In this document: piece by piece, positions 1-64,000 of the stretch | Layout of the letters: each line of letters starts with the position of its first letter | How positions within the stretch are numbered: position 1 is the stretch's first letter | Origin: Acidimicrobiales bacterium | Lineage (GTDB): Bacteria > Actinomycetota > Acidimicrobiia > Acidimicrobiales > CATQHL01 | Reading direction: 5' to 3' | Assembly (NCBI GenBank): GCA_965221525.1 | Contig: CBDCSG010000008.1 | Span: 775,857 to 839,856, forward strand | Length of the DNA stretch: 64,000 nt | Notes under the pieces: generated by a model | Databases searched by the model: none | Told to the model about the DNA's origin: nothing | Seen by the model: the letters and a program-made list of their open reading frames with translations, nothing else | Position numbers and translations under genes: made by a program

Positions 1-104
1 CGCCTCGTCATGGCTCACAAGATACGAAGAGCGTGTGACAGCCATGCTGCGCCGGCCCGAAGCCGAGGGCCGTCACCGTCGCCGACGTGCTCCCACCTGG
101 CAAT

Positions 105-280
105 GCGCCCGCAACCGCCCGGCGCCCGGCCCGGGCGCCCGCCGCCCAGCACTCGAACGCCCCGGCGACCGGCGCCCGGCCCCCGTGCCCCGCGCTCGAA
201 CGCCCCGGCGACCGGCGCCCGGCCCCGGTGACTGGCCCCCGGCTCCCGGCGCTCGAACGCCCCGGCACCGGCATCGGTAC
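105..280. repeat. Imperfect tandem repeat, three copies of a ~33-bp GC-rich core
   Basis: Core GCTCGAACGCCCCGGCGACCGGCGCCCGGCCCC seen at ~151-184, ~194-227 and (shortened) ~251-277. Lies upstream of the phosphatase-like ORF. Confidence 0.7.
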
Positions 281-374
281 TGTTGCCGGCGAACGCCGCA
301 GGCGGCCAGGCGCCGGGGACGGCGCAGACGGAGGGCCGGTGAACACAGGCGCATCGCAGGGAATCGACCGCCCG

Positions 375-770
375 ATGGCGAACAGCTATTGGGTGGTCCC
401 GGGGCGTTTCGCGGCGGGTGAGTACCCGGGGGCGAAGGATCGCCGCGAGGCCGCCGCCCGGTTGCGGACCCTGCTGCGGGCCGGCATCAACCACTTCATA
501 GACCTCACCCGCCGGAACGACGGCTTGGCGCCGTACGTGCGGATCGCCCAGGAACAGGCCGAAGCCGCCGGCGTGATGGTGTGGTGGGAGCCTCATCCGA
601 TCCGCGACATGTCCATCCCCCGCAACCCCGGCGAGATGACGGCGATCCTCGACGCCATCGACGACGCCATGGCCCGTGACCGGACGGTCTACGTCCACTG
701 CTGGCGCGGCGTCAACCGCGCGTTCGCATGCTGCCTAACCTGTGCCATGAGCCCTCCCTGCGAGCCGTGA
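375..770 (+). CDS. Dual-specificity/tyrosine phosphatase-like protein, apparently C-terminally truncated
   Basis: ATG at 375 (MANSYWVVPGRFAAGEYPG...). A CX5R P-loop VHCWRGVNR sits ~15 aa before the stop, where such domains normally continue. The ORF-track start at 87 runs through the tandem repeat and is unlikely. Confidence 0.5.
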   Translation: MANSYWVVPGRFAAGEYPGAKDRREAAARLRTLLRAGINHFIDLTRRNDGLAPYVRIAQEQAEAAGVMVWWEPHPIRDMSIPRNPGEMTAILDAIDDAMARDRTVYVHCWRGVNRAFACCLTCAMSPPCEP

Positions 771-864
771 GCTGTCACTTGCCCACAGCATCGCTCGGGG
801 GGCTCACCCCAACGAGGACCCGCCGATCCCGTTCACCCAGGGACAACGTCCCCGGTTGTCACAG

Positions 865-1740
865 CTAGCGGCTCAGCGAGGCGTCTCTGACGGGGTCGGC
901 GGGGGCGTGGTCGACGGTGGGGATGAGTTCGCCGTCGGGGCGGGGGTGGTTGGCCCAGTGGCCGGTGGGATCGGTGCCGCGGCACCACACCGAGTTGGCG
1001 TTCCAGCCGTCGTAGGCGCGCACATCGGCGGAGAGGTAGCGCATCGCCAGCCCGCAGCGGCGGCGGTCGGAGCGGTTGGGTTCGGAGCCGTGCAGGATCC
1101 AGTCGCTGTGCAGCGAGATCTGGCCGGCCCGCATCTCCAGGGCGACGGGCGGCTCGCCGTAGTCGGCGGCGTTGTCGACCGTCTGGACGAGCACGTTGTT
1201 CTCGGTGGCGGTGCTGTCGCGGAAGGTGAGCTGGGCGTGGTGGTGCGAGCCGGGGATGACGTGCATCGCCGAGTTGTCGATGTCGACGTCGTCGATCGCC
1301 AGCCAGGCCGACACCACCCGGCTGGGCGTCAGCGGCCAGTACGAGGCGTCCTGGTGCCAGCTGACCCGCTTGGGGTCGCCGGGCAGCTTGGCGAACAGGT
1401 GGCTGTGGCGCAGCACGACCGAGTCGCCCAGCAGGTCGGCGACGACGTCGATGATGCGGGGGTCGGTGACGATGTCCCAGAGGCCCCGGCAGTGCTTGTG
1501 CCAGTTGACGACCTGGTAGTTGTCCCACCCGGCCGCCATCGCCCGGGGCAGCAGGTCGTCGATGTAGGCCCGGATCTCGGCGATCTCGCCGGGCGTGAAG
1601 ATGTCGATGGGGAAGAGGTGGCCCGCCTCGTTGTACCGCCGGACCTGGGCGGGCGACAGCACCTGCGGGTCGTCGACGCCGAGGGGGATGAACCGCAGGT
1701 CACGGTGGAGTTCGGGGAAGGCGTTGGTGTGTTGGGCCAT
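865..1740 (-). CDS. Phytanoyl-CoA dioxygenase (PhyH) family Fe(II)/2-oxoglutarate oxygenase
   Basis: ATG at 1740 (MAQHTNAFPEL...). Contains WHQDASYWPL (H-x-D), a later HSDWILHGSEPNRS, and the overall PhyH-like pattern. Confidence 0.8.
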   Translation of the reverse strand: MAQHTNAFPELHRDLRFIPLGVDDPQVLSPAQVRRYNEAGHLFPIDIFTPGEIAEIRAYIDDLLPRAMAAGWDNYQVVNWHKHCRGLWDIVTDPRIIDVVADLLGDSVVLRHSHLFAKLPGDPKRVSWHQDASYWPLTPSRVVSAWLAIDDVDIDNSAMHVIPGSHHHAQLTFRDSTATENNVLVQTVDNAADYGEPPVALEMRAGQISLHSDWILHGSEPNRSDRRRCGLAMRYLSADVRAYDGWNANSVWCRGTDPTGHWANHPRPDGELIPTVDHAPADPVRDASLSR

Positions 1741-1903
1741 GGGGTCGGGTCCGTAGGTCGCCGGCGGGAACGCCCCGAAAACTACCCGCTGGCGCCACGA
1801 GCGGCGCCCGAGCCGGCGGCGTCGACACCACGCCGCACGGTCTGGGTCCACGGCGGGGCCGAAGTCGGCCGCCGGCACCATGACCCGACCGCCGCCGCGG
1901 GGT

Positions 1904-2287
1904 TCAGCGACGGACGATGGTGAAGCTGCAGCGCGGACCCGAGGCGTTCGCCAGGCGGGCGTCGGCGGTGAGCAGCGGGCAGTCGAGTTCCTCTGCCAGG
2001 GCGATGTAGGTGGCGTCGTAGGTCGTGACGTTGTGGCGGAGTTCCCACATTCGGTCCAGCATCCCGATGACGGGGAAGCGTCTCAGCCCCAGTTGCTGCC
2101 AGGTCCGCCAGGCGCGCTCGGCGCCGGCAGCGTCGATGGCGCCTCGCCGTGCCTGGCGATTCAGGGTGTGCAGGATCTCGGCGTCGACGAGGTGCGGGGC
2201 GGCCAGGGGCTCGGCCCCCAGCCGCCGGCGGGCGTCGCCGTCGGCGAGGAGGCCCAGCACGGCGGCGGAGGCATCGACGACGATCAC
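1904..2287 (-). CDS. vapC: PIN-domain toxin VapC
   Basis: MIVVDASAAVLGLL... N-terminal PIN acidic motif, ...TYDATYIALAEELDCPLLTADARL. GTG start overlaps the upstream stop (GTGA). Confidence 0.8.
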   Translation of the reverse strand: MIVVDASAAVLGLLADGDARRRLGAEPLAAPHLVDAEILHTLNRQARRGAIDAAGAERAWRTWQQLGLRRFPVIGMLDRMWELRHNVTTYDATYIALAEELDCPLLTADARLANASGPRCSFTIVRR

Positions 2288-2505
2288 CGCTCGTCGCGCC
2301 CCTCCTGCACGTCGGCGACGACATCGGAGACCGCCACGTCCACGTTCGGCAGATCACCGAGCAGGGCGGCGTTATCGGCCCACCGGGCCACGACGGCCAA
2401 CTCCCGCACAGCGAAGGCCGACACGGACATCGCCTCCCGTGCAGCCAGCACGCCGAGTCCCCGCACCACTTCCTCGGGAACGTTCCGCAGGTAAAGAGTC
2501 CTCAT
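2284..2505 (-). CDS. vapB: VapB-type (FitA/Arc-like) antitoxin
   Basis: ATG at 2505 (MRTLYLRNVPEEVVRGL...), 73 aa, 4-nt overlap with vapC. Confidence 0.7.
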   Translation of the reverse strand: MRTLYLRNVPEEVVRGLGVLAAREAMSVSAFAVRELAVVARWADNAALLGDLPNVDVAVSDVVADVQEGRDER

Positions 2506-2513
2506 GTCGTAGA

Positions 2514-2534
2514 ATGCTAGCAGAGAGATAGCAT
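2514..2534 (-). promoter_or_regulatory. Putative VapB operator (perfect 6-bp inverted repeat)
   Basis: ATGCTA-N9-TAGCAT located 9-30 nt upstream of the vapB ATG, in the divergent intergenic region. Confidence 0.4.
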
Positions 2535-2624
2535 CGTGCGCACACGCGTGTGGCCGAGCCGGCCGCCTTGGAGCTACTCGTACATCGACGGCCTGAACGT
2601 GTGCCACGGCGGCAGGCACCTGTG

Positions 2625-3197
2625 ATGGCATTCAGTGTCGAAGCGAGGAAGGTCATGATTGAGAACACGCGAGATGATCGCCTGGTTGATCCGGACCGGA
2701 TGATGATCCTGTCCCTGAAGCCTCGGTACGCCGAGGTGATCCTCTCGGGATCGAAGACGGTTGAACTCCGGCGCACCGAGCCGAAGATTCGTGTTCAGAC
2801 GCGGGCGCTGATCTATGCGACGACGCCCGTGAAGGCCCTCGTCGGAACGTGCATCGTGGAGAGTGTGATCACCGACAGGCTCGCCGTTCTCTGGAAGGCG
2901 TACGGCTCGAGGACCGGGCTTCGCCACGCGGAATTCCGAAGCTACTTCAAGGGTCGCGACGTGGGTTCCGCCTTGGTCCTCTCGGGGGCGCGCCGGTTCG
3001 CTCGCCAGGTCCCGTTGGCCGACCTGCGAGCGAGCCGCTGCATCGACCGCCCACCGCAGAGCTACTCGTACATCGACGCGACCATCGGCGATCAACTGCT
3101 GCGACTTGCGGCTGCCAGCCCAGCATGCTCGGACCCATGTGCCGACCGGCACGGTGAACCCGCGGGGAGGGTCCACTGCGAGACATCTCAGGGGTGA
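2625..3197 (+). CDS. ASCH (PUA-like) domain protein
   Basis: MMILSLKPRYAEVILSGSKTVELRR...ALIYATTPVKALVG is an ASCH-type N-terminal pattern. Start is ATG 2625 or ATG 2700. Confidence 0.55.
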   Translation: MAFSVEARKVMIENTRDDRLVDPDRMMILSLKPRYAEVILSGSKTVELRRTEPKIRVQTRALIYATTPVKALVGTCIVESVITDRLAVLWKAYGSRTGLRHAEFRSYFKGRDVGSALVLSGARRFARQVPLADLRASRCIDRPPQSYSYIDATIGDQLLRLAAASPACSDPCADRHGEPAGRVHCETSQG

Positions 3198-3379
3198 GCC
3201 GCACGACGGTGTGGGCGGGCACTGGTGGTACCGGCTAACCGCCGAGGACTTCTTCGACCACCAACTGCCCGAGGTAGTCGGCGGTGCCCGGAAGCCGGCA
3301 GCCTGGTAGCGGCCGCTCCGGCTGGCCTCGGCTGCTCGCGCCGACCGCGGCCAGTTGGCTATAGTGACTGACATAACCC

Positions 3380-3413
3380 ACCCGGTCCCTACGGGGGCCG
3401 GGTCTCTCTTTTT
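3380..3413 (+). terminator. Rho-independent terminator
   Basis: ACCCGGTCCC-tacg-GGGGCCGGGT stem (one G-U pair) followed by CTCTCTTTTT. Confidence 0.6.
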
Positions 3414-3424
3414 CCGACCCTGAT

Positions 3425-3859
3425 GTGGAGTTGAGCCACGTGAGCACTGTGCGGTTCGACAGGCTGCGCCGCGAGCAGGTCGCTGCGACGCGCGCCGGCG
3501 GGGCCAGTTGGGGCGAAGTCGGGCAAGCCTTGGGCGTTAGCGAGGATGCGGTGTTGGAGTACTACTTTGCCGATGCTCGACGAGACCTCGCCGAGAACGC
3601 CGGCGCCAACGATGGTGACCTCTCGGAGGAGGAAGCCATGGAGTTGGCCGTCGCCGAGGTGCGGGCCGTCCGCCGAGGCACACACACACGATCTGAGCGA
3701 CGCTCTGCGCGTCGTGCGGCGCGCCGATCTTCGTGTCGCAGGATCCGTCCAATCCCACCCGGCTACGGCAGCAGATGCCGACAACGCTCGGGTTACGGTG
3801 GTCGGATGAAGATCAGCGTGAGCCTTCCCCCGACGATAGTGCTTGCGGGTCAACTATAG
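3425..3859 (+). CDS. Hypothetical protein with possible HTH
   Basis: GTG start. ...ASWGEVGQALGVSEDAVLEYY resembles a helix-turn-helix. The Arg-rich tail is of doubtful coding quality. Shares a 35-nt start-region motif with 7179-7213. Confidence 0.3.
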   Translation: MELSHVSTVRFDRLRREQVAATRAGGASWGEVGQALGVSEDAVLEYYFADARRDLAENAGANDGDLSEEEAMELAVAEVRAVRRGTHTRSERRSARRAARRSSCRRIRPIPPGYGSRCRQRSGYGGRMKISVSLPPTIVLAGQL

Positions 3860-3937
3860 ACACGTAGATCTGTGATTCCGTCGTGATTCGACGGATATCG
3901 CCATGCACCTGCTATCTTGGGGCGAGGAGGTAGCCCC

Positions 3938-5209
3938 ATGCTTCTACGATTCGAGGTCTCCAACCATCGCTCGATCCTGGATCCGGTGGAGTTGTCGATG
4001 ATCGCCGTGGACGAGGATCGTGTGGCCACGCGGGGTTTCGAGGAGCTGTCGGAGCGGGTGTTGACGGTCGCTGGCATCTACGGCCCGAACGCCTCGGGCA
4101 AGTCCACCGTTCTGGAGGCCCTGGCCTGGCTGTCGTTCGCGGTCCGCACGTCACTGCACAGTTGGCATGACTTCGTTCCCCGCTTCCCGCACCGCTTCGG
4201 CGACGGCCCGGATCGGCCTTCCACCTTCGAGGTGGACTTCGTGGTCGACGGTGTCCGCCACGGCTACCGGCTGGAGGTGGATCACTTGGCCGTGCTGTAC
4301 GAGAGCCTGCACAGCTACCCCGAGCGGAGGCGGCGGACGCTCTTCGAGCGTGAGGGCGACGACATCAACTTCCGCCGGGGCACCAGCAGGGTCGGCGGAA
4401 TGCAGGAGTTGCTGACACCCACGACGCTGGCGCTCTCGGCCGCTGCGCGATTGGACGTCCCCGTCATCGGGGCCGCCGGTCGTGTCCTGTCAGGGTTCAG
4501 GGCACGCGGCCCGAAGGAGGGTGGGGCGGCGCTGTTCGTGGTCTCAGGTGAGGACCTGTCGACCTTCATGTTCATGGCACAGCGTGATCACGGCACAGCT
4601 GCATCCGGCCCCGATCTCGCCGCTCGGCGGGCGCTTGTCGAGTTGCTGCGCTTCGCCGACCCCGAAATCGACGACGTGGCGATTCGTAGCGGCGACGATC
4701 GCGACACTTCGGATCGTGGCGACCCGCTGCGTCTTGTGCGTCAGCATGATGGCGAGCCAGTCCTACTTGAGATCGACGAGGAGTCGGCGGGAACGCGGGC
4801 CTGGTTCAACCTCCTCGGGCCGACGTTTGAAGCTCTCGTGGAGGGCCAAGTTCTGCTGTTCGACGAGATCGATGCCAGTCTGCACCCTCGGCTGTCGACC
4901 CGGCTCATCGAATTGTTCCAGGACCCGCAGACCAACCCATACGGCGCGCAACTCATCTTCACGACTCACGACACGTCGCTCCTGGGGGCCCTGAACCGTG
5001 ACGAGGTGTGGTTCACCGAGAAGGCGCCCGGCGGGGCCACCCGGCTCATCGCCCTGGCCGAATTCGGGGGAGACCGTGTCCGGAGGTCGCTGAACCTCGA
5101 GCGGGCCTACCTGCAGGGCCGCTTCGGGGCGATCCCTGACGTGGATCAAGCCGACCTGCGCAACGCCATCGGGGTCGCTCTCGAGGTGGCCCGAGGCGCG
5201 CGGGATTGA
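3938..5209 (+). CDS. AAA/ABC-type ATPase (AAA_21-like; RloA/AbiLi-like)
   Basis: GAGGAGG RBS 7 nt before ATG 3938. Walker A GPNASGKST. LLFDEIDASLHP (Walker B/D-loop). FTTHD (H-loop). Confidence 0.75.
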   Translation: MLLRFEVSNHRSILDPVELSMIAVDEDRVATRGFEELSERVLTVAGIYGPNASGKSTVLEALAWLSFAVRTSLHSWHDFVPRFPHRFGDGPDRPSTFEVDFVVDGVRHGYRLEVDHLAVLYESLHSYPERRRRTLFEREGDDINFRRGTSRVGGMQELLTPTTLALSAAARLDVPVIGAAGRVLSGFRARGPKEGGAALFVVSGEDLSTFMFMAQRDHGTAASGPDLAARRALVELLRFADPEIDDVAIRSGDDRDTSDRGDPLRLVRQHDGEPVLLEIDEESAGTRAWFNLLGPTFEALVEGQVLLFDEIDASLHPRLSTRLIELFQDPQTNPYGAQLIFTTHDTSLLGALNRDEVWFTEKAPGGATRLIALAEFGGDRVRRSLNLERAYLQGRFGAIPDVDQADLRNAIGVALEVARGARD

Positions 5210-5862
5210 TGGCCAAGTCGCGTCACGGTCGAGGCAAGGGTGGTTCGCTGCGCCGCCAAGTCGGAGTCCGCACTCCGAAGCGCACGTTCTTGGTGTTCTG
5301 TGAGGGCGAGAAGACCGAACCCGCGTATCTCAAGGCCCTGAAGCGTGACCCTGCGATCCGTGATGTCGCTTCAGTGGACATCCGCGTCGATGACGAGACG
5401 AGCGGCTCTGTACCGCTGACCCTGGTCGAGGCGGCGGCCAAGGCTCGTGCACGCTCCTCGGGGGAGAATGGTGAGATCGACGAGGTCTGGTGCGTCTTCG
5501 ACGTGGAGTGGCCCCAGAACCACCCGAATCTTCGCAGAGCCCTCGCCCGTGCGCGAGAGAGCGGCGTCGGTGTCGCCGTGTCGAATCCGTGCTTCGAACT
5601 CTGGCTGGCGCTGCACTTCGAGGACCAGACTGCCTGGCTCGACACCGCCGCGGCCACCCGCCTGCGCCGGATTCTCGACGACACGACAGGCAAGGACTTG
5701 GACGGTGAGACCTACATGCCCCGTCGAGCGGACGCAGCTCGCCGAGCCCGGGCGCTCGATGAGCGCCACAGCCGGAACGGAACCGAGTTCCCCCGTGACA
5801 ACCCGTCTTCGGGGATGCACAGATTCCTAGACGCGATCGAAGGTGGCGAGACGCGTGGATGA
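5209..5862 (+). CDS. RloB-like (TOPRIM-related) protein
   Basis: TGATG overlap with the ATPase. FLVFCEGEKTEPAYL..., VWCVFDVE..., VSNPCFELWLALHF are RloB-family hallmarks. Confidence 0.7.
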   Translation: MAKSRHGRGKGGSLRRQVGVRTPKRTFLVFCEGEKTEPAYLKALKRDPAIRDVASVDIRVDDETSGSVPLTLVEAAAKARARSSGENGEIDEVWCVFDVEWPQNHPNLRRALARARESGVGVAVSNPCFELWLALHFEDQTAWLDTAAATRLRRILDDTTGKDLDGETYMPRRADAARRARALDERHSRNGTEFPRDNPSSGMHRFLDAIEGGETRG

Positions 5863-5959
5863 TGCACCGATCGTCGCGTGAAAGCGGTACTAGCAGGCGC
5901 GGAAAACCTGTACTGAAGGTAGGGCTCTGGGTCTGTGTTTCATAAATGATATGTTTTCA

Positions 5960-5982
5960 GTATCGCTGATACACGCTATATT
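5960..5982 (+). promoter_or_regulatory. Putative promoter/operator of the AbiEi-like gene (copy 1)
   Basis: A/T-rich leader. GTATC-gct-GATAC palindrome followed by a TATATT -10-like hexamer ~38 nt upstream of ATG 6020. Confidence 0.35.
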
Positions 5983-6019
5983 CTGAAATAAGAGACTTGA
6001 GACGGAAAGGCCGTCCAGG

Positions 6020-7093
6020 ATGAGCAACGAGTTGCCCACCGGGACACGCATCGCTCGCGACATTGAATCGGCTATCGCCCGAAGGGTGCCGCCGGATTGG
6101 ACGTTCTGCTCGGAGCCTTCGAGGCTCTCCGATCCGCCCGGAGTGGATCTGCTGTTCAGTCTCACGTCCCCTGCGGGCGAGACTGCGCTGCTTGCGGTTG
6201 AGATCAAGCCCCGAGTCGAGCCCCGCCGCGTCCCGGAGTTGGCCAGACGGGTCCGGGAATTCACAACCGCGGAACTGCCCGGTGCCGTCCCGGTGCTTGG
6301 CGCCGCCTACCTCTCGCCTCGTGCACGGGAGATCCTTCGGGAGTCCGGTGTCGGCTACATCGACACGACCGGCAACGTTCGCATCACGGCGAGTGCTCCG
6401 GGCGTGTTCATCAGCGCCGACGGTGACGACAAGGATCCCTGGCCACGGCGCGATGGGCTGCAGTCGCTGCGGGGCCGAGGTGCCGCCCGCGCTGTGCGGG
6501 CCATCGTGGACGTCGCTCCGCCGTTCGGTGTTCGGGAGTTGGCTGAAGCGACGGGAACCTCGGCACCGACGCTGTCGCGCGTCCTGGGGTTGCTGGAGCG
6601 TGAGGGAGTGGTGACCCGCCAGAGTCGGGGCAAGGTCGTGGCCGTGGACTGGGACGGTGTGATTCGCCGATGGGTGCAGGACTACGACCAGGTCAGATCC
6701 AACACGGTCATCGCGTGCCTCGAACCGCGTGGGCTGGAGTCAATCACAAGGAAGCTGCGGGCAACGACGTTCGCCTACGCCGCGACGGGCGCCTTCGCAG
6801 CTCAGCACTTCGATCCCATTGCCCCGGCCAGGGTGGCCGCGCTCTATGTCACGGACGCGGTCGAGGCCGCTGAGAACCTCGGCCTGCGCGAGACCGACGC
6901 CGGTGCGAACGTCATCCTCCTCGAGCCCTTCGATCCGGTGGTCTTCGATCGGACTGTTGAGCGTGACGGGCTCCGATGCGTCGCAGCGAGCCAACTCGCC
7001 GCCGACCTGCTCACAGGTCCCGGCCGCGAGCCGTCCCAGGGCGAGCAGATGCTGACCTGGATGGAGCACAACGAGGATGCCCGGCGCGCCTGA
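6020..7093 (+). CDS. AbiEi-like antitoxin/transcriptional regulator (PD-(D/E)xK-like N-domain + winged HTH), orphan copy
   Basis: DLLFSL...LLAVEIKPR nuclease-like motif. RELAEATGTSAPTLSRVLGLLEREGVVT wHTH. Near-identical paralog at 9418-10491. Only the first ~7 codons of the partner toxin (MPGAPDP) remain downstream. Confidence 0.55.
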   Translation: MSNELPTGTRIARDIESAIARRVPPDWTFCSEPSRLSDPPGVDLLFSLTSPAGETALLAVEIKPRVEPRRVPELARRVREFTTAELPGAVPVLGAAYLSPRAREILRESGVGYIDTTGNVRITASAPGVFISADGDDKDPWPRRDGLQSLRGRGAARAVRAIVDVAPPFGVRELAEATGTSAPTLSRVLGLLEREGVVTRQSRGKVVAVDWDGVIRRWVQDYDQVRSNTVIACLEPRGLESITRKLRATTFAYAATGAFAAQHFDPIAPARVAALYVTDAVEAAENLGLRETDAGANVILLEPFDPVVFDRTVERDGLRCVAASQLAADLLTGPGREPSQGEQMLTWMEHNEDARRA

Positions 7094-7181
7094 TCCATGT
7101 TGGCCCCGCGGCGGGGGACACCCTTAGAGTGGTGACTACGCCGACGGACCCCGAGCGACGAGTGATCGTCGTCACAGCGAT

Positions 7182-7538
7182 GTGGAGTTGAGCCAGGTGA
7201 GCACCCTGCGGTACTCGTACGACAGCGAGAGCGACTGCGGTTACATCCGGATCGGTGACGGCGACGTGGCCCGAACCGAGTCACTCACCGCGTCGCTCCA
7301 TGTGGATCGGGACGGGTCGGGCAACATCGTCGGTATCGAGGTTCTCACCGTTACCGATCCGAGTTGGATGGCGCAGGTCACGGACCTCCTCGCCCGAAGC
7401 GTTCCGGACGCGGCGCTCGTCTCTGCCCGACTGCAGGAGATGGTGTCCACTAGTCCCCATGGGAGCCGGCAAGAGGGCCCGACCGTGAACTCCGGCCTCC
7501 CGGCCGCAGGAACCACCAGGAACACGCAAGTCGCCTGA
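7182..7538 (+). CDS. DUF2283 domain protein
   Basis: RYSYDSESDCGYIRIGDG...VDRDGSGNIVGIEVL is the DUF2283 pattern. GTG start at 7182 or 7197. Confidence 0.6.
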   Translation: MELSQVSTLRYSYDSESDCGYIRIGDGDVARTESLTASLHVDRDGSGNIVGIEVLTVTDPSWMAQVTDLLARSVPDAALVSARLQEMVSTSPHGSRQEGPTVNSGLPAAGTTRNTQVA

Positions 7539-7636
7539 ACGCGACGGCTCTACAGACGGGCCGTCCCCGCCAGGCGTCAGCGGTTGAGGGAGGCGTCTCT
7601 GACGGGGTCGGGGGCGTTGTCGGGCCTGGCGGTTGG

Positions 7637-8446
7637 TCAGGTGACCTGGATGGGGTGGGGGAGGGGTTGGTTGAACAGGTAGCCCCGCGTGTTGTGGGGG
7701 ATGGTGTCGGGTTGGGTGTTGCCGGCGGCGTCGGTGGCTCGGGTCGTGAGGGTGTGTTCGCCGGGTTCGGCGCTCCAGCGGATCGTGAAGGGGGTCCAGG
7801 AGTACCGCGACGGCGGCGGTTCGATCTCGGCGGGCGACCAAGTGGCGCCGGAGTCGGCGCTCCATTCCACGGCACCGATGGCGCCGTGGGGCGACCGGGC
7901 GTAGCCCCCGATGAGGTGCGCCCCGGCGTGCAGTTCCGCCGGCCACGCCAGCGCCAGTGCGCTGTTGATCACCAGGGTCGTGATCGGCCGGCCCATGGCG
8001 GGTCCCTCGGCGGGGTAGTCCTCGCCGATCAGCACGTAGTTGGTGGTGTTGTTGCGCGTCCAGATCTCGTTGGCGGAGACGACGATGCGCCCGAGCCATT
8101 TGATGCTGTTGGCGCCCACCCAGCCGGGCACCACGGCCCGCAGGGGGAAGCCGTGATCGCGGGGCAGGACCTCGCCGTTCATCTCATAGGCCAGCAGCGT
8201 GTCGGGATGCATTGCCTTGTGCACGGGCAGGACTTTCCGGAAGCCGCCTTCGGGTGCGGTGGTGTCGAGGCCCACGAGCAGCACGCTCACGGCGCTGGGG
8301 GCGATCCCCGCTTCGCCCAGTACGTGCGCCAGCGGCACGCCGGTCCATTCGGCGTTGCCGACGGCGCCGGTGCCCCACGGCGGGCTCCCCGCCCGCCGAC
8401 CCCCCCAGGAGGTCGAACATCGCCCGGTGGTTGCCGGCACACTCCA
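7637..8446 (-). pseudogene. Sulfite-oxidase-family molybdoenzyme, 5-prime truncated and frameshifted copy
   Basis: Nearly identical to 11510-12318. The C-run at 8400-8406 has 7 C versus 6 C at 12273-12278, giving a frameshift. Homology ends at ~8446. Confidence 0.8.
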
Positions 8447-8449
8447 GGT

Positions 8450-9187
8450 CTACGTGGCCGTTGAGGAGCAGGGCCTCGGTGCCACCGACGGCTGATCGTC
8501 GGCGGCTTCGGCGGGTCTCGGCGAGCTTGTCGTGGTGCTTTCGGCGTCCGCAGGAGGGGCGGTGCGGTCGCTCGCTTGATCGGGCAGCACCCCGATTGTG
8601 GAGAGCCAATCCTGGCAGGCGCACATGCCGCAGTAGTGATCTCCTGTGGGCCCATCGCGACACGAGACGTCCGACGGGCACAGCCATCCCCCTTCGATGC
8701 CACTGCCACCAACGAAGTTGTGGTCGGGTCGTCGCTTGCCGTACCGGGTGCCACAACCGCTGGCGCACACCACCTTCCGGTGGACTCGCGCCCGCTGTCG
8801 GTCCTGCCGTCTGTCCCGCTCGTGTTTGGCAAGGGCTGCTGCTTCCACCACCAGTGGATCGCGGTCGGGCGGCACCGGCAGGTGCTCCGACCGCTTGAGT
8901 TCGGCCATGAGTTGCAGAAAGAGATCGCGCTTGGCGATGCGGCGAGTCCTCGTCATCAGGCGTTGCACGAGGCGGAACATGCGAGTCCGTCGCCATCGCC
9001 GGAGCCTCTTCCGCCAGGGGAGCTGTCGCGCCTGTTCACGGGCGAGGAGATCGTCCCAGTCGATCTCGCATTGGATGCGGAGGAACTTGACGCTCGCCCA
9101 GCGGTTGATCGCCGGCTTGGCATGGACGTATGCCACGATCAGCAGGGCGACAACGGTTGCGACGGCCGCAACGTCTCCTAGTGCCAT
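8450..9187 (-). CDS. Hypothetical membrane-anchored, Cys-rich protein
   Basis: N-terminal hydrophobic helix VAAVATVVALLIVAYV. C-terminal CASGC...C...HYCGMCAC. The ORF ends at the duplication breakpoint. Confidence 0.35.
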   Translation of the reverse strand: MALGDVAAVATVVALLIVAYVHAKPAINRWASVKFLRIQCEIDWDDLLAREQARQLPWRKRLRRWRRTRMFRLVQRLMTRTRRIAKRDLFLQLMAELKRSEHLPVPPDRDPLVVEAAALAKHERDRRQDRQRARVHRKVVCASGCGTRYGKRRPDHNFVGGSGIEGGWLCPSDVSCRDGPTGDHYCGMCACQDWLSTIGVLPDQASDRTAPPADAESTTTSSPRPAEAADDQPSVAPRPCSSTAT

Positions 9188-9357
9188 TGGATCATCCTCG
9201 CGAGTGGGGCGGCTCTGGGTCTTGTAGATCGACGAGCCGGTTCAACTTCCATACTCGGCACACTACGGAGGGGATGTGACACGGCGGGTGATGTCACTGG
9301 TGTGCGACTCATGACGGCTGGGCTCTGTGCCTGTGTTTCATAAATTATCGGTTTTCG

Positions 9358-9380
9358 GCATCGCTGATACACGCTACAAT
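9358..9380 (+). promoter_or_regulatory. Putative promoter/operator of the AbiEi-like gene (copy 2)
   Basis: GCATCGCTGATAC followed by a TACAAT -10-like hexamer ~38 nt upstream of ATG 9418. Confidence 0.35.
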
Positions 9381-9417
9381 CTGAAACACAAGACTCGATG
9401 AGGAGAGGTCGTCCAGG

Positions 9418-10491
9418 ATGAGCAACGAGTTGCCCACCGGGACACGCATCGCTCGCGACATTGAAGTGGCTCTTGCCCGAAGGGTGCCACGGGATTGGAC
9501 GTTCTGCTCGGAGCCTTCGAGGGTCTCCGATCGGCCCGGAGTGGATCTGCTGTTCAGTCTCACGTCGCCTGCGGGCGAGACTGCGCTGCTCGCGGTCGGG
9601 ATCAAGACCCGAATCGAGCCCCGCCGCGTCCCGGAGTTGGCCAGACGGGTCTGGGAATTCACAACCGCGGAACTGCCCGGTGCCGTCCCGGTGCTTGGCG
9701 CCGCCTACCTCTCGCCTCGGACACGGGAGATACTTCGGGAGTCCGGTGTCGGCTACATCGACACGACCGGCAATGTTCGCATCACAGCGAGCGCTCCGGG
9801 CGTGTTCATCAGCGCCGACGGTGACGACAAGGACCCCTGGCCGCGGCGCGATGGGCTGCAGTCGCTGCGGGGCCGAGGTGCCGCCCGCGCGGTGCGGGCC
9901 ATCGTGGACGTGGCTCCCCCGTTCGGTGTCCGGGAACTGGCTGAAGCGACGGGAACCTCGGCACCGACGCTGTCGCGCGTCCTGGGGTTGCTGGAGCGTG
10001 AGGGAGTAGTGACCCGCCAAAGACGGGGCAAGGTCGTGGCCGTGGACTGGGAAGGTGTGATTCGCCGATGGGTGCAGGACTACGACCAGGCCAGATCCAA
10101 CACGGTCATCGCGTGCCTCGAACCGCGCGGGCTGGAGTCAGTCACAAGGAAACTGCGGGCGACGACGTTCACCTATGCCGCGACGGGTGCCTTCGCAGCG
10201 CAGCACTTCGATCCCATTGCCCCTGCCCGGGTGGCCGCGCTCTATGTCACGGATGCGGTCGAGGCCGCCGAGAGCCTCGGCCTGCGCGAGACCGACGCCG
10301 GCGCCAACGTCTTGCTCCTGGAGCCCTTCGATCCGGTGGTCTTCGATCGGACCGTTGAGCGTGACGGGCTCCGATGCGTCGCAGCCAGCCAACTCGCCGT
10401 GGATCTATTGACAGGTCCGGGCCGGGAGCCATCGCAAGGCGAAGAGATGCTGACCTGGATGGAGCAGAACGAGAATGCCTGGCGTACCTGA
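9418..10491 (+). CDS. AbiEi-like antitoxin/transcriptional regulator, intact-pair copy
   Basis: Paralog of 6020-7093. 17-nt overlap with the downstream nucleotidyltransferase gene. Confidence 0.6.
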   Translation: MSNELPTGTRIARDIEVALARRVPRDWTFCSEPSRVSDRPGVDLLFSLTSPAGETALLAVGIKTRIEPRRVPELARRVWEFTTAELPGAVPVLGAAYLSPRTREILRESGVGYIDTTGNVRITASAPGVFISADGDDKDPWPRRDGLQSLRGRGAARAVRAIVDVAPPFGVRELAEATGTSAPTLSRVLGLLEREGVVTRQRRGKVVAVDWEGVIRRWVQDYDQARSNTVIACLEPRGLESVTRKLRATTFTYAATGAFAAQHFDPIAPARVAALYVTDAVEAAESLGLRETDAGANVLLLEPFDPVVFDRTVERDGLRCVAASQLAVDLLTGPGREPSQGEEMLTWMEQNENAWRT

Positions 10492-11335
10492 CCCGCTGTA
10501 CGTCCAGGCCCGCAAGGCGCTGCTCGACGCCACCGATGCCCTGGCTGCGCATCGTGACGCGGTCGTGCTCGTCGGCGCTCAGGCCATCTATGTCCACACC
10601 GAAGAGGCGGACCTTGCTGATATAGCGCACCCCCCTCCCCCCGAGTACACAACCGACGCAGACTTCTCGCTCAGCCCCGAGGACTTGAGCGACTCGCCGA
10701 CTGTCGCAAGGGTGCTGGTAGAACGCGGCTTCTCCCGTGGCGAACATCCCGGGGCCTGGTTGAGCCCGGACGGCATTGCCATCGATCTGATGGTTCCCGA
10801 GGCTCTTGCTGGAGCTGGTTCGAGAAGTGCTGACCTTGGTCCCCACGGTAACCGAGTGGCCCGGCGAGCCAAGGGTCTGGAGGGTGCGCTCGTTGACCGA
10901 GACCGTCGGGAACTCCCTGCGCTCGACCCCGCGGACCATCGGTCGGTGAGGATGTACGTTGCCGGTCCCGGTGCCCTCCTTGTTGCGAAGGCTCACAAGA
11001 TCGCCGACCGTGCCGAAACCGCGAGCCGGAGGGAGGACAAGGACGCATTGGATGTCCTCCGCCTCCTGCGAGCGACGGACACCGCGGATCTCGCTAGGCG
11101 CATCACGCGACTGGCACGACACGAACTCAGTTCGAGCGTGACCGCCGATGCGGTTGCACATCTCTCGAATCTGTTCAGTCGCGCCGACGCTTTGGGAGTC
11201 GAGATGGCTGTTCGAGCAGCTGGCGCTAATGCCGAGGTGGACGTGATAGCCGCCTCGATGAATGTGCTCGTGTCGGACCTCCTAGGCGCCATCCGGGACG
11301 CTGAGGTCGAGACGCCGGGCGATGCCATCGGGTGA
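10475..11335 (+). CDS. AbiEii/AbiGii-like nucleotidyltransferase toxin
   Basis: VLVGAQAIYVH...YTTDADFSL fits the minimal NTase motif. Overlapping operon with the AbiEi-like gene. Confidence 0.55.
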   Translation: MPGVPDPLYVQARKALLDATDALAAHRDAVVLVGAQAIYVHTEEADLADIAHPPPPEYTTDADFSLSPEDLSDSPTVARVLVERGFSRGEHPGAWLSPDGIAIDLMVPEALAGAGSRSADLGPHGNRVARRAKGLEGALVDRDRRELPALDPADHRSVRMYVAGPGALLVAKAHKIADRAETASRREDKDALDVLRLLRATDTADLARRITRLARHELSSSVTADAVAHLSNLFSRADALGVEMAVRAAGANAEVDVIAASMNVLVSDLLGAIRDAEVETPGDAIG

Positions 11336-11509
11336 CCATTCGACCGGCACGAACGCAAGAGCATCTGAGTCGCGGCCATCGCAGGGCCGGCCCGGGTGTC
11401 GCCGCCGCCAACACCTCTGAGAGGCGTGACTGGCGGGGTCTGCCGGGGGCTGGCGGGGCCGGGGATGGGTTCGCGGCCGCGGTGAGCGGCTGGTTGGCCC
11501 GGTGGTCGG

Positions 11510-12586
11510 TCAGGTGACTCGGATGGGGTGGGGGAGGGGTTGGTTGAACAGGTAGCCCCGCGTGTTGTGGGGGATGGTGTCGGGTTGGGTGTTGCCGGCG
11601 GCGTCGGTGGCTCGGATCGTGAGGGTGTGTTCGCCGGGCTCGGCGGTCCAGCGGAACGTGAAGGGGGTCCAGGAGTACCGCGACGGCGGCGGTTCGATCT
11701 CGGCGGGCGACCAGGTGGCGCCGGAGTCGGCGCTCCATTCCACGGCACCGATGGCGCCGTGGGGCGACCGGGCGTAGCCCCCGATGAGGTGCGCCCCGGC
11801 GTGCAGTTCCGCCGGCCACGCCAGCGCCAGTGCGCTGTTGATCACCAGGGTCGTGATCGGCCGGCCCATGGCGGGTCCCTCGGCGGGGTAGTCCTCGCCG
11901 ATCAGCACGTAGTTGGTGGTGTTGTTGCGCGTCCAGATCTCGTTGGCGGAGACGACGATGCGCCCGAGCCACTTGATGCTGTTGGCGCCCACCCAGCCGG
12001 GCACCACGGCCCGCACCGGGAAGCCGTGATCGCGGGGCAGGACCTCGCCGTTCATCTCATAGGCCAGCAGCGTGTCGGGATCCATTGCCTTGTGCACGGG
12101 CAGGACTTTCCGGAAGCCGCCTTCGGGTGCGGTGGTGTCGAGGCCCACGAGCAGCACGCTCACGGCGCTGGGGGCGATCCCCGCCTCGCCCAGCACGTGC
12201 GCCAGCGGCACGCCGGTCCATTCGGCGTTGCCGACGGCGCCGGTGCCCCACGGCGGGCTCCCCGCCCGCCGACCCCCCAGGAGGTCGAACATCGCCCGGT
12301 GGTTGCCGGCACACTCCAAGTAGCAGGTGAGGCTGCGGCGGGGCATGCCCCGAATGTCCTCATAGGTGACGCTCAGCGGCCGCTCGACAGCATCGCCCTC
12401 CACCCGCAGGCGCCACGACGAGGCATCGACATCGACCGCCCGCTCCCCGTTGTGCAGCACGTAGAAGAGCCGGTTCGGCGTGATCGAGCCCGACTGGAGT
12501 TCGAGCCGAGACTCCAGCGCACCACCGGGATGAACGATGAACGGCTCGGTGTCCTTGAAGAACCGCGGCGAATCTCCGCCGACCAC
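11510..12586 (-). CDS. Sulfite oxidase family molybdopterin oxidoreductase
   Basis: YLECAGNHR (Mo-ligand Cys motif), VVPGWVGANSIKWL, and a C-terminal Mo-co dimerisation-like domain. GTG start. Confidence 0.8.
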   Translation of the reverse strand: MVGGDSPRFFKDTEPFIVHPGGALESRLELQSGSITPNRLFYVLHNGERAVDVDASSWRLRVEGDAVERPLSVTYEDIRGMPRRSLTCYLECAGNHRAMFDLLGGRRAGSPPWGTGAVGNAEWTGVPLAHVLGEAGIAPSAVSVLLVGLDTTAPEGGFRKVLPVHKAMDPDTLLAYEMNGEVLPRDHGFPVRAVVPGWVGANSIKWLGRIVVSANEIWTRNNTTNYVLIGEDYPAEGPAMGRPITTLVINSALALAWPAELHAGAHLIGGYARSPHGAIGAVEWSADSGATWSPAEIEPPPSRYSWTPFTFRWTAEPGEHTLTIRATDAAGNTQPDTIPHNTRGYLFNQPLPHPIRVT

Positions 12587-12845
12587 AACCGAAGCCTAAA
12601 GCGCACAATCCGGGCGAGGCTTACGTGTCTTGCGACCCGATGGACAGCCTGCTGGCGCAACCGGCGGGTCGCTGTCGTCTGCAGGTTTGTCCGCCGTTTG
12701 CCTCAATTAGCTGCAGGAGTCGCGAGTCACAGCCGAGCGCTCTTACGCTCAGATTCCTCCCTCCGGGCGTCCTGACGTGCGACCCTGACTCCACAAGGCG
12801 TCACAGATGACTCGATTGAGCCGATGAAGCAGCTGGAGTGCAGAG

Positions 12846-14147
12846 ATGGACGGACACGACGAGGAACTCCCCGACGAGGAACACATCCGAATCGCGACCG
12901 AGATGTACGAGCGCTGGCAGCAGGGCGAGCCGAAGTCGCGTCTCGAGATCGAGTACTGGGGCAATGCCACCGCTCACGGGAAGAAGTTCACGGGATACGT
13001 GAAGAAATGGCTCGGCGTCGAAACTGAACGCAGGTCACACCAGAGTGCCCGGATCGAGGAGTTGGAGGCGCTCCTCCGCGCCCGAGGCATCTCGCCGACC
13101 GCAGCAGGCGACCTGCCCGAGGAGTACCGCCTCCTGGCTAACGCCCGGGAGAGTGCGCTCGCCGCAGTCCGGATCTACAACGACCCGGTGGCCGGCTACA
13201 GAACCGAGACCTTCGTCGTTCTGATGGTGGGCGCCTGGAACTCCCTGCTCCAAGCGATCCTGGAGCGCTCCGGCGTCGACTACTACGAGCGGGAAGAGAG
13301 CGGCGCCCAGGTGCTGATCGGAGGTCGGGCGAAGGTTCTGGGTACATGGGAACTCGTGAATCTGGCGCTGGCCGACGACGAGAACCGAGCCGTTCGGGCG
13401 AACCTCGACTTCTTCCTGAAGCTGCGGAACGAGATCGCGCATCGCTACCTGCCGGCACTCGACACCGAGATCGCCGGCGAGGCGCAGGCGATGCTGCTCA
13501 ACTTCGAGGAACTGCTGCTCGCCGAATTCGGGGAGGAGGCCGCTCTTGGTGAGCAACTGGCTGTCCCGCTGCAGTTGAGCGGTTTCAGAAGCGATGACTC
13601 CCTGCAGTCACTCCGCAAGGCGCAGGCACGACTACCCGTGAACGTGTCGGACTTCCTCGCTCAGCACCGAGCCGGTGTAGACGACGAGGTGTTGGCCAGT
13701 CCGAAGTACTGCCTCCAGATCTTCTTCGTGCCAGTCACCGCGAATCGGGAGCGGTCCGCCGACGCGGTGGTCCGATTCGTGCCTCCCGGCACGGTCACGC
13801 CTGAGTTGGAGGCCGAGCTTGCGAAGATGGGAGTCGTAACCAAGCGGAGGACCACGCCGGTGGCATCGGACGACCTGTTCAGGCCGAAGGAGGTCGTCAG
13901 CCTTGTGGCAGAGCGGTTGCCGTACCGCTTCACGATGAGCACCCACACGGTGTGCTGGAAGCACTTCAAAGTGCGGCCGTCCAGCGATTCGTCCGAGCCT
14001 GAAGCGACGGATCAGCGCTACTGCCGCTGGGATCGGCTGCTCGGCGGGTACGGGTACACGCAGGCATGGATTGAGAAGCTCGTCCGTTACCTGAGCGACC
14101 CGGAGACGTACGAGGAGGTCGTCGGAATCGCGCCAACCCACCGGTGA
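12846..14147 (+). CDS. DUF3644-like protein with HEPN Rx4H motif
   Basis: AAVRIYNDP... and FFLKLRNEIAHRY (R-N-E-I-A-H at nt 13425-13442). Confidence 0.6.
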   Translation: MDGHDEELPDEEHIRIATEMYERWQQGEPKSRLEIEYWGNATAHGKKFTGYVKKWLGVETERRSHQSARIEELEALLRARGISPTAAGDLPEEYRLLANARESALAAVRIYNDPVAGYRTETFVVLMVGAWNSLLQAILERSGVDYYEREESGAQVLIGGRAKVLGTWELVNLALADDENRAVRANLDFFLKLRNEIAHRYLPALDTEIAGEAQAMLLNFEELLLAEFGEEAALGEQLAVPLQLSGFRSDDSLQSLRKAQARLPVNVSDFLAQHRAGVDDEVLASPKYCLQIFFVPVTANRERSADAVVRFVPPGTVTPELEAELAKMGVVTKRRTTPVASDDLFRPKEVVSLVAERLPYRFTMSTHTVCWKHFKVRPSSDSSEPEATDQRYCRWDRLLGGYGYTQAWIEKLVRYLSDPETYEEVVGIAPTHR

Positions 14148-14236
14148 GTGACCGCCGGGGCGCACGACGGCAGTGCCTGGTACTAGGAGAACCGCGCGTC
14201 ACCGGAGCCAGCACCCGCTTGAGTTCGAGGAGCCGG

Positions 14237-17134
14237 CTACTGGAGGATGTGCTGTGTCCATCGCCGGACTATTGCCGACGGGTGTTCTTGGAGGTGTTGC
14301 GCGATCGCGGATGCGGATTCCGATGTTGGCGAGCTGGCTAGGGCCAGGCCGGAGAGGAGAGCGGCGGGTAGCAGGATCCCGTCCTTGCGGGCCAACTCCC
14401 ACGCCTGAGCGCGGATGGCTGGGCGGGGGTCGGTGACGGCCAGCTTGCCGATTGCGCGGGCTGCCTCGTGTCGTACTTGGTGATGCGGGTCGGTGGAGAG
14501 GGCGGCGAGCAGCGGCTGCTGGTCAGGCTGCTGCCCCCAGCCCAGGAGCATCGCGGCGTCCCGTCGCTGCTCTGGTGTGCCGACGGCGAGCTTCTCCATT
14601 TCGGTGGCGGCGTCTTGGCCGTCTGGCATGCCGAACACGATTCCGAGCATGGTCTCGATGCCGCCGATGTCGGCTTCGAGGCCGATGCCCGGCTTGGATT
14701 CGGCAACTGCGGCGGTGTTCGCTGCGAGAGCGGACCGAACATCGGCGGGCAGCCTGTCAGCGTTCTGAGCCATCAGCAGGCACGCCTGTCGTTTGTCGTG
14801 GCCTGCTGCTAGGGGTTCCAACAGCAACTCAAGTACGTTGTCCCAGCGGGCGTGGTCGGGGAACTCAAGACTCATTGCTGCCAGCCAAAGGGCGGCGTCG
14901 ATTCTGTCGCCGCCGTAGGTTCCGTTGCGGGCCGCGGCCAGGATCTCGTCTGCGGCGTCGGCGAGCCGGGCGATGACGGATACGGCGTCGCTTTGGTCGA
15001 GCGCTGGTAGGTCGGCTACCGCCCCGATGGCCTGTAGTTCTCCGGCGACGGCGCGGCTGGTTGCCTCAGTGTCGGCTCCCAGGTAGCGGTTGTCGGCCAG
15101 CCAGCCGAGCGCGGCGACCGCGATCGAGCCGCGTTGCTCTCGTGCCTTCTCCCAGAGCGCATCCCGGGCGTCTTGATCGACCTTGCCGTAGTCGAGCGTG
15201 CCGATGGCTGTGCAGACCTGCTGGGTCGTCAGGGACGGCGGCGGGTCGGGCAGTTCGGCGATAAGGCGGGCGGCCGCGGTGTGGGCGCGGTTGCCGGCGG
15301 CGGGAAGCAGGCCGGTGACCGCCTCCAAGGCGGCCATCGGCACAGTCCGCGACGGCATCAACCGCTCGGTCAGCTCGACCGGATCTTGCACCAGCTCGGT
15401 GACCCAACAAGCGAACTCGGTGGCCGACGCCTCTTCGATGAGGTCGCCGGCCCCGGCCAGCGCCGCGAAATTGGCATCGCAGGTGGTGTGCGTCCAACCC
15501 GCCGAAGGGATGTCGTTCACTGCCTCGGCGACCGGCCCGAGCGGGCCGTCATAGCGGAGCCGGCGGATCGCCTTCGCCAGCGACTTGTGGTCGCCGCTTC
15601 GGCGGAGGGCTCTGAGGCCCTCGACCAGTTCCAGAGTCTTGTTGGCGGCGTCGGAGGCGTCCACGAGCCGCTGTCTGCCGTACAGGGCGCAGGCCTGCTT
15701 CCAACTGCTGTGCTCGCCAGTGATGTCGGCGCTGAACTCGGCTGCGAACAGCTCCTGTGTCCGGGGCCTCTCCCACCGGATCAGGTAACGGAGGTGGGGA
15801 TCGGCCCAAGTCTCGAACCGGGTCTTCTCCACGCGACCGAGTCCCCACGAGACGGTCTGGGCCCGCCACCAGGACACCGCCGTGTCTGACGCAGTGACCA
15901 GCTCTTTAAATCCCCGAGTCCTCTCTGCCCAGTCCGACGGGTCCGCGAGGCAGGCGGCGGCATAGAGCTGCCAGGCCGCTGCTGCGGCCAAAGCAGACGC
16001 GGTGGTGTCATCCCGGTCGCCGAGAAAGCAGCGCTGCGCGCTGATCGCATCACGTCGCGCGTCGTCGAAGTCGCCAACCTCGGTTCTGAACCGGGCCCGC
16101 TGTACGAGAACCCACCCATGGTCCACCGGCGGCAGGTCGTCATAGTCGACTAGACCGTCCAGCGTCTCCAGTGCGCGGTCGTACCGCTCCAAGCGGTGTA
16201 GGGCACACGCCAGCACCACACCGTTCGCCGCTCTCTCCTCTGGGGAGCGGGCCGCGGCGAACGCGGCCTCCAGACGTTGGATCGAATCTGTGAGTGCCCA
16301 GTCCCAGAGAGCGGCCACGAACAGCCACCCCCAGTCCTGGCCCGTGTAGGGCCGCCTCGGATCAGGTACGCTCTCGTGCTTCTCCGCGAATTGGACGAGA
16401 TCGAAGAAGCGCCCCTCTGCCAAGAGAGCAGCGCCGTCTACAGCGTCGATCTCGTCCTCCTGGTGGGCGTTGGGATTTGGCGCCAGCAACCTCGGCGCCA
16501 CCAGCGCATACCGCAGTCGCCGCGCCGGCGGAATGCCGCCGGGCAAACCGGACAGGGCGGTGCCTTCGATCACCGGGGCGACCTTCTGCTCGCAAGCCAC
16601 AGCGAACAGCTCGCCGGCGTGCTCTTCGTCGATCGTCTGGTCCGCGGGCACCAAGATCTTGCATCCCCTCCGGGCGCTGGCAACCCGGTCCGCAGTCACG
16701 TGTACCCAATAGGACATGCGCTCCTCGAGGCAGTGCAAGACCAGCAGATGTGGCAGACTGTGGGTCACCCAGTCGTCGAAGTGCCTCGCATCTGGCTCGT
16801 AGTACCACCACCCAAGAACCCGGCCGCCCTTGTCGCGTTTGCGCCTCCTGAAGCGGCTCGGCCCTGCCTTCACCTGAACTCCGACAATCAGGCCCCGATC
16901 AAAACGCCTCTCGTCGCGCGCTTGCACCAAGAGATCCGTCCCCAAGTCATGGTCCGCGTTGCGCACCGGACCCCATCCGATCGCCTCAAAGTCATCACAC
17001 ACATCGCGCAACGCCTTGCGCTCAGTCTCCTCCGACTTGCTAACGCGCACCAGAATCCTCCCCGACCCGGGACACCAACTCTGAGTCGGAGACAGGATTG
17101 TACGAGACCGGCGTGAGGACCTGCGCACGCGCAT
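14237..17134 (-). CDS. DUF4365 (PD-(D/E)xK-like) N-terminal domain fused to a long helical/HEAT-repeat region
   Basis: N-terminus DFEAIGWGPVRNADHDLGTDLLVQ...IVGVQVKAG. C-terminus DPHHQVRHEAARAIGKL and PSAIVRRW HEAT-like repeats. 965 aa. Confidence 0.6.
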   Translation of the reverse strand: MRVRRSSRRSRTILSPTQSWCPGSGRILVRVSKSEETERKALRDVCDDFEAIGWGPVRNADHDLGTDLLVQARDERRFDRGLIVGVQVKAGPSRFRRRKRDKGGRVLGWWYYEPDARHFDDWVTHSLPHLLVLHCLEERMSYWVHVTADRVASARRGCKILVPADQTIDEEHAGELFAVACEQKVAPVIEGTALSGLPGGIPPARRLRYALVAPRLLAPNPNAHQEDEIDAVDGAALLAEGRFFDLVQFAEKHESVPDPRRPYTGQDWGWLFVAALWDWALTDSIQRLEAAFAAARSPEERAANGVVLACALHRLERYDRALETLDGLVDYDDLPPVDHGWVLVQRARFRTEVGDFDDARRDAISAQRCFLGDRDDTTASALAAAAAWQLYAAACLADPSDWAERTRGFKELVTASDTAVSWWRAQTVSWGLGRVEKTRFETWADPHLRYLIRWERPRTQELFAAEFSADITGEHSSWKQACALYGRQRLVDASDAANKTLELVEGLRALRRSGDHKSLAKAIRRLRYDGPLGPVAEAVNDIPSAGWTHTTCDANFAALAGAGDLIEEASATEFACWVTELVQDPVELTERLMPSRTVPMAALEAVTGLLPAAGNRAHTAAARLIAELPDPPPSLTTQQVCTAIGTLDYGKVDQDARDALWEKAREQRGSIAVAALGWLADNRYLGADTEATSRAVAGELQAIGAVADLPALDQSDAVSVIARLADAADEILAAARNGTYGGDRIDAALWLAAMSLEFPDHARWDNVLELLLEPLAAGHDKRQACLLMAQNADRLPADVRSALAANTAAVAESKPGIGLEADIGGIETMLGIVFGMPDGQDAATEMEKLAVGTPEQRRDAAMLLGWGQQPDQQPLLAALSTDPHHQVRHEAARAIGKLAVTDPRPAIRAQAWELARKDGILLPAALLSGLALASSPTSESASAIAQHLQEHPSAIVRRWTQHILQ

Positions 17135-17352
17135 GGGCCGAGTCGCGGAGACGACAGATCCGGATGTTCTCGGTCACCGGTAGGGGATCATCGTCGGCCT
17201 CGCGTGGGCAGGGGTCCAGCGACGCCTAGTCTCGTGTGTGGTCATCATCGACCGTCGCTAGGGCCGGGGAGTTCTAGGTCGAGCGGGAGAGACTAGATGG
17301 CGATCAGGTACACCCGGCAGCCGAGGTCGAAGTGATTGCTAGGAGCAGATGA

Positions 17353-18864
17353 GTGAACGGTCGCCCTGAATCAGAAGACTTGCAGGCACTGGCGGCTGAT
17401 TGTATCGGCGCAGTCTTCGAAGTTCTTGAGACTCATCGCGTAATCCCCCGTCCGCGTCACATGCCATTCGTTCGATGGGGCAGACACTACTTGATTCGTT
17501 GGATAAGTGAGCTGGAGAGCTACATCGCCCTCGAACAGGCGATCTTATCCACATTTCCTTCATCTTTTGATCATGATCCTACACAACCGGGCCGCACAAT
17601 CGAGCAACCGCATTCTTACATATGCAGACTGATCGACGCATGTGTAGCGCTCTGCACCGCGCGAGAGGAAGCCTACTCGCAGCGATCACCATCAGTGATT
17701 GAGTGTATCCAGTCGATGCTGTTGGAGTTGGAGGCAGAGGAGCACGAGTTCGTTTGCTGTCTTGGGGTAAGTGACCTTTCGACTACTGATGGCGAGTCGG
17801 CACTCGTTGGCGATGTGCTCGTTGTTCCAGAACACTACGACGATAAAAGACAGATTATCGACCGAGTTGGCTCAAGCATAGCAGGTGCTGAAGCTGCCCA
17901 GAGGGAGAACTGGTATCTCGATCTCCCGCTCGACACAACACTCCTGTTCACGGATGTTCGAGCGCATAGTACAATGTTTGAACTCAAGTCACTGGAAGCG
18001 CAGGAAGCCTTAAGGACGTTCCTTCTGATTCTGCAACTTCTACAGCCTACTACATGTAGATCACTATTCTGGATCATTGGACCTACAAGCCGACTGAGCC
18101 GCGTAGAGCCGCTGTACTATCCGACTGATCAGTTCATTCGACTTTCTCCCGTCCGTAGGACCGCGACAGTGACTCAGTCGACGTCGACAGTCTTTTCGAC
18201 GATTGGTTCGATGCTCTCAAGTATCGAAAGACACACTTCTTGCTCTTCAGACCGCGCTGACGCCTCAGCGAGACGTCGTAGCGGGCAGATTCTGGTCACG
18301 TCGTGGCAAGTTGCACTCCGGAACTTCTCGCAATCACATGGTGAGCTATTCTGGCATCGGAATCTCGTCGATCTTACGACTGGACTAGAGGCAGCAATGT
18401 CCGATATAGATCAAGCTACTGAGAGTGTCACGTTCCGCCTTCAGACTAGAGCTGCGGCACTTCTAGCAACCGATGACGATCCTCCACGTACGATCTATCG
18501 AGATGTCGGTGTGCTTTATGGTCTCCGCTCAAGAATCGCCCATGGCTCCGACATAGATCTTCGCAAGTTCGACAAGGAAATCAAGAAGCTGTCAACTGCA
18601 TCTGATCAGTCATCGTGGCTTCGCGATTATCACCTGGCCATTGATCGGCTACGAGATCTATTGCGCCGCGCGCTCTTGGCGAGAATGTGCCTATCTATTG
18701 AGGGTCCGGACAGATGGAAGTTCGGTGAGCGGTTCGATATTGACCGACGATTGAGCGATGATCGCGTTCGCAATGAGCTACGAACAAGATGGCGCACTGT
18801 AATGCAAGATGCCGGTGCGTTGGAGGCGACCGAAGCTGCGCTCGAGCCTGATAGCAGGTACTGA
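17353..18864 (+). CDS. Hypothetical protein with C-terminal Apea-like HEPN motif
   Basis: AGGAG RBS then GTG 17353. GVLYGLRSRIAHGSD (R-S-R-I-A-H at nt 18526-18543). Distinctly A/T-richer codon usage than neighbours. Confidence 0.55.
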   Translation: MNGRPESEDLQALAADCIGAVFEVLETHRVIPRPRHMPFVRWGRHYLIRWISELESYIALEQAILSTFPSSFDHDPTQPGRTIEQPHSYICRLIDACVALCTAREEAYSQRSPSVIECIQSMLLELEAEEHEFVCCLGVSDLSTTDGESALVGDVLVVPEHYDDKRQIIDRVGSSIAGAEAAQRENWYLDLPLDTTLLFTDVRAHSTMFELKSLEAQEALRTFLLILQLLQPTTCRSLFWIIGPTSRLSRVEPLYYPTDQFIRLSPVRRTATVTQSTSTVFSTIGSMLSSIERHTSCSSDRADASARRRSGQILVTSWQVALRNFSQSHGELFWHRNLVDLTTGLEAAMSDIDQATESVTFRLQTRAAALLATDDDPPRTIYRDVGVLYGLRSRIAHGSDIDLRKFDKEIKKLSTASDQSSWLRDYHLAIDRLRDLLRRALLARMCLSIEGPDRWKFGERFDIDRRLSDDRVRNELRTRWRTVMQDAGALEATEAALEPDSRY

Positions 18865-19084
18865 ATAGTGGGTTTGCTGGCTCCAATAGTCACGACGATA
18901 CCAGCTGAGCGTAGGTCGTAGGATTCGAATCCGATGTGCCGGAGGTGCGGACATGGAGATCAGTTGGCAGAGCGTCTTCTGAACGGTATCGCTTTGATGC
19001 TCGGGCAGGCGGCAGTCTGGTAGGCGGCTTTGAGTTCTACGAGTGATTCAATGATGATCGTTGCAGAGGAGCGATGAGTTTAGT

Positions 19085-20483
19085 GGCTCTTCAGATTTGA
19101 GCGGGCACTGGGTCCGCGAGCGGCGGGGTGGGGGCCTCCAGAATCGGGTTTGACACACACCGATTCGGAGGAGGACCCCGGTGGAGGAGAACCCTACGCG
19201 CGTCTGTGAGCTGTTGGTTGGTCTGGGCGATGTGGAGGTCCTCGGCGTCGACGACAAGGCCGCCGGACCGCTGGCGTTGCACATCCGAACGCGGCGCCGG
19301 CCGGCGTGTCGGGGCTGCGGTGGGGCGGTGTGGCCCAAGGGAACTAGCCCGGTGAGCTTGGTGGACCTGCCCGCCTTCGGGCGTTCGGTGCGCCTCATCT
19401 GGCACAAGTGGCGCTGGCGCTGCCCGATGACGAGTTGTGGGATCGGTTCGTTCACCGAGATCGATGAGCAGATCGCGTCGGCGCGCGCCGCGTTGACGGC
19501 GCGAGCGGGCCGCTGGGCGACCTTGCAGGTCGGACGGGACGCCCGTCCCGTCGCCGACGTGGCCGCTGAGTTGGGCTGTGACTGGCACACGGTCAACCCG
19601 GCGGTGGTTGCCTGGGGCGAGGCGCTGCCGGCCGCCGATCGTGACCGGGTGGGCGCCGTGGAGGCTCTCGGTCTCGACGAGACCCTGTTCGGCCGTTGTG
19701 GTCCCTGGCGGCGACGCGCCTGGTGCACCTCGATCGTGGACGTCGCCAGGCCAGTTGCTCGACATTGTCCCCGGTCGCGACGCCGAAGCTCCGATCGGGT
19801 GGCTGTTGGATCAGCCCCAGGCGTGGTGCGACGGCATCAACTGGGGCGTGTTGGATCTCTCGGGGGCGTATCGGCGCAGCTTCGAGGTGGCGCTGCCTCA
19901 CGTCGGCCAGGTCGCCGATCTGTTCCATGTCATCCGCCTGGCGAATAACAGCATCGACGAGGTGCGCCGACGGGTGCAGAACGACACTCTGGCCACCGCG
20001 GCCGCAAACACGACCCGCTGTGGCGGGCGCGGCGGCTGTTGATCTCCGCCCATGGGCGTCTCAGCGAGCGTGGCGACGCCAAGCTGCGGGGCCTGCTCGC
20101 CGCCGGCGATCCCCGCGGCGAGGTCCGCCTGGCGTGGCACGCCAAAGAAACCCTCCGCGGCCTCTATGACATCGACTGCCCGCAGCTCGCCGGCGCCTAT
20201 CTCGGCGAACTCGCCGACGACCTCACCGGCACCGACTGCCCGCCCGAGCTGCGCCGCCTAGGCCGGACACTGGGCCGCTGGCACACCGCAATCATCAACT
20301 GGCACCGCGCCCGGGTCACCGACGGTCCCACCGAAGCCGTGAACAACCTCGTCAAACGCGTCAAGCGCGCCGCCGTCGGGTTCCGCCGCTTCGCCCACTA
20401 CCGCATCCGAGCGCTCCTCTACGCCGGCAAACCCAACTGGGCAATCCTCACCACCGTCACTCCCCGCTAATTTCCGAAGCGCC
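19085..20483 (+). mobile_element. ISL3-family insertion sequence (decayed)
   Basis: Imperfect terminal inverted repeats GGCTCTTCAGATTTGAG (left) and GGCGCTTCGGAAATTAG (reverse complement of right end). Contains the broken transposase. Confidence 0.65.
19181..20470 (+). pseudogene. ISL3 transposase with at least two frameshifts
   Basis: The product is split over three frames (19181-, 19578-, 20039-20470). Shifts lie near ~19740 and ~19985; GHRGRKHDPLWRARRLL is only readable after a shift. Confidence 0.8.
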
Positions 20484-20568
20484 AGTAATCGCCGCGATAG
20501 ATGCCGAGGGGCTCCGTTCTAGCGGAGTCTCAAGTCGGACCTTCGAGTAGCCGGAGTGACTTCAATCG

Positions 20569-21267
20569 TCAGTTCTCTTGCGGCAGCGACGGCGGAAGGT
20601 CACTGATGATGCGGGCGCTCTCGACCGAGACGTACACGAGCCGGCGTAGGTGACGGATCAAGTTGTAGGGCTCGTATGCCCAGGCTTCGCATTCGTTTGG
20701 GTCGTCGGTGATCCCTGATGGCTTGTCGTGCTTATGTCTGAGGCTGTCGATCGCCCACTGCAGCGGCGATCGTCCCGAGATCGTGTACTCGTGAGCGTCA
20801 TCCGGAATGCCCACGAGGCGACAGCGAGTGTTGATCTCGAGCACGCTGCGGTCCTGCGTTCGATTCGGCCCTCTGCCCCATGTGAGCTTCTCTATGCGGT
20901 AGGCGCGGGGATCGGTTGTCGGGTCGGCGGCCCCGTCGTTGTCGATTGAGCCGTCGAGATGACAATCCACCCTGTATTCGGGGACATCGTCGTAACCGAT
21001 GTGAAGGTCCATGAGCACGCGGCCCGCGGAGCGGAACGCCTCGAAGTCCGGCGCGAACGGCACCCTCGGCAGGTTCCGCTGTAGGTCGTGCTTGTACTTG
21101 TCGCGCCAGTCGGAGGCGTGCATTACGCCGTACAGATACTCCCAGATGTCGTCCTTCGTGATTTGGGGGCCATATCTGGTTTGGAATTGCTCCAAGCACC
21201 AATCTGTCACATTGTCGCCGCCATCCGCAGACGAGTCTGCCAAGCCGAAATCGAGAGTCTCGGTCAT
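20569..21267 (-). CDS. C-terminal part of the Type ISP R-M enzyme (specificity-domain portion), separated from the main ORF
   Basis: NVTDWCLEQFQTRYG...DIWEYLYGVMHASDWRDKY...NLPRVPF resembles the Type ISP C-terminal domain. ATG 21267 lies 8 nt after the TAG at 21278-21276. Confidence 0.6.
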   Translation of the reverse strand: MTETLDFGLADSSADGGDNVTDWCLEQFQTRYGPQITKDDIWEYLYGVMHASDWRDKYKHDLQRNLPRVPFAPDFEAFRSAGRVLMDLHIGYDDVPEYRVDCHLDGSIDNDGAADPTTDPRAYRIEKLTWGRGPNRTQDRSVLEINTRCRLVGIPDDAHEYTISGRSPLQWAIDSLRHKHDKPSGITDDPNECEAWAYEPYNLIRHLRRLVYVSVESARIISDLPPSLPQEN

Positions 21268-21275
21268 GACGGCGT

Positions 21276-21639
21276 CTACCCTTTTGCTCGGCTGCGGCGG
21301 ACGAACACACGCCCTGCCGGGTCCACGAGATGCAGGTCCGGGAGTTGACCTATCGCGATCGTGGCGAATGTGGTCCGAGTCGACGGACTGCTCACCATGA
21401 TCGCTTCCTCGGCGCGGCGCGGGACTGCTGGCCTGGCCCCATCGTGTGGAGATCGGGAAGTTCCGCCACTGCTAGAACGCCGAAGACCGACATGTTCGAT
21501 CGGCCGGTCACGATGATCGCCTCCGCGGGATGATTCGTGATGGCTGATTCGTTCCGGTTCCGCAGAGGTCGCTGACTCGCGAGCTGGCGAGAGTCCCGAA
21601 TACTGCCCTGTTGTTGGGAGCCGTGACCAGGATTGCGTC
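21276..21639 (-). repeat. Three tandem, diverged 116-nt units, each encoding the same ~35-aa module in a different reading frame
   Basis: Unit-initial D/E-A-I codons start at 21639, 21523 and 21407. Frame-specific stops sit at 21510-21508, 21394-21392 and 21278-21276, all exactly 116 nt apart. Confidence 0.85.
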
Positions 21640-24600
21640 GGTCGGTCGGTCGGTCGGTCGGTCGGTCGGTCGGTCGGTCGGTCGGACGGTCGGACGGACG
21701 GACGGACGGACGGACGGACGGACCTTCGTGCATAGTATTCTCATCCACTGGGGTACTCGGGAAGAGTGCTGTCGATGCTTTGCTTTGGGAGAGGATGCGG
21801 TCGTCGTCATATAGCCAAAGTGTGACGAATGGGCGGTACAACACCTTTCGGATGCGCTCAGGCGAGTACGTGATCCTGTCTTTGCGCTTGAGCGACTGTT
21901 TCAGGGTCGCTGTCCACTTGATCGAATCCAGACTGTCGTTTCGTGTTAGGAGATCAAGGCTCCTTCTGTTTTCGACGTACTCGCGTCGGGCTGCTTCATA
22001 TGCGGAGATTAGTCTTGTAAGTTTGGCTTCGAGTGCATCGCGACTGAACGCGTATACATAGGTGTCGCAACTTGTGGCGACACCGCGGGCGTTGACTCGA
22101 ACTGCGGCTGTCGCGCCGTGGTCGTCGCTGGGCAGACACACCGGTATTGGCAATTCGGCGAAGCTTCCATCTGTGACATTCACCCAGTCATGCTGGTCGT
22201 TGACCGCGACTTTCTTGAACAGATCGTTGCTAATATCTCCGAGATCGTTCAGCCATTGGAGTTTCTCATCAAGCCTTGAGTACGGCGGAACTTCGGTGTA
22301 GTGCAGAGTTGCGTTGTTGGGTCCGAGGCGTTTGGGGTCGCGGACGAGGACTGTGACCTGCACCCCGTTGCGAGAGTGCTGACCAAAGAGCTTGTCGCCC
22401 TCCATTCGATTCTCTTCTCCGGACTTCATAGCGTCACCGCGGAGGTTGATTACGTAGATGTCGCTGAACTCATCCCGCAGGGCCGCTCGCACACCGGTCA
22501 GTGACGGAGCATTCGACAGCGAGTTCGGGTGTACAAGGGCGATGATGCCGGGCTTCTCTCCGTCGTCAGTGGACTGCTGGACTCGGTCGGATGCCCACCG
22601 AAGCGCCTCGATGTAGAGGTTGCCAGCGGCGGGACCCATGCCGACCCCGGTGATCTCTCTGTGCTTCACACCGTAGGTCTCTCGTACGCGCTGTTCGATC
22701 TCGGGGTATTCGATGTTGGGGTTGTCGTCGCCTGATGACCTTTGTCCTGATGACCATGGCGGATTGGTGAGAATTACTCGGATGGGTAGCTTGTTCTGGG
22801 TCCGGGCGCGGGCGGAGTTGTCGTCGAACCCTGGGATGCTGCCTTGGCGCGCGTCGCCGCTGAAGGTATCGCCGAAGACGATGCCGCGGTATTGGCGATA
22901 GTTGGCGTCGAGTCCGCGTTCGGCGGCGGCGGCTTCGATCTTGAGGGCGGCGATGTAGTATGCGAGCAGCACGATCTCGTTGGCGTGTAGCTCGGGCGGC
23001 GCGCAGTCTTGGTGAGCACCTCCGCTGGCGCAGGCGCCCGGAGAACCGTGGCGACGGAATCCGCTGTACTTGCGGATGAGGTCGCCGTCCTCAATGAGTG
23101 GACTGCCGTCGGTTCTCGCGCCGGTGAGCAGGCGGTGTAGGAATGTGCCGGTGCCGGTAAACGGGTCGAGTATGTGGACGTTCTCGCTGGTGAGGCCGTG
23201 GCCGAAGTGTTTGCGGCAGGCTGCGTCGGCAGAGCGCAGCATAAAGTCGACGATCTCGACTGGGGTGTAGACGATTCCGAGCCGGGTGACGGTGGACTTC
23301 ATTGCGTGTGTGAAGAATCCTTCGTAGATCTGCCGGAGCAGGTCGACGGTTTCCGCTGCGCTGTGGGTACTTGCGAGCATTCCTTGCATGGTGCGGTAGC
23401 TGCGCGCGAGGGGTACGAGTAGGTCGCCGAATACGCGGTCAGCGCTGGACGCGTCGGGGTCTGTAGTGGAGGGGGCGTGGGCGTCGGCGAGCGCGTTGAG
23501 GAACCGGTTGATTGCTCGGGAGATCGGGTTGCGGGCGGCAAATTGCGCGTCGGCGAACAGGTGGTCGAACACAGGGATCGTGACGACATGGTGTGCGACC
23601 ATTTGCTGCGCTTCGGTGTGTGTGAGGTGCGTTCCGACGGCTTGGCGCATGGCGGCCACGAACTCTTCGAACGCCGCCTGGCAGGACGGCTCGGCGATCA
23701 GGGCGGCGGTCTTGCGTTCCACGCGGGCGCATACTTCGGCGGCGCGCTGTCCCCAAGTGGGCCACATCTGGCGGTCGCCGCATTCTTCGACGATCTTGGA
23801 GGCGACCGCTTCTTCGAGCCGTCTCACGACGCGAAGGCGGAGTTCATCTTGGTCGCCGAAGTCGCCGTCGGGGACGATCTCGGGGTCCTCGGGTCTCGGG
23901 GGCTGGATGATGATCGGCGAGGCAACCCGCGGGTTGTTGACCCAGTAGTCGACGCGTTCGTCGTGGCTCCGCAGAGCGCGCACCACCTCCCAGACAGCTT
24001 TGAAGTCGCTGCTGTCGAGTACTTCGGCGTCGGTCATCTCGGAGCCTTCGGGCACGATGACAGGGATGACGACGTAGCCGAAGTCCTTGCCTTCGGCTTT
24101 GCGCATGGCGCGTCCGACGGCTTGGGTCACCTGCACGGGGGAGCGGCGGGGCTCCAGGAAGACCACAGCGTCGAGCGCGGGCACGTCCACGCCTTCGGTG
24201 AACAACTGGGCGTTGCTGATCACGCGGCCCCGGGGCGGGCCTGTGGTGTCGCGACTTTGGCGTTCGAGCGCGCTGAGCGCCTCTGAGCGCGCCACGGCGC
24301 GTGTGGTGCCGTCCACGTGGTCCACGTCGAGGCCGAGGAACCGGCGGCCGGTGTTGGCTTGGCGGACATCGGAGGCGATGGCCTCCCACAGCCGGCCCTC
24401 CAGGCCCTCGTCGGCGAAGTACGCGTCCTCCGAGCACGCCTGGGAAGACCTGACCGTGTTGGTGAACGCAATCGCAGTGCGCAGATGCCGATGCGCTGCG
24501 TCGTCAGGAATCTCGCCCGCGACGGTGCCCGGAGCGCGAATCTCGCTGGTGGGTGTGGCCATGGCGTCCCAACAGCCAAGCAACTTGGTGGCGTAATCGG

Positions 24601-25963
24601 AGTCCACCTTGGCTTTGCGGGCGCGATCCGACGCTGTGATCTCGGTGACACGCTTGCCGGCGCCGTGCATCGCGGCTTCTCGCTCGTTGACCCCGACGAC
24701 CAGCACTCGATAGTCCGAGATGAGGTCACGCTCGATGGCCTCCACGAAGCTCATCTCATAGAAGACCGGCCCGAACACCGACTCGTCGTCCATCGAATAC
24801 GAATCGCCCGCCGCGCCGGGCTCCGCCGTGGCGCGTTCTTCGATCTTGCGGCGCTGCCGCTCGGTGAACACCCGCGGCGTCGCTGTCTGATACAGCCGCT
24901 TCAGTGCGGGCACGTGCTCATCGCGATGGACCATCACGAACGCCGACGCCGCCGCTTCCTTGCTCGCCGCGCCGATCCCCGTCGTGCGATGCGCCTCGTC
25001 GCAGACGACAAGCTCGAACACGACCTCGGGTGCGTGCTCCGCGAGCACCTCCGACAGCAGCGGCACCGACTGGTACGTGCAGAACCACACATGCATCGCC
25101 TCATCGGTCACCGGCGACTGCAGAGCTTCGGTGATCTGTTCCCGATTCGTGCTCGGCGGAGCGAGCAACTCAGCGAGATCCGACTTGGTGGCGCTGGCGC
25201 GCCGACCGGCAGTCACGTCGGAGCACACCGCGCCGTAGCGATGCGGCACCGACCGCTGCGCTGCCCAGACCCGCATCGTCTGGGCCATCAACGCGATCGA
25301 CGGCACCAGATACAGCACCCGCCCGCCCCGGCCGGCCTGCTGCTCAGCGGCCCACAGCGCGACCAGCGACTTGCCGGTGCCGCACGGCATGTGCACCTGC
25401 CCCCGGTCGTGCTCCTCGAAGCCCTTGGCGATCTTCTCCAGCGCCTCGACCTGGTCGCTGCGAGGTTCGGCGCGCTCGCCGAACTCCACGGCGTCAGGAT
25501 CCTCGAAGCACTCCGACCAACGCACCGGCCAGCGATCCAGCTCGTAGCCGCTGAGCACCTCGCAACGCTTGGTCGCCCTCTCGACCTTGCTCCACGACTG
25601 CGCCGTCAACCCACCGGTGCTCACCAGCAGACTGCTTGTGAACGGCTCCTTGCCCGCCTCCGCCAGGAAGCTGTCGATATCGCTGCTGGGCACCTTCGCG
25701 CCCGCCCCGTACAACTTGCACTGGATAGCGCACACCCCACCGCCAGACTCCTCCGCGACGAGGTCCGCACCCGAATCGGGGCCGTAGCCGAACCGGGCGC
25801 GGCCCGGCCAGTCCGCCCACAACCACACCCGTACGAAACGATCGCTGTACTGCGGATTCCGCTCAAACGCCGCACGCATCACCCGCTCGAAGATGCGGCC
25901 CCGCTCCTGTGGGGAGTCGCTCACTCGCTTCAGGGCCTTGAAGACTTCAGGCTCGAAGAGCAT
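21392..25963 (-). CDS. Type ISP restriction-modification enzyme (Mrr-like nuclease + SF2 helicase-like ATPase + N6-adenine methyltransferase), main ORF in the present repeat state
   Basis: Nuclease GADLVAEE...AIQCK. Helicase motifs HMPCGTGKS, VVCDEAHR, QTATP, QAVGRAMR. MTase motifs ILDPFTGTGTFL and NPPW. YRPF... begins the C-terminal domain. Start probably ATG 25963 (MLFEPEVF); the ORF track begins at 26104. Confidence 0.8.
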   Translation of the reverse strand: MLFEPEVFKALKRVSDSPQERGRIFERVMRAAFERNPQYSDRFVRVWLWADWPGRARFGYGPDSGADLVAEESGGGVCAIQCKLYGAGAKVPSSDIDSFLAEAGKEPFTSSLLVSTGGLTAQSWSKVERATKRCEVLSGYELDRWPVRWSECFEDPDAVEFGERAEPRSDQVEALEKIAKGFEEHDRGQVHMPCGTGKSLVALWAAEQQAGRGGRVLYLVPSIALMAQTMRVWAAQRSVPHRYGAVCSDVTAGRRASATKSDLAELLAPPSTNREQITEALQSPVTDEAMHVWFCTYQSVPLLSEVLAEHAPEVVFELVVCDEAHRTTGIGAASKEAAASAFVMVHRDEHVPALKRLYQTATPRVFTERQRRKIEERATAEPGAAGDSYSMDDESVFGPVFYEMSFVEAIERDLISDYRVLVVGVNEREAAMHGAGKRVTEITASDRARKAKVDSDYATKLLGCWDAMATPTSEIRAPGTVAGEIPDDAAHRHLRTAIAFTNTVRSSQACSEDAYFADEGLEGRLWEAIASDVRQANTGRRFLGLDVDHVDGTTRAVARSEALSALERQSRDTTGPPRGRVISNAQLFTEGVDVPALDAVVFLEPRRSPVQVTQAVGRAMRKAEGKDFGYVVIPVIVPEGSEMTDAEVLDSSDFKAVWEVVRALRSHDERVDYWVNNPRVASPIIIQPPRPEDPEIVPDGDFGDQDELRLRVVRRLEEAVASKIVEECGDRQMWPTWGQRAAEVCARVERKTAALIAEPSCQAAFEEFVAAMRQAVGTHLTHTEAQQMVAHHVVTIPVFDHLFADAQFAARNPISRAINRFLNALADAHAPSTTDPDASSADRVFGDLLVPLARSYRTMQGMLASTHSAAETVDLLRQIYEGFFTHAMKSTVTRLGIVYTPVEIVDFMLRSADAACRKHFGHGLTSENVHILDPFTGTGTFLHRLLTGARTDGSPLIEDGDLIRKYSGFRRHGSPGACASGGAHQDCAPPELHANEIVLLAYYIAALKIEAAAAERGLDANYRQYRGIVFGDTFSGDARQGSIPGFDDNSARARTQNKLPIRVILTNPPWSSGQRSSGDDNPNIEYPEIEQRVRETYGVKHREITGVGMGPAAGNLYIEALRWASDRVQQSTDDGEKPGIIALVHPNSLSNAPSLTGVRAALRDEFSDIYVINLRGDAMKSGEENRMEGDKLFGQHSRNGVQVTVLVRDPKRLGPNNATLHYTEVPPYSRLDEKLQWLNDLGDISNDLFKKVAVNDQHDWVNVTDGSFAELPIPVCLPSDDHGATAAVRVNARGVATSCDTYVYAFSRDALEAKLTRLISAYEAARREYVENRRSLDLLTRNDSLDSIKWTATLKQSLKRKDRITYSPERIRKVLYRPFVTLWLYDDDRILSQSKASTALFPSTPVDENTMHEGPSVRPSVRPSDRPTDRPTDRPTDRPTDRRNPGHGSQQQGSIRDSRQLASQRPLRNRNESAITNHPAEAIIVTGRSNMSVFGVLAVAELPDLHTMGPGQQSRAAPRKRSW
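21637..21720. repeat. Tetranucleotide microsatellite (GTCG)12-GACG-GTCG-(GACG)7, 21 units
   Basis: Direct count in the sequence, 84 nt. Translated in the main ORF as PSVRPSVRPSDRPTDRPTDRPTDRPTD. Confidence 0.95.
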
Positions 25964-26203
25964 CCCCTGAGCCGGCTGCCCGCCCGCGCCTTCGGTCGTC
26001 GTGTGCACCGCTACCACTGTCCGCCTTCTCGCTCTGCCCCGATGTTCAAGATCTCGGAGTCTCACCGTGCCCTGGTGGTTGCCGGATTCCTGTCGGGCAC
26101 GCAACGGTAGCAGCGCGGTTGACCTGGGACCCGTAGGAGCGACCGAGACGACGGGGGCCGGTAAGCGGAAAGCGCGCTGCCGCCCACCGGCCCACTCAGG
26201 AGA

Positions 26204-27460
26204 CTAGGGGGCCCTCGGTGTCGTGATTTGGTAGTTCGCAGGTGCGTGACTCGGGCTTGGGCAGAAGGTTCGAAAATCACATGCCGCACAAGTTGCGTCA
26301 TCACGACAGTTGGGAGACCACGAGCCGAGAATGTCCTGACCGTCGGCTTCTGAAACGATGTCTTCCTCAATCCGCCGAACGACATCGTCGAACTTCTCGA
26401 GAGCTACTTCGACACTGTCGGAAGAAATCGGGATCACCCTGATCGCGCGACGCAGACGGTAGTCAAGCGACAATTGACTGGTCCCTTCCCCGCGCCTCCA
26501 TCGTCGAATCACGCGTTCATCAGCCGAACCCTGCGCGGGAATCACGTCTGTTGTGCCACGCTCAATCCCTTGCTTGAGCTTGACCATCTCCTCGTCGCCT
26601 GGCGACAACTCGTTGATGTAGATCAAGACCCCAGCCGCGACTTGGGGAGCGGAAGGTTGACGCCGCCGTAGCCACGCATATGTCTGGATCTGCCACTCTC
26701 CCTGTTCCCAGTAACTCTCATCGACGAGAGGCCGTCGAGTTCCCTTGTAGTCAACGATCACTTCGAACTCGCCACTTAGCTCTGGGCACAAGGTCCGGAT
26801 CTGTCGACAAATCGGATTCTCGTCTGAATCGGTCGATAGACTGACGTTGGTCAACACATCGATGACGCCGTGCACCTCGTAGTTTTCACAGCGTAGCTCT
26901 ACGGCGCTTTGGCCGACCCTTCGAGTACCGATTACCTGCTGCTCGGCATCTACAATCAGCGGAAACAGATGGGGTCCAAGTTGATTAACGGCATGCTCGA
27001 CCCGTTCGTACGCTGAGTCTCGAGCCGCCGTACTCCGAGCCTGTTTTCCTTGCCTCTGTAACGCCTGCTCGACCGTATCGGCAAATCGCCCGATGTCGTG
27101 GTCGATCCATGCAGGCGGATCCGCACCCCATGGACGTGGCGTACATGGCCAGGGAAAGCTAGGGACCTCGGCTCCTGTCGCTTGTTGATCGGACCAGAAG
27201 CGATAGGCCATCTCAAGTGTTCCGTGCAAGAACTCCCCGAACCACAACTGCACCGGTCGTGACGGGGGAAGTGCGCTGCCGTTGTGATAGCGGTACTGCA
27301 GCCGGCATCGAAGATATGAGAGGAGATCACCCGTGAGCGAATACGATGGAACGATGTGATCAGCAGACTTACGTTGCAGTTCCACTTCTAAATCTCCAAG
27401 AATGGTGTCGATACTGTCACAGGCGGCCTCCTGTGGTCGTGAGGCTGTTGCCACGACCAA
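26204..27460 (-). CDS. Cas4/AddB-like PD-(D/E)xK nuclease with 4-Cys (Fe-S type) cluster
   Basis: GVIDVL..., VIVDYKG (D-x-K), QIQTYAWL (QxxxY). N-terminal Cys (LRCRL) plus C-terminal CAACDFRTFC (CX2CX5C). Alternative GTG start at 27385 with a GGAG RBS, 2 nt after the helicase stop. Confidence 0.65.
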   Translation of the reverse strand: MVVATASRPQEAACDSIDTILGDLEVELQRKSADHIVPSYSLTGDLLSYLRCRLQYRYHNGSALPPSRPVQLWFGEFLHGTLEMAYRFWSDQQATGAEVPSFPWPCTPRPWGADPPAWIDHDIGRFADTVEQALQRQGKQARSTAARDSAYERVEHAVNQLGPHLFPLIVDAEQQVIGTRRVGQSAVELRCENYEVHGVIDVLTNVSLSTDSDENPICRQIRTLCPELSGEFEVIVDYKGTRRPLVDESYWEQGEWQIQTYAWLRRRQPSAPQVAAGVLIYINELSPGDEEMVKLKQGIERGTTDVIPAQGSADERVIRRWRRGEGTSQLSLDYRLRRAIRVIPISSDSVEVALEKFDDVVRRIEEDIVSEADGQDILGSWSPNCRDDATCAACDFRTFCPSPSHAPANYQITTPRAP

Positions 27461-29754
27461 GTCTCATCGCGTCGCCAACCCAGTGCAATATTCTTGGTAT
27501 TGGTATTGTAGCGCAATTGATTGTCATGGCCCACGAGCAAAAGGACACACTGGGCACGACTGAACGAGACATAGTAGAGCCGTGTTAGATCGTCAAAGGT
27601 ACGGTCCATCGCAGTGCGCTGACCTCTAAGCTCAGCACTGAGATGGGGTTCCATGTCGTCCTCGGCTACCACAACGTTCGATATGTCATCGGGGAATCGC
27701 CTGAATCGATGCATCGGATGATCGGTCCGGAACCGTGTGCCGACATCGACGATGACTAGTGGAAACTCAAGACCTTTGGCTTGATGGATCGTCATCAATT
27801 GCAGCATGTCGCGCGGAACGCTTGGCATAATGTCCTCGTCTACCTGGATTTCATCTAGAGCAATCGGAACGAGAGCATCCCTGATCAAGCTTTGCCTGCT
27901 ACGGATCAAGTGGACTCCTTGATTGTGCCTTCCGTCGTTCTGGAGAAGACGCATTCGATATGGAGAGATGCCAGCTGAACTCGCAACAATCCGAGTAATA
28001 GCTTCTAGCCAAACTTGATGTTCAGGTTCTCGCTGGAATTGAGGGAACCAAGTGACTAGAGCGAATATCAGTTCCAAGACCGGGAAGTCGGCTGGGAAGG
28101 AGCTTGCCACTCCACCCGAAGAAACGTGTTGCCACGCTCCGATGTAGCCACCGAGTCCGTTGCGTTCGGACGGTATCGGATTGGAATCAATGAACAGGTC
28201 GGCTAAATCCCGCCAGCGCGTGAGAGCGGAAAGGGCCTCATTGGTCAACTGGTTGCGTGCCCGCATCTCGTCGACGGTAGAACCCAGAGGATCGATCGCT
28301 AGGAGCAAGAGTCCCAGCAGACATCCAACGTCGTCAATTGTCCGAAGCGCTTGACCTCTCGGATTGAAGATGCGTAACCCACGCCTGTGCATCTGCTCTC
28401 TCAGCAGGCTTGGAAATCGAACGATTAGGTCGCCGTTGAAACGATTATAGTCGAGCTCATTCACTGAGTGAGATAGGAAAACGACATCGCCCAAGTCCCC
28501 ACCATCGGGGAGTACGAGTTCCTCGTCGCAATCATCAAGATGCACGGCTCGTTCTTGGGTAAGTGTCCCAAGAAACTTGGCTAGATCACGTGCGAGCAAC
28601 TGCTCATCGCCGCGAAACATACCTAGGACTGGTATCCTGCCGGATTGTCTCGTTGCGAGTACTGGAGCCTTGCCGGGCTGTACGCGGGCTGTCTGATATC
28701 CGGGATCCGCTGAGATGTGCGCGTTTACGAATTCAATGATCTCAGGACGGGAACGAAAGTTCCGGGTCAGGTCGACTCGGCGAGGTGTCCGGTCGGTGGC
28801 AGCATGACACCGTGACGCAAACTCCGTGAACAACTCAACGGATCCACCCCTAAATCTGTACATCGCCTGGTCGTCGTCGCCAACGACTGTCCCGGATAGC
28901 GCGGGATTGCGTAAGAGGTGAAAGTAGATCGCCTCCTGAAGTGGGTTGGTGTCCTGGTATTCGTCTATGAGAACAGCTCGGAGATCCGTGAGCCAATTGT
29001 CCAAGGCTTCTGCTTGAAGTCGGTTCAGGAATTGCTCTTCGAGCAGTGAGAAGTCGAAGAGGTTTGTGCGAGATGCCTCGTCCTTGTGGTCAAACAACAT
29101 GTCGACGACTGTGGCCTCTGCCTCACCTTCTGCTGCATAGCTGTCCAGATCGACACGGTCTTGGATAAGGCGCTCCAAGAGGCGCTTGGTCTCTCCTAGG
29201 GCTGCTGCTTGATTGCGAGGCGGACGGCCGTCGAAAGAGTGCCGCGCTAACAATGCGGCAATAGCGTCTCGTCTGGTGTAGTAGTGGCGTGCGAATGCTC
29301 CGCGTCGAAGAATCAGGAGGCTCGTGGCTGGGTCGGTGACGCCGGGCGGAGTCGTGCCGAGTTCGCGGAATTCTGTAAGCACGCTATGGATGGTGCTATC
29401 CAAGGTGTCGATTCTGCACCTGTTCAAGTCGACATGATCAAGATCATGCTGCTGAGAAAGCTCCTTATGCAAGGTGCCGCCCCAATCCAACCAGCGGCTG
29501 CGGAGTTCACGAGCGGCTCTCCGCGTGAACGTTGTCATCAGAATGCTCTCAGGTAGGAGATTGTCGACGTAGACGAAGTGAAGGGCTCTCAGTACAAGGA
29601 CACTCGTCTTGCCCGACCCCGGCCCCGCCACGAGATGAAGAATCGGATCAAGCCCCTGCGTGATCGCCTCAGCCTGGGCCCGGTTCCCTGGATCCCGAAG
29701 ATTGCGCCCTAGAGTCTCGTCAATGAGCGCGAGGAAGTCGATACTACTAATCAT
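27388..29754 (-). CDS. UvrD/Rep-family SF1 helicase
   Basis: AGPGSGKTS, TFTRRAAREL, VLIDEYQDTNP, VGDDDQAMYRFRGG, TIHQAKGLEFPLV, YYVSFSRAQ. Confidence 0.8.
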   Translation of the reverse strand: MISSIDFLALIDETLGRNLRDPGNRAQAEAITQGLDPILHLVAGPGSGKTSVLVLRALHFVYVDNLLPESILMTTFTRRAARELRSRWLDWGGTLHKELSQQHDLDHVDLNRCRIDTLDSTIHSVLTEFRELGTTPPGVTDPATSLLILRRGAFARHYYTRRDAIAALLARHSFDGRPPRNQAAALGETKRLLERLIQDRVDLDSYAAEGEAEATVVDMLFDHKDEASRTNLFDFSLLEEQFLNRLQAEALDNWLTDLRAVLIDEYQDTNPLQEAIYFHLLRNPALSGTVVGDDDQAMYRFRGGSVELFTEFASRCHAATDRTPRRVDLTRNFRSRPEIIEFVNAHISADPGYQTARVQPGKAPVLATRQSGRIPVLGMFRGDEQLLARDLAKFLGTLTQERAVHLDDCDEELVLPDGGDLGDVVFLSHSVNELDYNRFNGDLIVRFPSLLREQMHRRGLRIFNPRGQALRTIDDVGCLLGLLLLAIDPLGSTVDEMRARNQLTNEALSALTRWRDLADLFIDSNPIPSERNGLGGYIGAWQHVSSGGVASSFPADFPVLELIFALVTWFPQFQREPEHQVWLEAITRIVASSAGISPYRMRLLQNDGRHNQGVHLIRSRQSLIRDALVPIALDEIQVDEDIMPSVPRDMLQLMTIHQAKGLEFPLVIVDVGTRFRTDHPMHRFRRFPDDISNVVVAEDDMEPHLSAELRGQRTAMDRTFDDLTRLYYVSFSRAQCVLLLVGHDNQLRYNTNTKNIALGWRRDETWSWQQPHDHRRPPVTVSTPFLEI

Positions 29755-31492
29755 CCCGAGAACCCCGTCCGATCTGACTGTAAAGCATCAACGTGTTGTG
29801 TGCCCCTCGCCTTCGATTGCGATTCGCGCCGCGAAAGATCGCAATGTGGATACCAATGTCCCTACAGAAGTTGCAATCGCAGTGGCGCCAAGGTCGTTCT
29901 AGTAGGGTCCGGTGGTATCTGCTCCGCATCGATTGGGTCTCGCTGCGTCTAGCCAAGTTGCTGTCGTAGCTCAGTAGTGCGTCCAGCACGAAACGAAGCG
30001 GTACTTCCTCCCTGTCGTACTGACAGAGCAGTCTGAGAACATCGCGTTCCTCTTGCCTTACTGTGTCAAGATCGGCATTGACCTCTTCTAATCGCCGCAG
30101 GACACGGCCATCCGTGGTCATTGGAACGCGCAACGCCGCGTACCATTCGCCTCTTGCGCTCAGATAGTTCTGATCGGAGCGTAGCCATGCCTTACGAAAG
30201 TATGTGGCGCTGTCAAAACTGTCCACCTTGAGTTCTCGGAAGAGGCTCTGCAGCTTCGGCCGGAAAATGCCGAAGAGATGAATCCATGGGCGTTGAGGCA
30301 GTCTTTCCGCAGCCGCTATCACACTCATGACAATGTCACGTATTGCTTTGTCGGGCAGAGGCACGAGGGCACCAACGGCCATGTGGCGGTAGCCGAGATC
30401 ATGATAGTGGTATACGGAGCTTGCGTAGTCGTCAGGGTCAAGCCCGTGCAAGATGCCGACGGGCGTGAATTGTGCCTTTCGCTGCCTTGTCGCTGCAATA
30501 AACCTCTCTGCATTCTGGCGCGTAATCCTGATTCGTTCAGATCGCTCATCGGATGAGAGCGGGATCTTCCTCCCGCCCCTCGTGATTGTCGCAACAGGCA
30601 TATGGTCCACTGACGCACCAAAATCGAATCCGTATGACTCGTATAATGCCACCGCGTTGTCGACTTCGAGAGTTGGATAGTCCTCGTTGACGTAGCTAAA
30701 CGCTCCGCAATCGCCGAAGAGATATTGATCCTCCTTCAGGCCGAAGTGTTGCCGAATCGGTGGTGGCGCGAGGGCAGTCTTCTCAGTACCTTCTGGCCTT
30801 CGGAGGAGACCTTTCTGTGCTTGACATTGGGCAAGACTGAGGAGAATGCCGTCTGCGATTCTTGCTGGTCTGATTAGGTCGGCGCAGTGTCGATCAACCC
30901 GTTCTGCCCGCGTGGGGGCCGAGAACCTGTCGGCCTCGAAGTCGAAATAGGGGTCCAGTAGGTCATCCCAATCCGGCAAGAAATACAGATACTTGCCACT
31001 ACCCCCCCTCATGTGGAGCTTCGCTCGACGTATGGCGTGTGAGTGTTCGAGGAAAGTCTTGACTTGAGACAGCTTCTCGCCGATTGCGCCGGCGAAGATT
31101 GTCGGGGTTATGGCAATCTTATCGAGCGCCGGGTGGATAGCGGGCAAGTAATCTCGCCCGAGTGCGATATCAATCGTGGTATGGGTGTCAGCCCATTTTG
31201 TGAGCACCCTCGAGCATTCGTTGGCTCGAGCGGTAGCTGTCTGCCGATCCATCCTCTTGTCGTAGTTGGGGATGCGCTTGAAGATGCCGAACAATCCGTG
31301 CTCCGCGGAGAGGACACCGACAGACACGTTGGTAGGCCAGTGATGTTCTCTCAAGAACTTCCGCAAGACTCGATACGCTGGCCCGTCATAGCGATCAAGG
31401 GCGGGCAGGAGTCCTGCGGAATCTCGCTTGAGGTCCGAGCAGCCAAGAATGAGCAGCTTCTGACCGTCCGATGGGGCGCACGATGTTGGCAT
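29747..31492 (-). CDS. Fusion of a DUF6884-like N-domain with a tRNA-guanine transglycosylase (TGT)/DpdA-like domain
   Basis: N-terminus LLILGCSDLKRDSAGLLPALDRYDGPAYRVL. TGT-like GDCGAFSY (compare DSGGFQ), IHLFG, DSFDSATY. Zn motif HCDCNFC...GAHN (CxCxxC...H). AAGGAAA RBS. 8-nt overlap with the helicase start. Confidence 0.55.
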   Translation of the reverse strand: MPTSCAPSDGQKLLILGCSDLKRDSAGLLPALDRYDGPAYRVLRKFLREHHWPTNVSVGVLSAEHGLFGIFKRIPNYDKRMDRQTATARANECSRVLTKWADTHTTIDIALGRDYLPAIHPALDKIAITPTIFAGAIGEKLSQVKTFLEHSHAIRRAKLHMRGGSGKYLYFLPDWDDLLDPYFDFEADRFSAPTRAERVDRHCADLIRPARIADGILLSLAQCQAQKGLLRRPEGTEKTALAPPPIRQHFGLKEDQYLFGDCGAFSYVNEDYPTLEVDNAVALYESYGFDFGASVDHMPVATITRGGRKIPLSSDERSERIRITRQNAERFIAATRQRKAQFTPVGILHGLDPDDYASSVYHYHDLGYRHMAVGALVPLPDKAIRDIVMSVIAAAERLPQRPWIHLFGIFRPKLQSLFRELKVDSFDSATYFRKAWLRSDQNYLSARGEWYAALRVPMTTDGRVLRRLEEVNADLDTVRQEERDVLRLLCQYDREEVPLRFVLDALLSYDSNLARRSETQSMRSRYHRTLLERPWRHCDCNFCRDIGIHIAIFRGANRNRRRGAHNTLMLYSQIGRGSRDD

Positions 31493-31700
31493 GGTTTCCT
31501 TTGTCAGATGGTGTCTGCAAGCGGGACGGCGGATCTGCGAATGCCCAACGACCCGCCGGCTTCTGGCACCGGCCCAGCGTTGACATCCTCAGTGTGGCAG
31601 ACACCTGTGACAAGTGGTCTGTGGGGGGACGCGCAGCATAGCGATCCCGAGCGGTCTCGGGAGATGACTGACGTGGTGTTGGAGTAGTGCGCGGATGAGG

Positions 31701-31985
31701 TCAGTCCGATCGATGCCACGCGTGCGGCGCGAGGAAGGCACGGAGGTGACCTGCGACGGAGTTCGGCTGGCCAATCGGGATGAGGGTTCGGTTGTCGTCG
31801 ATCCACACGAGTTCGGTGTTCTGGAAGTGGTCGGCGAGTCGTTCGGCGTGGGTGGGGCATGATCTTGTCTTCTCGTGCCCAGATGACGAGGACCGGGCTG
31901 GCGAAGGCGCACTGCTGGGCGGCCCAGTCGAGCAGCAGCAGGGGTCCCGGGACGTTGCGGAGGTACTTGGGCGAGATCGCGGCGG
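31701..31985 (-). pseudogene. Alpha/beta-hydrolase C-terminal fragment
   Basis: THAERLADHFQNTELVWIDDNRTLIPIGQP...HLRAFL is near-identical to 33785-34006. The upstream part is out of frame. Confidence 0.6.
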
Positions 31986-31989
31986 ACCT

Positions 31990-32162
31990 TGGGGTGGTGG
32001 CGCCGAGACGGTCGGCATGTCGGTGAGCTTCGACTTAGAGTCGTCCTGGGCCATCGTCAGCAGGAATCGTCGGTCCACCTCCGAGAGCGTCTTCCGGGTG
32101 GGGGCGAAGGCCATCCGGCCGATACGCCACTCGCGGATCTCCTCGACGTCGCCACTTTGCAT
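31990..32162 (-). pseudogene. Fragment of an HTH-containing regulator/ATPase gene
   Basis: TLSEVDRRFLLTMAQDDSKSKLTD matches the fuller fragment at 39214-39480. Confidence 0.45.
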
Positions 32163-33243
32163 CTGGTCGATGGTGATCAGCAGGCCCGTCTCGTGCTCGG
32201 CGAGCGCGTCGCCGAGATCGGGCAGGGCTCCCCTGTAGCCGTTGGCGGGCTTTAGGAGTTTTGTGAGCTTTAGTCGTTTTGTCAGCTTTAGTAATTTGGC
32301 TCTGGACTCGCCCGTGGGTTCCTCACGATCAGCGGCAACTCGGGGGCTGGGCGCAGTGGGTGGGTTCGGGGACTGTCCACCGGTCTGATGCGATTACGCG
32401 AGGTAGCGCGCCTCGCCGGGCCGGGGGAACCCCACCGAGCACCCGGTTCGTCCCGTACCCGGGATGGATCCCTCGTCGCCTGCGCCCGCAAGGCGCTCGC
32501 GCGGGCGGGCGGTCTACAGGAGGAAGAACGATGAGCCGAGCGGAGACCCGGCCGTGGGACGCGGCCGACCATCTGGAGACCACCGGGGGCATGGTCGCCT
32601 ACCTGGAGGCGGCTCTGGAGCAGGACGATCCCAGGTCGTGGCGGCCGTGGTCGGTGACATCGCCCGAGCACAGGGGATGACCAAGGTTGCCCCCGAGGCC
32701 GGGCCGGGCGGGGAGAGCCTCGACAGGTGAGCTCTGAGTTCAGCCCAGCGGGCGCGGGCCTGGCGGTGGGGTTCGGTGGCTGCCGATTCGTCCAGAACCT
32801 CAAGACGCACTGTGCCCGAGGCGGCCAGTCGGGCGATCACAGCGGGGAGTTCCTCCCAGGGTGTCTCGACAATGGCGGGACCGGCGCGCAGGACCTCCAG
32901 CACGGCGACCTCCTCTGGTGTGAGCGAGTGGACCAGCCGATCGATCGGGCGCTGTGTGAAGCGCACTCCCGGACAGGGTCCTGGCGCTCGGCCGGGCACC
33001 GCGGCGAGGAACGTCGCCGGAACCTGCGACGTGAGGCCCAGCCAATTCGCCGCTGTGACCCCGGCGGGACCCGAGCCCCGCCCACCGAGTCGGAGAGCGA
33101 CCTCGTCGATTCTGGGCGGCGACATGCCCAGTGGCGTCGTTGTCCCCTTCCAGTACAGGCCCTTGCGGACTCGCAAGACGTCGCCGGCGGCGCACAGGCG
33201 GCAGAACGCCGACTCGACAGCGCTGCGCGACCCGCCGACGTCG
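32015..33243. repeat. Left copy of a ~1.23-kb direct repeat (HTH fragment, higA-like, abiEi/DUF6088-like)
   Basis: Aligns by eye with 39335-40566 with few substitutions. Confidence 0.8.
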
Positions 33244-33296
33244 GAGTTGAGACGGCGCCTTGTCGACGTCGTATGGCGGTTGCTCTGCGGCCGCAA
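32514..33296 (-). pseudogene. AbiEi/DUF6088-like antitoxin-domain gene, probably 5-prime truncated
   Basis: SAVESAFCRLCAAGDVLRVRKGLYWKG...AANWLGLTSQVP. Weak TTG start. The stop used by copy B is lost (ctac to cgac). Confidence 0.5.
32531..32730 (+). pseudogene. HigA-family antidote-like gene, frameshifted and truncated
   Basis: AGGAGGAAG RBS then ATG 32531. MSRAETRPWDAADHLET.... A 1-nt deletion near 32630 relative to copy 39851-40054. Confidence 0.6.
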
Positions 33297-33399
33297 TTGT
33301 GTATTACGATATTGACGTGTGGAGATTCACCGGTCTGCGTACAAGCACGGCCTCGGGGACGAGGAGATCCTCCATGCGATCCGGCCCGGAGGAATCTCG

Positions 33400-33681
33400 A
33401 TGAGCGGCGCTGACGTTCGCCGGACTCGCAGTGGTCGTGTCCTGACCGACGAGGAACTCGACGCTCTTGCCGCCGAGGTGGAGAAGGCCGACTACGACGT
33501 CGAGGCGCTCAAGGGACGCCGGCGCGGTCGGCCGGCGATGGGTTCGGCGCCGGCGTCGGTCGTGCCGGTGCGGCTCGCTCCGGAGATGCGCGCGGCGATC
33601 GAGTCCCGGGCCGCCGCCAACGACACCACCACGAGTGAGATCATCCGCGAGGCGCTCCGCCGCTTCCTCGAGGTCGCCTGA
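33400..33681 (+). CDS. Ribbon-helix-helix (CopG-like) antitoxin-type protein
   Basis: GGAGGAA RBS then ATG 33400. ...GRPAMGSAPASVVPVRLAPEMRAAIESRAAANDTTTSEIIREALRRFL. Confidence 0.55.
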   Translation: MSGADVRRTRSGRVLTDEELDALAAEVEKADYDVEALKGRRRGRPAMGSAPASVVPVRLAPEMRAAIESRAAANDTTTSEIIREALRRFLEVA

Positions 33682-33784
33682 CCTCTAGCGGTGGCTCTGG
33701 CGTGGTCGCCGGGCGGCGCGGCCAGCCACTCCACGGGCACGCCGCGAAGCGTTTGTGCTCGTAGGCGCTTGGACTTCGCTGGCG

Positions 33785-34433
33785 TCAGGTGCGCGTGGCG
33801 AGGAAGGCGCGGAGGTGGTCGGTCAGGAGTTCAGGTTGGTCGATGGGGATGAGGGTGTAGCTGTCGTCGATCCACACGATTTGCGTGTTCTGGAAGTGGT
33901 CGGCGAGTCGTTCGGCGTGGGTGGGGGGCATGAGTTTGTCTTCTCGTGCCCAGATGATGAGGACCGGGCCGGCGAAGGTGCGCTGCTGGTCGGCCCAGGC
34001 GAGCAACTGCTGGGGTTTGGGGACGTTGCGGAGGTACTTGGCGAGGTCGCGGCGGACCTTGGGGTCTTGGCGCAGCGGACCGATCCAGCTCCTGAAGAGG
34101 TCCTCGGGAACCCGCTGCTTGGACAGGGCGCCGAAGAGGGAAGGGGTCGTTGCAGACCACGGTGACCTGGTGCAGGTCCAGTTCGGCGAGGAACTCGGCG
34201 AGGCTGGTGGCGAGCGCCGGGAGGGAGAGGTCGGCGTCGTCGGGCATCGGCGTGGTGTGCGCGCCGAACGGCAACTCCGGGACGACGCAGCGGTAGCGAT
34301 CCCCGAGGCCGGCGACGACAGCGTCCCACAGGGTGCCGTTCATCAACACCCCGTGCAGCAACACCACCACCGGCCCGTCGCCGCCGGTGTCGGAATACAT
34401 GAGGCCGGCGGTCGTCGGCCCCTCCAGCTGCAT
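33785..34433 (-). pseudogene. Alpha/beta hydrolase with frameshift and internal deletion
   Basis: N-terminal part (...VVVLLHGVLMNGTLW...VTVVCND) and C-terminal part (LLAWADQQRTFAGPVLIIWAREDKLMPP...) are in different frames. Total length is shorter than usual for the fold. Confidence 0.65.
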
Positions 34434-34508
34434 CCCTGGACCCCCTCGCTGTCGGGGCGTGATGGCGTGTGAACATCTGGGGGTCACCACCGGTATTCGC
34501 TGGCGCGG

Positions 34509-35132
34509 TCAGGACTTGAGATAGTTCGTGTCGTCCCGCACATAGCCGAATCGTCGTTCGTCCAGTTGGTGATTCCAGAGGGGTCGAGCTGGGACGCGCA
34601 GCGGCCATTGCCGAGAGCCGGGCCCTACCCATGTGGCCGTCTCGACTCGCCGACCAGCCTCGAGGGCGACCTCAATCGCCGGGATCAGGTCGGTATCAGC
34701 CGATACGACGACGGCGACGTCGTATCGGTCGTCTCGGGCGCCCAGAGCGACGTCAAGGGCGATGAGTACATCAATGCCCTTTTCCTCGCCGCGCCACTCG
34801 GACGGAGCCCCGGAAGACCAGGCAATCGGCTGGTAGCGGAGCGGTCGGGTCCTGACCGTGAGCAGTGGCATTTGCTTCCACGCGTCGACCTGGCGGGCGA
34901 AGGCCGCCTGCAGGTTCCGATGGCTCTTCGAGCCGGGCTGGCCCCGGTACACCGTCACACTGGTCAACTCACGGTTCGGGTCGACCTCCTCGCCAAGTTG
35001 AGTGAGGAGTACGCCCAGCCTCAACGGGTTGACGTGTCCCATCGTCGGCGGGGCGGTTCGTGGGCTGCCGAAGACCTCTCGTGCCCCGTGATAGACGTTC
35101 TGGTAGTCAATGAACACCGCGACGCGCGTCAT
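34509..35132 (-). CDS. NYN (LabA/DUF88-like, PIN-related) domain protein
   Basis: VAVFIDYQNVYHGA...EKGIDVLIALDV...VVVSADTDLIPAIE. Confidence 0.7.
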   Translation of the reverse strand: MTRVAVFIDYQNVYHGAREVFGSPRTAPPTMGHVNPLRLGVLLTQLGEEVDPNRELTSVTVYRGQPGSKSHRNLQAAFARQVDAWKQMPLLTVRTRPLRYQPIAWSSGAPSEWRGEEKGIDVLIALDVALGARDDRYDVAVVVSADTDLIPAIEVALEAGRRVETATWVGPGSRQWPLRVPARPLWNHQLDERRFGYVRDDTNYLKS

Positions 35133-35257
35133 TGGCTCATCACCTCACCCCGAAACGATAAGCCCCGCCATTCCCGGCGAGCCGGGAAGGCGGGGAGGAA
35201 TGTCAGCATCTTATCGACTCGACGTAGTTCTGCAAGTGGTTTCTGCTGGGCTCCTCC

Positions 35258-36784
35258 TCATGAGCGTTGCCACGGCAGATGCCCGGGTGGCCTGTCCAAC
35301 CATCGGTAGACCGCCTGGGTTCTGTCGTCGATCCAGCGGCGCAGGCGCACGCGGGCGCCCCGACACGAGGCCCGTTCCCGCTGTCGTTCCGCTTCCATGT
35401 GGCGGTCGGTGAGTGTTGCGCGGCGGTCGCCGACGCCTTCGGTTGGCTCGACCGGGCAGTGCGACCGCGTTGTACCGCCGACGTGTTCGAGGAGGTGTGT
35501 GCTGAGTCCGTACCTGAGGGGGCCAGGGTCTCCGACGCCTCCGGGACCAACGCTGAAGCTGGTGTACTGCGCCAGCAGACCAGCGGAGACGCTTGCCGAC
35601 AGTGTCGCGACGTTCTGACCCCGTGGTGGCGCTGACCGGTCCATCTGGGCGATGTATTCGGGATCGTCGAGGAGTCCTTCTTTGTCGGGCAGCACGAGGC
35701 TGAGGTCGAGTTGGCCGTTGCAGCTCATGCAGGGTCGACCGGGCCGGATGACGTGGGTTCGCCATGTGGCGTTGCGCATGGTTCCGTCGTCGAGGGTGTC
35801 GATCGCGATGCCGCCGTCGAGGACGGGGATGAGGTCGCTGTAGGCCAAGGCGTTGAGAACGGCTCGAGGCCAGGGGCGGTCGACGCAGCAGAAGATCAGA
35901 TCGTGGTCGAGCGCCAGTTGCTGGCCGGCGGGCTCGCAGATGGAGAGGTCTGAGGTTTCGATTTTCGGATCGGCGTCGGTTGCCGCGGCGAGCGCTTGGC
36001 GGCGCGCGACGTGGATCTTCGGCCGCACTAGGTGCGCGTCGCGGGGGGTGGCGCCAATGAGCCGGTCGAGGTTGCGGTCCTCGACGAGGTCGAAGTCCAT
36101 GACGGTGAGATGGCGGACGCCGGAGGCAGCGAGCCGGACGACGACATCGAGGCCGACGCTGCCGGCGCCGACGACGAGGATGCGGCGCCGCGCCAAGTCG
36201 GCCTGACAACGGTCACCCCACGCGCTCACCGTGCGGATCTGGCGGTGTGTCGTCATCGGCGGCGGGACCAGGGTGTCGTTCCAGGAGACGGAGAGTTGGT
36301 CGCCGACGACCCGGACGTTCGTGGCATGGGTGCAGTCGACGTCTTGTCCCGCTCCGCGGTTCCAATGCCGGGCCGACCACGTTGTGTCACCGGTGGCCAG
36401 GGTCATGCCCACGAGGGGCAGACCGGTGAATTCGCGGGCGAGGCTTGCGTAGCTCGCTTCGGCGATGCGGTCGGGTCCGCTCATCGGCTGCCACCGCGTG
36501 GCGTTGGGATGGCTGTGCAGCAGAACCAAACCGCAGCCTTTCGCTCGGGCAATGCCGGCACCGCGCAAGACGTAGTTGCCGGTAACCGTGGCATTTCCAT
36601 GGACGTGGCGTTCTCCGGGCTCGGGCACGATCACCGAGGTGATCAGGGCGGTGCGGCGTGTGGTGCCGGTCGACGATCGATAGGTCGCCAGGCAGAGGTC
36701 TTCCTGACCGTCGGGGCGCACGAGCCGATCCAGCAGGTGCCGTTCGGTTGCTGCGGTCATGGCGACCGAGGTGCTGGTCGTCAC
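35258..36784 (-). CDS. JAB/MPN metallopeptidase fused to an E1-like ThiF/MoeB adenylyltransferase
   Basis: JAMM motif LLHSHPNATRWQPMSGPD. Rossmann motif ILVVGAGSVGLDVVVRLAASG. GTG 36784 overlaps the E2 stop (GTGA); the ORF track starts at 36826. Confidence 0.7.
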   Translation of the reverse strand: MTTSTSVAMTAATERHLLDRLVRPDGQEDLCLATYRSSTGTTRRTALITSVIVPEPGERHVHGNATVTGNYVLRGAGIARAKGCGLVLLHSHPNATRWQPMSGPDRIAEASYASLAREFTGLPLVGMTLATGDTTWSARHWNRGAGQDVDCTHATNVRVVGDQLSVSWNDTLVPPPMTTHRQIRTVSAWGDRCQADLARRRILVVGAGSVGLDVVVRLAASGVRHLTVMDFDLVEDRNLDRLIGATPRDAHLVRPKIHVARRQALAAATDADPKIETSDLSICEPAGQQLALDHDLIFCCVDRPWPRAVLNALAYSDLIPVLDGGIAIDTLDDGTMRNATWRTHVIRPGRPCMSCNGQLDLSLVLPDKEGLLDDPEYIAQMDRSAPPRGQNVATLSASVSAGLLAQYTSFSVGPGGVGDPGPLRYGLSTHLLEHVGGTTRSHCPVEPTEGVGDRRATLTDRHMEAERQRERASCRGARVRLRRWIDDRTQAVYRWLDRPPGHLPWQRS

Positions 36785-37128
36785 GACGTGGCGTCCTTGA
36801 GGACGGCCTGGATGTGAGCAGCCCAATCATGCGCCGCCGGGGCGGAACCCCAGTTCTGGATGTTCCGGCTGTGTTTCAGCCAGCCGCCCTTCGGCGAGGA
36901 CTGGCTGTTCGTATTTGGGAACCCGACCTCACAGGGCAGATGAACCCAATGTGGCGGCGTCAGGGGCCATGCCGTGAGTTCGTCAACGGCGACACCCACC
37001 TCCACCAAGCTCCCGGCGCGTGCCCCCGCGACGGGTGTGACATGGCAGATGACGAGCCCGGCCTCCACACGTGGCGAGAGGCCGAGATCTGACATCGCTT
37101 CGACGAACCCGTCGGGACCGGATCCCAT
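36781..37128 (-). CDS. Prokaryotic E2-like (Prok-E2 family) protein
   Basis: WPLTPPHWVHLPCEV with a candidate catalytic Cys. Size and operon position between the Ubl and JAB-E1 genes. TGATG overlap with the Ubl gene. Confidence 0.5.
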   Translation of the reverse strand: MGSGPDGFVEAMSDLGLSPRVEAGLVICHVTPVAGARAGSLVEVGVAVDELTAWPLTPPHWVHLPCEVGFPNTNSQSSPKGGWLKHSRNIQNWGSAPAAHDWAAHIQAVLKDATS

Positions 37129-37385
37129 CACGCGACCGGAGCACTCGTGCGGATCGACACGAAGCGTTCGTCCTTGTCGATGGTCACGGGTTCGTCGTCC
37201 TTGAACGGCTTCCTCGGCGGGCCCTCCTTGGGCACTTCGGCCAGATCGAACAAGGCAGGATCGAGGCCGGCCAGCTTCAGCAGGTCTTCGGCCCGCTGCG
37301 TGCGTTGGTCGGTCTCGTAGGGTTTGCCGTCGATCGTGAACGGGATCCGGCGCCCGGACACCTCGAGTTCAACTGGGTTTGACAT
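37128..37385 (-). CDS. Ubiquitin-like beta-grasp protein (Multi_ubiq-type single domain)
   Basis: 85 aa, ...FTIDGKPYETDQRTQRAEDLLKLAGLDPALFDLAEV...DDEPVTIDKDERF. AGGAAGGA RBS. First gene of the operon. Confidence 0.5.
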   Translation of the reverse strand: MSNPVELEVSGRRIPFTIDGKPYETDQRTQRAEDLLKLAGLDPALFDLAEVPKEGPPRKPFKDDEPVTIDKDERFVSIRTSAPVA

Positions 37386-37420
37386 GCTGCATTCCTTCCT
37401 GGAATAGACGAGCAGGGTTA

Positions 37421-37481
37421 CTATTCCCTGAGGATAGCACCTCTAGGAGAACACATCAAACGACCTATTCTGTTAGGATAG
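37421..37481. promoter_or_regulatory. Two copies of the imperfect palindrome CTATTC-N5-GGATAG (putative XRE operator pair)
   Basis: ctattccctgaggatag at 37421-37437 and ctattctgttaggatag at 37465-37481. A half-site GGAATAG lies at 37401-37407. Located in the divergent intergenic region. Confidence 0.5.
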
Positions 37482-37486
37482 GAACG

Positions 37487-37951
37487 ATGGCTGATGGCAG
37501 AGGCCTCGGAGTCAGACTCCGTGCCCGCCGATTAGCGCTCGGCATGACACTCGCGGAGGTTGCCGAAGCGGCAGGGCTGTCGCTGCCCTACGTGTCGAAC
37601 CTTGAGCGAGGCCGGGGCAATCCGACCCTCGACGCTTTGAGGTCGCTGGCCGAAGCGCTACAGCAGCCGCTGTCCGACCTCCTCGGCGACGACGCAACGG
37701 AGAGCAGCTTCGACCCACAGGATCTCGTTCTCGACCAAGCCCCGCCATCACTGCGCACGTTCACACAGACCGTCCGATTCCGGGACGCCGTGGCTCGGCT
37801 GGCATCCCAGCACGATCTCCCGGAGGCAGAGATGCGCAGGCGCCTGATGATCGGCATGGCATCCGCGCCGCGACGGAGCACGGGTCAGCCGGCCGAGGAC
37901 GACTGGCGCCGCCTACTTGATGCGTATTCCTTGATACTCAGCGACCGGTAG
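37487..37951 (+). CDS. XRE-family HTH transcriptional regulator (CapH-like position)
   Basis: LGVRLRARRLALGMTLAEVAEAAGLSLPYVSNLERGRGNPTLDAL. Confidence 0.75.
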   Translation: MADGRGLGVRLRARRLALGMTLAEVAEAAGLSLPYVSNLERGRGNPTLDALRSLAEALQQPLSDLLGDDATESSFDPQDLVLDQAPPSLRTFTQTVRFRDAVARLASQHDLPEAEMRRRLMIGMASAPRRSTGQPAEDDWRRLLDAYSLILSDR

Positions 37952-37961
37952 CCCACGGGCT

Positions 37962-39011
37962 GTGCCAACGCGCGCCGCCATCAGCAGAATCGTCGAGCGG
38001 ATGCTCGCCGCCGTTCCCCCTGAGGTACTCGAGGACCTGCGGGACGAGGACCCCGCCACCGCAGTCGAGGTGCACTACCCACCCGTACGCGTCCTTCCTC
38101 TGCCACCCGAGAACATCACCAGCGGGGACTGCTCCGTACACGGCTACTACGAGCAATTCCTCGACCCGGCGCGGCCGAGCATCCTCTACTCAAGCGCGGT
38201 CACACCGGAGCGGGCGCGGTTCACGATCCTCCACGAACTCGGACACCACATTTTCGTCACCCCCGGAGACGGGCTCCTCAGTCATGTGGACCAAGTCGCC
38301 GGTGCCCGGGGTGATCCCAACGAGGTCGAAGAAGAGGCGTGTGACCAGTTTGCCGGACAGGTGCTTGTGCCTACAGAGCTACTGGAGCAGATCATCGGCA
38401 ATGGCCCAGTGAAGCCGAGGCACGTCCTAGAAGCGCGCCAGTTGACGAACGCGAGTTGGGAAGCAGTCGCCGTCCGAGTGGCGAACTATCCGGAGAGGCG
38501 GACAGCGGTCGTCTTGATCCGGGAGCAGGGACGGGTGTCGTTCGTGGCGAGGAACGGTCTACAGGCATGGCCTCGCGACTGGTTGGTCCAGCCGAGAGGA
38601 CCGCTTGACCGGGCGCTTCGATACGACTCCAAGTGCAGGCCCGATGTCTACCGCTATGGCCTCGCGGGAGCGGAGAATCTGTACTGCGACACCGCGCGGG
38701 TTGACCATCGTCTCGCGGTCGCGGTCATGGCACCGCAACGCAGCGACGGCGGGCTCACGGTCCTCGAGCCTGTCGACCCTACGTGGAAAACGCGGGAGCA
38801 GTCGTGCGAATGGTGCGGTGACGAGCGCGACTTCGGGTGGTGCGACTATTGCCGTGGGCGAAGATGCCGAACGTGTCGCCGGTGCGGCTGCCAGAAACCG
38901 ATCGAGAACCCGGTCTGCCCCGAATGCCATCTTGAGAATCCCTTACGGCCGGGAGCGCTGGTCTGCCGAGACTGTGAAGCCGACGGGCTGGGGCCTGACC
39001 GCCGCCCGTGA
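37962..39011 (+). CDS. ImmA/IrrE-family (M78) metallopeptidase with Cys-rich C-terminal zinc-ribbon-like tail (CapP-like position)
   Basis: HELGHH zinc motif. C-terminal CEWCG...CDYCRGRRCRTCRRCGC...CPEC...CRDC. Confidence 0.7.
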   Translation: MPTRAAISRIVERMLAAVPPEVLEDLRDEDPATAVEVHYPPVRVLPLPPENITSGDCSVHGYYEQFLDPARPSILYSSAVTPERARFTILHELGHHIFVTPGDGLLSHVDQVAGARGDPNEVEEEACDQFAGQVLVPTELLEQIIGNGPVKPRHVLEARQLTNASWEAVAVRVANYPERRTAVVLIREQGRVSFVARNGLQAWPRDWLVQPRGPLDRALRYDSKCRPDVYRYGLAGAENLYCDTARVDHRLAVAVMAPQRSDGGLTVLEPVDPTWKTREQSCEWCGDERDFGWCDYCRGRRCRTCRRCGCQKPIENPVCPECHLENPLRPGALVCRDCEADGLGPDRRP

Positions 39012-39213
39012 CGTCAAGCACGGTAAGCCGTGGCGCAAGGCGGCTGAACGATCGAGGACCTCATCCCGGCCTGAGTGTCGATCCTCGGCACGGCGGTGTC
39101 GGCGCGGGACACCGGTCTCGAAGGCGTGAAGCGTGACGTACCTGCGAGGCGAGGAGGGTGCCGCCGCGCAGCGCTGCGGTGGCGCACAGCATCCGGCCCG
39201 GGAGTCCGGGGAG

Positions 39214-39480
39214 TCAGCACCGGGCGGCGTGGTGGGCGAGGGTGATGCGGCCCCAGCCTGTGGGGAGGATCATGCCGGCGCGCAGGAGTCGTTGCCGGTA
39301 GACGCCGGAATACCCGGTAGCGATGCCGAGGCGGTCGGCGATGTCGGTGAGCTTCGAGTCGGTGTCGTCCTGAGCCATCGCCAGCAGGAATCGTCGGTCC
39401 ACCTCCGAGAGCGTCCTCCAGGTGGGGGGCGAAGACCATCCGGCCGCTGCGCCGCTCGCGGATCTCCTCGATGTCGCCAC
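39214..39480 (-). pseudogene. C-terminal HTH fragment of a regulator/ATPase gene
   Basis: TLSEVDRRFLLAMAQDDTDSKLTDIADRLGIATGYSGVYRQRLLRAGMI. The upstream part is in another frame. Confidence 0.45.
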
Positions 39481-39850
39481 TCTGCTTGTCGTCGACGGTG
39501 ATCAGCAGGCCCGTCTCGTGCTCGGCGAGCGCGTCGGCGGGATCGGGCAGGGCTCCCCTGTGGCCGTTTGTGGGCTTTAGGAGTTTTGTGAGCTTTAGTC
39601 GTTTTGAAGTCTTTAGTAGTTCGGCTCCGGACTCGCCCGTGGGTCCGTCACGATCAGCGGCAACTCAGCGGCTGAGCGCAGTGGGTGGGTTCGGGGACCG
39701 TCCACCGGTCTGATGCGATCACACGAGGTAGCGCGCCTCGCCGGGCCGGGGAACCCCACCGAGCACCAGGTTCGTCCCGTACCCGGATGGAACCCTCTTC
39801 GCCTGCGCCCGCAAGGCGCTCGCGCCGGCGAGCGGTCTACAGGAGGAAGA

Positions 39851-40054
39851 ACGATGAGCCGAGCGGGAACCCGGCCGTGGGACGCGGCCGACCATCTGGA
39901 GACCACCGAGGACATGGTCGCCTACCTGGAGGCGGCTCTAGAGCAGGACGATCCCCAACTCGTGGCGGCCGTGGTCGGTGACATCGCCCGAGCACAGGGG
40001 ATGACCAAGGTTGCCCCCGAGGCCGGGCCGGGCAGGGACAGCCTCTACAGGTGA
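39851..40054 (+). CDS. HigA-family antidote-like protein, C-terminally truncated (67 aa)
   Basis: MSRAGTRPWDAADHLETTEDMVAYLEAALEQDDPQLVAAVVGDIARAQGMTKVA...SLYR stops inside the expected HTH. Confidence 0.5.
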   Translation, partial: TMSRAGTRPWDAADHLETTEDMVAYLEAALEQDDPQLVAAVVGDIARAQGMTKVAPEAGPGRDSLYR

Positions 40055-40566
40055 GCTCTGAGTTCAGCCCAGCGGGCGCGGGCCTGGCGGTGGGGTTCGG
40101 TGGCTGCCGATTCGTCCAGAACCTCAAGACGCACTGTGCCCGAGGCGGCCAGTCGGGCGATCACAGCGGGGAGTTCCTCCCAGGGTGTCTCGACAACGGC
40201 GGGACCGGCGCGCAGGACCTCCAGCACGGCGACCTCCTCTGGTGTGAGCGAGTGGACCAGCCGATCGATCGGGCGCTGTGTGAAGCGCACTCCCGGACAG
40301 GGTCCTGGCGCTCGGCCGGGCACCGCGGCGAGGAACGTCGCCGGAACCTGCGACGTGAGGCCCAGCCAATTCGCCGCTGTGACCCCGGCGGGACCCGAGC
40401 CCCGCCCACCGAGTCGGAGAGCGACCTCGTCGATCCCGGGCGGCGACATGCCCAGTGGCGTCGTTGTCCCCTTCCAGTACAGGCCCTTGCGGACTCGCAA
40501 GACGTCGCCGGCGGCGCACAGGCGGGAGAACGCCGACTCGACAGCGCTGCGCGATCCGCCGACGTC
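40045..40566 (-). pseudogene. AbiEi/DUF6088-like antitoxin-domain gene, 5-prime truncated copy
   Basis: Same sequence as 32727-33243. Upstream of 40566 the ORF continues into unrelated sequence. Confidence 0.5.
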
Positions 40567-40712
40567 GCGAACCGCCACGAACGAGCCCGCCGGCAGGCCC
40601 CGACGAGACCGGCGACCTGTTCCGAGGTCGAGTCCTTCATGCCAGGAAAACGTAACGAAATACTGGCAGACCTTCGAGCACAGCCAGGCGCTGACGATTC
40701 GCTCTCCGGGCG

Positions 40713-40870
40713 TCACCCGAGCTCGGCGAGGAAGGTGTGGAAATCCGGTTGGTGCCAAACGCGACATTCGCTTGGTGCTCTCAGGTCGTGCGGCACCACC
40801 ACCGGCCCGCCGCCGGCGTCGCAATACATGAGACCGGCAACTCGGCCCCTCGAGCTGCATCCCCAGACCC
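40713..40870 (-). pseudogene. Alpha/beta-hydrolase N-terminal fragment
   Basis: ...AGLMYCDAGGGPVVV... and ...FLAELG resemble 34140-34433, with frame changes. Confidence 0.4.
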
Positions 40871-40953
40871 CCTCGCTGGCGAACTGCACCCACATAGTCA
40901 CTTCCGTCTCGCGGAAATCACGGTACCGGCTGCCGATGTGCCGATAGGTTGCA

Positions 40954-41706
40954 GTGGTGCCAGACGACCTGCCGTACTCCAAGGGTCGCATCGACCGGGC
41001 CGGTGGGGCCCTGCGGCGGCACCTGACCGGCGACGCCCCACCGCTGTCGCAAGCCGAACTCGACACCGAGATCGCCGTCGTCGAGGTGTTCCGATCTGAG
41101 CACCGTGATCCGTTGCGGAAGGCCCGGATGGGCCTCCGGTCGTGCGTGGACACGGAGGGCCTGCAGGCCGTCGAGTTCGGCCAGCGTCTCAAGCGGACAC
41201 CGACGATTGTGGACAAGCTGCGGCGGCTTCCGACGATGAAGCTGTCGAGCATGCAGGACATCGGCGGCTGCCGAGCGGTGTTCGCGACGCCCACGGAGGT
41301 CGCGCACGTGCGGGACAGGTTCACCCGCAACAGCTTCAACCGAAACGGTGTCGAGGACACCGTTCGCGACTACGCGGCGAACCCTCGTTCCTCCGGTTAC
41401 CGCGGCGTCCACGTCTGGACCCGCTACGACGGTCGGCGCATCGAGGTGCAACTCCGCACACGGCTGCAGCACCAATGGGCCAAGCTCGTCGAGACGCTCG
41501 TGGTAATAAGCGGCGTCGACTACAAGAGCGGTGACGGCCATGAGGTCGTGCACGACTGGCTCCGGCGGCTGTCCGAGGGGTATGCGATCAACGAGGCGGA
41601 CCGGCCGGTCAGCAGGGTCTTCAGGGCGGAGTACGATGAGTTGCAGGCAGCAGCGTGGGCTCTGCTCGACACCGATGCGGGGCAAGGAGGCGGGATCCAT
41701 GGCTAG
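40954..41706 (+). CDS. RelA/SpoT-domain protein (small alarmone synthetase-like, toxSAS candidate)
   Basis: RLKRTPTIVDKLRR...MQDIGGCRAVF...DYAANPRSSGYRGVHVW...IEVQLRTRLQHQWAKLVE. Confidence 0.75.
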   Translation: MVPDDLPYSKGRIDRAGGALRRHLTGDAPPLSQAELDTEIAVVEVFRSEHRDPLRKARMGLRSCVDTEGLQAVEFGQRLKRTPTIVDKLRRLPTMKLSSMQDIGGCRAVFATPTEVAHVRDRFTRNSFNRNGVEDTVRDYAANPRSSGYRGVHVWTRYDGRRIEVQLRTRLQHQWAKLVETLVVISGVDYKSGDGHEVVHDWLRRLSEGYAINEADRPVSRVFRAEYDELQAAAWALLDTDAGQGGGIHG

Positions 41707-41977
41707 GGGCAAGACCATCCACTTCCTGCTCACCTACGACCGCTCCGAGCGGCGACTGGTGAACATGGAGCGCTTCCGCGACGGCAGAAGGGCCGTCGAC
41801 GCATACGGAGAGAGGGAGCGCGAATTCGCCGACCAGCCGCACATCGAGGTGGTCCTGCTCGGCGCGGAATCGGAGGATGCCATCCGCGTCACGCACCCGA
41901 TCTACTTCGAGACCGACTTCTCGCTGGAGAAATACGCCAACCTGCTTTGGCCCGCCCCGGAGCCTGCCGCTGGCTGA
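41699..41977 (+). CDS. Small hypothetical protein, candidate cognate antitoxin
   Basis: ATG 41699 overlaps the RelA/SpoT gene stop by 8 nt. 92 aa. No family recognised. Confidence 0.45.
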   Translation: MARGKTIHFLLTYDRSERRLVNMERFRDGRRAVDAYGEREREFADQPHIEVVLLGAESEDAIRVTHPIYFETDFSLEKYANLLWPAPEPAAG

Positions 41978-42016
41978 CCATCCGCGCCGGCGCCAATCGA
42001 GCCGCGATGGCGTGTA

Positions 42017-42053
42017 GGAGAAAGGAAAGGGACCCCGTGCGTTCCGGGGTCCC
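42017..42053 (-). terminator. Rho-independent terminator (minus strand)
   Basis: GGGACCCCG-7 nt-CGGGGTCCC perfect stem. On the minus strand it is followed by TTTCCTTTCTCC. Confidence 0.55.
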
Positions 42054-42245
42054 GTTGCCGCGGTATGCCGGCTGCATTCGGCGGTCGCGTACTAGCCGGA
42101 CCGACAGGCATCTCCCACGATAGGCGCGTGGACCGACGACGGCACCCATATGGCCTTCGAGTGCGACCCGGTGTAGGTCCACTCTGTTGGCGGTTAGCGG
42201 TCGGCGTCCTTGTGTGCGCGACGGGCCGATCCGGCCACGGGTGGT

Positions 42246-42374
42246 TCAGTCGAACGGGGTGAGGTCGCCGGCGGCGAGGTCCCGCTCGGCCTCGGCGAGG
42301 GCGCTCATGGTGGCCGCATCGTTGAGGATGCTCAGCGTCTCGAGCAGCGACTCGTACTCTTCGTGACCGATCAT
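42246..42374 (-). pseudogene. Phd/YefM-type antitoxin C-terminal fragment
   Basis: MIGHEEYESLLETLSILNDAATMSALAEAERDLAAGD, 42 aa, with an in-frame stop immediately upstream. Confidence 0.4.
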
Positions 42375-42702
42375 GACGGTGTCCTAGAGGCCATACCTGC
42401 GGAAGTACTCCTCCTCGTCGAAGTCGTCGGGGAGGATCGGGTTCGGCGGCGGCTCCTTGCGTCGCCGGGGTTGTCCTTGGGGGGTTTGGTTCTCCGGCCT
42501 GGCGTAGAACTCGTACTCCTCGTCAGGTGTCATCGTCGAATTGTCTACCACGGTCCGGTCAGTTGCCGGCGAGGCCGAAGAACACGACGATGGCGCGGGC
42601 CAGATCTTCCCCCCACCTCATGCGTCGTCGAGGCTGAGCGCGTCGATGAACGCCTAGTCGTCGGCTGCGACGGCGGCCGACTGCCTGGGCTGCGGGTCGG
42701 AC

Positions 42703-44049
42703 TTACGGGCGCAGGTGTGTGATCGGCACGATGGCGATTCTGTCGGCGGTCTCGAATGCCCGGCCCGTGGCGGTGATGATCATCAGACGGCGTGGTTCAC
42801 CCGCACGCCCGGTGTCCACGTTCTCCCGCAGTCTGCGCAGCGCCTCGACGCCTTTCTCGATGAGGCGGGGGCCGCCGAGCTTGACCTCCACAGCAGCCCA
42901 GTCGCCGTGGCCGCGGGTGATGATCGCGTCGACCTCGTGGTTGGCGCTGTCGCGGTAGTACCGCACCTCTGCGCCGGATCGTTGCGCATAGACCCGCAGG
43001 TCGCGCACCACCAGCGACTCGAACAGCAGGCCGAGCGTCTCCGGATCGTCCAGGAGGCCCTGGGGGGTGGCCTGGAGTGCGGCCGCGGCCATGGAAGGAT
43101 CCGCGTAGTAGCGCTTGGGCTTGATGCGCAGCGTCGCGCTGCTGCGCAGGTGCGTTGACCAGGCGGGCAGCGGCTCGATGACGAACGCCGCGACGAGCCG
43201 GTCGAGGTAGCGCCCGACCGTGTCCCGATCGGCGGGGCCTCCGGCGTTGGCGGTGTCGGCGAGGAGTGTGCGGGCCGATGCGGCTGTCGCCTCGTTGCGG
43301 GCCAGCGAGGTCATGAGCGCCAGCATCTTGGAGGGATCGTGGCTTGCCGGTTGGTTCGTGGCGAGGTCGATCCGGGCGATATCGGTGAGGTAGTCGCGCA
43401 TGCGGTCCCGGGCGTCGAGAGCGTCGAGCGCGATCAGGCCGGGCAGGCCGCCCCGGCACACCAACTCGGCCACCCGCGCCAGCCCGGAGGGACGATCCCC
43501 GAGGACCCCGCCGACTCCGGCGGCGGCGCCCGCTGCGGTGGTGCCGGTCGCATCGGGTCCCGGGGCGTCGGCAGCGCACAGGTCGCCCTCCAGCAGCCCG
43601 CCCAGCGAGATGGCGCCGGTGGAATCACCCGATTCGAACAGGGACATGGGGCGCATCCGCAGCCGGGTGACCCGCCCCGCTCCGCTGTGGTCGGTCCGGA
43701 CGCGGGCCGGATCCACCGAACCGGTCAGGATGAACTGGCCGTTGAGCGCCCGGTCGTCACAGGCGTGGCGCATTGCATTCCACAGTCCGCCGGCCAGGTG
43801 CCACTCGTCGAGAAGGCGCGGCGTTTGGCCTGCGAGGAACGACGCCGGCTCGATTTCCAGCCGCAGCCGTGCCGCCTCGAGTTCGTCGAAGCGGACCTCG
43901 CTGGTGGCGAACCGCCTGCCCGTCCACGTCTTGCCGCACGCCCGGGGGCCCTCCACGACGATCGCAGGTGCCGTACGGAGCATGCGCTCCATCTGCGCGT
44001 CGACCACACGGGGCAGATATCCCGCCGGAGTGAGGAGCGATGAGGCCAT
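42703..44049 (-). CDS. AAA_14 ATPase with DUF4143 domain
   Basis: VVEGPRACGKTW Walker A, LLDEW, and the C-terminal ...HEVDAIIT...AAVEVKLG pattern. Confidence 0.7.
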   Translation of the reverse strand: MASSLLTPAGYLPRVVDAQMERMLRTAPAIVVEGPRACGKTWTGRRFATSEVRFDELEAARLRLEIEPASFLAGQTPRLLDEWHLAGGLWNAMRHACDDRALNGQFILTGSVDPARVRTDHSGAGRVTRLRMRPMSLFESGDSTGAISLGGLLEGDLCAADAPGPDATGTTAAGAAAGVGGVLGDRPSGLARVAELVCRGGLPGLIALDALDARDRMRDYLTDIARIDLATNQPASHDPSKMLALMTSLARNEATAASARTLLADTANAGGPADRDTVGRYLDRLVAAFVIEPLPAWSTHLRSSATLRIKPKRYYADPSMAAAALQATPQGLLDDPETLGLLFESLVVRDLRVYAQRSGAEVRYYRDSANHEVDAIITRGHGDWAAVEVKLGGPRLIEKGVEALRRLRENVDTGRAGEPRRLMIITATGRAFETADRIAIVPITHLRP

Positions 44050-44234
44050 ACCGCAAAATATATCATATGGATACCGCAATATATGTGATCATAATCCCGC
44101 AAAATACGCGGATGGAATACCGCACAATGTGCACTGTCCATGCCTTGGTGCGGGGCTCACGGGATCGTTGTGGCCTGTGGCTACTGTCCGGCCGGTTGGG
44201 TCTGCCGGCTCGGGCGGGCCAGACTTGGGGGGCC

Positions 44235-44963
44235 ATGATTGCGGCCCTCATGACCGATCGGATCGACCTGCGTGATGCCCAGTGCCGGGCGTTCGACGCC
44301 GCTGTCGTGGCGGTGGAGGATGGGCGGGTGGCGCTGGACGCCACGGCGTTCTATGCCACCGGGGGTGGGCAGCCGCACGACACGGGGACGCTGGCCTGGG
44401 ACGGGGGTTCGGCGGCGGTGACCGATGTGCGGGGGCATGGGCCGGTGGTGTGGCACACACTCGACGGCGACGTGCCGGCGGCGGGGGCCGAGGTGCGGGG
44501 GACGCTGGACTGGGAGCGGCGCTTTGCGCTGATGCGCACCCACACGGCGCTGCACATCCTCTGCGGAGTGATCTGGAACCGCTGGGGGGCGGCGGTCACC
44601 GGGGGGAACATGGAGCCGCTGCGGGCGCGTATGGACTTCGAGTTCGGTCCGCTGCCGGAGGGGTTCGGCGCCGAGGTGGCCGAGCTGGTGAACGCCGAGA
44701 TCGCCGCCGATCGCCCGGTGGAGGTGTCGTTCTGGCCGCGGGCGCAGGCGTTGGCGGATGCGGACCTGATCCGCACCAAGGTGAACCTGATCCCCGAGTC
44801 GGTGACCGAGATCCGCGTGGTGGACATCGTGGGCCTCGACCGCCAGGCCGACGGCGGCACCCACGTGGCCTCCACCGCTGAGGTGGGCCGCTTCGAGGTC
44901 ACCAAGACCGAATCCAAGGGCAAGGCCAACAAGCGCCTCCGCATCGCCCTCAGCGACGCCTGA
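44235..44963 (+). CDS. AlaX-like alanyl-tRNA editing protein (tRNA synthetase second additional domain)
   Basis: GGGQPHDTG..., MRTHTALHIL (HxxxH), and QADGGTHV, where this family usually has CGGTH. Confidence 0.7.
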   Translation: MIAALMTDRIDLRDAQCRAFDAAVVAVEDGRVALDATAFYATGGGQPHDTGTLAWDGGSAAVTDVRGHGPVVWHTLDGDVPAAGAEVRGTLDWERRFALMRTHTALHILCGVIWNRWGAAVTGGNMEPLRARMDFEFGPLPEGFGAEVAELVNAEIAADRPVEVSFWPRAQALADADLIRTKVNLIPESVTEIRVVDIVGLDRQADGGTHVASTAEVGRFEVTKTESKGKANKRLRIALSDA

Positions 44964-44970
44964 GGGTGGC

Positions 44971-45399
44971 GTGGCCGTGACCGGCGAGCCGGCGACGATC
45001 GTTTCCGTCGGCTACCAGGGGCGCAGCGTCGACGAGTTGATCGACGCGCTTCGGCAAGCCGAGGTGGAGGTGCTGGTCGACGTTCGCTTGAACCCGATCT
45101 CTCGCAAGAGGGGCTTCTCCAAGATCGAACTGGCCCGGGCACTCGCCGAAGCCGGCATCGGGTACCGCCACGAGCGAGCACTCGGCAATCCCCGGGACAA
45201 CCGTGACCCGTTCGACCGGGAGCGATACGACGACTACCTGCGGGAGAATGGATCAGCGGTTCTCGTCAAACTCATCGAGATGGCGAAGACCGTCCGGGTC
45301 GGCCTGCTGTGCTACGAGCGCCAGCACCGCGAGTGTCATCGTTCCCGCATCCTGGACCTCGTAACGCAGCAACACACCATCCGCGTGCTGGAGTTGTGA
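44971..45399 (+). CDS. DUF488 domain protein
   Basis: IVSVGYQGRSVDELIDAL...VLVDVRLNPISRKRGFSK...LLCYERQHRECHRS. Confidence 0.7.
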   Translation: MAVTGEPATIVSVGYQGRSVDELIDALRQAEVEVLVDVRLNPISRKRGFSKIELARALAEAGIGYRHERALGNPRDNRDPFDRERYDDYLRENGSAVLVKLIEMAKTVRVGLLCYERQHRECHRSRILDLVTQQHTIRVLEL

Positions 45400-45425
45400 C
45401 GCGGCCGAACGGGCGTGGGGTGGCC

Positions 45426-45533
45426 GAGAGTCGGGGCCTGACGGTGCTGCACTACGACGCTGACTTCGAGGCCATCTCTCGGATCACCGGTCAGGCCCAC
45501 CGCTGGGTCGTCGAGCGAGGCACTGCGGACTGA
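45426..45533 (+). pseudogene. PIN-domain toxin C-terminal fragment
   Basis: AESRGLTVLHYDADFEAISRITGQAHRWVV. No N-terminal PIN part is present. Confidence 0.45.
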
Positions 45534-45652
45534 CACCGCCAGCGCGCACGGGCACTCCCGATAGGCAGACGTCTGCGTTGCCCAAGGTCGGGGCATGCAG
45601 GCGTCACCGGGCCAATTTGTGATGCGCCAGCGGGCTATGGGAGGGTCGGCAG

Positions 45653-46633
45653 ATGAGGTTCGGTGCCACCGTGGAGTTGCACCTGCACATGGACATCTGC
45701 ATGTCCTTCGAGGCGGTGGCGTCGCTGGACCCCTCTGTCGACGCCGAGGCCTACCGGCGGGACTTCGTCGGGCCCGAGCGGTTCGATTCGCTCGCCTCGT
45801 TCCTGGCCTCGACCGGCCATCACATCGCGCTGTTGCAGACCGAGCGTGGGCTGCGCACCTGCATGCGCGACCTGCGGGCGCAGCTGGCCGTCGACGATGC
45901 GTTGCACGCCGAGCCACGGTTCGCCCCGCTGCTGCACCTCGAGGGAGACCTGAGCGCCCGCGAGGTGGTGGAGATCGTGCTGGAGGAGGCCCGTGACTGG
46001 CAGCGGGACGGGCTGAGCTGCGCGGTGATCCTCTGCGCGCTCCGCCACTACAGCGAGGCCGAGAGCATCCGGACGGCGCAGCTCGCCACGGCGCTGCACA
46101 GCGAGGACCTGCCCGTGGCCTTCGACCTGGCCGGAGACGAGGCCGGCTACCCGCTGGCGACGCACCTGCCGGCGTTCGAGATCGTGCGTGGGGCCGGGAG
46201 CCCGTTCACGGTCCACGCCGGGGAGGCGGTCGGCGCCGGGAGCGTGCGCGAGGTTCTGGACCGCCTGGCGCCCCGGCGGATCAGCCACGGCGTCCGGGCC
46301 ATCGAAGATCCCGAGGTGGTGGCCCGCCTGGTGCGCGAGGGCGTGCACCTCGAGGCCTGCCCGTCGTCGAACGTGCAGACCAGCACGGCGCCCTCCATCG
46401 CCGAGCACCCCATCGACGCGCTGGCGGCGGCGGGCGTCTCGATCGGCATCTCCACCGACCAGCGGGGCATCACCGACACCACCCTCATCGAGGAGATGCG
46501 CCTTCTGGTGGAGGCGTTCGGGTGGGAGCGAAGCGTGCTGCTGCGCCGCCAGCTGGATGCGCTGGAAGCCGCCTTCGTGATCGAACCCGAACGCGCCGGG
46601 CTCCGGGAGCGGCTCGTGGAGAGTTGGGCCTAG
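45653..46633 (+). CDS. add: Adenosine/adenine deaminase family protein
   Basis: GGGAGGG RBS. ELHLHMD, FDLAGDE, TVHAGE, ISHGV, ISTDQ metal- and substrate-site pattern. Confidence 0.75.
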   Translation: MRFGATVELHLHMDICMSFEAVASLDPSVDAEAYRRDFVGPERFDSLASFLASTGHHIALLQTERGLRTCMRDLRAQLAVDDALHAEPRFAPLLHLEGDLSAREVVEIVLEEARDWQRDGLSCAVILCALRHYSEAESIRTAQLATALHSEDLPVAFDLAGDEAGYPLATHLPAFEIVRGAGSPFTVHAGEAVGAGSVREVLDRLAPRRISHGVRAIEDPEVVARLVREGVHLEACPSSNVQTSTAPSIAEHPIDALAAAGVSIGISTDQRGITDTTLIEEMRLLVEAFGWERSVLLRRQLDALEAAFVIEPERAGLRERLVESWA

Positions 46634-46742
46634 GAGCCTGCTGAGCAGTCGCTCGCAGGCGCCGGTCAACCCACTGGACGGTGGATTCCGGCCTCCGCCG
46701 GCATGACGATCATGCCCGTTCGCGGCTCGTGGAGAGCTGGGC

Positions 46743-47693
46743 CTAGCCGGCGGGGTTGGCCGTCCCGTCGAGCATGTCGCGGCGGAGATGGGCGTACGTC
46801 TCCTCCGAGGACACGCAGGCGGCGGCGAGATCGACTCCCCAGCGGGTCGCCAGCCGGGGCGAGTGTCCGGCCAGGGCGGCGGCGATGAACCCCGCGTCGA
46901 ACGTGTCGCCCGCCCCGAGCGTGCTCACCGCCTCGACGTGGCGGGCGGCGAACTCCTCGAAAGCGACACCGTTGGGGCCCGGCACGGCCAGGATCGCTCC
47001 CCGGGCCCCCATCCGACCCACCGCGATCGTGCCGTCACCGGCGAGCGCGGTGAGGTTCTCCTCGGTCGTGGCGCCGCCGGCCACGGCGGGCAGCTCCTCG
47101 GCGACCGAGCCGAAGACGACCGTGGCGTGGGCGACGCCAGCACGGATGCTCGCCAGGTAGTCCTCGGCGACCACTCCGTCGCTGGTGCGGATGTTGAGAT
47201 CCAACGACGCCGGCACGCCCGCGGCTCGCGCCGCCTCCAGCAACCCAAGGGCCGTGGACCGGGCCGGCTCGTCGCTCATGACCGCGCCCGAAACGTGCAG
47301 CCACCCGGCCTGCCGCGCCCGGCCCGCCAGCTCGTCGGTCATCACGAACCGGTGCGACGCGGCGGTCTCGGTGGCGGGATAGAGCCAGAAGTGACGCTCG
47401 CCGGCGAGGTCGGCGATAGCGATCACCACGAGCGTGAACGCATCGGGAACGACGGTCACGCTGCGCACCTCGACGCCGCCGTGGCGCAGCGCGTTCGTGG
47501 CGAAGGTTCCGTAGGCGTCATCGCCGACGCCGGCGCAGAGCTCGACCGGCACGCCGAGGCGGCCGAGCGCTCCCGCCACATTGCCCGCGGAGCCGCCGGC
47601 GTTGAGGTCCATGGTGGGGCTGTTCGAATCCCACGCCGGTGGCGCCGAGGCCATCGTCGCCGTCATGTCCACGGCGAGGTCGCCGACGACCAT
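46743..47693 (-). CDS. PfkB-family sugar/nucleoside kinase, likely pseudouridine kinase by context
   Basis: GGSAGNVAGALGRLG and GAGDTFDAGFIAA motifs, directly downstream of psuG. Start ATG 47693 (MVVGDLAVD) or 47786. Confidence 0.65.
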   Translation of the reverse strand: MVVGDLAVDMTATMASAPPAWDSNSPTMDLNAGGSAGNVAGALGRLGVPVELCAGVGDDAYGTFATNALRHGGVEVRSVTVVPDAFTLVVIAIADLAGERHFWLYPATETAASHRFVMTDELAGRARQAGWLHVSGAVMSDEPARSTALGLLEAARAAGVPASLDLNIRTSDGVVAEDYLASIRAGVAHATVVFGSVAEELPAVAGGATTEENLTALAGDGTIAVGRMGARGAILAVPGPNGVAFEEFAARHVEAVSTLGAGDTFDAGFIAAALAGHSPRLATRWGVDLAAACVSSEETYAHLRRDMLDGTANPAG

Positions 47694-47745
47694 CGCCGGC
47701 GCGCCGGGAGTTGGCCGCCAGTCGCCCGGCCAGTCCACGCTCTCG

Positions 47746-48726
47746 TCAGACCCCGTCGCGGAGGGCGACCGCGAGGCCGGCCGCAACCTCGGCGTTGTTG
47801 CCGATGAGCTTCAGGTTGGCCTGCAGCGTGGCGCCGGCGGTGATCGTGTGGAGGCGTTCGAGAAGGTACGGGGTGACCGCCCCGCCGCGGATCTCCGGGC
47901 CCGCCTCGTCGAGGGCCCGGTCGATGGCGCCCTCGACGATCGCCAGCGGCACGGCGTCCTCGGCGGCCAGCGGCACGCACGTGACCGTTCCGGCCCCGAG
48001 CCCCAGGGCGCGCTGGGTGGCGATGATCGCCGCGGCCTCGGCGATGCCGTCGACGCGCAGCGGGGTGCGGGCGCCGGAGGAGCGGGTGTAGAAGCCGGGG
48101 ACCTCGTCGGAGCCGAGCGTCATGAGCGGCACGCCGTTGGTCTCGAGGTACTCCAGGGTCAGCTGCACGTCGAGGATGATCTTCGGCCCGGCGCACACCA
48201 CGTTCACCGGCGTCCGGGAGAGTTCCTCCAGGTCGGCGGAGATGTCCAGCGTGCCCGAGAGCGACCGCCTCACGTCGCCCGCGGCGCCCCGGTGCACGCC
48301 GCCGAGCCCGCCGGTGGCGAAGACGCTCATCCCGCAGGCGTCGGCGATCAGCATGGTGGCGCTGACGGTGGTGCCGCCGGTCTGGCGGCGGGCGATGACC
48401 GCGGACAGGTTCGCCCGTGTGGCCTTGACCGTGTCGCCGGCTCTGGCGAGTTGATCCACCTCGTCGCCGGAGAGCCCGACGACCATGTGCCCGTCGGAGA
48501 CGGCGATCACGGCGGGAACGGCGCCGCCGGCCAGGATGCGACCCGCCGCGTCCATCGTCACGTCCACGCAGTGCGGGAGCGGGAGCCCGTGCGTGATGAG
48601 GCTGGTCTCGAGAGCGACGACCGGTTGGGCGCCGGCGAGCGCGCCGGCGACCTCGTCGGACAGCAGGACGTGCGCGCCGAGCGGCGAGACCGCCTCGCGG
48701 ACATCGCGGAGCGGGATGCGCGTCAT
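47746..48726 (-). CDS. psuG: Pseudouridine-5-phosphate glycosidase
   Basis: VVALETSLITHGLP..., GGTTVSATM..., VFATGGLGGVHRG..., DISADLEEL. Confidence 0.8.
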   Translation of the reverse strand: MTRIPLRDVREAVSPLGAHVLLSDEVAGALAGAQPVVALETSLITHGLPLPHCVDVTMDAAGRILAGGAVPAVIAVSDGHMVVGLSGDEVDQLARAGDTVKATRANLSAVIARRQTGGTTVSATMLIADACGMSVFATGGLGGVHRGAAGDVRRSLSGTLDISADLEELSRTPVNVVCAGPKIILDVQLTLEYLETNGVPLMTLGSDEVPGFYTRSSGARTPLRVDGIAEAAAIIATQRALGLGAGTVTCVPLAAEDAVPLAIVEGAIDRALDEAGPEIRGGAVTPYLLERLHTITAGATLQANLKLIGNNAEVAAGLAVALRDGV

Positions 48727-49162
48727 GTGGGGCTCGTGGCGGGGCAGGTGCTAGGCGTCCTCGGGGACGGGGATGAACTCGCCGTCGGGGCGGGGTTGGT
48801 TTCCCCAGCCGGCCGCCGTGGCCTTGGGCAGCAGGTCACGCTGCAACTCGTGGAACCGTTGGTGTGTCGGCCATGGGTCCCTCTGAGCCGCCGGAGCCGT
48901 CGGTCAACCTAGCCGCCCCGATTGCGGCCCCGGCACGGGTCCGCGAGTCCCGCTTCGGCGTCTGCGGCGTGATCGTCGCGGCGGTCACCGGCCCTCGGCG
49001 CCGCCAGACTGCTGAGCCTTGAGTCCGGCGGTGCCGTTGAGCCGGCGACCGACCTTGCCTATGTCGGCGGGGCGTTACGCCCTGCTACGGCAAGGGGTTG
49101 AGCCGGGGTTGGTGCCCGTCGTCGGCAGCAGGCCTGATGGGGCGCCTCGCCCGGTCGAGCCG

Positions 49163-49588
49163 CTAAGTCGCCCGTCGGATCCCCGGCTGCGCTGTCATGG
49201 GGCAGCCATCTGCGTGCCGGCAGGTGTGGAATGCGGTGGCGCCGTCGCAGTTGTGGAAGCACCCGTGGAATGCGAGCGCTCCGGCAGCGGCACACCCGTC
49301 GCCGTGGCGGCAGGTGTGGAATGCGGTGGCGCCGTCGCAGTCGTCGCCGTGGAAGCACCCGTGGAATGCGAGCGCTCCGGCAGCGACACACCCGTCTGTG
49401 TGCCGGCAGGCGTGTTTGGCGATCACGTCCGTCGCGTCGGGCGTTTCGGCTGCGACCGCGGCGGCCGCTGATCCTGCGCCGACCACCGCGGTGGCGATCA
49501 GCACAATTGTGGCAAAGGCCACTCCGGCGAGGGCGATCGGCCGGCGGCCGAGTCGCTTGGTTCCGACGGTTTCCTGGTGAGGAAGCAT
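49163..49588 (-). CDS. Secreted or membrane-anchored Cys/His-rich repeat protein
   Basis: RR-containing signal/anchor (KRLGRRPIALAGVAFATIVLIA) followed by 2.5 repeats of H-x-CRH-x-DGC-x-AAGALAFHGCFH-(x)-CDGATAF. Confidence 0.5.
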   Translation of the reverse strand: MLPHQETVGTKRLGRRPIALAGVAFATIVLIATAVVGAGSAAAAVAAETPDATDVIAKHACRHTDGCVAAGALAFHGCFHGDDCDGATAFHTCRHGDGCAAAGALAFHGCFHNCDGATAFHTCRHADGCPMTAQPGIRRAT

Positions 49589-49858
49589 CGTTGCCTCCTT
49601 TCGTCGGGGACTTCACCTACGACCTTTATAGACCCGTTTTCGCTGTTTATCCATGGTTTACGTGGTCTTTGTGGCGATGGATTTCATAGGGGGAATCTAT
49701 GAACCGGGAGGCGCCGTCCGCCTCGAGACGAGGGGTAAGTTGGACCAAGTCGCGTGCCTTGTGGCCGCTGGGAGAGTGTCGATCGAGGCTCCGGCGGTGC
49801 TTGGTTCCCCGGCACGGTGAGCGGCCCGGCCCGGCGAGTGGCCGAGCCTCGGTTCCCT

Positions 49859-50677
49859 CTAGGCCGGCGCCACCGCCACGACCTCGCCGTTGAGCCAGGC
49901 CCAGAAGCCGTTGGGCCGGGCGGCCCAGCGACCGAACGCGGCGGAGATCGCCTCCAGGTCCGACCGTGTGGCGAACCCGCCGGAGACGGCGTGGTCGGCG
50001 AAGTCGCTGTCGGTGACCCGCACCGCCCACATGCCGCCCCAGTGGGCCCGGCCCTCGGCGTCGGCGAAGGTGTTGGTACTGGACGTGACCGCCGGGTCGA
50101 CGAAGCCGGCTGCCAGCACCCACGACAGCAGATGGCGCCCGGCGTCGGCGTCGCCGCCGCTGGCCGCATGCACCTGGTGGTAGAGGTCGAGCCAGTGCTC
50201 GATGGCCGGCTCGACGGGGGCGTGGATCATCGTGGCGTAGTCGGACTCTCGCAGCGCCACGAGGCCGCCGGGGCGCAGCACCCGCCGGGCCTCCCGCAGA
50301 GCGGCGACGGGGTCGGCCAGATGCTGCATCACCTGATGGGCGTAGACCACGTCGAAGCCGGCGTCGTCGAAGGGCAGCTCGTAGACCGAGCCGACCTCGA
50401 AGCTGACGTTGGTCAGGCCCTCGCCGGCCGCCCGGTCGCCGGCCTCCCGCACCATCTCGGGCGACATGTCCACGCCGACCACCCGTGCGGCTCGCCGAGC
50501 CAGGCCGACGGTGATGGTGCCGGGACCGGAGCCCAAGTCGAGGACCTCGGCGTCGGGCCGTAGCCGCGGCAGCAGGAAGGCGGCACACGTCTCGGCCGTG
50601 CGCCGGGTGTACGACCCGACGATCGCCGGGTGGTACCCGTGCGTGTAGCGCTCGTCGTCGGGTCGACCGGCACTCAT
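49859..50677 (-). CDS. Class I SAM-dependent methyltransferase
   Basis: VLDLGSGPGTITVGLA motif I, FDVVYAHQVMQH, LRPGGLVAL. Confidence 0.75.
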   Translation of the reverse strand: MSAGRPDDERYTHGYHPAIVGSYTRRTAETCAAFLLPRLRPDAEVLDLGSGPGTITVGLARRAARVVGVDMSPEMVREAGDRAAGEGLTNVSFEVGSVYELPFDDAGFDVVYAHQVMQHLADPVAALREARRVLRPGGLVALRESDYATMIHAPVEPAIEHWLDLYHQVHAASGGDADAGRHLLSWVLAAGFVDPAVTSSTNTFADAEGRAHWGGMWAVRVTDSDFADHAVSGGFATRSDLEAISAAFGRWAARPNGFWAWLNGEVVAVAPA

Positions 50678-50780
50678 CGGCCAGAGGCTACGGGAGCTGC
50701 TCGGTGGAGGGGACCCGGGAGCCCCAGGGCTCGAGGAGTCCCCGGCGGCGGGAACCTGGGCCGGTTCGGTCGGGCCGGGT

Positions 50781-50852
50781 GCGTGTTCGGGTCGGGTGGG
50801 GTGTTCGGGTCGGGTGGGGTGTTCGTGTCGGGTGGGTGTTCGTGTCGGGCGG
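50781..50852. repeat. Tandem repeat, ~4 copies of a 17-19 bp unit (TGTTCGGGTCGGGTGGGG)
   Basis: Direct reading. Intergenic between the methyltransferase start and the nuclease-family gene stop. Confidence 0.8.
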
Positions 50853-50860
50853 TCGGGGGC

Positions 50861-51874
50861 TCAGCGATCGTCGCCGTCGGCCACGAATGCCTGGCCCTCG
50901 CTGCATCCGTCGAGCAGATCGCACCAGCGGCACGGCGGGCCGGGTCGCTTGAGCGGCTCGTCGGGGGGACCCAAGTGGCCGTGCAGCGCGGCGTACCGGC
51001 CGATGCCGTCGACGGTGCGATTCACGGCGATGTCGAGGAGCTCCTCGGTGACCTCCTCGACGTCGATCTCGGCGGACTCCAGGTAGTACGTCGCGACGGT
51101 GCGCGGCGGGGTCCCCAGCTTCAGGGTCTCCAGCAGTGCGTAGAAGCGGAGGTCCTCACGGTGCGTGCCCCGATGGCGGCGCCCGGTCTTCAGATCGACG
51201 ATGACCTTGCCGGCCCGCCGCCCCTCGGAGCGGCCCAGCGTGAGGTCGAACTTGCCGCTGAGCTGGATGCGGCCGCCGCAGAGCTCCACCCGGCAGCGTG
51301 ACTCGGTCGTGGGGAACCACTTGGGGAACAGCGGCGGCCAGCCCTCCCAGAAGTCGGTCGCCCGGCTGACGGCGAGGCTGCGGAGTTCGGCCCGCTCGGC
51401 GTCGCCGCAGCGGTACAGCCAGTCGGCGAGGCCGGTGTCGCCGGCGGTGAGCGAGTCGATGGCGGCGTCGACGAGTTCGGCGGGGGCGGGCTTGGGCGGT
51501 TCGCTCTCGGCGGCGCCCGGTTGCGGGAGCTGATCGGGGGCCGGGCGTGGGCGCCAGTTGATCCCCAGCTCGATGGCCTTGTGGGCGACGGTCCCGGTGG
51601 CGAGGGGCGGGCTCCAGGCGAAGGGCTGCTCCTCGTCGTGGAGGAACCAGACCTCGCAACCGAACACGCCGGCGAGCTTCCGCTTGTCGATGAACAGCTC
51701 GCCGGCGCGGTCGAGCTTGGTGGCCACGCCGGCGAGCCGTGTCTCCAGATCGGTGCGGAGGCGCTCGGCGAGGTCGGCGTCGAACGTGGGGCGCTCGGAG
51801 CCCGGCCGGCTGAGCCGGTCCAGCACCTGCTGCTGGGCGGCGTTGAGTTCGGGATTCGGCGGTGTGTCGGTCAC
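50861..51874 (-). CDS. PD-(D/E)xK (RecB/Cas4-like) nuclease family protein
   Basis: VIVDLKTGRR (D-x-K), LRFYALLE, C-terminal CRWCDLLDGC. Start uncertain: GTG 51874, or the ORF may extend to a TTG at 52198 through the Pro-rich repeat. Confidence 0.55.
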   Translation of the reverse strand: MTDTPPNPELNAAQQQVLDRLSRPGSERPTFDADLAERLRTDLETRLAGVATKLDRAGELFIDKRKLAGVFGCEVWFLHDEEQPFAWSPPLATGTVAHKAIELGINWRPRPAPDQLPQPGAAESEPPKPAPAELVDAAIDSLTAGDTGLADWLYRCGDAERAELRSLAVSRATDFWEGWPPLFPKWFPTTESRCRVELCGGRIQLSGKFDLTLGRSEGRRAGKVIVDLKTGRRHRGTHREDLRFYALLETLKLGTPPRTVATYYLESAEIDVEEVTEELLDIAVNRTVDGIGRYAALHGHLGPPDEPLKRPGPPCRWCDLLDGCSEGQAFVADGDDR

Positions 51875-51949
51875 GTACGTGAGTCTTGCGCGCCCGTGAG
51901 ACACTCGCCGTCGCCCGTGCCGACCGCTGCCCGGTCTCGCGGCGCTGGG

Positions 51950-52245
51950 TCCGGTGCGGGGCGCCAATGGCTCGGCGGGGGGCGCCGGCGGGTCTGGTGC
52001 GCGGGGCGCCGGCGGCGTTGGTGCGGGGGGCGTCGGTGGGTCTGGTGCGGGGGGCGCCAATGGCTCGGCGGGAGGCGCCGGCGGCGTTGGTGCGGGGGGT
52101 GCTGGCGGTGTTGGTGCGGGGGGCGCCAATGGCTCGGCGGGAGGCGCCGGCGGCGTTGGTGCGAGGGGCGTCGGTGGGTCTGGTGCGGGGGGCGCCAATG
52201 GCTCGGCGGGGGGCGCCGGCGGCGTCGGTGCCGAGGGTTCCGGTC
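51950..52245. repeat. Compound tandem repeat (21-24 nt subunits; GCGCCAATGGCTCGGCGG landmarks at 51961, 52054, 52123, 52192)
   Basis: Landmark spacing is 93, 69 and 69 nt. Would encode PAPPAEPLAPPAPTPP-type repeats on the minus strand. Confidence 0.8.
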
Positions 52246-52520
52246 GAGCGAGAGACTTGGCCGCTCTCGAGCCGGCTACCTCGTCCGCAGCTCGGGCGAA
52301 TGATCCAGTTTTCTACCTGCTGAAACTAGGGGTGATGCCTATGGATGATTAGCTGTGTCACACCTCCTTCGTACAGTGTCGCCATGGGAATCGGGGAGGA
52401 GCGGCGTGGCGATCCGGGCGGCGGTGGCGTTCGGGCGGGTCGTCGTTGTGCCGGCGCAGACGTGCTGGTGGGAGATGAGGTCGACGTCGGCGGCGAGCGG
52501 TGTGGCGATCCGCAGTGCAG

Positions 52521-53911
52521 GCAGCGTCCCGCCGGGTGGTGGGGTTTTGAGGTAGCTGGGAGGGTCCACCTGTAGGTGGGTCATCGGCGTGATCCTCGGT
52601 GAGAGCAGCTACTCACTCATCGAGGAGGACACACCGATGACCCTTTCTGATACTGCCACGGCGCAGCTGTGGGAGAGCTTCCGCGCCGGCGGCGGCGCGA
52701 GTCTGGTCCGCGAGGCGGTGGAGTTGGTGCTCCAAGAGCTGATCGAGGCCGAAGCGGCTGAGGCGATCGGCGCCGGGCGTTATGAGCGCAGCGAGGCGCG
52801 GGTGACTGAGCGCAACGGGCACCGGCCCCGCTTGTTGGCCACTCAGGCCGGCGACGTGGAGTTGAAGATCCCCAAGCTGCGCAAGGGCAGCTTCTTCCCG
52901 TCGCTGCTCGAGCCGCGCCGGCGCATCGACCGGGCGCTGTGGGCGGTGGTGATGGAGGCCTATGTGGCCGGCGTCTCGACGCGCTCTGTCGATGACCTCG
53001 TGGCGGCGTTGGGCGCCACCTCGGGGATCTCCAAGTCGGAGGTGTCGCGCATCTGCGGAGGCCTCGACGAGATGGTCGACGCGTTCCGCTGTCGCCGCTT
53101 GGACCACGTCGAGTTCCCGTACGTGTATCTGGACGCCACCTACCTGAACGTCCGCAACAACCTCGCCCAGCCCGCCTCGATGGCCACCGTCGTCGCCACC
53201 GGCATCACCGCAGACGGCAACCGGGAGGTCCTGGGCTGCGACGTCGGCGACAGCGAGAGCGAAGGGTTCTGGCAACAGTTCCTCGCCTCGCTGCGCGACC
53301 GGGGCCTCGGCGGCGTGCAACTGGTGATCTCTGATGCGCACCGCGGCCTCGGTGCCGCCGCGGACCGGTGGTTCCAAGGCGCGGCCCGTCAGCGCTGCCG
53401 GGTGCACTTCATCCGCAACCTCTTGGCCCTGGCGCCCAAATCGCACCAGCACATGGCCGCCGCGGTGTTCCGGACGATCTTCGCCCAACCCGACGCCGGC
53501 GCCGTCGCCGACGCCTGGGACCAAGTCACCGACCAACTCGCCGCCCGCTTCGCCAAGATCGGCCCGCTCATGGACAGCGCCAAGACCGAGGTCCTCGCCT
53601 TCGCCACCTTCCCGCGGGCGCACTGGCAGAAGATCTGGTCCACCAACCCCCTCGAACGCATCAACAAGGAAATCAAGCGACGATCACGGGTCGTGGGGAT
53701 CTTCCCCAACGAGGCCTCCGCCATCCGCCTCGTCGGCGCCATCCTCGCCGACCTCCACGACGAATGGCAGACCACCGACCGCCGCTACCTCTCCGAAGAC
53801 TCCATGAGCCTCCTCTACCCCGAACGCGATAATCTCGCCACAGCCGAACTCACAGTCGGCAACTAACACCGAGGCTCAACCCCAAAGCCCACCACGCCAC
53901 GGGACGCCCCC
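52521..53911 (+). mobile_element. IS256-family insertion sequence, apparently intact
   Basis: 8-bp direct duplication CAGTGCAG at 52513-52520 and 53912-53919. Imperfect terminal inverted repeats share GCGTCCCG...GTGGTGGG. 1391 bp. Confidence 0.8.
52637..53866 (+). CDS. IS256-family (Transposase_mut) transposase
   Basis: ...ERNGHRPRLLATQAGDVELKIPKLRKGSFFPSLLEPRRR...YLDATYLNVR...SDAHRGL... Confidence 0.85.
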   Translation: MTLSDTATAQLWESFRAGGGASLVREAVELVLQELIEAEAAEAIGAGRYERSEARVTERNGHRPRLLATQAGDVELKIPKLRKGSFFPSLLEPRRRIDRALWAVVMEAYVAGVSTRSVDDLVAALGATSGISKSEVSRICGGLDEMVDAFRCRRLDHVEFPYVYLDATYLNVRNNLAQPASMATVVATGITADGNREVLGCDVGDSESEGFWQQFLASLRDRGLGGVQLVISDAHRGLGAAADRWFQGAARQRCRVHFIRNLLALAPKSHQHMAAAVFRTIFAQPDAGAVADAWDQVTDQLAARFAKIGPLMDSAKTEVLAFATFPRAHWQKIWSTNPLERINKEIKRRSRVVGIFPNEASAIRLVGAILADLHDEWQTTDRRYLSEDSMSLLYPERDNLATAELTVGN

Positions 53912-54058
53912 CAGTGCAGCGGCACGCGGGTCGGCCAGTGCGGTGCGCCCGCGGACCCGATGGTGGGAGATGAGGTCGACGTCGGCGGCGAGCGGTGTGG
54001 CGATCCGCGGTGCAGCGGCACGCGGGTCGGCCAGCGTGGTGCGGCCACAGATCCGCCG

Positions 54059-55303
54059 GTGAGAGATGAGGTCGCTGCGTTGTTCACGTCCGTCGTTGCG
54101 ATCGACGGTCTCAGCGACGGCGAGTTGCGTGGACGGTTGGGATTGCTGGCTCGGGCGAGGGCTCGCCTGGCCGCGCTGGATGCCGAAGCGGTGGCCGAGT
54201 TGGCTCGACGCGACGGGGAGGCCGGCGCGGCGGAGTTCCTGCGGGACGGCCTGCTGCGCGCCCGTTCGGGAGCGAAGCGGGACGTGTTGTTCGCCTCGCG
54301 GCTGGCGGTGCTGCCTGCCACGGCCGCAGCACTGGCCGCGGGGATGATCGGTGAGCCGCACGCCCGACTGATCGCCGAGGCGGCCGGGGAGGTCGACGTC
54401 GACGAGGCGACGTTGGTGGGTGCGGCGCAGCGTGAGCACGTCGACCTGTTCCGGCGCACCGTGCGCGATCACGTCAACGCCCGCATCGGGGACGATCTCA
54501 CCGAGCGGCGTCGTCGTCAGCGTGCCCGCCGGGAGGTGCGGTTCGGCCGGCAGGCCGACGGCATGTTCACGCTGTTCGGCCGGTTCGATCCGGTCGCCGG
54601 CAGCCGCATCGAGGTCGCGCTCACGGCGGCCGCCGGGAAACTCTGGCGCAACGAGGATCCGAAGAGCCGGCCAACGCCGGCGCAGCGTCTCGCCGACGCA
54701 CTGGAGTCGCTGGTCGCTCGTGGCGAGGGGCAGGGCGTGGCGGCGGCGCAGGGCGTGGACCTGCTGATCGTCGCCGACTATGACGCCGTCGCCGGGCAAC
54801 TCGCCGACCCGCGCCTGGCGGACGGCACCCCGCTGGCGCACGAGGAGTTCCTGCGGTTGGCCTGCGATGCCCGCATCCTGCCCGCACTGTTCGACCGCAA
54901 GGGCCAGCCGCTGTGGCTGGGCCGCGGGCGCCGTCACGCCACGAAGGGTCAGCGCGCCGTGCTCACCGAGCGCGACAAGGGCTGCATCGGCTGTGGAGCC
55001 TCGCCCAACTGGTGCCAGGTGCATCACATCGTGCATTGGAAGGACGGGGGCACCACCGACATCGACAACCTGTGCCTGCTCTGCAGCCACTGCCATCACT
55101 ACCTGGTGCACAACAAGGGCGCCGAGGTCGTCCGCGGAGCCGACGGTGGGTACCGGCTCGAACTTCCGACAGGCCATCGACCACGCCCACCACCGCGAGA
55201 GGTCTCACGGGGCACCGGTGACGGCGCCCGCCACTGCGAGAGGTTTCACGGGGCATCGGTGACGGCGTCCGCCACTGCGAGAGGTTTCACGGGGCATCGG
55301 TGA
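54059..55303 (+). CDS. DUF222 + HNH endonuclease (13E12-repeat-like family)
   Basis: LSDGELRGRLGLLARARARLAALDAEAVAELARR (DUF222). CIGCGASPNWCQVHHIVHWKDGGTTDIDNLCLLCSHCHH (HNH). Start uncertain (GTG 54059; ORF track 53960). The 3-prime tail runs into the 41-bp repeat. Confidence 0.7.
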   Translation: MRDEVAALFTSVVAIDGLSDGELRGRLGLLARARARLAALDAEAVAELARRDGEAGAAEFLRDGLLRARSGAKRDVLFASRLAVLPATAAALAAGMIGEPHARLIAEAAGEVDVDEATLVGAAQREHVDLFRRTVRDHVNARIGDDLTERRRRQRARREVRFGRQADGMFTLFGRFDPVAGSRIEVALTAAAGKLWRNEDPKSRPTPAQRLADALESLVARGEGQGVAAAQGVDLLIVADYDAVAGQLADPRLADGTPLAHEEFLRLACDARILPALFDRKGQPLWLGRGRRHATKGQRAVLTERDKGCIGCGASPNWCQVHHIVHWKDGGTTDIDNLCLLCSHCHHYLVHNKGAEVVRGADGGYRLELPTGHRPRPPPREVSRGTGDGARHCERFHGASVTASATARGFTGHR

Positions 55304-55420
55304 CGGCGCCTGCCACTGCGAGAGGTTTCACGGGGCATCGGTGACGGCGCCCGCCACTGGAGACCCGCTCCGGGGCATCGTTGATAGCGCCCGTCACTGG
55401 AGACCTGCTTCGGGGACTGT
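55201..55420. repeat. Tandem repeat, ~5 copies of a 41-bp unit
   Basis: Units GGT(C/T)TCACGGGGCA(C/T)CGGTGACGGCG(C/T)C(C/T)GCCACTGCGAGA start at 55201, 55242, 55283 and 55324, then degenerate copies follow. Confidence 0.9.
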
Positions 55421-55448
55421 CACCGTCCTCGGAGGCTGGGGCCGAACT

Positions 55449-58400
55449 ATGGTCGCAACCCTGGACGCTGAACCTGCTGCTACTACCGCTGCTGCCGCCT
55501 CTGCCGCTGCCGCTGCCGCTGCCGACACGGCACGGCGGCCGATTCGGAAGTTGCTCGTCGCCAACCGCGGCGAGATCGCGATTCGCGTCTTCAGGGCGGC
55601 GACGGAGATGGGGATCGCCACGGTTGCGGTGCACACCCGGGCCGACATCGGGAGCCTGCACCGCTCCAAGGCCGACGAGGCCTACGAGATCGGGGAGGAG
55701 CAGTACCCGCTCCGGCCCTACCTGGACATCGACACCATCGTCGGGGCGGCGCTGGCCTGTGGCGCCGACGCGGTGCATCCGGGCTACGGGTTCCTGTCCG
55801 AGAGCGCTGCGCTCGCCCGGGCGTGCAAGGAGGCGTCGCTGACGTTCGTCGGGCCGACGCCGGACGTGCTGGAGTTGGCAGGTTCGAAGATCCAGGCGTG
55901 GGCTGCGGCGGCCGCGGCCGGGGTGCCGACGCTGGCGCAATCACCGGTGCTGGCGTCGGACGACGATGCCGCCGGCAGGGCCGCCGAGTGGGCCGCGGAC
56001 ATCGGCTTCCCGCTGTTCGTGAAGGCGGTCTCCGGTGGCGGGGGGCGGGGGATGCGGCGTATCGAGCATGCCGACGACCTCGCCGATGCCGTCGACGCGG
56101 CCCGGCGCGAGGCGGCATCGGCCTTCGGCGACGACTCCGTCTTCCTGGAGGAGGCGCTGTCGGACGTCCGCCACATCGAGGTGCAGATCATCGGCGACCG
56201 CACCGGCGACGTCATCCACCTCTACGAGCGGGACTGCTCGGTGCAGCGGCGCTTCCAGAAGGTGATCGAATCGGCGCCGGCCCGCGACCTCGACCCCGAG
56301 GTCCGCCAAGGGCTGCTGCGCGACGCCGTGGCCTTCGCCCGGTCCACCGGCTACATGAGCGCCGGCACGGTCGAATTCCTCGTCGACCGGTCCGGTCGTT
56401 ACGTGTTCATCGAGATGAACCCCCGCATCCAGGTGGAGCACACCATCACCGAGGAGATCACCGGGGCGGACATCGTGGCCACCCAGCTGCAGCTCGCCGG
56501 CGGCGCCACGCTCGAGGAACTCGGCCTTCGCCAGGAGCGCATCAGCGTCGACGGCTACGCCATCCAGACGCGGGTCACCGCCGAGGATCCCCGCAACGAC
56601 TTCCGGCCCGACACCGGGCGGGTGCGGGTCTACCGCACCCCCGGCGGGGCGGGAGTGCGCGTCGACGACGCCGTCTACGTCGGCGCCGAGATCACGCCCT
56701 ACTTCGACTCGCTGCTGGCCAAGGTCACGTGCCGGGGACCCGACTTCGACACCGCCAGGCGGCGGGCCCTCCGGGCGGTCGCCGAGCTGCGCGTCCGTGG
56801 CCTGGTCACGAATCGCTCCTTCGTCCGGGCCGTACTGGCTGACCCGGAGTTCTGCGCCGGTCCCGTGTCGACCGCATTCGTCGACTCCCGACCCGACCTC
56901 ACGACGGTCGCACGCAGCGCCAACCGGGCGACCCGGCTGCTGACCTACCTGGCGGAGGTGTCGGTGAACCGGCCCCACGGCCCGGTGCCCGCCCTCGCCG
57001 ACCCGGCCACCAAGCTGCCGCCAGTGCCACGGGCGCAGCCGCCGGCCGGAAGCCGCCAGCGCCTCGCCGAACTGGGCCCCGAGGGCTTCGCCCGCTGGAT
57101 GCGCGATACCCCCGAGGTGCTGGTGACCGACACGACGCTGCGCGACGCCCACCAGTCGATCCTGGCGACCCGGGTGCGGACCATCGACCTGGTGGCGGGA
57201 GCGCGGCGCCACGCCCACGGCATGCCGCAACTGCTGAGCATGGAGTGCTGGGGCGGGGCGACCTACGACGTGGCACTGCGGTTCCTGCACGAGGACCCGT
57301 GGGAGCGCCTCGAACGCATAAGCGAATCCGTCCCGAACGTCTGCCTGCAGATGCTGCTGCGGGGCCGCAACACCGTCGGATACGCCCCCTACTCCGACGT
57401 GGTGTGCGAGCGGTTCGTGGCCGAGGCCCGCCGCGGCGGCGTCGACGTCTTCCGCATCTTCGACGCCCTCAACGACGTCGGCCAGATGGTGCCCGCCATC
57501 CGGGCGACCCGCGAGGTGGGCGGGCTCGTTGAGGGGACGCTCTGCTACTCCGGCGACCTCGCCAACCCCGGCGAGCAGCTCTACACGCTCGACTACTACC
57601 TGGGGCTGGCCGAGGAACTCGTCGCCGCCGGGTCGCACGTTCTGGCCATCAAGGACATGGCGGGGCTGCTGCGAGCGCCGGCGGCGTCCGTCCTGGTGGG
57701 CGCTCTGCGGGAGCGCTTCGACACCCCCGTGCACCTGCACACCCACGACACCGCCGGCGGCCAGATCGGCACTTACCTGGCCGCCATCGAGGCCGGGGTG
57801 GACGCCATCGACGGCGCCGTCCCGTCGCTGGCGGGAATGACCAGCCAACCGTCACTCGGCGCCATCGTCGCGCTCACCGACGGCGGTCCCCGCGAGACCG
57901 GGCTGCCGACGGCGGCCATCAGCGCCCTTGAGCCCTACTGGGAGTTGGTGCGCCGCCTCAACGCCCCGTTCGACGCCGGGCTGCTGTCACCCACCAACGC
58001 CGTGTACCACCACGAGATCCCCGGCGGGCAGCTCTCCAACCTGCGCTTCCAGGCCTCGGCGCTGGGCCTCGCCGACCGCTTCGAGGAGGTCGCCGAGCTC
58101 TACGCCGCCTGCAACAAGATCCTGGGCCGACCCCCGAAGGTGACGCCGAGCTCCAAGGTGGTGGGCGACCTGGCCCTGCACCTGGTGTCGACAGGCGTCA
58201 CGCCAGCCCAACTCGAGCAGCACCCCGAGGACGTCGACCTTCCCGCCTCGGTGGTGTCGTTCCTGCAGGGCGCCCTGGGTGTGCCGCCGGGCGGGTTCCC
58301 CGAGCCGTTCCGCACCGCCGCTCTGGCCGGGCGGCCCGCCAGCGCGCCGCCGCCGGGCCTGAGTGCCGCCCAGGAGCAGGCGCTGGACTCCGGCGACGCC

Positions 58401-58958
58401 CGGGCGACGCTGTCGGCGCTGCTGTTCCCCGAGCCCGCCCGCTCGCAGGCGACCATGACCGACCGCCACGGCGACCTGTCGGTGCTCGGCACCAAGGAGT
58501 TCTGGTACGGCCTGGAGGAGGGCGCCGAGGACATCCTCGTGGAGTTGGGCCCGGGCCAGCGGATCAGCGTCGGCATCGAAGCCATCAGCGAGGTGGACGA
58601 GGCGGGGTTCAGTTCGATCATTTTCCGCCTCAACGGCGAGCTGCGCCCCATCAGCGCCCGCCTGCGGGACTCCACCCTGCCCAGCGCAGGGGCCGAGCAG
58701 GCCGACACCGGGAATCCGGGCCACGTGGGGGCGCCGTTCCGGGGCGTCGCCGAGTTGTACGTGACCGCCGGCGACTCCGTCACCAAGGGTCAGGCGGTCG
58801 CCACGATCGAGGCCATGAAGATGGAGACCCGCGTCACCGCCCCCATCGCCGGCACGGTGGGACGGGTCTGCATCGAGGGATCCTCTGCGGTTGAGGCCGG
58901 CGACCTGCTGCTGGAGATCGTGCAGGGCGTGCCGACGCCGCCGGGAGAGGATGGCTAG
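55449..58958 (+). CDS. pyc: Pyruvate carboxylase
   Basis: Biotin carboxylase N-terminus IRKLLVANRGEIAIRVFRA, a carboxyltransferase domain, and a C-terminal biotinyl motif EAMKME. ~1170 aa from ATG 55449. Confidence 0.85.
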   Translation: MVATLDAEPAATTAAAASAAAAAAADTARRPIRKLLVANRGEIAIRVFRAATEMGIATVAVHTRADIGSLHRSKADEAYEIGEEQYPLRPYLDIDTIVGAALACGADAVHPGYGFLSESAALARACKEASLTFVGPTPDVLELAGSKIQAWAAAAAAGVPTLAQSPVLASDDDAAGRAAEWAADIGFPLFVKAVSGGGGRGMRRIEHADDLADAVDAARREAASAFGDDSVFLEEALSDVRHIEVQIIGDRTGDVIHLYERDCSVQRRFQKVIESAPARDLDPEVRQGLLRDAVAFARSTGYMSAGTVEFLVDRSGRYVFIEMNPRIQVEHTITEEITGADIVATQLQLAGGATLEELGLRQERISVDGYAIQTRVTAEDPRNDFRPDTGRVRVYRTPGGAGVRVDDAVYVGAEITPYFDSLLAKVTCRGPDFDTARRRALRAVAELRVRGLVTNRSFVRAVLADPEFCAGPVSTAFVDSRPDLTTVARSANRATRLLTYLAEVSVNRPHGPVPALADPATKLPPVPRAQPPAGSRQRLAELGPEGFARWMRDTPEVLVTDTTLRDAHQSILATRVRTIDLVAGARRHAHGMPQLLSMECWGGATYDVALRFLHEDPWERLERISESVPNVCLQMLLRGRNTVGYAPYSDVVCERFVAEARRGGVDVFRIFDALNDVGQMVPAIRATREVGGLVEGTLCYSGDLANPGEQLYTLDYYLGLAEELVAAGSHVLAIKDMAGLLRAPAASVLVGALRERFDTPVHLHTHDTAGGQIGTYLAAIEAGVDAIDGAVPSLAGMTSQPSLGAIVALTDGGPRETGLPTAAISALEPYWELVRRLNAPFDAGLLSPTNAVYHHEIPGGQLSNLRFQASALGLADRFEEVAELYAACNKILGRPPKVTPSSKVVGDLALHLVSTGVTPAQLEQHPEDVDLPASVVSFLQGALGVPPGGFPEPFRTAALAGRPASAPPPGLSAAQEQALDSGDARATLSALLFPEPARSQATMTDRHGDLSVLGTKEFWYGLEEGAEDILVELGPGQRISVGIEAISEVDEAGFSSIIFRLNGELRPISARLRDSTLPSAGAEQADTGNPGHVGAPFRGVAELYVTAGDSVTKGQAVATIEAMKMETRVTAPIAGTVGRVCIEGSSAVEAGDLLLEIVQGVPTPPGEDG

Positions 58959-59037
58959 CCAGGCCGCGGGCGGGCTGCACTGGCGGCCGGCGATGTCTCA
59001 ACCGGTGCCGTCAGGGGAAGACGGCTAGCGGCGCGGT

Positions 59038-60846
59038 CTAGCCGGCGTGCTCGGCGACGAGGTCGACCAGTTGGCTGCCGAGCCGGTCGAGCCGTGAGGC
59101 GCCCAGGTCGGTGATGATGCCCAGCTCGGCGACCGTGGCCGGGCGGTTCTCGGCGATGGCTGCGACGTCGCGGTCACTCAGCACCGCCGCCGGCTCGACG
59201 CGAGCCACTCGCGCCGCCTGGTCGCGCCACTCCTGGAGCGCAACGACCAGCGGGTCGGGCGGATCGGTCATGGCGGGCGGGCGCCGGCCCGCCGGGCGAG
59301 CCCCCGGATTGCGGGGCCCCTGACGGCTGTCCGCCTCGGCCACCTCGTCGAGCGCGGCGAGCCAGCGGCACGGCCTCCGCTCGGTGGGCTGCCCGGAGAT
59401 GTGTCGCTCGCGTGCCCAGCTGAGCTGCAGCCGGTGGCGCGCCCGGGTCAGCGCCACGTACAGCAGCCGCCGCTCCTCGTCGAGCGCGGGACCCCGGTCG
59501 GCGCCGGCGACGGGGACGAGGCCCTCCTCGAGGCCCGCCACGTGCACCACGGGCCATTCGAGTCCCTTGGCGGCGTGCATCGTGGACACGCAGACCGAGT
59601 CGTCGGGGTCGGATTCTGCAGCGGCGTCGGGGTCGGCGGCACGAGCCGGCACCCCGGCGGCCCGCAACGCCTCGAGGATCTCGGCGACCTGCCGCCGGGT
59701 CCGCACCAGCACGGCCTGGTTGGCCCAGCGGTCCCCGGGGGACCGGGCACGGCGCGCCGCCGCGGCGATCCCCGCGGCCTCGGCGGCGGCGTCGGGGTAT
59801 TCGACGACGAGGGGGGGAAGTTCGGCGAAGGGGCCCAGGTCGAAGCCGGTTGGGGCGCCGGCCGCGTTCCCGGCTGCCGTCGCCGGCGCGCCGCCTTCCC
59901 GCAACACGCCGGAAAGGGCGATGATCCCGGAGTTGCAGCGGTAGTTGTGACCGAGGTCGACGACGGTGCCGCCGGCGAAGAGCGCTGCGAAACCCTCGAG
60001 GATCCGCGCGTCGGCGCCGCCCCAGCCGAAGATGGCCTGGTCCGGGTCGCCCACGGCGCACAGGTCCGAGCGGTCGCCGAGCCAGGCGCGCAGCAGGCGG
60101 AGCTGTGCAGGTGTGAGGTCCTGCAGTTCGTCGACGAAGAAGTGGCGGCGACTCCAGCGCCAGGCCTCGGCGACCGCGGCGTCGCTCTCGAGCCGTTCGG
60201 CGGCCAGCCGCAACAGGTCGCCGAAGTCCACGACGCCGAGGCGCCGCTTGGTGGCCGCGTAGCGAGCCATCACATCCGCCAGGCGCCCCGGTGCGAGCGG
60301 CGTCCGGCGACCGGCCTCCGAAGCCGCCGCCGGGTAGTCGGCCGGTGCGATGCTGCGCGCCGCACACCAGTCCAGCTCGGCCTCGATGGCTCGGCGCGAC
60401 TCGTTCGGCGTCAGGAGTCCCTCGAGCAGGCGCGACCGATCACCGAGGATGTCGGGCGGCGCCCGGCCGTCGTCCTCGGCGTGGCGCCGCAACTGCCGGG
60501 CCGCCAGGCCGTGGAAGGTGCCCACCGCGATGCGGTCACGGATGCCGAGCTCGGCCAGGCGCTCGCGCAGTTCGGCGGCGGCCCGCTGCGTGAACGTGAC
60601 CGCGACGCAGAACCTGGCCTCGCACTCGCCGGTGGCGATGCGGTAGGCGATGCGCCGGGTCAGCACCCGGGTCTTGCCGCTGCCCGGCCCCGCCCGGATG
60701 CACAACGGCGCCGCCGGCGACGTCACTGCCAGCCGCTGCGCCTCGTCGAGGTCGGCCAGCAGGTGGGCGACGGAGTCGTCGTCCGCCAAGGCGCCGGAGT
60801 CCCCGGCGCCGGGATCATCGAGTCCGGGAAGAGGGCTGCCCGTCAC
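59038..60846 (-). CDS. UvrD/Rep-family helicase with HRDC-like C-terminus
   Basis: AGPGSGKTRVL, FFVDELQDLTP, VGDPDQAIFGWGG, STMHAAKGLEWPVV, LYVALTRAR, and a C-terminal ...LQEWRDQAARVARVEPAAVLSDRDVAAIA. Confidence 0.75.
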   Translation of the reverse strand: MTGSPLPGLDDPGAGDSGALADDDSVAHLLADLDEAQRLAVTSPAAPLCIRAGPGSGKTRVLTRRIAYRIATGECEARFCVAVTFTQRAAAELRERLAELGIRDRIAVGTFHGLAARQLRRHAEDDGRAPPDILGDRSRLLEGLLTPNESRRAIEAELDWCAARSIAPADYPAAASEAGRRTPLAPGRLADVMARYAATKRRLGVVDFGDLLRLAAERLESDAAVAEAWRWSRRHFFVDELQDLTPAQLRLLRAWLGDRSDLCAVGDPDQAIFGWGGADARILEGFAALFAGGTVVDLGHNYRCNSGIIALSGVLREGGAPATAAGNAAGAPTGFDLGPFAELPPLVVEYPDAAAEAAGIAAAARRARSPGDRWANQAVLVRTRRQVAEILEALRAAGVPARAADPDAAAESDPDDSVCVSTMHAAKGLEWPVVHVAGLEEGLVPVAGADRGPALDEERRLLYVALTRARHRLQLSWARERHISGQPTERRPCRWLAALDEVAEADSRQGPRNPGARPAGRRPPAMTDPPDPLVVALQEWRDQAARVARVEPAAVLSDRDVAAIAENRPATVAELGIITDLGASRLDRLGSQLVDLVAEHAG

Positions 60847-60934
60847 AGTGGCCGAGGCTACCGAGGCGCTGCGACACGTTCCCGGCGAAGCCGCGGTGGT
60901 GGCGGCGGTCGGGTGCCGGGCCCTGGATCCCGGC

Positions 60935-61030
60935 CTTCGCCGGGATGACAGTGGGGGGGATGACGGTGGGGGGATGACGGTAGGGGGATGACGGTAGGGG
61001 GATGACGGTAGGGGGATGACGGTAGGGGGA
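60935..61030. repeat. Tandem repeat, ~6 copies of a 14-bp unit GGGGGATGACGGTA
   Basis: Direct reading. Divergent intergenic region between the helicase and lhgO-like genes. Confidence 0.9.
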
Positions 61031-61204
61031 GACCGGGGTGGGGCCTGTGCCGGGGCGGCCTGGCGCGCCCGGGCAGTCGTCGCAGGAGGCGCCGAGTGGG
61101 CGGAGACCGGGGCGGGGCCTGTGCCGGGGCGGCGGGGTGACGCGTTGGCGGGGTTAGGTTCGTATGGCGATGTTGGTGGCAGTGAGTTGTCGGGCGCTCG
61201 GATC

Positions 61205-62398
61205 GTGACCGAGGTCTATGACGTGGCCATGATCGGGGGCGGCATCGTCGGCTTGGCGACGGCTCGGGCGGTTGCCGCCCGGCTGCCGGGCGTTGCCCTC
61301 ACCGTCATCGAGAAGGAGTCCGAGCCTGCCACCCACCAGACGGGCCACAACAGCGGCGTGTTGCACACGGGCATCTACTACACGCCCGGCTCGCTGCGGG
61401 CGAGGCTCTGCGTGCAGGGCCACCGTGCCATGGCCGAGTTCTGCCGCCACGAGGGACTGCCGCTGCGGGACGGCGGCAAGATCATCGTCGCCACCACCGA
61501 GGCGCAACTGCCGCGCCTGGAGGAGCTGCACCGGCGCGGCGGCCTCAATGGCGTGCGCGGCCTGCGGCGCCTCGACGGCGACGGGTTGCGCGAACTCGAA
61601 CCGCACGCCCGCGGAGTCGCCGCGCTCCACGTTCCCGAGGCCGCCTCGGCGGACTTCGCCGCCGTGGCTCGGCGCATCGCCAGGGACCTGCCCGGCGACC
61701 TGCGCACCGGCGCTCCCGTCGAGGCGGTCGAGGTGGGTGAGCGGGTCCGGCTGCATGCCGGCGGCGGGAGCGTCGATGCCCGCCTGGTCGTCAACTGCGC
61801 CGGCCTGCACTCCGACCGGGTGGCCCGCCTGGCCGGCGCCACGCCGGAGGTGCGGATCGTGCCGTTCAGGGGCGAGTACTACCGGCTCGGTGACGACGCC
61901 GCCTCGCTGGTGCGGTCGCTGATCTACCCGGTCCCCGACCCAGCCTTCCCGTTCCTGGGCGTGCACTTCACCCGCCGGGTGGACGGCACCGTCGAGGTGG
62001 GTCCCAACGCCGTCCTGGCCCTGGGGCGCGAGCACTACCGGGGCGCCCGCCCCAACGTCGCCGACATCGCCGAGATGCTGCGCTTCGGCGGCTTCTGGCG
62101 CCTCGCCGGCCGCCACTGGCGGGCCGGAAGCGCAGAACTCTGGCGCTCGCGGATCCGGCGGGTCTACGCCCGCTCGGCCCGGGCGCTGGTGCCGGAGGTA
62201 ACCGGGGCCGACCTGCTACCCGGCGGGGCCGGCGTGCGAGCCCAGGCGGTCGGCGCCGACGGCCGGCTCGTCGACGACTTCGTCATCCAGGAATCACCCG
62301 GTTTCGTTCACGTGCTCAACGCACCCTCGCCGGCAGCGACGGCCTCCCTCGCCATCGGCGAGCACGTAGCCGACCTGGTGGTGGGCCGTCTCGGCTAG
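61205..62398 (+). CDS. lhgO: L-2-hydroxyglutarate oxidase-like FAD-dependent oxidoreductase
   Basis: YDVAMIGGGIVGLATARAV, EKESEPATHQTGHNSGVLHTGIYYTPGSLRA. Start taken at GTG 61205. Confidence 0.65.
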   Translation: MTEVYDVAMIGGGIVGLATARAVAARLPGVALTVIEKESEPATHQTGHNSGVLHTGIYYTPGSLRARLCVQGHRAMAEFCRHEGLPLRDGGKIIVATTEAQLPRLEELHRRGGLNGVRGLRRLDGDGLRELEPHARGVAALHVPEAASADFAAVARRIARDLPGDLRTGAPVEAVEVGERVRLHAGGGSVDARLVVNCAGLHSDRVARLAGATPEVRIVPFRGEYYRLGDDAASLVRSLIYPVPDPAFPFLGVHFTRRVDGTVEVGPNAVLALGREHYRGARPNVADIAEMLRFGGFWRLAGRHWRAGSAELWRSRIRRVYARSARALVPEVTGADLLPGGAGVRAQAVGADGRLVDDFVIQESPGFVHVLNAPSPAATASLAIGEHVADLVVGRLG

Positions 62399-63525
62399 GG
62401 GCCGCCGCGCAGGTGGACGGCGACCTGGCCGATGTCGGCCTCGCCGAGTCCGGCCGCTGAGGCCTCGCGCAGCACGGCCCGGTTGGTCTCGGCCTGCGGC
62501 ATGGGAGCGCCGACGGCGTCGGCCAGCGCCAGCGTCAGGTCGAGGTCCTTGATGGCGAGGTCCAGGGCGAAGCTCACCGGGGTCTCCAGCGGCGCCTCGA
62601 AGGCCGCCCGGCGGTACTTCACCACCGGGGCGGCGATCGCCGAGGAGGCGAACACCTCGTAGGCCACCTCCCGGGGGACGCCGGCCCGCTCGGCCAGCAC
62701 CAGCGACTCGCCGACGGCCCCCATGATGGCGAAGAGCGCCGAGTTGACCGCCAGCTTGAGGGCGGCACCCGCGCCGGGCCCGCCCACGTGGAGGACACGG
62801 GCCGACATCGCATCCAGCACCGGTCCCGCCGCGGCGGCCGCATCGGCGTCGCCCGCCGTCATGACGAGCAGCGTGGCGGCCTCGGCGGCGGCCGTGCTGC
62901 CCGAGACGGGCGCCTCGACGAAGTGCCCGCCGGCCATCTCCACGGCCCGGCGTGCCCGCCGCGTGTGCTCGGGGCCGCTGGTGCCCATGTCCACGACGAT
63001 GTCCCCGGCCGACAGCCCGGCCACGATCCCGTCGGGGCCCTCGAGGAGGCTCCCCAGCGCCGGCCCGTCGGCGACCATCGTGACGATGACCGAAGCGGCC
63101 TCGGCCAACTCCCGCCCGGAGCCGGCCACCTTGGCGCCCGTCGATGCCGCGAACGACTCGGCCCGGGAGTGGGTCCTGTTGTGCACCGTGAGGTCGAAAC
63201 CGGCCGCCTGCAGGTTGGCGGCCATGAGCCGGCCCATGCGACCCAGGCCGGAGAATCCGACCCGCGTGGCAGGCCGATCGCCGGCTGCAGACGCACCGGC
63301 TGCGGACGGGTCCCCGGCTGCGGGCCGAACGCCGGTTACGGACGGATCGCCGGCTGCGGGCGGTCCGCTGGCTGGGGATGGATCGCCGGCTGCGGGCGGT
63401 CCGCTGGCTGGGGATGGATCGCCGGCTGCGGGCGGTCCGCTGGCTGGGGATGGGTCGCCGGCTGCGGGTGTGTCGTCGGCTGGGTCGCCCTCGACCTCGT
63501 CGGACGGTGTGATGGCATCGCTCAT
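62395..63525 (-). CDS. NAD(P)-dependent 3-hydroxyisobutyrate/6-phosphogluconate dehydrogenase-family oxidoreductase with a repeat-containing N-terminal tail
   Basis: GGAGG RBS then ATG 63525. VGFSGLGRMGRLMAANL Rossmann motif. No alternative start lies between the repeat and the Rossmann motif. Confidence 0.7.
   Translation of the reverse strand: MSDAITPSDEVEGDPADDTPAAGDPSPASGPPAAGDPSPASGPPAAGDPSPASGPPAAGDPSVTGVRPAAGDPSAAGASAAGDRPATRVGFSGLGRMGRLMAANLQAAGFDLTVHNRTHSRAESFAASTGAKVAGSGRELAEAASVIVTMVADGPALGSLLEGPDGIVAGLSAGDIVVDMGTSGPEHTRRARRAVEMAGGHFVEAPVSGSTAAAEAATLLVMTAGDADAAAAAGPVLDAMSARVLHVGGPGAGAALKLAVNSALFAIMGAVGESLVLAERAGVPREVAYEVFASSAIAAPVVKYRRAAFEAPLETPVSFALDLAIKDLDLTLALADAVGAPMPQAETNRAVLREASAAGLGEADIGQVAVHLRGGP
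63345..63465. repeat. In-frame 36-bp tandem repeat (~3.3 copies) encoding AAGDPSPASGPP
   Basis: GATCGCCGGCTGCGGGCGGTCCGCTGGCTGGGGATG repeated. Lies inside the 5-prime part of the dehydrogenase ORF. Confidence 0.9.
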
Positions 63526-63571
63526 GGGAGCCTCCGTGCTCTCTGGAGCTGGCAGGTGCGGATCGAACGCC

Positions 63572-64000
63572 TCAGCCCGTCACCGTGGGCCGGGGCGAGT
63601 CGATCCGCGGGTCGAACAGGGTCTTGATGGGCGTCGGGTCGCCGGCGGCCATCGGCGCCAGGCCACCGGTCACCAGATCTTCGAGCGGCAGCACCGACGG
63701 CGCCACCAGCCGCCACACGTCGCCGCCGGCCTCCAGCATCTCGACGGCGGGCCCGAAGTCGGCGCCGAAGGTGTGCGCCAGCGTGCCGATGAGTTCCTTC
63801 TCCCGCAGCGCCAGCGACCGCAGGTCGACGGCCACAGGCACCTCCTGCAGCCCCACCACGACGACCCGCCCGCCCGGACGCACGAGGTCGACGGCCTGGC
63901 GCACCATGTCCCCCACGCCGGTGCACTCGAAGACGACGCTGGGCGAGTCGCCCGCCGGCACATCGACCAGCGGCGAGTCGCCTGCCAGCACATCGGCCAA
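63572..64000 (-). CDS. Medium-chain (zinc-type) alcohol dehydrogenase family protein, C-terminal part; gene continues beyond the window
   Basis: ...FECTGVGDMVRQAVDLVRPGGRVVVVG... typical MDR cofactor-domain end. Confidence 0.6.
   Translation of the reverse strand: MADVLAGDSPLVDVPAGDSPSVVFECTGVGDMVRQAVDLVRPGGRVVVVGLQEVPVAVDLRSLALREKELIGTLAHTFGADFGPAVEMLEAGGDVWRLVAPSVLPLEDLVTGGLAPMAAGDPTPIKTLFDPRIDSPRPTVTG

Follow-up and report, generated by a model that had tools for sequence, protein, structure and literature searches.

Frame-selected recognition-loop cassettes behind a tetranucleotide repeat in a split Type ISP restriction-modification gene: a probable new class of phase variation

Structure of the locus

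The window, that is, the whole stretch of DNA analysed here (64 kb from an Acidimicrobiales bacterium), contains a Type ISP restriction-modification gene on the minus strand. In its present state the main ORF encodes, in this order, an Mrr-type nuclease, an SF2 helicase-like ATPase, a coupler, an N6-adenine methyltransferase and the N-terminal part of the TRD. Its C-terminal end consists of a stretch encoded by a microsatellite (SSR), the first of three tandem units read out of frame, and the second unit. The Pfam matches comprise the nuclease domain expected of a Type ISP enzyme (Mrr_cat_2, 2.8e-24), the motor and the coupler (ResIII, 8.5e-17; DEAD, 9.5e-9; Helicase_C, 1.8e-6; ISP_coupler, 2.4e-19), and the methyltransferase, the latter marginally (N6_Mtase, 2.9e-4, 20.7 bits at a cutoff of 20.4). 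Full-length matches were obtained with PADLOC REase_MTase models (8e-303, REase_MTase_IIG, and 1.7e-210). The nuclease motif DLVAE...AIQCK (D...QxK) aligns with DLVAE...AIQAK of LlaBIII; we take its catalytic residues to be those of the Mrr motif. The motifs of the nuclease, the motor and the methylase are all intact.

Table 1. Features of the locus (positions within the window)
Feature	Position	Strand	Remarks
Main Type ISP ORF, present state	21392..26104	-	1570 aa; Pfam and PADLOC
Constant N-terminal TRD part	21737..22099	-	Type_ISP_C positions 4-112; residues 1336-1456
Tetranucleotide tract	21637..21720	-	(CCGT)7-CCGA-CCGT-(CCGA)12 in gene sense, 21 units
Cassette 1 (type A)	21508..21639	-	43 codons + TGA; module profile 72.6 bits
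Cassette 1 stretch read out of frame at present	21524..21636	-	linker RNPGHGSQQQGSIRDSRQLASQRPLRNRNESAITNHPA
Cassette 2 (type D)	21392..21523	-	43 codons + TGA; Type_ISP_C positions 114-150, LlaGI 1343-1380
Cassette 3 (type B)	21276..21407	-	43 codons + TAG; module profile 60.2 bits
232-aa ORF, rest of the TRD	20569..21267	-	Pfam Type_ISP_C positions 167-332, 2.1e-41

The segments of Type_ISP_C are present consecutively in the large ORF, the cassette and a separate 232-aa ORF (Table 1). The N-terminal part of the TRD contains YRPF and, by alignment to LlaGI, a stretch matching recognition Loop V (residues 1324-1331 of LlaGI; PMC4872093). It lies upstream of the repeat and thus is identical in all states. 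The 232-aa ORF encodes the other core helices together with the 'guide' subdomain, and aligns with LlaGI chain positions 1230-1401; each of its 120 best homologues is a stand-alone protein, 224-283 aa long. The chimera sequence matches Type_ISP_C positions 4-332 in a single stretch (232-238 bits); a structure prediction of the fused chimera had a pLDDT of 34. Type ISP stands for a single polypeptide, whereas here the TRD is encoded by two ORFs with stops in all three frames between them, and the same split is observed in relatives. The system is a split derivative of the Type ISP family, not a canonical member. The dead ISL3 element mentioned in the preliminary description is real: it occupies positions 19181-20470, 100 nt beyond the 232-aa ORF, is broken across three frames, and is the sole transposase nearby.

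The tract between the two parts of the enzyme was detected both by direct reading and by TRF (period 4, 21637-21721, 21.2 copies). It is the only repeat of period at most 5 in the window. Its site corresponds to the loop that joins 'LFP' to the first strand of the module. The encoded peptide is (PSVR)/(PTDR) in all frames, and no frame contains a stop codon. Twenty-one units of 4 nt, not a multiple of three, within an ORF are what is expected of a contingency locus, and the tract is probably hypermutable.

The tract is followed by three minus-strand units with starts at 21639, 21523 and 21407, spaced by exactly 116 nt and each in a different frame. Their translations are DAILVTAPNNRAVFGTLASSRVSDLCGTGTNQPSRIIPRRRSS, EAIIVTGRSNMSVFGVLAVAELPDLHTMGPGQQSRAAPRKRSW and EAIMVSSPSTRTTFATIAIGQLPDLHLVDPAGRVFVRRSRAKG, followed by TGA (21510-21508), TGA (21394-21392) and TAG (21278-21276), respectively, and each frame is free of stops from the tract down to its own stop. 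With 20 repeats (generally, with counts equal to 2 mod 3) the frame of the enzyme continues into unit 1, with the present 21 into unit 2, and with 22 into unit 3. The linker RNPGHGSQQQGSIRDSRQLASQRPLRNRNESAITNHPA, produced by reading through unit 1, has no stop in the present frame, and thus the ribosome can reach cassette 2. Starts, stops, translations and frame arithmetic were rechecked, and all statements of the preliminary description about the sequence hold.

The nucleotide identities of the units are 55%, 42% and 49%. The amino acid identities are 20, 11 and 13 of 43 positions in the own frames, and 7-10 of 42 in shifted frames. Judged from the window alone, the similarity is modest. A module profile, built mostly from relatives and used to guard against chance similarity, gives the three units 72.6, 74.9 and 60.2 bits, and no other match in a six-frame search of the window exceeds 8.3 bits. 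The cassettes are contiguous and have one orientation. Neither a recombinase nor flanking inverted repeats were observed, and the ORF list contains only short overlapping ORFs between the cassettes.

Related loci and cassette types

The comparison set consists of 81 related loci, mostly from sponge-symbiont Acidimicrobiia, with enzymes that are 43-90% identical. Comparison with the homologous Type ISP genes, proposed earlier as a check, demonstrated that an SSR followed by multi-frame modules recurs in 79 of these loci. All of them follow one grammar, SSR, two modules, SSR, two modules, SSR, three modules, giving three, five or seven cassettes; these counts occur in 21, 34 and 11 loci, respectively. 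The window is the simplest member of this family. Each group of modules has an SSR before it, and the SSR unit is never a multiple of three. By unit length, the tracts comprise 103 mono-, 35 di-, 19 tetra-, 2 penta- and 2 heptanucleotide repeats; the same site is occupied by G/C runs, by (GA)n or by repeats of 4, 5 and 7 nt, and homopolymers of 9-21 G/C predominate.

Within groups the modules are spaced by 104-128 nt in 3-nt steps, the spacing being 2 mod 3 in 196 of 200 pairs; the 116-nt period of the window is one of the values permitted by this rule. Between groups the spacing is random mod 3. The own frame is open back to the SSR in 339 of 349 modules. For second modules this holds in 131 of 133 cases, compared to 48% in the opposite-strand control, and for third modules in 61 of 64, compared to 20%. 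Between successive SSRs, 59 of 60 pass-through frames are open, compared to 37 of 180 in the control. The enzyme ORF terminates exactly at the stop of the in-frame module in 67 of 75 loci. All module positions are used (6, 8 and 4 of the three-module loci).

Cassettes that are out of frame are subject to purifying selection, each in its own frame. Family-wide, pN/pS of out-of-frame modules is 0.26 in the own frame versus 1.23 and 2.18 in the shifted frames (113 independent pairs). Compared to the orthologous locus L001, cassettes 1 and 3 of the window contain 12 synonymous and 4 non-synonymous changes (P=1.1e-4), of which 4 and 2 are in cassette 1, and 8 and 2 in cassette 3. Between the window and its close relative L081, the 370-nt cassette region has no indels and is 92% identical, the flanks being 86-89% identical.

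On the other hand, the tracts themselves vary. There are 21 units in the window, 30 in L001 and 43 in L081, the latter being in state 3, with cassette 3 in frame. A cluster of proteins at least 90% identical to each other (P0012) shows all three states, with different lengths of the G-run, and another cluster (P0101) contains a switch from cassette type A to C at a 5-nt repeat. Thus, as expected of a contingency locus, tract length differs between close strains and the predicted product changes with it, although tract lengths from metagenome assemblies, above all those of homopolymers, may contain errors. This polymorphism is between strains and is distinct from switching within a clone. These observations support the three-state phase-variable switch that had been put forward as one of the readings of the locus.

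Nine conserved cassette types (A to I) were found, differing mainly in the hairpin and Loop VI. The framework residues AI-V, F, LA, DL and R-IPR are common to all cassettes. The three cassettes of the window belong to three different types, A, D and B. The same type occurs more than once in 5 of 79 loci, whereas 53.3±3.4 are expected, and none of 5000 shuffles reached the observed value.

The similarity of the module to the C-terminal domain of Type ISP enzymes, noted earlier, is confirmed by unit 2 (Table 1). The corresponding region of LlaGI consists of a beta-hairpin (1347-1358) and Loop VI (1365-1374), and the cassette also aligns to PDVN(1360)LFTGGSQ of LlaBIII; by this homology the module carries recognition Loop VI. 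In LlaGI, Loop VI residues H1368, G1372 and Q1373 read position +3 of the target; residue 1368 is His if this position is G, Asn if it is A, and Ser if it is any base, and Loop VI is longer in enzymes that read position +2 (PMC4872093). The residues equivalent to 1368 and 1373 of LlaGI vary between cassettes, as does the length of Loop VI. Across the nine types the residue equivalent to 1368 is C, H, A, H, C, N, N, K and H, and the loop length varies by two residues. In the window, the Loop VI versions are SDLCGTGTNQPSR in cassette 1, PDLHTMGPGQQSR in cassette 2 and PDLHLVDPAGR in cassette 3, the last one being 2 residues shorter than the other two. Cassettes 2 and 3 both have His at the 1368-equivalent position, and thus any difference in their targets must come from the rest of the loop or from its length.

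Proposed mechanism and alternatives

It is likely that this is a contingency locus picking a reading frame, and not turning a gene on or off, with slippage exchanging the Loop VI cassette and the target. The TRD would be made of three pieces: an invariant N-terminal part in one chain with the nuclease, the motor and the methylase; a short exchangeable cassette with the beta-hairpin and recognition Loop VI; and a constant C-terminal part made as the separate 232-aa protein. Three different cassettes lie head to tail, each offset by 2 mod 3 from the preceding one. Slipped-strand gain or loss of one repeat unit at replication would lead the ribosome into another frame. In any frame, the earlier cassettes would be read as a stop-free junk linker, exactly one cassette would be read properly, and translation would halt at its own stop. 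One whole cassette per frame means that the enzyme would always be complete, with one of three versions of Loop VI. As this loop reads position +3 in LlaGI and LlaBIII, and a longer loop reads +2, the switch most likely alters the sequence that is methylated and restricted. In relatives, two or three chained repeats would choose among five or seven cassettes. The frame switch itself is well supported. A change of target specificity between states is suggested by sequence comparison, and assembly of the two polypeptides, as well as DNA-level switching within clones, is presumed. A specificity switch in a DNA-cutting enzyme would expose unmethylated self sites, and nothing in the locus accounts for survival.

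One alternative is that the cassettes are equivalent spares buffering frameshifts in a tract that is unavoidable or otherwise useful, so that no property of the enzyme changes. This was also considered in the preliminary description, and one part of it stands: a complete module with all framework residues closes every frame. However, as a functional reading it is inferior. Buffering would call for similar copies, whereas the types are sharply distinct, with A, D and B in the window, are repeated within a locus far less often than expected (5 of 79 loci against 53), and differ mostly in the base-reading Loop VI. Moreover, a costly tract should be lost, but about 80 loci retain tracts of varied motifs at this site, and in some genes their number has even risen to two or three. 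Buffering thus seems improbable. Another early suggestion was a decaying pseudogene, with the 116-nt triplication having broken the gene and its remains drifting beside the dead ISL3. Indeed, the enzyme is split, its TRD is interrupted and the ISL3 remnant is close. However, 79 of 81 loci, with enzymes as little as 43% identical, have the split, the tracts and the multi-frame cassettes, and each cassette is under purifying selection in its own frame (12:4 changes between the window and L001; pN/pS 0.26 overall), which refutes this reading. It is further contradicted by the lack of indels when the cassette regions of diverged relatives are compared, the absence of stops from exactly those frames that need to be open, and the intact motifs of the enzyme, and is hardly credible.

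The downstream ORF could provide a dosage or on/off switch, if only the cassette 3 state coupled translation of the 232-aa protein and completed the TRD, the other states being incomplete, inactive or limited to methylation. The guide ORF of the window has no obviously strong Shine-Dalgarno box (AAGGG is 11 nt upstream), its ATG at 21267 is 8 nt past the stop of cassette 3, compared to 125 and 241 nt past stops 2 and 1, and its translation could be coupled in state 3 only. In about 20 related loci the guide start overlaps the stop of the last cassette as ATGA, again with no clear Shine-Dalgarno box. However, purifying selection is equally strong on all cassettes (types A-I, pN/pS 0.19-0.31 in own frames) and not on the last one alone, and genomes occur in all states. 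In many loci the guide is 130-680 nt away or farther, or is not adjacent, and one guide is common to two tandem enzymes; thus the guide must be expressed independently. In about 33 of the 81 loci a guide ORF is absent from the surrounding 2-2.5 kb, so that assembly in trans must be assumed there. We consider such a switch quite unlikely. Slippage of RNA polymerase or the ribosome could also produce all three isoforms in each cell, as a constant mixture that is not heritable. Long homopolymers are known slippage sites, and they predominate in the relatives. A preprint demonstrating suppression of frameshifts at the (AG)n tract of a mod gene (10.64898/2026.04.01.715767) also speaks for such mixing. 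On the other hand, the length of the DNA tract differs between near-identical strains and alters the predicted product, and tetra-, penta- and heptanucleotide tracts, the type present in the window, are classic substrates for slipped-strand events in DNA and poor sites of RNA slippage. As the sole explanation mixing is unlikely, and it does not exclude heritable frame selection.

Comparison with known systems

No published description of frame-selected loop-cassette switching in a restriction enzyme was found in the literature, and it probably represents a means of altering restriction-enzyme recognition that has not been described in bacteria before. On balance, we favour considering 'frame-selected cassette switching' a new class of phase variation, in which one to three chained microsatellites act as a decision tree selecting one of three, five or seven cassettes for alternative versions of a DNA-reading loop, in overlapping frames, so that a split enzyme cycles heritably through up to seven specificities with no recombinase; it would be widespread and horizontally shared in sponge-symbiont bacteria. 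More than one productive frame and more than two states occur in the lic loci of H. influenzae, where start codons in several frames precede a tetranucleotide repeat. However, these frames alter the level of one protein and not the identity of a protein module.

LlaGI and LlaBIII (PDB 5FFJ, 4XQK; Kulkarni et al. 2016, PMC4872093) share the order of domains, Mrr nuclease, SF2 motor, coupler, gamma N6-adenine methylase, TRD. LlaGI contains segments homologous to the cassette (1343-1380) and to the 232-aa ORF (the rest of the core and the guide subdomain). However, both are single polypeptides with the segment present once, in frame and with no repeat, whereas in the window the TRD is split after the equivalent of the LP(R/K)(F/Y) motif, a microsatellite precedes the hairpin, and there are three copies in three frames.

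A frameshift-mediated specificity switch has been described for the Type IIG enzymes JHP1272 and HP1353-1354 of H. pylori (Krebes et al. 2014, PMC3936762). It has two states, with an additional C-terminal domain present or absent, and, unlike the window and its relatives, no homologous alternative cassettes, three-frame use or, as in the larger loci, chained repeats. Other contingency loci within restriction-modification genes are those with SSR-driven 'C-terminal sequence switching' in H. canadensis (Snyder et al. 2010, PMC2823697) and with SSR-mediated on/off switching of Type III mod and Type I hsd genes (phasevarions; PMC5909438, PMC7383803). There, as in the window, slippage of an intragenic repeat whose unit is not a multiple of three alters the downstream frame. 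However, the other frames in those systems lead to truncation or unrelated tails, whereas in the window each frame ends in a conserved, selected, homologous module, and in its family the junk read-through is held free of stops by selection.

The nearest functional analogue is provided by the invertons and shufflons of Type I hsdS genes (for example, SpnD39III ivr of S. pneumoniae; PMC7672463, PMC7557576, PMC9881135), which make a reversible multi-state choice of target-recognition modules for one enzyme, with up to six specificities. They rely on a recombinase and site-specific recombination at inverted repeats, and exchange whole TRDs. In the window, which has neither a recombinase nor inverted repeats, the choice is that of a reading frame, and the exchanged segment is about 40 residues long.

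Repeat tracts and cassette arrays

The gene of the large Type ISP enzyme, which in its present state encodes 1570 aa, contains a short repeat tract (SSR) followed by three cassettes, that is, modules of about 43 codons encoding a beta-hairpin and the recognition Loop VI. No other repeat of period five or less occurs in the 64-kb window, and translation of all three cassette frames is open from the tract to the respective stop. The preliminary description of a 21-unit tract and three units in three frames was confirmed on the sequence. The stop positions, the distance of 8 nt from the third stop to ATG 21267, the purely synonymous differences between the LPDLH codons of units 2 and 3, and the frame arithmetic, by which 20, 21 and 22 repeat units bring units 1, 2 and 3, respectively, into frame, were found correct on rechecking.

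Features of the Type ISP locus and its surroundings in the window
Feature	Position	Strand	Remarks
PDC-S19/DUF3644 protein	12846-14147	+	
DUF4365+HEAT protein	14237-17134	-	
ISL3-family transposase remnant	19181-20470	+	three frames: Zn-ribbon + HTH; DDE 25-107; DDE 124-239
232-aa ORF	20569-21267	-	Type_ISP_C positions 167-332
Large Type ISP ORF	21392-26104	-	
Cassette 3	start 21407		type B; 43 codons + stop, own frame
Cassette 2	start 21523		type D; 43 codons + stop, own frame
Cassette 1	start 21639		type A; 43 codons + stop, own frame
Tetranucleotide tract	21637-21720		gene sense (CCGT)7-CCGA-CCGT-(CCGA)12; 21 units, period 4
PD-(D/E)XK/Cas4-like nuclease	26204-27460	-	
UvrD/GajB-like helicase	27388-29754	-	
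DpdA-like DUF6884+TGT protein	29747-31492	-	

The best 120 homologues of the large ORF (43-87% identity, most of them 1400-1540 aa long) come mostly from metagenome-assembled genomes (MAGs) of Acidimicrobiia, and nearly all that extend to this region have a common end point. After the residues LFP, their tails are low-complexity and repeat-like (GGGG, PPPP, ERERER, PSVRPTDR, SGAER) and then contain one of a small set of recognisable modules; longer tails include out-of-frame read-through of preceding modules. The three forward frames of the DNA of 80 related loci were searched with a module profile. Counting the window, modules are present in 79 of 81 loci (three, five and seven modules in 21, 34 and 11 loci), and thus the combination of an SSR with a multi-frame module array recurs in the homologues. 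When the repeats are mapped on the loci, a single grammar is seen: SSR, two modules, SSR, two modules, SSR, three modules. The window has its simplest form, one SSR and three modules. The SSRs are runs of 9-21 G or C, 8-25 units of (GA) or (CA), tetranucleotide tracts reaching 32 units, and some tracts of penta- or heptanucleotides; the closest relative, L081, has a tetranucleotide tract of 43 units. None of the unit lengths in the mapped loci is a multiple of three.

Clustering of 355 modules produced nine main types, A to I. They have a common framework, AI-V...F..LA...DL....R..PR, and a type-specific hairpin and loop.

Both tract length and state, that is, the cassette in frame with the enzyme, vary among relatives: the window has 21 units and cassette 2 in frame, the related locus L001 has 30 units and also cassette 2, and L081, with its 43 units, has cassette 3, whose stop overlaps the ATG of the small ORF. 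Among the proteins of cluster P0012, which share at least 90% identity, the lengths of G-runs vary by assembly and the terminal cassette is of type A, D or B; this cluster also contains in-frame length variants, and in two members an H cassette stands in place of D. In another cluster (P0101), a switch between A and C accompanies a pentanucleotide repeat. This variation is between strains or samples and falls short of proof for switching within a clone. In one cluster at this identity level, the second cassette is of type D in some members and of type H in others (P0147/P0148 versus P0135/P0146) on near-identical flanks; thus whole cassettes are also exchanged by recombination between close strains.

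Maintenance of frames and cassettes

Within a group, modules are spaced by 104-128 nt in steps of three, with the mode at 116 nt, and the spacing equals 2 mod 3 in 196 of 200 pairs, whereas between groups it is random mod 3. This range among relatives rules out the exact 116-nt period as a selected feature; the rule is 2 mod 3. No stop interrupts the own frame between the preceding SSR and the module in 339 of 349 cases, including 131 of 133 second and 61 of 64 third modules. On the opposite strand, the same intervals are open in 48% (second modules) and 20% (third modules) of cases. In loci with several SSRs, the third frame, which serves for pass-through, has no stop from one SSR to the next in 59 of 60 cases, compared to 37 of 180 in the control. 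The assembled enzyme ORF stops exactly at the stop of the in-frame module in 67 of 75 evaluable loci. Every position is used: in three-module loci, the first, second and third module is in frame in 6, 8 and 4 cases. Each state thus gives an enzyme with one complete module at its end, and the frames are maintained by selection.

One alternative is that the likeness of the three units is due to chance. In the window alone this likeness is indeed modest: the nucleotide identity between units is 42-55%, and 11-20 of 43 residues are identical in their own frames as against 7-10 of 42 in shifted frames. However, a module profile derived mainly from relatives assigns 60-75 bits to the three units and at most 8.3 bits to the rest of the six frames of the window, which rules out chance. 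Another alternative is a decaying pseudogene. The preliminary description had noticed a dead ISL3 element next door, and an ISL3 remnant broken over three reading frames does lie 100 nt past the end of the 232-aa ORF. Nevertheless, decay is ruled out by conservation across loci, the absence of indels and purifying selection. The 370-nt cassette regions of the window and L081 are 92.2% identical with no indels, the upstream gene and the 232-aa ORF being 89.4% and 85.7% identical. L001, whose upstream region is 90% identical to that of the window, is in the same state, and neither genome has cassette 1 or cassette 3 in frame. In these two cassettes, 12 synonymous and 4 non-synonymous changes were observed in the own frames (P=1.1e-4), whereas in shifted frames nearly all changes are non-synonymous. 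For 113 disjoint pairs of same-type modules, neither in frame in its own genome, pN/pS is 0.26 in the own frame and 1.23 and 2.18 in the shifted frames, and it ranges from 0.19 to 0.31 across all nine types. Thus the constraint on the units in their own frames, suspected initially from a few codons, holds for the modules in general: all cassettes, including those out of frame, are under purifying selection.

Finally, the cassettes could be interchangeable spare copies, buffering the gene against frameshifts. However, only 5 of 79 loci contain any type more than once, compared to 53.3±3.4 expected from random assortment, and in 5000 shuffles the observed value was never reached; the order of types differs among loci. 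The rarity of repeats and the distinctness of the types argue against spare copies and for a repertoire.

Split target-recognition domain and Loop VI

The large ORF contains, according to Pfam, a Mrr-type nuclease, ResIII/DEAD/Helicase_C, the ISP coupler, an N6-adenine methylase, and positions 4-112 of Type_ISP_C. The rest of the target-recognition domain (TRD) is in the separate 232-aa ORF, which comprises the remaining core helices and the "guide" subdomain, the latter having no part in sequence reading. All domains expected of a Type ISP enzyme are present at the locus, but not on a single polypeptide, and by its domain content the enzyme is a split derivative of this family. The split follows logically from the design, as a single downstream sequence can be fused to only one of the three frames. 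By sequence comparison the nuclease motif seems to be intact, and therefore restriction is probably retained. A structure prediction of the fused chimera, run without an alignment, had a pLDDT of 34 and was of no use.

Cassette 2 covers Type_ISP_C positions 114-150 and aligns to 'LLINISGQGDKADFATLISEYLSDMHVIGGQARNLPRF' of LlaGI and to '...PDVNLFTGGSQNLPKY' of LlaBIII. Since the crystallised LlaGI lacks residues 2-165, the aligned stretch is residues 1343-1380. The TRD of LlaGI has three recognition loops, among them Loop VI (1365-1374); the beta-hairpin 1347-1358 packs against this loop and contacts the DNA backbone (Kulkarni et al. 2016, PMC4872093). According to the same study, target position +3 is read by H1368, G1372 and Q1373 of LlaGI and N1360 of LlaBIII; in enzymes of known target, residue 1368 is His for G at +3, Asn for A, and Ser for any base; residue 1373 has high evolutionary coupling; and Loop VI is longer in enzymes that also read +2 (PMC4872093). 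At the position equivalent to 1368, types A to I have C, H, A, H, C, N, N, K and H, respectively, and the loops of A, C, D, G and H exceed those of B, E, F and I by two residues. The nine types differ exactly at the Loop VI positions tied to base reading. Cassettes 2 and 3 of the window both have His at the key position. Loop V is encoded upstream of the repeat and hence constant. Between LFP and the cassette's first strand, LlaGI and LlaBIII possess a short linker that is variable, and it is at this point that the repeat-encoded peptide and the read-through are inserted.

The small ORF of the window is preceded by a weak and distant Shine-Dalgarno-like AAGGG. In about 20 relatives its ATG overlaps the stop of the last cassette, and thus its expression might depend on the state. 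Its best 120 homologues (62-85% identity) are all stand-alone and better conserved than the enzymes; more distant relatives (up to about 50% identity) are C-terminal parts of long fused enzymes, which fits a split arising inside the canonical family. In about 33 of 81 loci, even an iterated profile search found no homologue of the small ORF in the 2-2.5 kb that follow the last cassette; among such loci are L019, L028, L041 and L050, the last two continuing into unrelated genes. In each of the three genomes with two fetched loci, one of them guide-less, a guide ORF lies beside the other locus. Two tandem multi-cassette Type ISP genes (L076 and L065, OZ241998.1, 361553-374234) have a single guide ORF between them and none after the second gene, which suggests that two enzymes can share one guide protein. 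Since the homologues are stand-alone and well conserved, and one is common to two tandem enzymes, action of the small ORF in trans is plausible. Inserts of about 1.7-1.9 kb separate the cassette array from the guide ORF in L033 (3757-5613), L062 (4143-5931) and L067 (4171-5911); in L033 and L067 further cassettes lie beyond the insert, and these arrays look interrupted.

Proposed switch and genomic context

The locus is very probably a selected multi-state switch choosing among functional cassettes. Slipped-strand mispairing would lengthen or shorten the tract by one unit and shift the frame. The ribosome would then read the earlier cassettes as a stop-free linker, translate one cassette properly and stop, and the 232-aa protein would complete the TRD. 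That the switch changes specificity we consider probable, with clearly less confidence. The most likely outcome would be that the enzyme recognises a different base at +3, and also at +2 for long loops, in methylation and restriction alike.

As a switch, the locus belongs to the SSR contingency loci. A frameshift-mediated specificity switch with two states and an extra C-terminal domain is known in Type IIG enzymes of H. pylori (PMC3936762), and "C-terminal sequence switching" was described in H. canadensis (PMC2823697). The closest functional analogue is the recombinase-driven hsdS invertons. However, all these systems lack homologous selected cassettes in three frames and chained repeats. 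No published description of it was found in a literature search or in a term search of a 2025 review; this coverage is incomplete, and an earlier description may exist.

If this reading is true, a microsatellite does more than turn a gene on and off, and homologous modules in three frames with chained repeats form a compact multi-state selector without a recombinase. It would also mean that division of a TRD between two polypeptides at a defined position is possible. The nine Loop VI cassettes, interchangeable on enzymes that are otherwise constant, are a natural experiment. It could help to complete the recognition code of Type ISP and IIG enzymes, which is known in part, and to engineer new specificities. 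Such genes are now annotated as truncated helicases and small hypothetical proteins, and out-of-frame cassettes are missed by gene callers.

The related loci are mostly from sponge-associated Acidimicrobiia. In ecological terms, such a switch would point to intense, fast-changing pressure of phages or mobile DNA, or to epigenetic bet-hedging, in sponge symbionts. The multi-cassette architecture was also found in a few MAGs outside Actinomycetota: Thermodesulfobacteriota (L036, L037), Caldilineaceae (L040), Dehalococcoidia (L061) and Gammaproteobacteria (P0192). The same architecture in other phyla suggests horizontal transfer or binning errors. Some of these MAGs seem to share their metagenome projects with those of the sponge symbionts.

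In the window, the locus lies within a stretch of lower GC content (about 16-32 kb; 0.56-0.63 compared to 0.65-0.75 around it), and by its dense set of defence-type genes, listed in the table, the region 12846-31492 looks like a defence island. An origin at a tRNA or integration site was rejected, as the window contains no tRNA genes. Each copy of a direct repeat of about 0.9 kb (32017-32929 and 39341-40253, 89-98% identical, copies 7.3 kb apart) contains three AT-rich iterons of 18 nt (GCTTTAGGAGTTTTGTGA-like), the DNA being otherwise rich in GC; the repeat could represent a replication/partition-like module that was duplicated, or else the two ends of an inserted element. Further tandem repeats, of longer period, are found at 49213-49414 (45/96 nt), 51939-52231 (24/69/93 nt), 55184-55403 (41 nt, 5.4 copies) and 60942-61030 (14 nt, 6.3 copies).

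Follow-up and report, generated by a model that had tools for sequence, protein, structure and literature searches.

What might a three-gene unit that joins a base-exchange enzyme to a helicase and a nuclease do for the bacterium that carries it? We read the open reading frames of the window (the whole 64-kb stretch of DNA analysed) and found the unit at positions 26204-31492 of the minus strand, with all three genes co-directional and intact. Its features are as follows.

29747-31492, minus strand: gene 1, 581 aa, a predicted DNA-guanine/preQ0 transglycosylase (DpdA) fused to a DUF6884 (DpdC-like) domain
31013-31465, minus strand: DUF6884 domain of gene 1, N-terminal, aa ~10-160
29771-30985, minus strand: DpdA TIM-barrel domain of gene 1, aa 170-574
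27388-29754, minus strand: gene 2, 788 aa, SF1 helicase of UvrD/Rep type whose ATPase motifs are intact and whose start overlaps gene 1 by 8 nt
27394-27397, minus strand: GGAG ribosome-binding site of gene 3, read off the sequence, with an 8-nt spacer to the GTG start
26204-27385, minus strand: gene 3, 393 aa from GTG 27385 (418 aa from the alternative TTG 27460), PD-(D/E)XK nuclease with four cysteines of the Cas4/AddB (4Fe-4S) type

The original prediction had given these positions, the common direction and the 8-nt overlap (29747-29754) exactly, and the closest relatives (L079 and L080) have the identical overlap. It had also offered GTG 27385, which lies 2 nt past the gene 2 TAG stop (27390-27388) and is served by the GGAG site, as one of two starts for gene 3. 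This is now the preferred start over TTG 27460, since 64 homologues show conservation only from about residue 26-28 of the TTG reading frame onwards and an independent gene caller assigned 393 aa to the counterparts in L079 and L080. The A/T-richer codon usage was likewise observed: G+C is 55.7% in the unit against 68.2% in the rest of the window, and 0.59-0.62 at third codon positions in the unit genes against about 0.85-0.96 in host genes. The three genes were horizontally acquired.

Gene 1 scored 336.9 bits against the NCBIfam DpdA equivalog NF041059 (cut-off 200; residues 170-574) and 311.5 bits against the PADLOC DpdA model. The profile of its family aligned end to end with the DpdA of S. 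Montevideo (PDB 7UI4; E=1.5e-84), which was also its best Foldseek match, with a TIM-barrel (E=8.9e-26). More than 120 full-length homologues have 519-607 aa, mostly about 565-590 aa, and in 20 family members LLILGCSDLK, LSAxxG, GDCGAF and C538-x-C540-xx-C543...H565, the last a predicted Zn site, are invariant, so that the transglycosylase-like part with its GDCGAF and CxCxxC...H motifs is as had been described. Catalytic residues were assigned by HMMER alignment to 7UI4 and from the published S. Montevideo residues Asp95, Asp130, His181, Asp256 and Phe99 (PMC10164549). The equivalents of Asp95, Asp130 and Asp256 are D261 (within GDCGAF), D296 and D427, all invariant in the family alignment; F265, the equivalent of Phe99, is likewise invariant, and His181 corresponds to H349, but is Q in most family members. 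Gene 1 itself keeps all residues shown or proposed to be catalytic in DpdA. Because it scores above a curated equivalog threshold, aligns with 7UI4 and keeps these residues, gene 1 is, as judged from its sequence, a genuine DpdA and not merely TGT-like. The earlier wording, "TGT(DpdA)-like", had the transglycosylase family right and understated the match: in the profile and structure searches proposed with it, DpdA scored strongly and the crystal structure of DpdA was matched by a TIM-barrel.

The original prediction had also considered that the TGT-like domain might be a nucleic-acid sensor or effector acting on tRNA. Gene 1 could in that case be a tRNA transglycosylase of the queuosine or archaeosine type, beside unrelated DNA repair genes. 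The NCBI product name is still "tRNA-guanine transglycosylase DpdA", and tRNA TGT models do match weakly (PF01702, 30 bits; TIGR00432, 38.7 bits). However, the scores against tRNA TGT models lie far under their cut-offs (38.7 bits against 350, and 20.1 against 47.6), and 7UI4, a DNA preQ0 insertase, has a Foldseek E-value 18 orders of magnitude better than those of the tRNA enzymes. That the gene is strictly linked to two genes for DNA enzymes across phyla, and that genes for preQ0 supply are linked to the unit, also points away from tRNA, and we regard this explanation as extremely improbable.

The N-terminus of gene 1, in which LLILGCSDLK had been recognised as DUF6884-like, matched PF21818 with 33.3 bits when residues 1-165 were scanned alone (gathering score 30) and with 29.9 bits in the full-length protein. 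Its motifs C18-xxx-K22 and L61-S-A-xx-G66 are invariant in the family; CxxxK and LSAxxG are the signature motifs of DUF6884, which has a YaaA-like "cantaloupe" fold (PMC11701544). The AlphaFold model of this domain (pLDDT 89) matched YaaA (5CAJ, E=1.8e-3) and 2Q07 (E=2.5e-4) in Foldseek, and phage DUF6884 proteins at TM 0.6-0.7. With score, motifs and fold in agreement, the N-terminus is assigned as a DUF6884 domain. Canonical DpdC (PADLOC, 470 bits), the enzyme that turns dPreQ0 into dADG, also matches DUF6884 and carries both motifs. However, the PADLOC DpdC models and a tblastn search for canonical DpdC gave no match to the N-terminal domain of gene 1, and profile-profile comparison of the two with hhalign was non-significant (E=0.11). 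The domain is thus predicted to belong to the same Pfam family as DpdC, yet to be no orthologue of canonical DpdC. The earlier statement that no dpdC is present is misleading in view of the fused domain, which shares the family and motifs of DpdC. This domain may modify the 7-cyano group of preQ0 after insertion, or bind or flip the target base; proteins of the DUF6884/YaaA-like group are predicted to flip bases into a pocket (PMC11701544). Since the PADLOC models gave no match and the E-value against canonical DpdC was 0.11, its chemistry could differ from nitrile hydration, or the domain could only bind DNA.

Gene 2 matched PF00580 with 132.5 bits, together with UvrD_C and UvrD_C_2. The full UvrD/Rep motif set that had been read in it (Q, I, Ia and II-VI, including AGPGxGKT, DEYQDTN, VGDDDQxxYRFRG and MTIHQAKGLEF) is kept across 64 homologues, and this helicase is the sole ATPase within the unit. 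It scored far below the equivalog cut-offs of UvrD, PcrA, Rep, AddA and RecB and was rejected as an orthologue of each; its best PADLOC matches were GajB-like UvrD helicases (96 bits). Gene 3 matched PF12705 (PDDEXK_1) with 49.7 bits against a cut-off of 22. The nuclease and cysteine motifs noted before are conserved here as well: D201, D237-Y-K239, Q256, C52 and C392-xx-C395-x5-C401 each occur in at least 90% of the 64 homologues, and Y260 of QxxxY, the least conserved, in at least 70%. We therefore read gene 3 as a RecB/AddB/Cas4-type PD-(D/E)XK nuclease with a putative 4Fe-4S cluster. It does not qualify as a true Cas4 (TIGR00372, 23.5 bits against a cut-off of 65; no cas genes nearby), and "Cas4-like" should denote resemblance in the PD-(D/E)XK core and C...CxxCx5C cysteines, not membership.

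Is the trio a unit beyond this genome? The neighbourhood survey suggested in the original prediction bore this out: among 76 loci with a relative of gene 1, the helicase is present in 64 and the nuclease in 63. Genes 1, 2 and 3 are strictly adjacent and in this order in 47 of the 76, and nine more have an insert between genes 1 and 2; the trio spans about 60 genomes from many bacterial phyla. ORF clustering yielded no fourth conserved gene among the 76 loci, every other gene occurring in at most 13. In a reciprocal search from the nuclease, all loci carried the helicase, and DpdA was present in all but one truncated contig. In 31 of 49 loci the unit has a lower G+C than the DNA on either side of it, and in one a higher, and a single locus was found in 2.9 million viral contigs, where the unit is essentially absent; it looks mobile and cellular. 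A few fusion loci lack the helicase-nuclease pair: four have a HerA-type ATPase and an unknown protein instead, and three have neither. Two other loci show the pair in different company. In L086 it lies directly beside a DpdC homologue, DpdB (NF041060, 438.9 bits), DpdA (530.6 bits) and QueC/QueE/QueD, with no DpdD-K within the fetched flanks, and in L082 it lies beside an unfused yhhQ-DUF6884-dpdA operon.

The genes for preQ0 supply follow the unit in part of its range. Within 10 kb, QueC was found at 13 of the 76 loci, QueD at ten and the preQ0 transporter YhhQ at eight, and 24 loci have at least one of them; few genes adjoin the unit more often than QueC and YhhQ. QueC, QueD, YhhQ and DpdB homologues were not detectable in the 64-kb window, in agreement with the earlier report that it holds neither dpdB nor preQ0 synthesis genes. 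Since none lies in the window, preQ0 in this host would have to come from genes elsewhere in the genome. It could accordingly be argued that the unit was recently acquired and is inactive here, for example because its actinobacterial host makes no preQ0. Its foreign composition (about 0.6 against 0.9 at third positions), the lack of que/yhhQ genes in the window and a mosaic island, with duplicated segments at the operon edge and a split Type ISP gene next to it, would fit a silent passenger. However, none of the three ORFs is broken or has lost a catalytic motif, and the arrangement recurs intact in relatives at 77-89% identity, a sign of purifying selection in this lineage; with a contig of about 1.08 Mb, que genes may be encoded beyond the window. 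We consider inactivity improbable.

The setting is that of defence. Both the adjoining Type ISP gene, downstream of the unit, and the defence-rich island of the original prediction were confirmed; the window holds a Type ISP enzyme, an AbiLi/AriA-like gene, PDC-S19 and PDC-S01. ResIII and methyltransferase genes flank the unit in L079 and L080, and across the loci the flanking genes include Type IIG, ResIII, methyltransferases, DISARM, AriA-like and HEC. The genomic context of the trio is defence-like, and from it we infer a defence function. One form of defence would leave host DNA unmarked, in the manner of a Type IV system: the DpdA/DUF6884 protein would recognise or covalently trap 7-deazaguanine-modified phage DNA and recruit the helicase-nuclease. 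Such phages are common, defence proteins against modified bases exist, the predicted base flipping by DUF6884/YaaA-like proteins would suit a reader, and preQ0 genes are not nearby in most loci, this window included. But the base-exchange catalytic apparatus of gene 1 is fully invariant, the recurrently linked QueC, QueD, QueE and YhhQ make or import free preQ0, which fits a writer and not a reader, and in L086 the pair is coupled to a full canonical writer module, dpdCBA+queCED. A reader of foreign marks is thus, to our mind, slightly more improbable still than a silent unit.

The nearest known system is the Dpd restriction-modification system dpdA-K of Salmonella enterica serovar Montevideo, reportedly described by Thiaville in 2016. 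The trio shares with it an equivalog-level DpdA that has identical catalytic residues, a partner from the DUF6884 family (to which DpdC belongs), a predicted dependence on preQ0 with que/yhhQ genes often adjacent, and an island-borne, horizontally mobile habit. It differs in having three genes in 5.3 kb and not 11 in about 20 kb, and what resembles DpdC in it is a divergent domain of only ~150 aa on the DpdA N-terminus, whereas DpdC is a separate protein of about 318 aa. DpdD-K (SNF2/DEAD helicases, a PLD nuclease and others) are missing and a UvrD-type SF1 helicase and a Cas4/AddB-type Fe-S nuclease stand instead. No match to DpdD, G, H or I was obtained anywhere in the window and the 76 loci, and DpdJ, K, E and F are sporadic (one to three loci per gene, five loci overall, none in the window). 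The DpdB ATPase (DGQHR/ParB-like) is also absent from the trio: with Enterobacter DpdB as query, tblastn gave no match in the window or the 76 loci, and only the linking variant L086 encodes it.

In Salmonella, DpdA depends on the DpdB ATPase (Gedara 2023, PMC10164549), and the helicase-nuclease might accordingly replace DpdB, opening or processing DNA for base exchange by DpdA, with a mark that protects host or mobile-element DNA from other nucleases or serves an epigenetic role. The missing DpdB, the helicase as the only ATPase of the unit and the 8-nt overlap of genes 1 and 2, which suggests stoichiometric co-production, would agree with modification alone. Yet L086 has a bona fide DpdB together with the pair, so that mere replacement of DpdB is unlikely to explain the pair, and phage DpdAs reportedly insert preQ0 when expressed alone. 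The Fe-S nuclease motifs conserved in 64 homologues are hard to explain for a base-exchange helper, and restriction and defence genes abound around the unit. We hold modification without restriction to be possible but unlikely.

Other systems share parts of this architecture. Phage and viral modules combine DpdA1-4 and preQ0 genes, with or without ArcS2, Gat-QueC or DpdL/M/N (PMC10516641). In them, as is assumed for the trio, DpdA works without DpdB, and it can be joined by a second enzyme that acts on preQ0 once inserted; however, the window encodes a DpdA of the bacterial type, viral contigs hardly ever carry the unit, and these anti-restriction modules have no helicase-nuclease. With AddAB, AdnAB, RecBCD and UvrD-Cas4 fusions the trio has in common an SF1 UvrD-like motor and a RecB-family PD-(D/E)XK nuclease with a four-cysteine Fe-S set, but here these are two separate polypeptides, scoring far below the equivalog cut-offs of AddA, RecB and Cas4. 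UvrD-Cas4 fusions are linked to Type III R-M or Dcm and have been proposed to be ancillary parts of defence systems (PMC5704561). The partner in the trio is a DpdA transglycosylase, a link absent from that survey, which has no occurrence of TGT, transglycosylase or queuosine. The GajB-type matches of gene 2 recall Gabija; membership was rejected, the GajB-like helicase being the only such match, with GajA (an OLD/Toprim ATPase-nuclease) absent and the neighbours being a DNA-modifying DpdA and a PD-(D/E)XK nuclease with a predicted Fe-S cluster. BREX-related capture (BRC), with its seven components PglZ, DUF6079, STAND, DUF4007, HerA/FtsK, GNAT and TGT (PMC12839542), is a precedent for a DpdA-like TGT in another defence scaffold without DpdB/DpdC, and a HerA-type ATPase adjoins the fusion gene in ten of our loci. 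However, none of the seven components is in the window, and BRC lacks the UvrD and Cas4-like pair and, reportedly, a DpdC-like domain. No description of the trio was found in the searchable literature, consistent with the earlier view that it is not a named system, and it has the look of a far smaller, undescribed form of the Dpd system with its 11 genes.

We consider it somewhat probable, in sum, that the unit is a small, horizontally mobile module of the Dpd type for 7-deazaguanine modification and restriction, in which the helicase-nuclease replaces DpdD-K. The DpdA match, the conservation of the unit and its restriction and defence neighbours support the base-exchange enzyme paired with a helicase-nuclease that had been predicted. 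In the first step, well supported by homology, the DpdA domain would swap guanine for the queuosine precursor preQ0 in double-stranded host DNA by the TGT/DpdA double displacement, in which D427 would be the nucleophile and D261 the general acid/base. The fused DUF6884 domain, which shares the Pfam family of DpdC and keeps the Cys and Lys of CxxxK, would then modify the base where it has been inserted, in all likelihood by hydrating the dPreQ0 nitrile to the amide dADG. It may add DNA binding or base flipping, so that DpdA could run without the DpdB ATPase; such independence is assumed because Salmonella DpdA needs DpdB, which is absent here and in the 76 loci. As gene linkage suggests, the helicase and Fe-S nuclease would form an ATP-driven helicase-nuclease, a restriction arm in place of DpdD-K that degrades incoming unmarked DNA. 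PreQ0 would be supplied by queCDE/folE or the YhhQ transporter, encoded beside the unit in about a third of the genomes.

More speculatively, and to us rather doubtful in its full form, the trio may provide self-sufficient, DpdB-independent immunity, where the DpdC-like::DpdA fusion lays sparse dADG or other 7-deazaguanine marks and the processive UvrD/Fe-S-nuclease motor degrades the DNA onto which it has loaded until it meets a mark. If this is true, the modified base would be a Chi-like epigenetic "self" stop signal and not a block at a cleavage site, and the nitrile chemistry, together with the base flipping for which DpdB-dependent enzymes need an ATPase, would be the work of the fused DUF6884 domain.

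The three co-directional ORFs of the unit were found where the original prediction had placed them:

29747-31492, minus strand, gene 1, DUF6884::DpdA fusion (581 aa)
27388-29754, minus strand, gene 2, UvrD-type helicase (788 aa)
26204-27460, minus strand, gene 3, Cas4/AddB-type Fe-S nuclease, from its TTG start

Genes 1 and 2 share the 8-nt overlap described for them. Two starts are available to gene 3, TTG 27460 and GTG 27385, and the sequence places the latter 2 nt past the gene 2 stop with a GGAG 8 nt upstream, as previously read. Among 64 homologues, conservation starts at about residue 26-28 of the TTG ORF, and an independent gene caller assigned 393 aa to the nuclease in the two closest relatives (loci L079 and L080). 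Since the onset of conservation, these calls and the well-placed ribosome-binding site agree, we favour the GTG start and a predicted protein of 393 aa. The unit has a G+C content of 55.7%, whereas the remainder of the window has 68.2%, and its third-position G+C is 0.59-0.62 against ~0.9 in host genes, in keeping with the A/T-richer codon usage noted earlier; the unit is compositionally foreign to its host. Scanning for promoters and terminators was uninformative, with 0 promoter-like sites and fewer terminator-like sites than the shuffled expectation, and no tRNA gene that could mark an integration site was found within the window.

Residues 170-574 of gene 1 scored 336.9 bits against the NCBIfam DpdA equivalog (cut-off 200) and 311.5 bits against PADLOC DpdA. 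A profile of 20 family members matched 7UI4, the crystal structure of Salmonella Montevideo DpdA, over the whole length (E=1.5e-84), and 7UI4 was also the top structural match of the AlphaFold model (E=8.9e-26), with tRNA TGT enzymes next at E ~1e-7. This region is DpdA by sequence and by structure. The profile and Foldseek searches advised for gene 1 thus upheld the TGT-like part that had been recognised from its GDCGAF(SY) and CxCxxC...H zinc motifs. In Salmonella DpdA, catalytic roles have been shown or proposed for Asp95 (acid/base), Asp256 (nucleophile), Asp130, His181 and Phe99 (PMC10164549). A HMMER alignment gave D261 (in GDCGAF), D427, D296, H349 and F265 as their equivalents; D261, D427, D296 and F265 are invariant in the family, as is the zinc motif C538-x-C540-xx-C543...H565, and position 349 is Q in most members. 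An exact-sequence look-up found no record identical to gene 1.

The N-terminal residues, ~10-160, form a separate and confidently modelled domain (pLDDT 89). Scanned alone, this domain reached 33.3 bits against DUF6884 (gathering score 30). Both signature motifs of DUF6884, CxxxK and LSAxxG, are present and invariant in the gene 1 family, and the fold matched E. coli YaaA (5CAJ), 2Q07 and several phage DUF6884 proteins, so that score, motifs and fold all confirm the proposed DUF6884-like N-terminus. Searching PDB sequences with the profile of this N-terminal domain returned noise only.

DUF6884 is the Pfam family given for DpdC in the GATOR-GC study. In a canonical Enterobacter dpd cluster, the gene directly upstream of dpdA scored 470 bits against PADLOC DpdC; it matches DUF6884 and, weakly, YaaA, and its family carries the motifs C10-xxx-K14 and L83-S-A-G-x-G88. 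The fused domain matched none of the PADLOC DpdC models, and comparing its profile with that of canonical DpdC gave no significant match (E=0.11), the alignment running through the LSAxxG motif. On these two grounds we name the domain "DpdC-like" rather than DpdC, and the sequences are best read as those of distant kin. The earlier statement that the window holds no dpdC therefore needs qualifying, since a DpdC-family domain is fused to DpdA.

The best PDB fold match of the N-terminal model (31013-31465), ahead of YaaA, was 2Q07 (AF0587, of 'unknown function'), which may belong to the ArcS C1/DUF5591 family. The catalytic C1 domain of ArcS has a PC-x3-K motif, resembling the CxxxK of DUF6884, and acts on the preQ0 nitrile. 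No ArcS2 model was among the matches of a viral fold search with the N-terminal domain. A relationship between DUF6884 and ArcS, if true, would point to a common cysteine-based nitrile chemistry.

Relatives of gene 1 number in the hundreds, about 850 in all, and the best-scoring 120 (56-89% identity) are nearly all full length (519-607 aa, mostly 565-590). Scanning one genome per species yielded 76 loci in many phyla, among them Latescibacterota, Chloroflexota, Planctomycetota, Acidobacteriota, Bacillota, Nitrospirota, Proteobacteria and Actinomycetota, and in a Thermoplasmata archaeon. Cultured carriers are Pelotomaculum terephthalicicum JT, Ammonifex thiophilus SR, Desulfothermobacter acidiphilus 3408-1 and Planctomycetales bacterium 10988. 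The survey of the trio across genomes, which the original prediction had called for, establishes the three genes as a conserved unit: by ORF clustering the helicase is present in 64 of the 76 loci and the nuclease in 63, and any other gene family in at most 13. The order gene 1-gene 2-gene 3 is strictly adjacent in 47 loci, interrupted by an insert between genes 1 and 2 in nine and rearranged in seven. Some of the loci that lack the helicase-nuclease pair are truncated contigs, and four carry a HerA-type ATPase and a ~640-aa protein instead. Helicase and nuclease fall into two divergent subfamilies (~40-58% versus ~25-30% identity to the window proteins), both attached to the same fusion family and both retaining the nuclease and cysteine motifs. 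A reciprocal search of metagenomes from the nuclease gave an adjacent helicase at five of five loci and a nearby DpdA homologue at four, the fifth being a truncated duplicate of one of these. Of 49 loci compared, 31 have a unit of lower G+C than its flanks and one has a unit of higher G+C, which fits repeated horizontal transfer. The fusion was found on one viral contig out of 2.9 million, and a plasmid collection held no copy.

Further families were observed beside the unit. The HerA-type ATPase (PADLOC HerA, 270 bits) and its ~640-aa partner, which has no family match, form a gene pair in 10 loci:

L001, 11448-15362, HerA/~640-aa pair; also in L005, L008, L011, L014, L016, L032, L036, L042 and L057

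This pair is inserted between fusion and helicase in Latescibacterota and takes the place of the helicase-nuclease pair in four loci; the fusion enzyme may have in it an alternative effector module, or an additional one. A family of 300-360 aa, without a match in Pfam, PADLOC or NCBIfam, also adjoins the unit in 10 loci (L017 15351-16274 and nine others), usually directly downstream of the nuclease, and directly upstream of gene 1 in three cases. In some loci it is accompanied by a HAD-type hydrolase (see also L020 16283-17065), and it might contribute a further enzyme to deazaguanine metabolism. A 307-aa 'cluster 6' protein had no family match.

QueC occurs in 13 of the 76 loci, QueD/PTPS in 10 and a YhhQ-type preQ0 transporter (Vut_1) in eight, with at least one of the three in 24. 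These recurrent accessories are genes needed by a preQ0-inserting enzyme. Most of the remaining genes directly beside the unit have restriction or defence roles, including ResIII, Eco57I/Type IIG enzymes, methyltransferases, AriA-like ATPases, DISARM DrmMI/DrmD, HEC candidates and a DarT-associated NADAR; in L079 and L080 the unit lies beside ResIII and N6_N4 methyltransferase genes. Within the 64-kb window we found no que, yhhQ or DpdB homologue, in agreement with the reported absence of dpdB and preQ0 synthesis genes.

Two of the loci reached from the nuclease link the unit with the canonical Dpd system. The first is a hybrid:

L086 (metagenome contig Ga0209515_10000001), 5615-15497, hybrid locus

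Its genes run helicase, nuclease, 308-aa DUF6884 protein, DpdB, DpdA, a second DndB-like protein, QueC, a radical-SAM QueE-like protein and QueD. DpdB scored 438.9 bits against NF041060 (cut-off 300) and DpdA 530.6 bits against NF041059; the DUF6884 protein shows weak similarity to canonical DpdC (E=4e-5), and no DpdD-K gene was present within the fetched flanks. Here the helicase-nuclease pair stands where a standard dpd modification module has its restriction operon, and its coexistence with DpdB argues for an effector role beyond that of a DpdB substitute. In the second locus, L082, helicase and nuclease converge on an operon of yhhQ, a DUF6884 gene (145 aa, 47.6 bits) and dpdA, the last two being the unfused counterpart of gene 1.

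The defence-rich island and the Type ISP neighbour first described for the window were both recovered. The unit adjoins the Type ISP enzyme, and a DUF4365 protein and the following defence-type genes belong to the same island:

3917-5209, AbiLi/AriA-like ATPase (298 bits)
12846-14147, PDC-S19 (291 bits)
35258-36826, E1-like ThiF protein
37962-39011, CapP-like M78 peptidase
42703-44079, PDC-S01 (191 bits)

The Type ISP gene (20569-26104, minus strand) appears split. A 1570-aa ORF with Mrr_cat_2, ResIII, ISP_coupler, N6_Mtase and positions 4-112 of the Type_ISP_C profile ends after a PT/PTDR repeat, and positions 167-332 lie in a separate 232-aa ORF (20569-21267). The break coincides with a (GTCG)n tetranucleotide run at 21629-21728, and the gene may be a pseudogene by frameshift or may act as a phase-variable switch. 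The operon is bordered upstream by diverged direct repeats, 31717-32003 recurring at 33786-34073 (80-91% identity) and 32017-32676 at 39341-40000 (89-96%). They involve an alpha/beta-hydrolase fragment, and in L079 and L080 too the unit has Abhydrolase_1 genes upstream of it; a recombination mosaic or a common insertion context is suggested. A second low-G+C patch (53-56%) holds a 503-aa ORF (17353-18864, plus strand) with no match in Pfam, PADLOC or NCBIfam; beside it is the 965-aa DUF4365 (restriction-endonuclease-like) protein with HEAT repeats (14237-17134, minus strand), and the two may be another uncharacterised defence gene pair. A segment present twice, at 5914-7093 and 9312-10491 (~89% identity), each copy with a 357-aa ORF (6020-7093 and 9418-10491), is probably a duplicated gene or insertion sequence.

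Several known systems were considered and rejected: Gabija, as there is no GajA; AddAB or RecBCD orthology, as scores fell far under the cut-offs; and a degraded canonical dpd island, as no DpdB or DpdD-K remnants were found. The recently described BRC system, which shows that other defence scaffolds can take up TGT/DpdA enzymes, was rejected because its components differ. A Cas4 phylogenomics survey ties UvrD-Cas4 fusions to Type III R-M and Dcm and never mentions TGT. In the literature searched, which is incomplete but includes the 2024-2026 papers that mention DpdA, we found neither a DpdC-like::DpdA fusion nor a DpdA-UvrD-Cas4-like unit described, and a prior mention elsewhere is possible.

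We rate the unit as a 7-deazaguanine system of the Dpd type whose architecture is new and whose effector module differs. Canonical Dpd, with its eleven genes, has been described as the largest and most complex of the known restriction-modification systems (PMC10164549), whereas the unit has three, with the modifying activities fused in one polypeptide, without DpdB and with a simple helicase-nuclease in place of DpdD-K. Judged by homology, gene 1 is fully equipped for catalysis as a DNA preQ0 transglycosylase, gene 2 as an active SF1 helicase and gene 3 as a RecB/Cas4-type Fe-S nuclease. From their linkage, it would be reasonable to propose that the fusion marks host DNA with a 7-deazaguanine, that its DUF6884 domain probably turns dPreQ0 into dADG, eases access to the base, or does both, and that the helicase-nuclease would restrict unmarked DNA.

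PADLOC models recognise the DpdA part only and NCBI names gene 1 alone; the unit would add a type of defence system that goes unrecognised as a system in current annotation. Many of the phyla over which it is spread are poorly studied (Latescibacterota, Chloroflexota, Planctomycetota, Acidobacteriota, Bacillota), and it occurs in at least one archaeon. A further use of the fused enzyme could be as a compact tool that inserts 7-deazaguanine into DNA site-specifically. For canonical Dpd, the mechanism of restriction and the reason why DpdA needs the DpdB ATPase are unresolved (PMC10164549), and a naturally minimised three-gene version would be a tractable model for both questions.

Follow-up and report, generated by a model that had tools for sequence, protein, structure and literature searches.

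Bacterial operons for the conjugation of ubiquitin-like proteins (Ubl) include the Bil and Bub systems. Bil operons (BilABCD; Millman 2022; Chambers 2024; Hör 2024) have an antiphage role in which the Ubl is conjugated to phage proteins, according to the summaries in PMC11601596 and PMC10557695. Type I Bub operons are the '6E.1' or DUF6527 operons, exemplified by BubAB-BubCD-BubE of Citrobacter sp. RHBSTW-00271 (Ye, Gong, Chambers & Corbett, PMC11601596); class 6e was described by Iyer et al. 2006 (PMC1779556). The chemistry of Tyr370 in Citrobacter BubCD and Ser333 in BubB has been demonstrated (PMC11601596). For the Bub operons characterised so far, protection against phage has not been demonstrated (PMC13373217). 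CapH/CapP regulator pairs accompany 31% of Bub operons and 15% of type II Bil operons, where they lie upstream in divergent orientation (PMC10557695, PMC11601596).

We analysed a 64,000-nt stretch of DNA from an Acidimicrobiales bacterium, referred to here as the window, which contains a related operon. We consider it likely that positions 35258-39011 comprise a self-contained three-gene Ubl conjugation operon of the Bub ('6E') lineage, controlled by a divergent regulator pair of the DdrO/IrrE, that is CapH/CapP, type, and that the adjacent NYN gene is separate from it. An original prediction made from the sequence had placed the locus among Ubl conjugation operons, which holds, and had named Bil-type variants as antiphage; the nearest known system is Bub (6E), not Bil. 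Sequence comparison gives BubCD as the nearest solved relative, and fold comparison gives BubB and the Bub multi-ubiquitin proteins.

Organization of the locus

The features of the locus are listed in Table 1. The six genes and their motifs, as well as the Ubl-XRE intergenic region, are where the original prediction had them; the E1 stop and the NYN start are separated by 125 nt in the sequence, and not by 126 nt as given there. The JAB-E1 open reading frame spans 35258-36826, and the ORF list and the sequence indicate a likely GTG start at 36784, which gives the 508-residue protein. This GTG overlaps the stop codon of the E2-like gene (GTGA), while the Ubl/E2 junction reads GTGATG, such that either the GTG or the ATG overlaps the TGA stop of the Ubl gene. 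Since the JAB-E1 protein is matched by >2800 database proteins and a set of genomes with one per species contained 392 loci, JAB-E1 and its neighbours are real genes rather than chance ORFs.

Table 1. Features of the Ubl operon and adjoining regions, with positions in the window.
Feature	Position	Strand	Length	Description
NYN-domain gene	34509-35132	-	207 aa	Pfam NYN E=2.9e-12
NYN leader region	35133-35257	-		-10-like TAAGAT 35208-35213; GC-rich hairpin 35163-35196; U-rich tract; then RBS
JAB-E1 gene (JAB/JAMM peptidase and E1 adenylation domain)	35258-36784	-	508 aa	BubCD homologue
E2-like gene	36781-37131	-	116 aa	UBC-like fold; contains PPHWVHLPC
Ubl gene	37128-37385	-	85 aa	single beta-grasp domain, Bub 'multi-ubiquitin' type
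Divergent promoter region, common to Ubl operon and XRE gene	37386-37486		101 nt	two 17-bp palindromes
XRE-family HTH gene	37487-37951	+	154 aa	start ATG at 37487; Pfam HTH_3 E=4e-15
M78 metallopeptidase gene	37962-39011	+	349 aa	Pfam Peptidase_M78 E=4e-11

The gene order Ubl-E2-JAB/E1 is kept in 80/80 homologous loci from many phyla. The Ubl and E2-like proteins are encoded by separate, translationally coupled genes, unlike the BubAB fusion of Bub operons, and only a few relatives with fused Ubl-E2 exist (P0179, P0261). A gene for the BubE/DUF6527 serine protease was found neither in the window nor in about 80 related loci. As in Bil operons, a single operon encodes the Ubl, E2, JAB and E1 functions and lacks a separate effector gene, but the JAB and E1 proteins of Bil are products of separate genes whereas they are fused here.

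The Ubl conjugation proteins

The assignment of the three genes to a Ubl, E2 and JAB-E1 conjugation-type operon was confirmed for each by profile or structure comparison. JAB-E1 matches Pfam ThiF (E=1e-26) and contains the motifs HSHP...SGPD and GAGSVG. In a profile search against the PDB it matched Citrobacter BubCD (E=1.9e-20, residues 9-352), with homology over both domains of the fusion and a JAB active-site pattern identical to that of Bub. Among 78 aligned sequences the JAB residues E28, H90, H92 and D105, the glycines G206, G208 and G211, and the adenylation residues R241, K256 and D302 are invariant. So is Tyr377 in the E1 crossover loop, and no Cys is conserved in that loop or at positions 356-442; a crossover loop with an invariant Tyr and no Cys is also seen in Bub. 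C352, C355, H430 and C443 are likewise invariant in this alignment. The first two occupy the place where ThiF and MoeB have their zinc-binding CxxC, and we read the four residues as a putative structural zinc site of a Cys3His-like kind, the alternative being a catalytic role of C352 and C355. The retention of this residue set in E1 differs from Bub.

The Ubl resembles the beta-grasp domains of the Bub 'multi-ubiquitin' type. Its match to Pfam Multi_ubiq is below the family cutoff (E=3.5e-4), and three of its homologues carry PF14452. The top PDB fold matches of its AF2 model (pLDDT 78) were Bub multi-ubiquitin proteins and BubA(155-229), with E values of 6e-5 to 9e-4 and a TM of about 0.7. 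The single domain ends in ...APVA directly before the stop codon, confirming the predicted lack of a terminal GG, and an xVA terminus is found in 76/79 family members. By comparison, the Bub Ubl ends in a Gly that JAB cleavage exposes, and processing likewise leaves a Gly at the end of the Bil Ubl. Val-Ala is an unusual C-terminus for an E1 substrate, which counts against the explanation that we favor.

The E2-like protein had no match in Pfam or in a PDB sequence search. Its AF2 model (pLDDT 92.8) gave no Foldseek PDB match at E<=0.001; the best was Citrobacter BubB (9eae_C, prob 0.98, TM 0.58, E=0.039), followed by UbcH7 and other eukaryotic E2s. The family is joined to Pfam Prok-E2_E by a transitive sequence link, as its distant member P0263 passes that model at 1.6e-7. 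Ser88-Arg89 is invariant, and even the most distant representatives retain it. The protein has the same diverged UBC fold as BubB with an invariant Ser in place of Cys, although its motif is His-Ser-Arg rather than the Ser-x-His plus Asp of type I Bub. The invariance of E2 Ser88-Arg89 and E1 Tyr377 points to Bub-type oxyester chemistry. Tyr377 would be equivalent to BubCD Tyr370 and Ser88 to BubB Ser333, judged by position in loop or fold, as the BubCD sequence alignment stops at residue 352.

The divergent regulators and the shared promoter

The XRE protein matches PADLOC capH (E=7.5e-13) and has DdrO proteins as its best PDB matches (E=1.5e-11), while the M78 peptidase matches capP (E=3.4e-20) and has IrrE as its best PDB match (E=8.8e-8). 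These results agree with the predicted XRE and ImmA/IrrE pair of the CapH/CapP kind, and the pair appears most like DdrO/IrrE and CapH/CapP. As in CapH/CapP (Lau et al. 2022, 10.1101/2022.04.27.489752) and DdrO/IrrE, an XRE HTH repressor with a C-terminal oligomerisation-type domain, conserved in the alignment with homologues, accompanies an HExxH M78 peptidase (HELGHH, residues 91-96), and the pair is divergent from the regulated operon with a promoter in common. CapP and IrrE comprise peptidase, HTH-like and GAF domains; the window peptidase differs in a tail at its C-terminus, about 57 residues long and containing 12 cysteines (residues 282-338, window 38805-38975), which is not described for CapP/IrrE and is kept in 6/6 aligned homologues. 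Across the operon family, Peptidase_M78 is present in about a third of the upstream neighbours (23/73). Such a pairing of regulator and operon is already described for Bil and Bub operons: some Bil operons are under divergent CapH/CapP, and regulators of this type are frequent in Bub operons, which also share the location in mobile or defence regions.

The palindrome CTATYC-N5-GRATAG occurs at 37421-37437 and 37465-37481. These are its only 2 matches in 64 kb, with 0.06 expected by chance, and both are in the shared promoter region. In the homologous loci L001, L003, L037, L081 and L085, degenerate copies are found at both of these positions. The two palindromes are candidate operators for the XRE repressor. 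A scan of the region found no canonical sigma-70 consensus hexamers.

The NYN gene and its leader hairpin

The leader of the NYN gene folds with a z-score of -3.86, and its hairpin has no matching Rfam family. The hairpin is kept upstream of NYN homologues in unrelated contexts, with compensatory changes in 10/12 pairs; 95% of the cells in its alignment are paired, a value reached by 0/500 shuffles. The exact motif was found at 47 NYN loci and in no locus without NYN. A -10 hexamer precedes the hairpin by 8-17 nt, mostly 11-13 nt, in 24/35 sequences. Since NYN homologues elsewhere carry the same -10 and covarying terminator-like hairpin, the spacer belongs to NYN. The hairpin is expected to shield NYN from read-through out of the operon and probably also ends the Ubl operon transcript.

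The NYN protein matches PADLOC HEC-09 (E=5.9e-12), a candidate defence family, although the match does not extend beyond the first 142 of the 203 positions of the profile. Like HEC-09 (Payne et al. 2024, 10.1101/2024.01.29.577857), the window NYN gene stands alone among defence genes. HEC-09 was not protective in the published tests, and the passages searched in that paper contain no mention of a promoter-proximal hairpin (10.1101/2024.01.29.577857).

Proposed mechanism

By position and by the CapH/DdrO paradigm, an XRE dimer would bind the two palindromes and repress the operon together with its own gene pair. Homology suggests that DNA damage or phage infection would activate the M78 peptidase, leading to cleavage of the repressor; ssDNA activation and repressor cleavage as in CapH/CapP are predicted for the window pair. 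The Ubl would be encoded already 'mature', and the E1 domain, with its adenylation residues conserved, would adenylate the C-terminal Ala85. [quoted passage not shown] Since the Ubl here needs no processing, the N-terminal JAB domain, with its intact E-HxH-S-D site, most likely strips Ubl from conjugates.

Alternative interpretations and the role of the operon

A classical Bil-type thioester cascade would use catalytic cysteines in E1 and E2, as Bil proteins do, with the E2 Cys in HLPC. E2 Cys67 follows a PPHW..HLP motif that recalls HPN...C, and two invariant cysteines of E1, C352 and C355, lie where its crossover loop begins at the base. The E2-like gene and its PPHWVHLPC motif are indeed present as predicted, but Cys67 is unique to the window copy, being Arg even in 92%-identical homologues and Ala in the family consensus, and the E2 family alignment has no other conserved Cys. 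Further, E1 has a single adenylation domain with a JAB domain, as in BubCD, and not the IAD-AAD-CYS architecture of BilD, and C352xxC355 falls at the position of the zinc-binding CxxC of ThiF and MoeB. A thioester cascade is therefore very improbable. Slightly less probable still is a defence unit of four genes, with the NYN RNase as an effector or a target of Ubl conjugation that XRE/ImmA would co-regulate, an association for which the original prediction claimed novelty. NYN is on the same strand 125 nt after the E1 gene, it resembles a candidate defence family, and an 85%-identical relative in a metagenome bin (L081-L084) has the operon and NYN arranged as in the window. However, co-occurrence largely refutes this association: no NYN homologue was found within 10 kb in any of 80 homologous operon loci, and the operon was present in 1 of 59 NYN-homologue loci, that one on the same contig as L081. 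The neighbours downstream of the operon are mixed, with no family in more than 2 of 75 loci, and in an 87%-identical relative the NYN slot is taken by an RVT_1 reverse-transcriptase gene. The nucleotide identity to L081 is 72-87% for the operon and regulators versus 95-97% for the spacer and NYN (97% for NYN itself), rising abruptly at the E1 stop codon. Together with the conserved promoter and hairpin of its homologues, these observations indicate that NYN has its own promoter and forms a separate unit, mobile independently of the operon and outside the Ubl system.

It is also possible, though unlikely, that the Bub-lineage module is not immune and instead represents a general DNA-damage or stress protein-modification pathway or a ThiS/MoaD-like sulfur-carrier system. 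In favor of this, the closest resemblance of the regulators is to Deinococcus DdrO/IrrE, a pair that controls a DNA-damage regulon, phage arrest by Bub operons is yet to be shown, and the E1 domain also scores against MoeB and ThiF models. A sulfur carrier is nevertheless hard to reconcile with the lack of a rhodanese domain, biosynthetic neighbours or a C-terminal Gly-Gly, and with the strict co-inheritance of an E2-fold protein and a JAB peptidase. A general stress response is conceivable, although the loci occupy defence islands, plasmids and variable insertion sites. The predicted defence setting is borne out, as the locus is within a defence island: the window also has a Type ISP restriction-modification gene, a UvrD/PD-(D/E)XK/TGT cluster and a RelA/SpoT gene, and related loci adjoin DndB, reverse transcriptase, DarT, JetD and toxin-antitoxin genes. 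We propose, because of the defence-island context and the type of regulator, that the three-gene Ubl conjugation operon most likely functions in antiphage or stress defence.

The operon, its relatives and its setting

All six genes described in the original prediction were found in the window by ORF listing. The core operon lies on the minus strand and consists of a ubiquitin-like (Ubl) gene, an E2-like gene and a JAB-E1 gene; a NYN gene lies 3' of the last, and an XRE gene and an M78 peptidase gene diverge on the other side. The junction between the Ubl and E2-like genes reads GTGATG, and the two are separate genes with the stop of one overlapping the start of the next. The tabulated coordinates of the JAB-E1 gene take as its assumed start a GTG overlapping the stop of the E2 gene (GTGA), with the open frame itself extending to 36826. 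The spacer between the E1 and NYN genes is 125 nt long.

Features of the operon, its regulators and the surrounding DNA
Feature	Position	Strand	Remarks
DUF4365+HEAT	14237-17134
Type ISP restriction-modification enzyme	21392-26104
PD-(D/E)XK	26204-27460
UvrD helicase	27388-29754
TGT/DUF6884 protein	29747-31492
NYN gene	34509-35132	-	Pfam NYN 2.9e-12; PADLOC HEC-09 5.9e-12
Leader hairpin	35163-35196	-	GC-rich; UCCCCGCC ... variable inner stem ... UGGCGGGG, then U-rich tract
JAB-E1 gene	35258-36784	-	508 aa; Pfam ThiF 1e-26
E2-like gene	36781-37131	-	No Pfam match
Ubl gene	37128-37385	-	Ends APVA then stop; Pfam Multi_ubiq 3.5e-4, sub-threshold
XRE gene	37487-37951	+	Pfam HTH_3 4e-15; PADLOC capH 7.5e-13
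M78 peptidase gene	37962-39011	+	HELGHH; Pfam Peptidase_M78 4e-11; PADLOC capP 3.4e-20
RelA/SpoT-domain protein	40954-41706
AAA_14/DUF4143 ATPase	42703-44079

More than 2800 database proteins are related to JAB-E1, with identities of 67-88% among the best 120, and a scan of one genome per species returned 392 JAB-E1 loci. The order Ubl-E2-JAB/E1 was held in all of the 80 best of these loci. Their hosts are Acidimicrobiia, Dehalococcoidia, Caldilineaceae, Alpha-, Gamma- and Deltaproteobacteria, Latescibacterota, Gemmatimonadota, Acidobacteriota, Myxococcota, Spirochaetia and many Actinomycetes. In MAGs from about ten phyla, the JAB-E1 proteins share 64-73% identity with that of the window (L001-L041, among the best loci). 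Such close identity is unusual in a mobile gene of defence type and suggests that it passed horizontally, and recently, between organisms sharing a habitat; the genus names Poriferisocius and Poriferisodalis suggest that the MAGs bearing them are sponge symbionts. The operon was also found on plasmids of Mycobacterium, Rhodococcus and Nocardioides, and no JAB-E1 relatives were found in a phage collection. On the actinobacterial plasmids, RefSeq names two of the three proteins 'hypothetical protein' and the other 'ThiF family adenylyltransferase', so that annotation does not reveal the family.

The window has a high G+C content, with a lower-G+C stretch at about 17-31 kb that is markedly low (54-58%) at 26-31 kb. 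The cassette sits within a defence island made up of the neighbouring defence-type genes in the table. It is bracketed by direct repeats (89-98% identical, at 32017-32929 and 39341-40253) and by pieces of a gene for an alpha/beta-hydrolase, where 31717-31970 duplicates 33786-34041 and a further piece lies at 40790-40880. Matching hydrolase fragments flank the cassette in three close relatives (L081, L083 and L085). These observations suggest a site that is prone to insertion or recombination and whose cargo varies. No tRNA genes were found in the window.

The three proteins of the operon compared with Bub and Bil

The best solved structure for the JAB-E1 family profile was Citrobacter BubCD (E=1.9e-20 in a PDB profile search), aligned over residues 9-352 and therefore over both domains. 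As in BubCD, the JAB domain is fused N-terminally to the E1 adenylation domain. Among 78 JAB-E1 sequences (51-88% identity), the JAB residues E28, H90, H92 and D105 are invariant, as are the nucleotide-binding glycines, R241, K256 and D302. Also invariant in this set are C352, C355, H430 and C443, which occupy what we take to be the positions of the structural zinc site in ThiF and MoeB. No conserved cysteine was found among the 78 sequences at positions 356-442. The crossover loop thus resembles that of type I Bub, without a conserved cysteine and with an invariant tyrosine (Tyr377, 78/78 sequences) for which a catalytic role is predicted. Tyr377 lies 25 residues past the last position aligned to BubCD (352, equivalent to BubCD 342), and BubCD Tyr370 lies 28 past it. 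We predict that Tyr377 is the counterpart of the catalytic Tyr370, although this equivalence is positional only because no direct alignment of the crossover-loop region to BubCD was obtained.

The E2-like protein gave no significant match in Pfam, NCBIfam, PADLOC or PDB sequences, either as a single protein or as a 33-sequence profile. An AlphaFold2 model built from 17 sequences (pLDDT 92.8) matched BubB (9eae_C) as its top PDB fold with a probability of 0.98, TM of 0.58 and Foldseek E=0.039, followed by UbcH7, Ubc12 and other E2s. As this best E-value is itself weak, it is the consistency with which E2 folds occupy the top ranks that supports the fold. The family profile retrieved 96 clusters from 1.8 billion representatives. 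P0263, a distant member of the family, reaches the Pfam threshold for Prok-E2_E (1.6e-7), to which the class 6e E2 proteins belong; the link to known E2s runs only through structure prediction and the transitive match through this protein.

The cysteine in the PPHWVHLPC motif, to which the original prediction had pointed, occurs only in the window protein; it is replaced by arginine in a 92%-identical homologue and by alanine in the family consensus. No cysteine is conserved in the E2 family. The invariant residues instead include Ser88-Arg89 of the family motif H87-S88-R89, and even the most divergent representatives retain this pair, as FSR, WSR or MSR. The model places Ser88 after the last strand and before the long C-terminal helix, a position that, from the secondary-structure register, would match that of E2 catalytic cysteines. 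The protein would thus share with type I Bub an E2 of diverged UBC fold in which an invariant serine, predicted to act in its place, replaces the catalytic cysteine. The Bub E2, however, has Ser-x-His plus Asp (S333/H335/D299), whereas the motif here is His-Ser-Arg; in the family alignment the histidine at +2 from Ser88 is absent and Arg89 is invariant.

The Ubl model has beta-grasp topology with a floppy tail (pLDDT 78). It matched the Bub multi-ubiquitin proteins 8u38, 9d5b, 9cd2 and 9d5a as well as BubA(155-229) (9ea8_B), with E-values of 6e-5 to 9e-4 and TM of about 0.7, and PF14452 (multi-ubiquitin) is recorded on three Ubl homologues. The protein is hence of the same beta-grasp type as the Ubl of type I Bub, with one domain here and one to three in Bub. 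Both the E2 and the Ubl assignments stood up to profile or structure comparison. In 76 of 79 Ubl family members, the sequence x-Val-Ala lies right at the stop codon. While the BubAB fusion of type I Bub is cut by JAB to expose a C-terminal glycine, the Ubl and E2 here are separate proteins and the Ubl ends in xVA-stop; encoded in this form, it would require no processing. There are rare family members in which Ubl and E2 form a single polypeptide (P0179, P0261 and P0258, the junction in P0179 being ...AEVA-GGR-MMSSG...). These fused proteins recall BubAB and may bridge the split genes of the window to the type I arrangement.

We considered whether the operon belongs to either of the known system types. 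In Bub ('6E'/DUF6527) operons, the E1 crossover-loop tyrosine and the E2 serine give oxyester rather than thioester intermediates (PMC11601596), and the operons are defined by the presence of bubE (DUF6527), as 'all Bub operons possess bubE' (PMC11601596). Pfam gave no match to DUF6527 in the six window proteins or in 75 downstream and 73 upstream neighbours of related loci, a scan that took the longest ORF on each side and so could let a small gene slip through. The BubE cysteine signatures (CxCxC...CxxH and Cx3C..Hx2C) were likewise absent near the core in the window and 85 loci. Because the fusion, the exposure of glycine by cleavage and BubE all fail, the operon falls outside type I Bub as now defined. 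It differs from Bil (BilABCD) as well, in that its JAB and its one adenylation domain are parts of the same protein and neither the E2 nor the E1 loop has a conserved catalytic cysteine. From its sequence, the operon is best described as a BubE-less, unfused, Bub-like operon, and not as type I Bub in its current definition.

Regulators and the shared promoter

The best solved relatives of the M78 peptidase and the XRE protein in the PDB are Deinococcus IrrE and the DdrO repressors, respectively. CapH and CapP belong to the DdrO/IrrE paradigm and have been shown adjoining a 'multi-ubiquitin + E1-like' operon (Lau et al. 2022). The window pair resembles CapH/CapP in that adjacent XRE-HTH and HExxH M78 genes diverge from the operon with a promoter common to both. 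The region between the operon and the XRE gene is 101 nt long. It contains two copies of a 17-bp palindrome, CTATYC-N5-GRATAG (37421-37437 and 37465-37481), which are the only matches in the 64-kb window against 0.06 expected. Degenerate copies occur at the same two positions in six homologous loci, and we regard the palindromes as candidate repressor sites in the shared promoter. In pairs of the CapH/CapP type, ssDNA or DNA damage activates the peptidase, which then cuts the repressor, and by homology the window pair is predicted to respond likewise. A simple promoter scan found no canonical hexamers in this region.

Among the 80 genome loci, 4 have a pair of XRE and peptidase genes like those of the window, as do the closest metagenomic relatives. 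Of 73 upstream neighbours scanned across the operon family, 23 contain Peptidase_M78, close to the 31% of Bub operons reported with CapH and CapP (PMC11601596). At about 37 of the 80 loci there is instead a Sigma70_r4 protein, an unknown protein of ~330 aa and an SMC/RecF-like AAA ATPase (for example L025 5825-9295 on the minus strand, and L145 6651-10170, two loci of the family). This module may replace the XRE and peptidase pair as an alternative control or sensor module. The family appears to have at least three upstream control modules, namely the XRE and M78 peptidase pair, a single M78-domain protein, and the sigma-70-like protein with the unknown protein and the SMC-like ATPase.

The peptidase carries 12 cysteines in CxxC-type pairs in its C-terminal tail (residues 282-338, window 38805-38975), strictly conserved in its six closest homologues. 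Such a tail is absent from the described architecture of CapP (Lau et al. 2022) and IrrE. It could form a zinc-ribbon cluster, possibly sensing nucleic acid. Control of the operon by an XRE/ImmA-type pair, as originally predicted, is well supported by context, given the solved relatives, the divergent layout, the palindromes and the family-wide M78 neighbours; a link of this kind was already known.

The NYN gene is probably a separate module

The NYN gene had been proposed as an effector or target of the conjugation system, and comparison of loci does not support this. No NYN homologue was found within 10 kb of the operon at any of the 80 best loci, while the operon was present at only 1 of 59 NYN-homologue loci, the contig of L081 from an 85%-identical metagenome relative. 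The suggested co-occurrence of NYN genes with this operon type is thus not borne out by these loci. The genes downstream of the operon showed no kinship with one another from locus to locus, and across the 59 NYN loci no conserved neighbour of NYN was found. The slot 3' of E1 holds NYN in the 85%-identical relative (L081-L084) and an RVT_1 reverse-transcriptase gene in an 87%-identical one (L085 9642-11219). In the latter, a JetD-like gene comes next after RVT_1; L081 carries RVT_1 and DndB genes as well, some kb further downstream.

When window 34509-39011 was compared with L081 3495-8006, nucleotide identity reached 72% in the peptidase and XRE genes and 82-87% in the Ubl, E2 and E1 genes, against 95% in the 125-nt spacer and 97% in the NYN gene, with the break at the E1 stop codon. 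This pattern suggests that exchange or homogenisation of the NYN module took place separately from the operon. Among named families the nearest is HEC-09, which likewise has its NYN (PIN-like) nuclease domain in a gene that stands alone; HEC-09 is an unvalidated NYN candidate (Payne et al. 2024). On one Rhodococcus plasmid, a PIN-domain gene and an HTH gene come after the operon in convergent orientation (L146 6566-7760). This PIN gene was considered as a NYN analogue and rejected, as it is convergent and has no similarity to the window NYN. Of the interpretation first put forward, then, the Ubl operon and its regulator pair stood, while the NYN association that carried its claim to novelty did not.

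A covarying hairpin precedes NYN genes

The E1-NYN spacer (35133-35257) folds strongly, with a z-score of -3.86. Its hairpin and U-tract recur 20-45 nt upstream of NYN homologues that are 43-71% identical and lie in unrelated contexts (L087-L143). Compensatory changes were seen in 10 of the 12 hairpin pairs and 95% of cells were paired, a result matched by none of 500 shuffles, with slid controls at 39-53%. The exact motif occurred at 47 NYN-containing loci and at none without NYN. In 24 of 35 sequences the hairpin is preceded, at a distance of 8-17 nt (mostly 11-13), by a TAnnnT hexamer, which is TAAGAT in the window. The leader matched no Rfam family. A second match to the hairpin pattern in the window (7564-7607) has no adjoining NYN gene and was taken as chance.

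Since the covarying hairpin and a -10-like element recur across NYN loci, we propose that NYN is transcribed from a promoter of its own and that its leader contains a terminator-like element close to that promoter. The hairpin looks like a terminator or attenuator specific to the NYN family, and it may gate expression of a toxic RNase. In the window, it should also stop transcripts of the Ubl operon.

Discussion

The system is predicted to work like the Bub pathway under CapH/CapP-type control. We are fairly confident of the overall architecture and of the independence of NYN. A Tyr/Ser oxyester mechanism for the operon seems somewhat favored, and for an antiphage role the chances appear about even. 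Taken together, the data can be read as an undescribed third Bub type of three genes without BubE. Its Ubl would be genetically 'pre-processed' and activated at a C-terminal alanine, an oxyester relay would run from Tyr in E1 to Ser-Arg in E2, and JAB would serve as a deconjugase only. The family, 64-73% identical over about ten phyla, would have spread horizontally among apparently sponge-associated MAGs and actinobacterial plasmids, under at least three upstream control modules, and the uncatalogued covarying NYN leader hairpin would stand beside it, possibly gating a toxic RNase. For this reading as a whole, we consider the balance to be level.

The negative result counts in its own right, as the pairing of Ubl conjugation with a NYN effector should not be propagated, and the conserved hairpin ahead of NYN, an incidental finding, merits further study. 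Research on bacterial ubiquitin-like conjugation is still young; an antiphage mechanism has been demonstrated for Bil, and Bub has unprecedented oxyester chemistry with no known targets or phenotype. The minimal, BubE-less and unfused three-gene relative is abundant, with 392 loci in species-representative genomes. It offers a simpler system for asking what the pathway targets, whether BubE is dispensable and whether E1 activates a C-terminal alanine.
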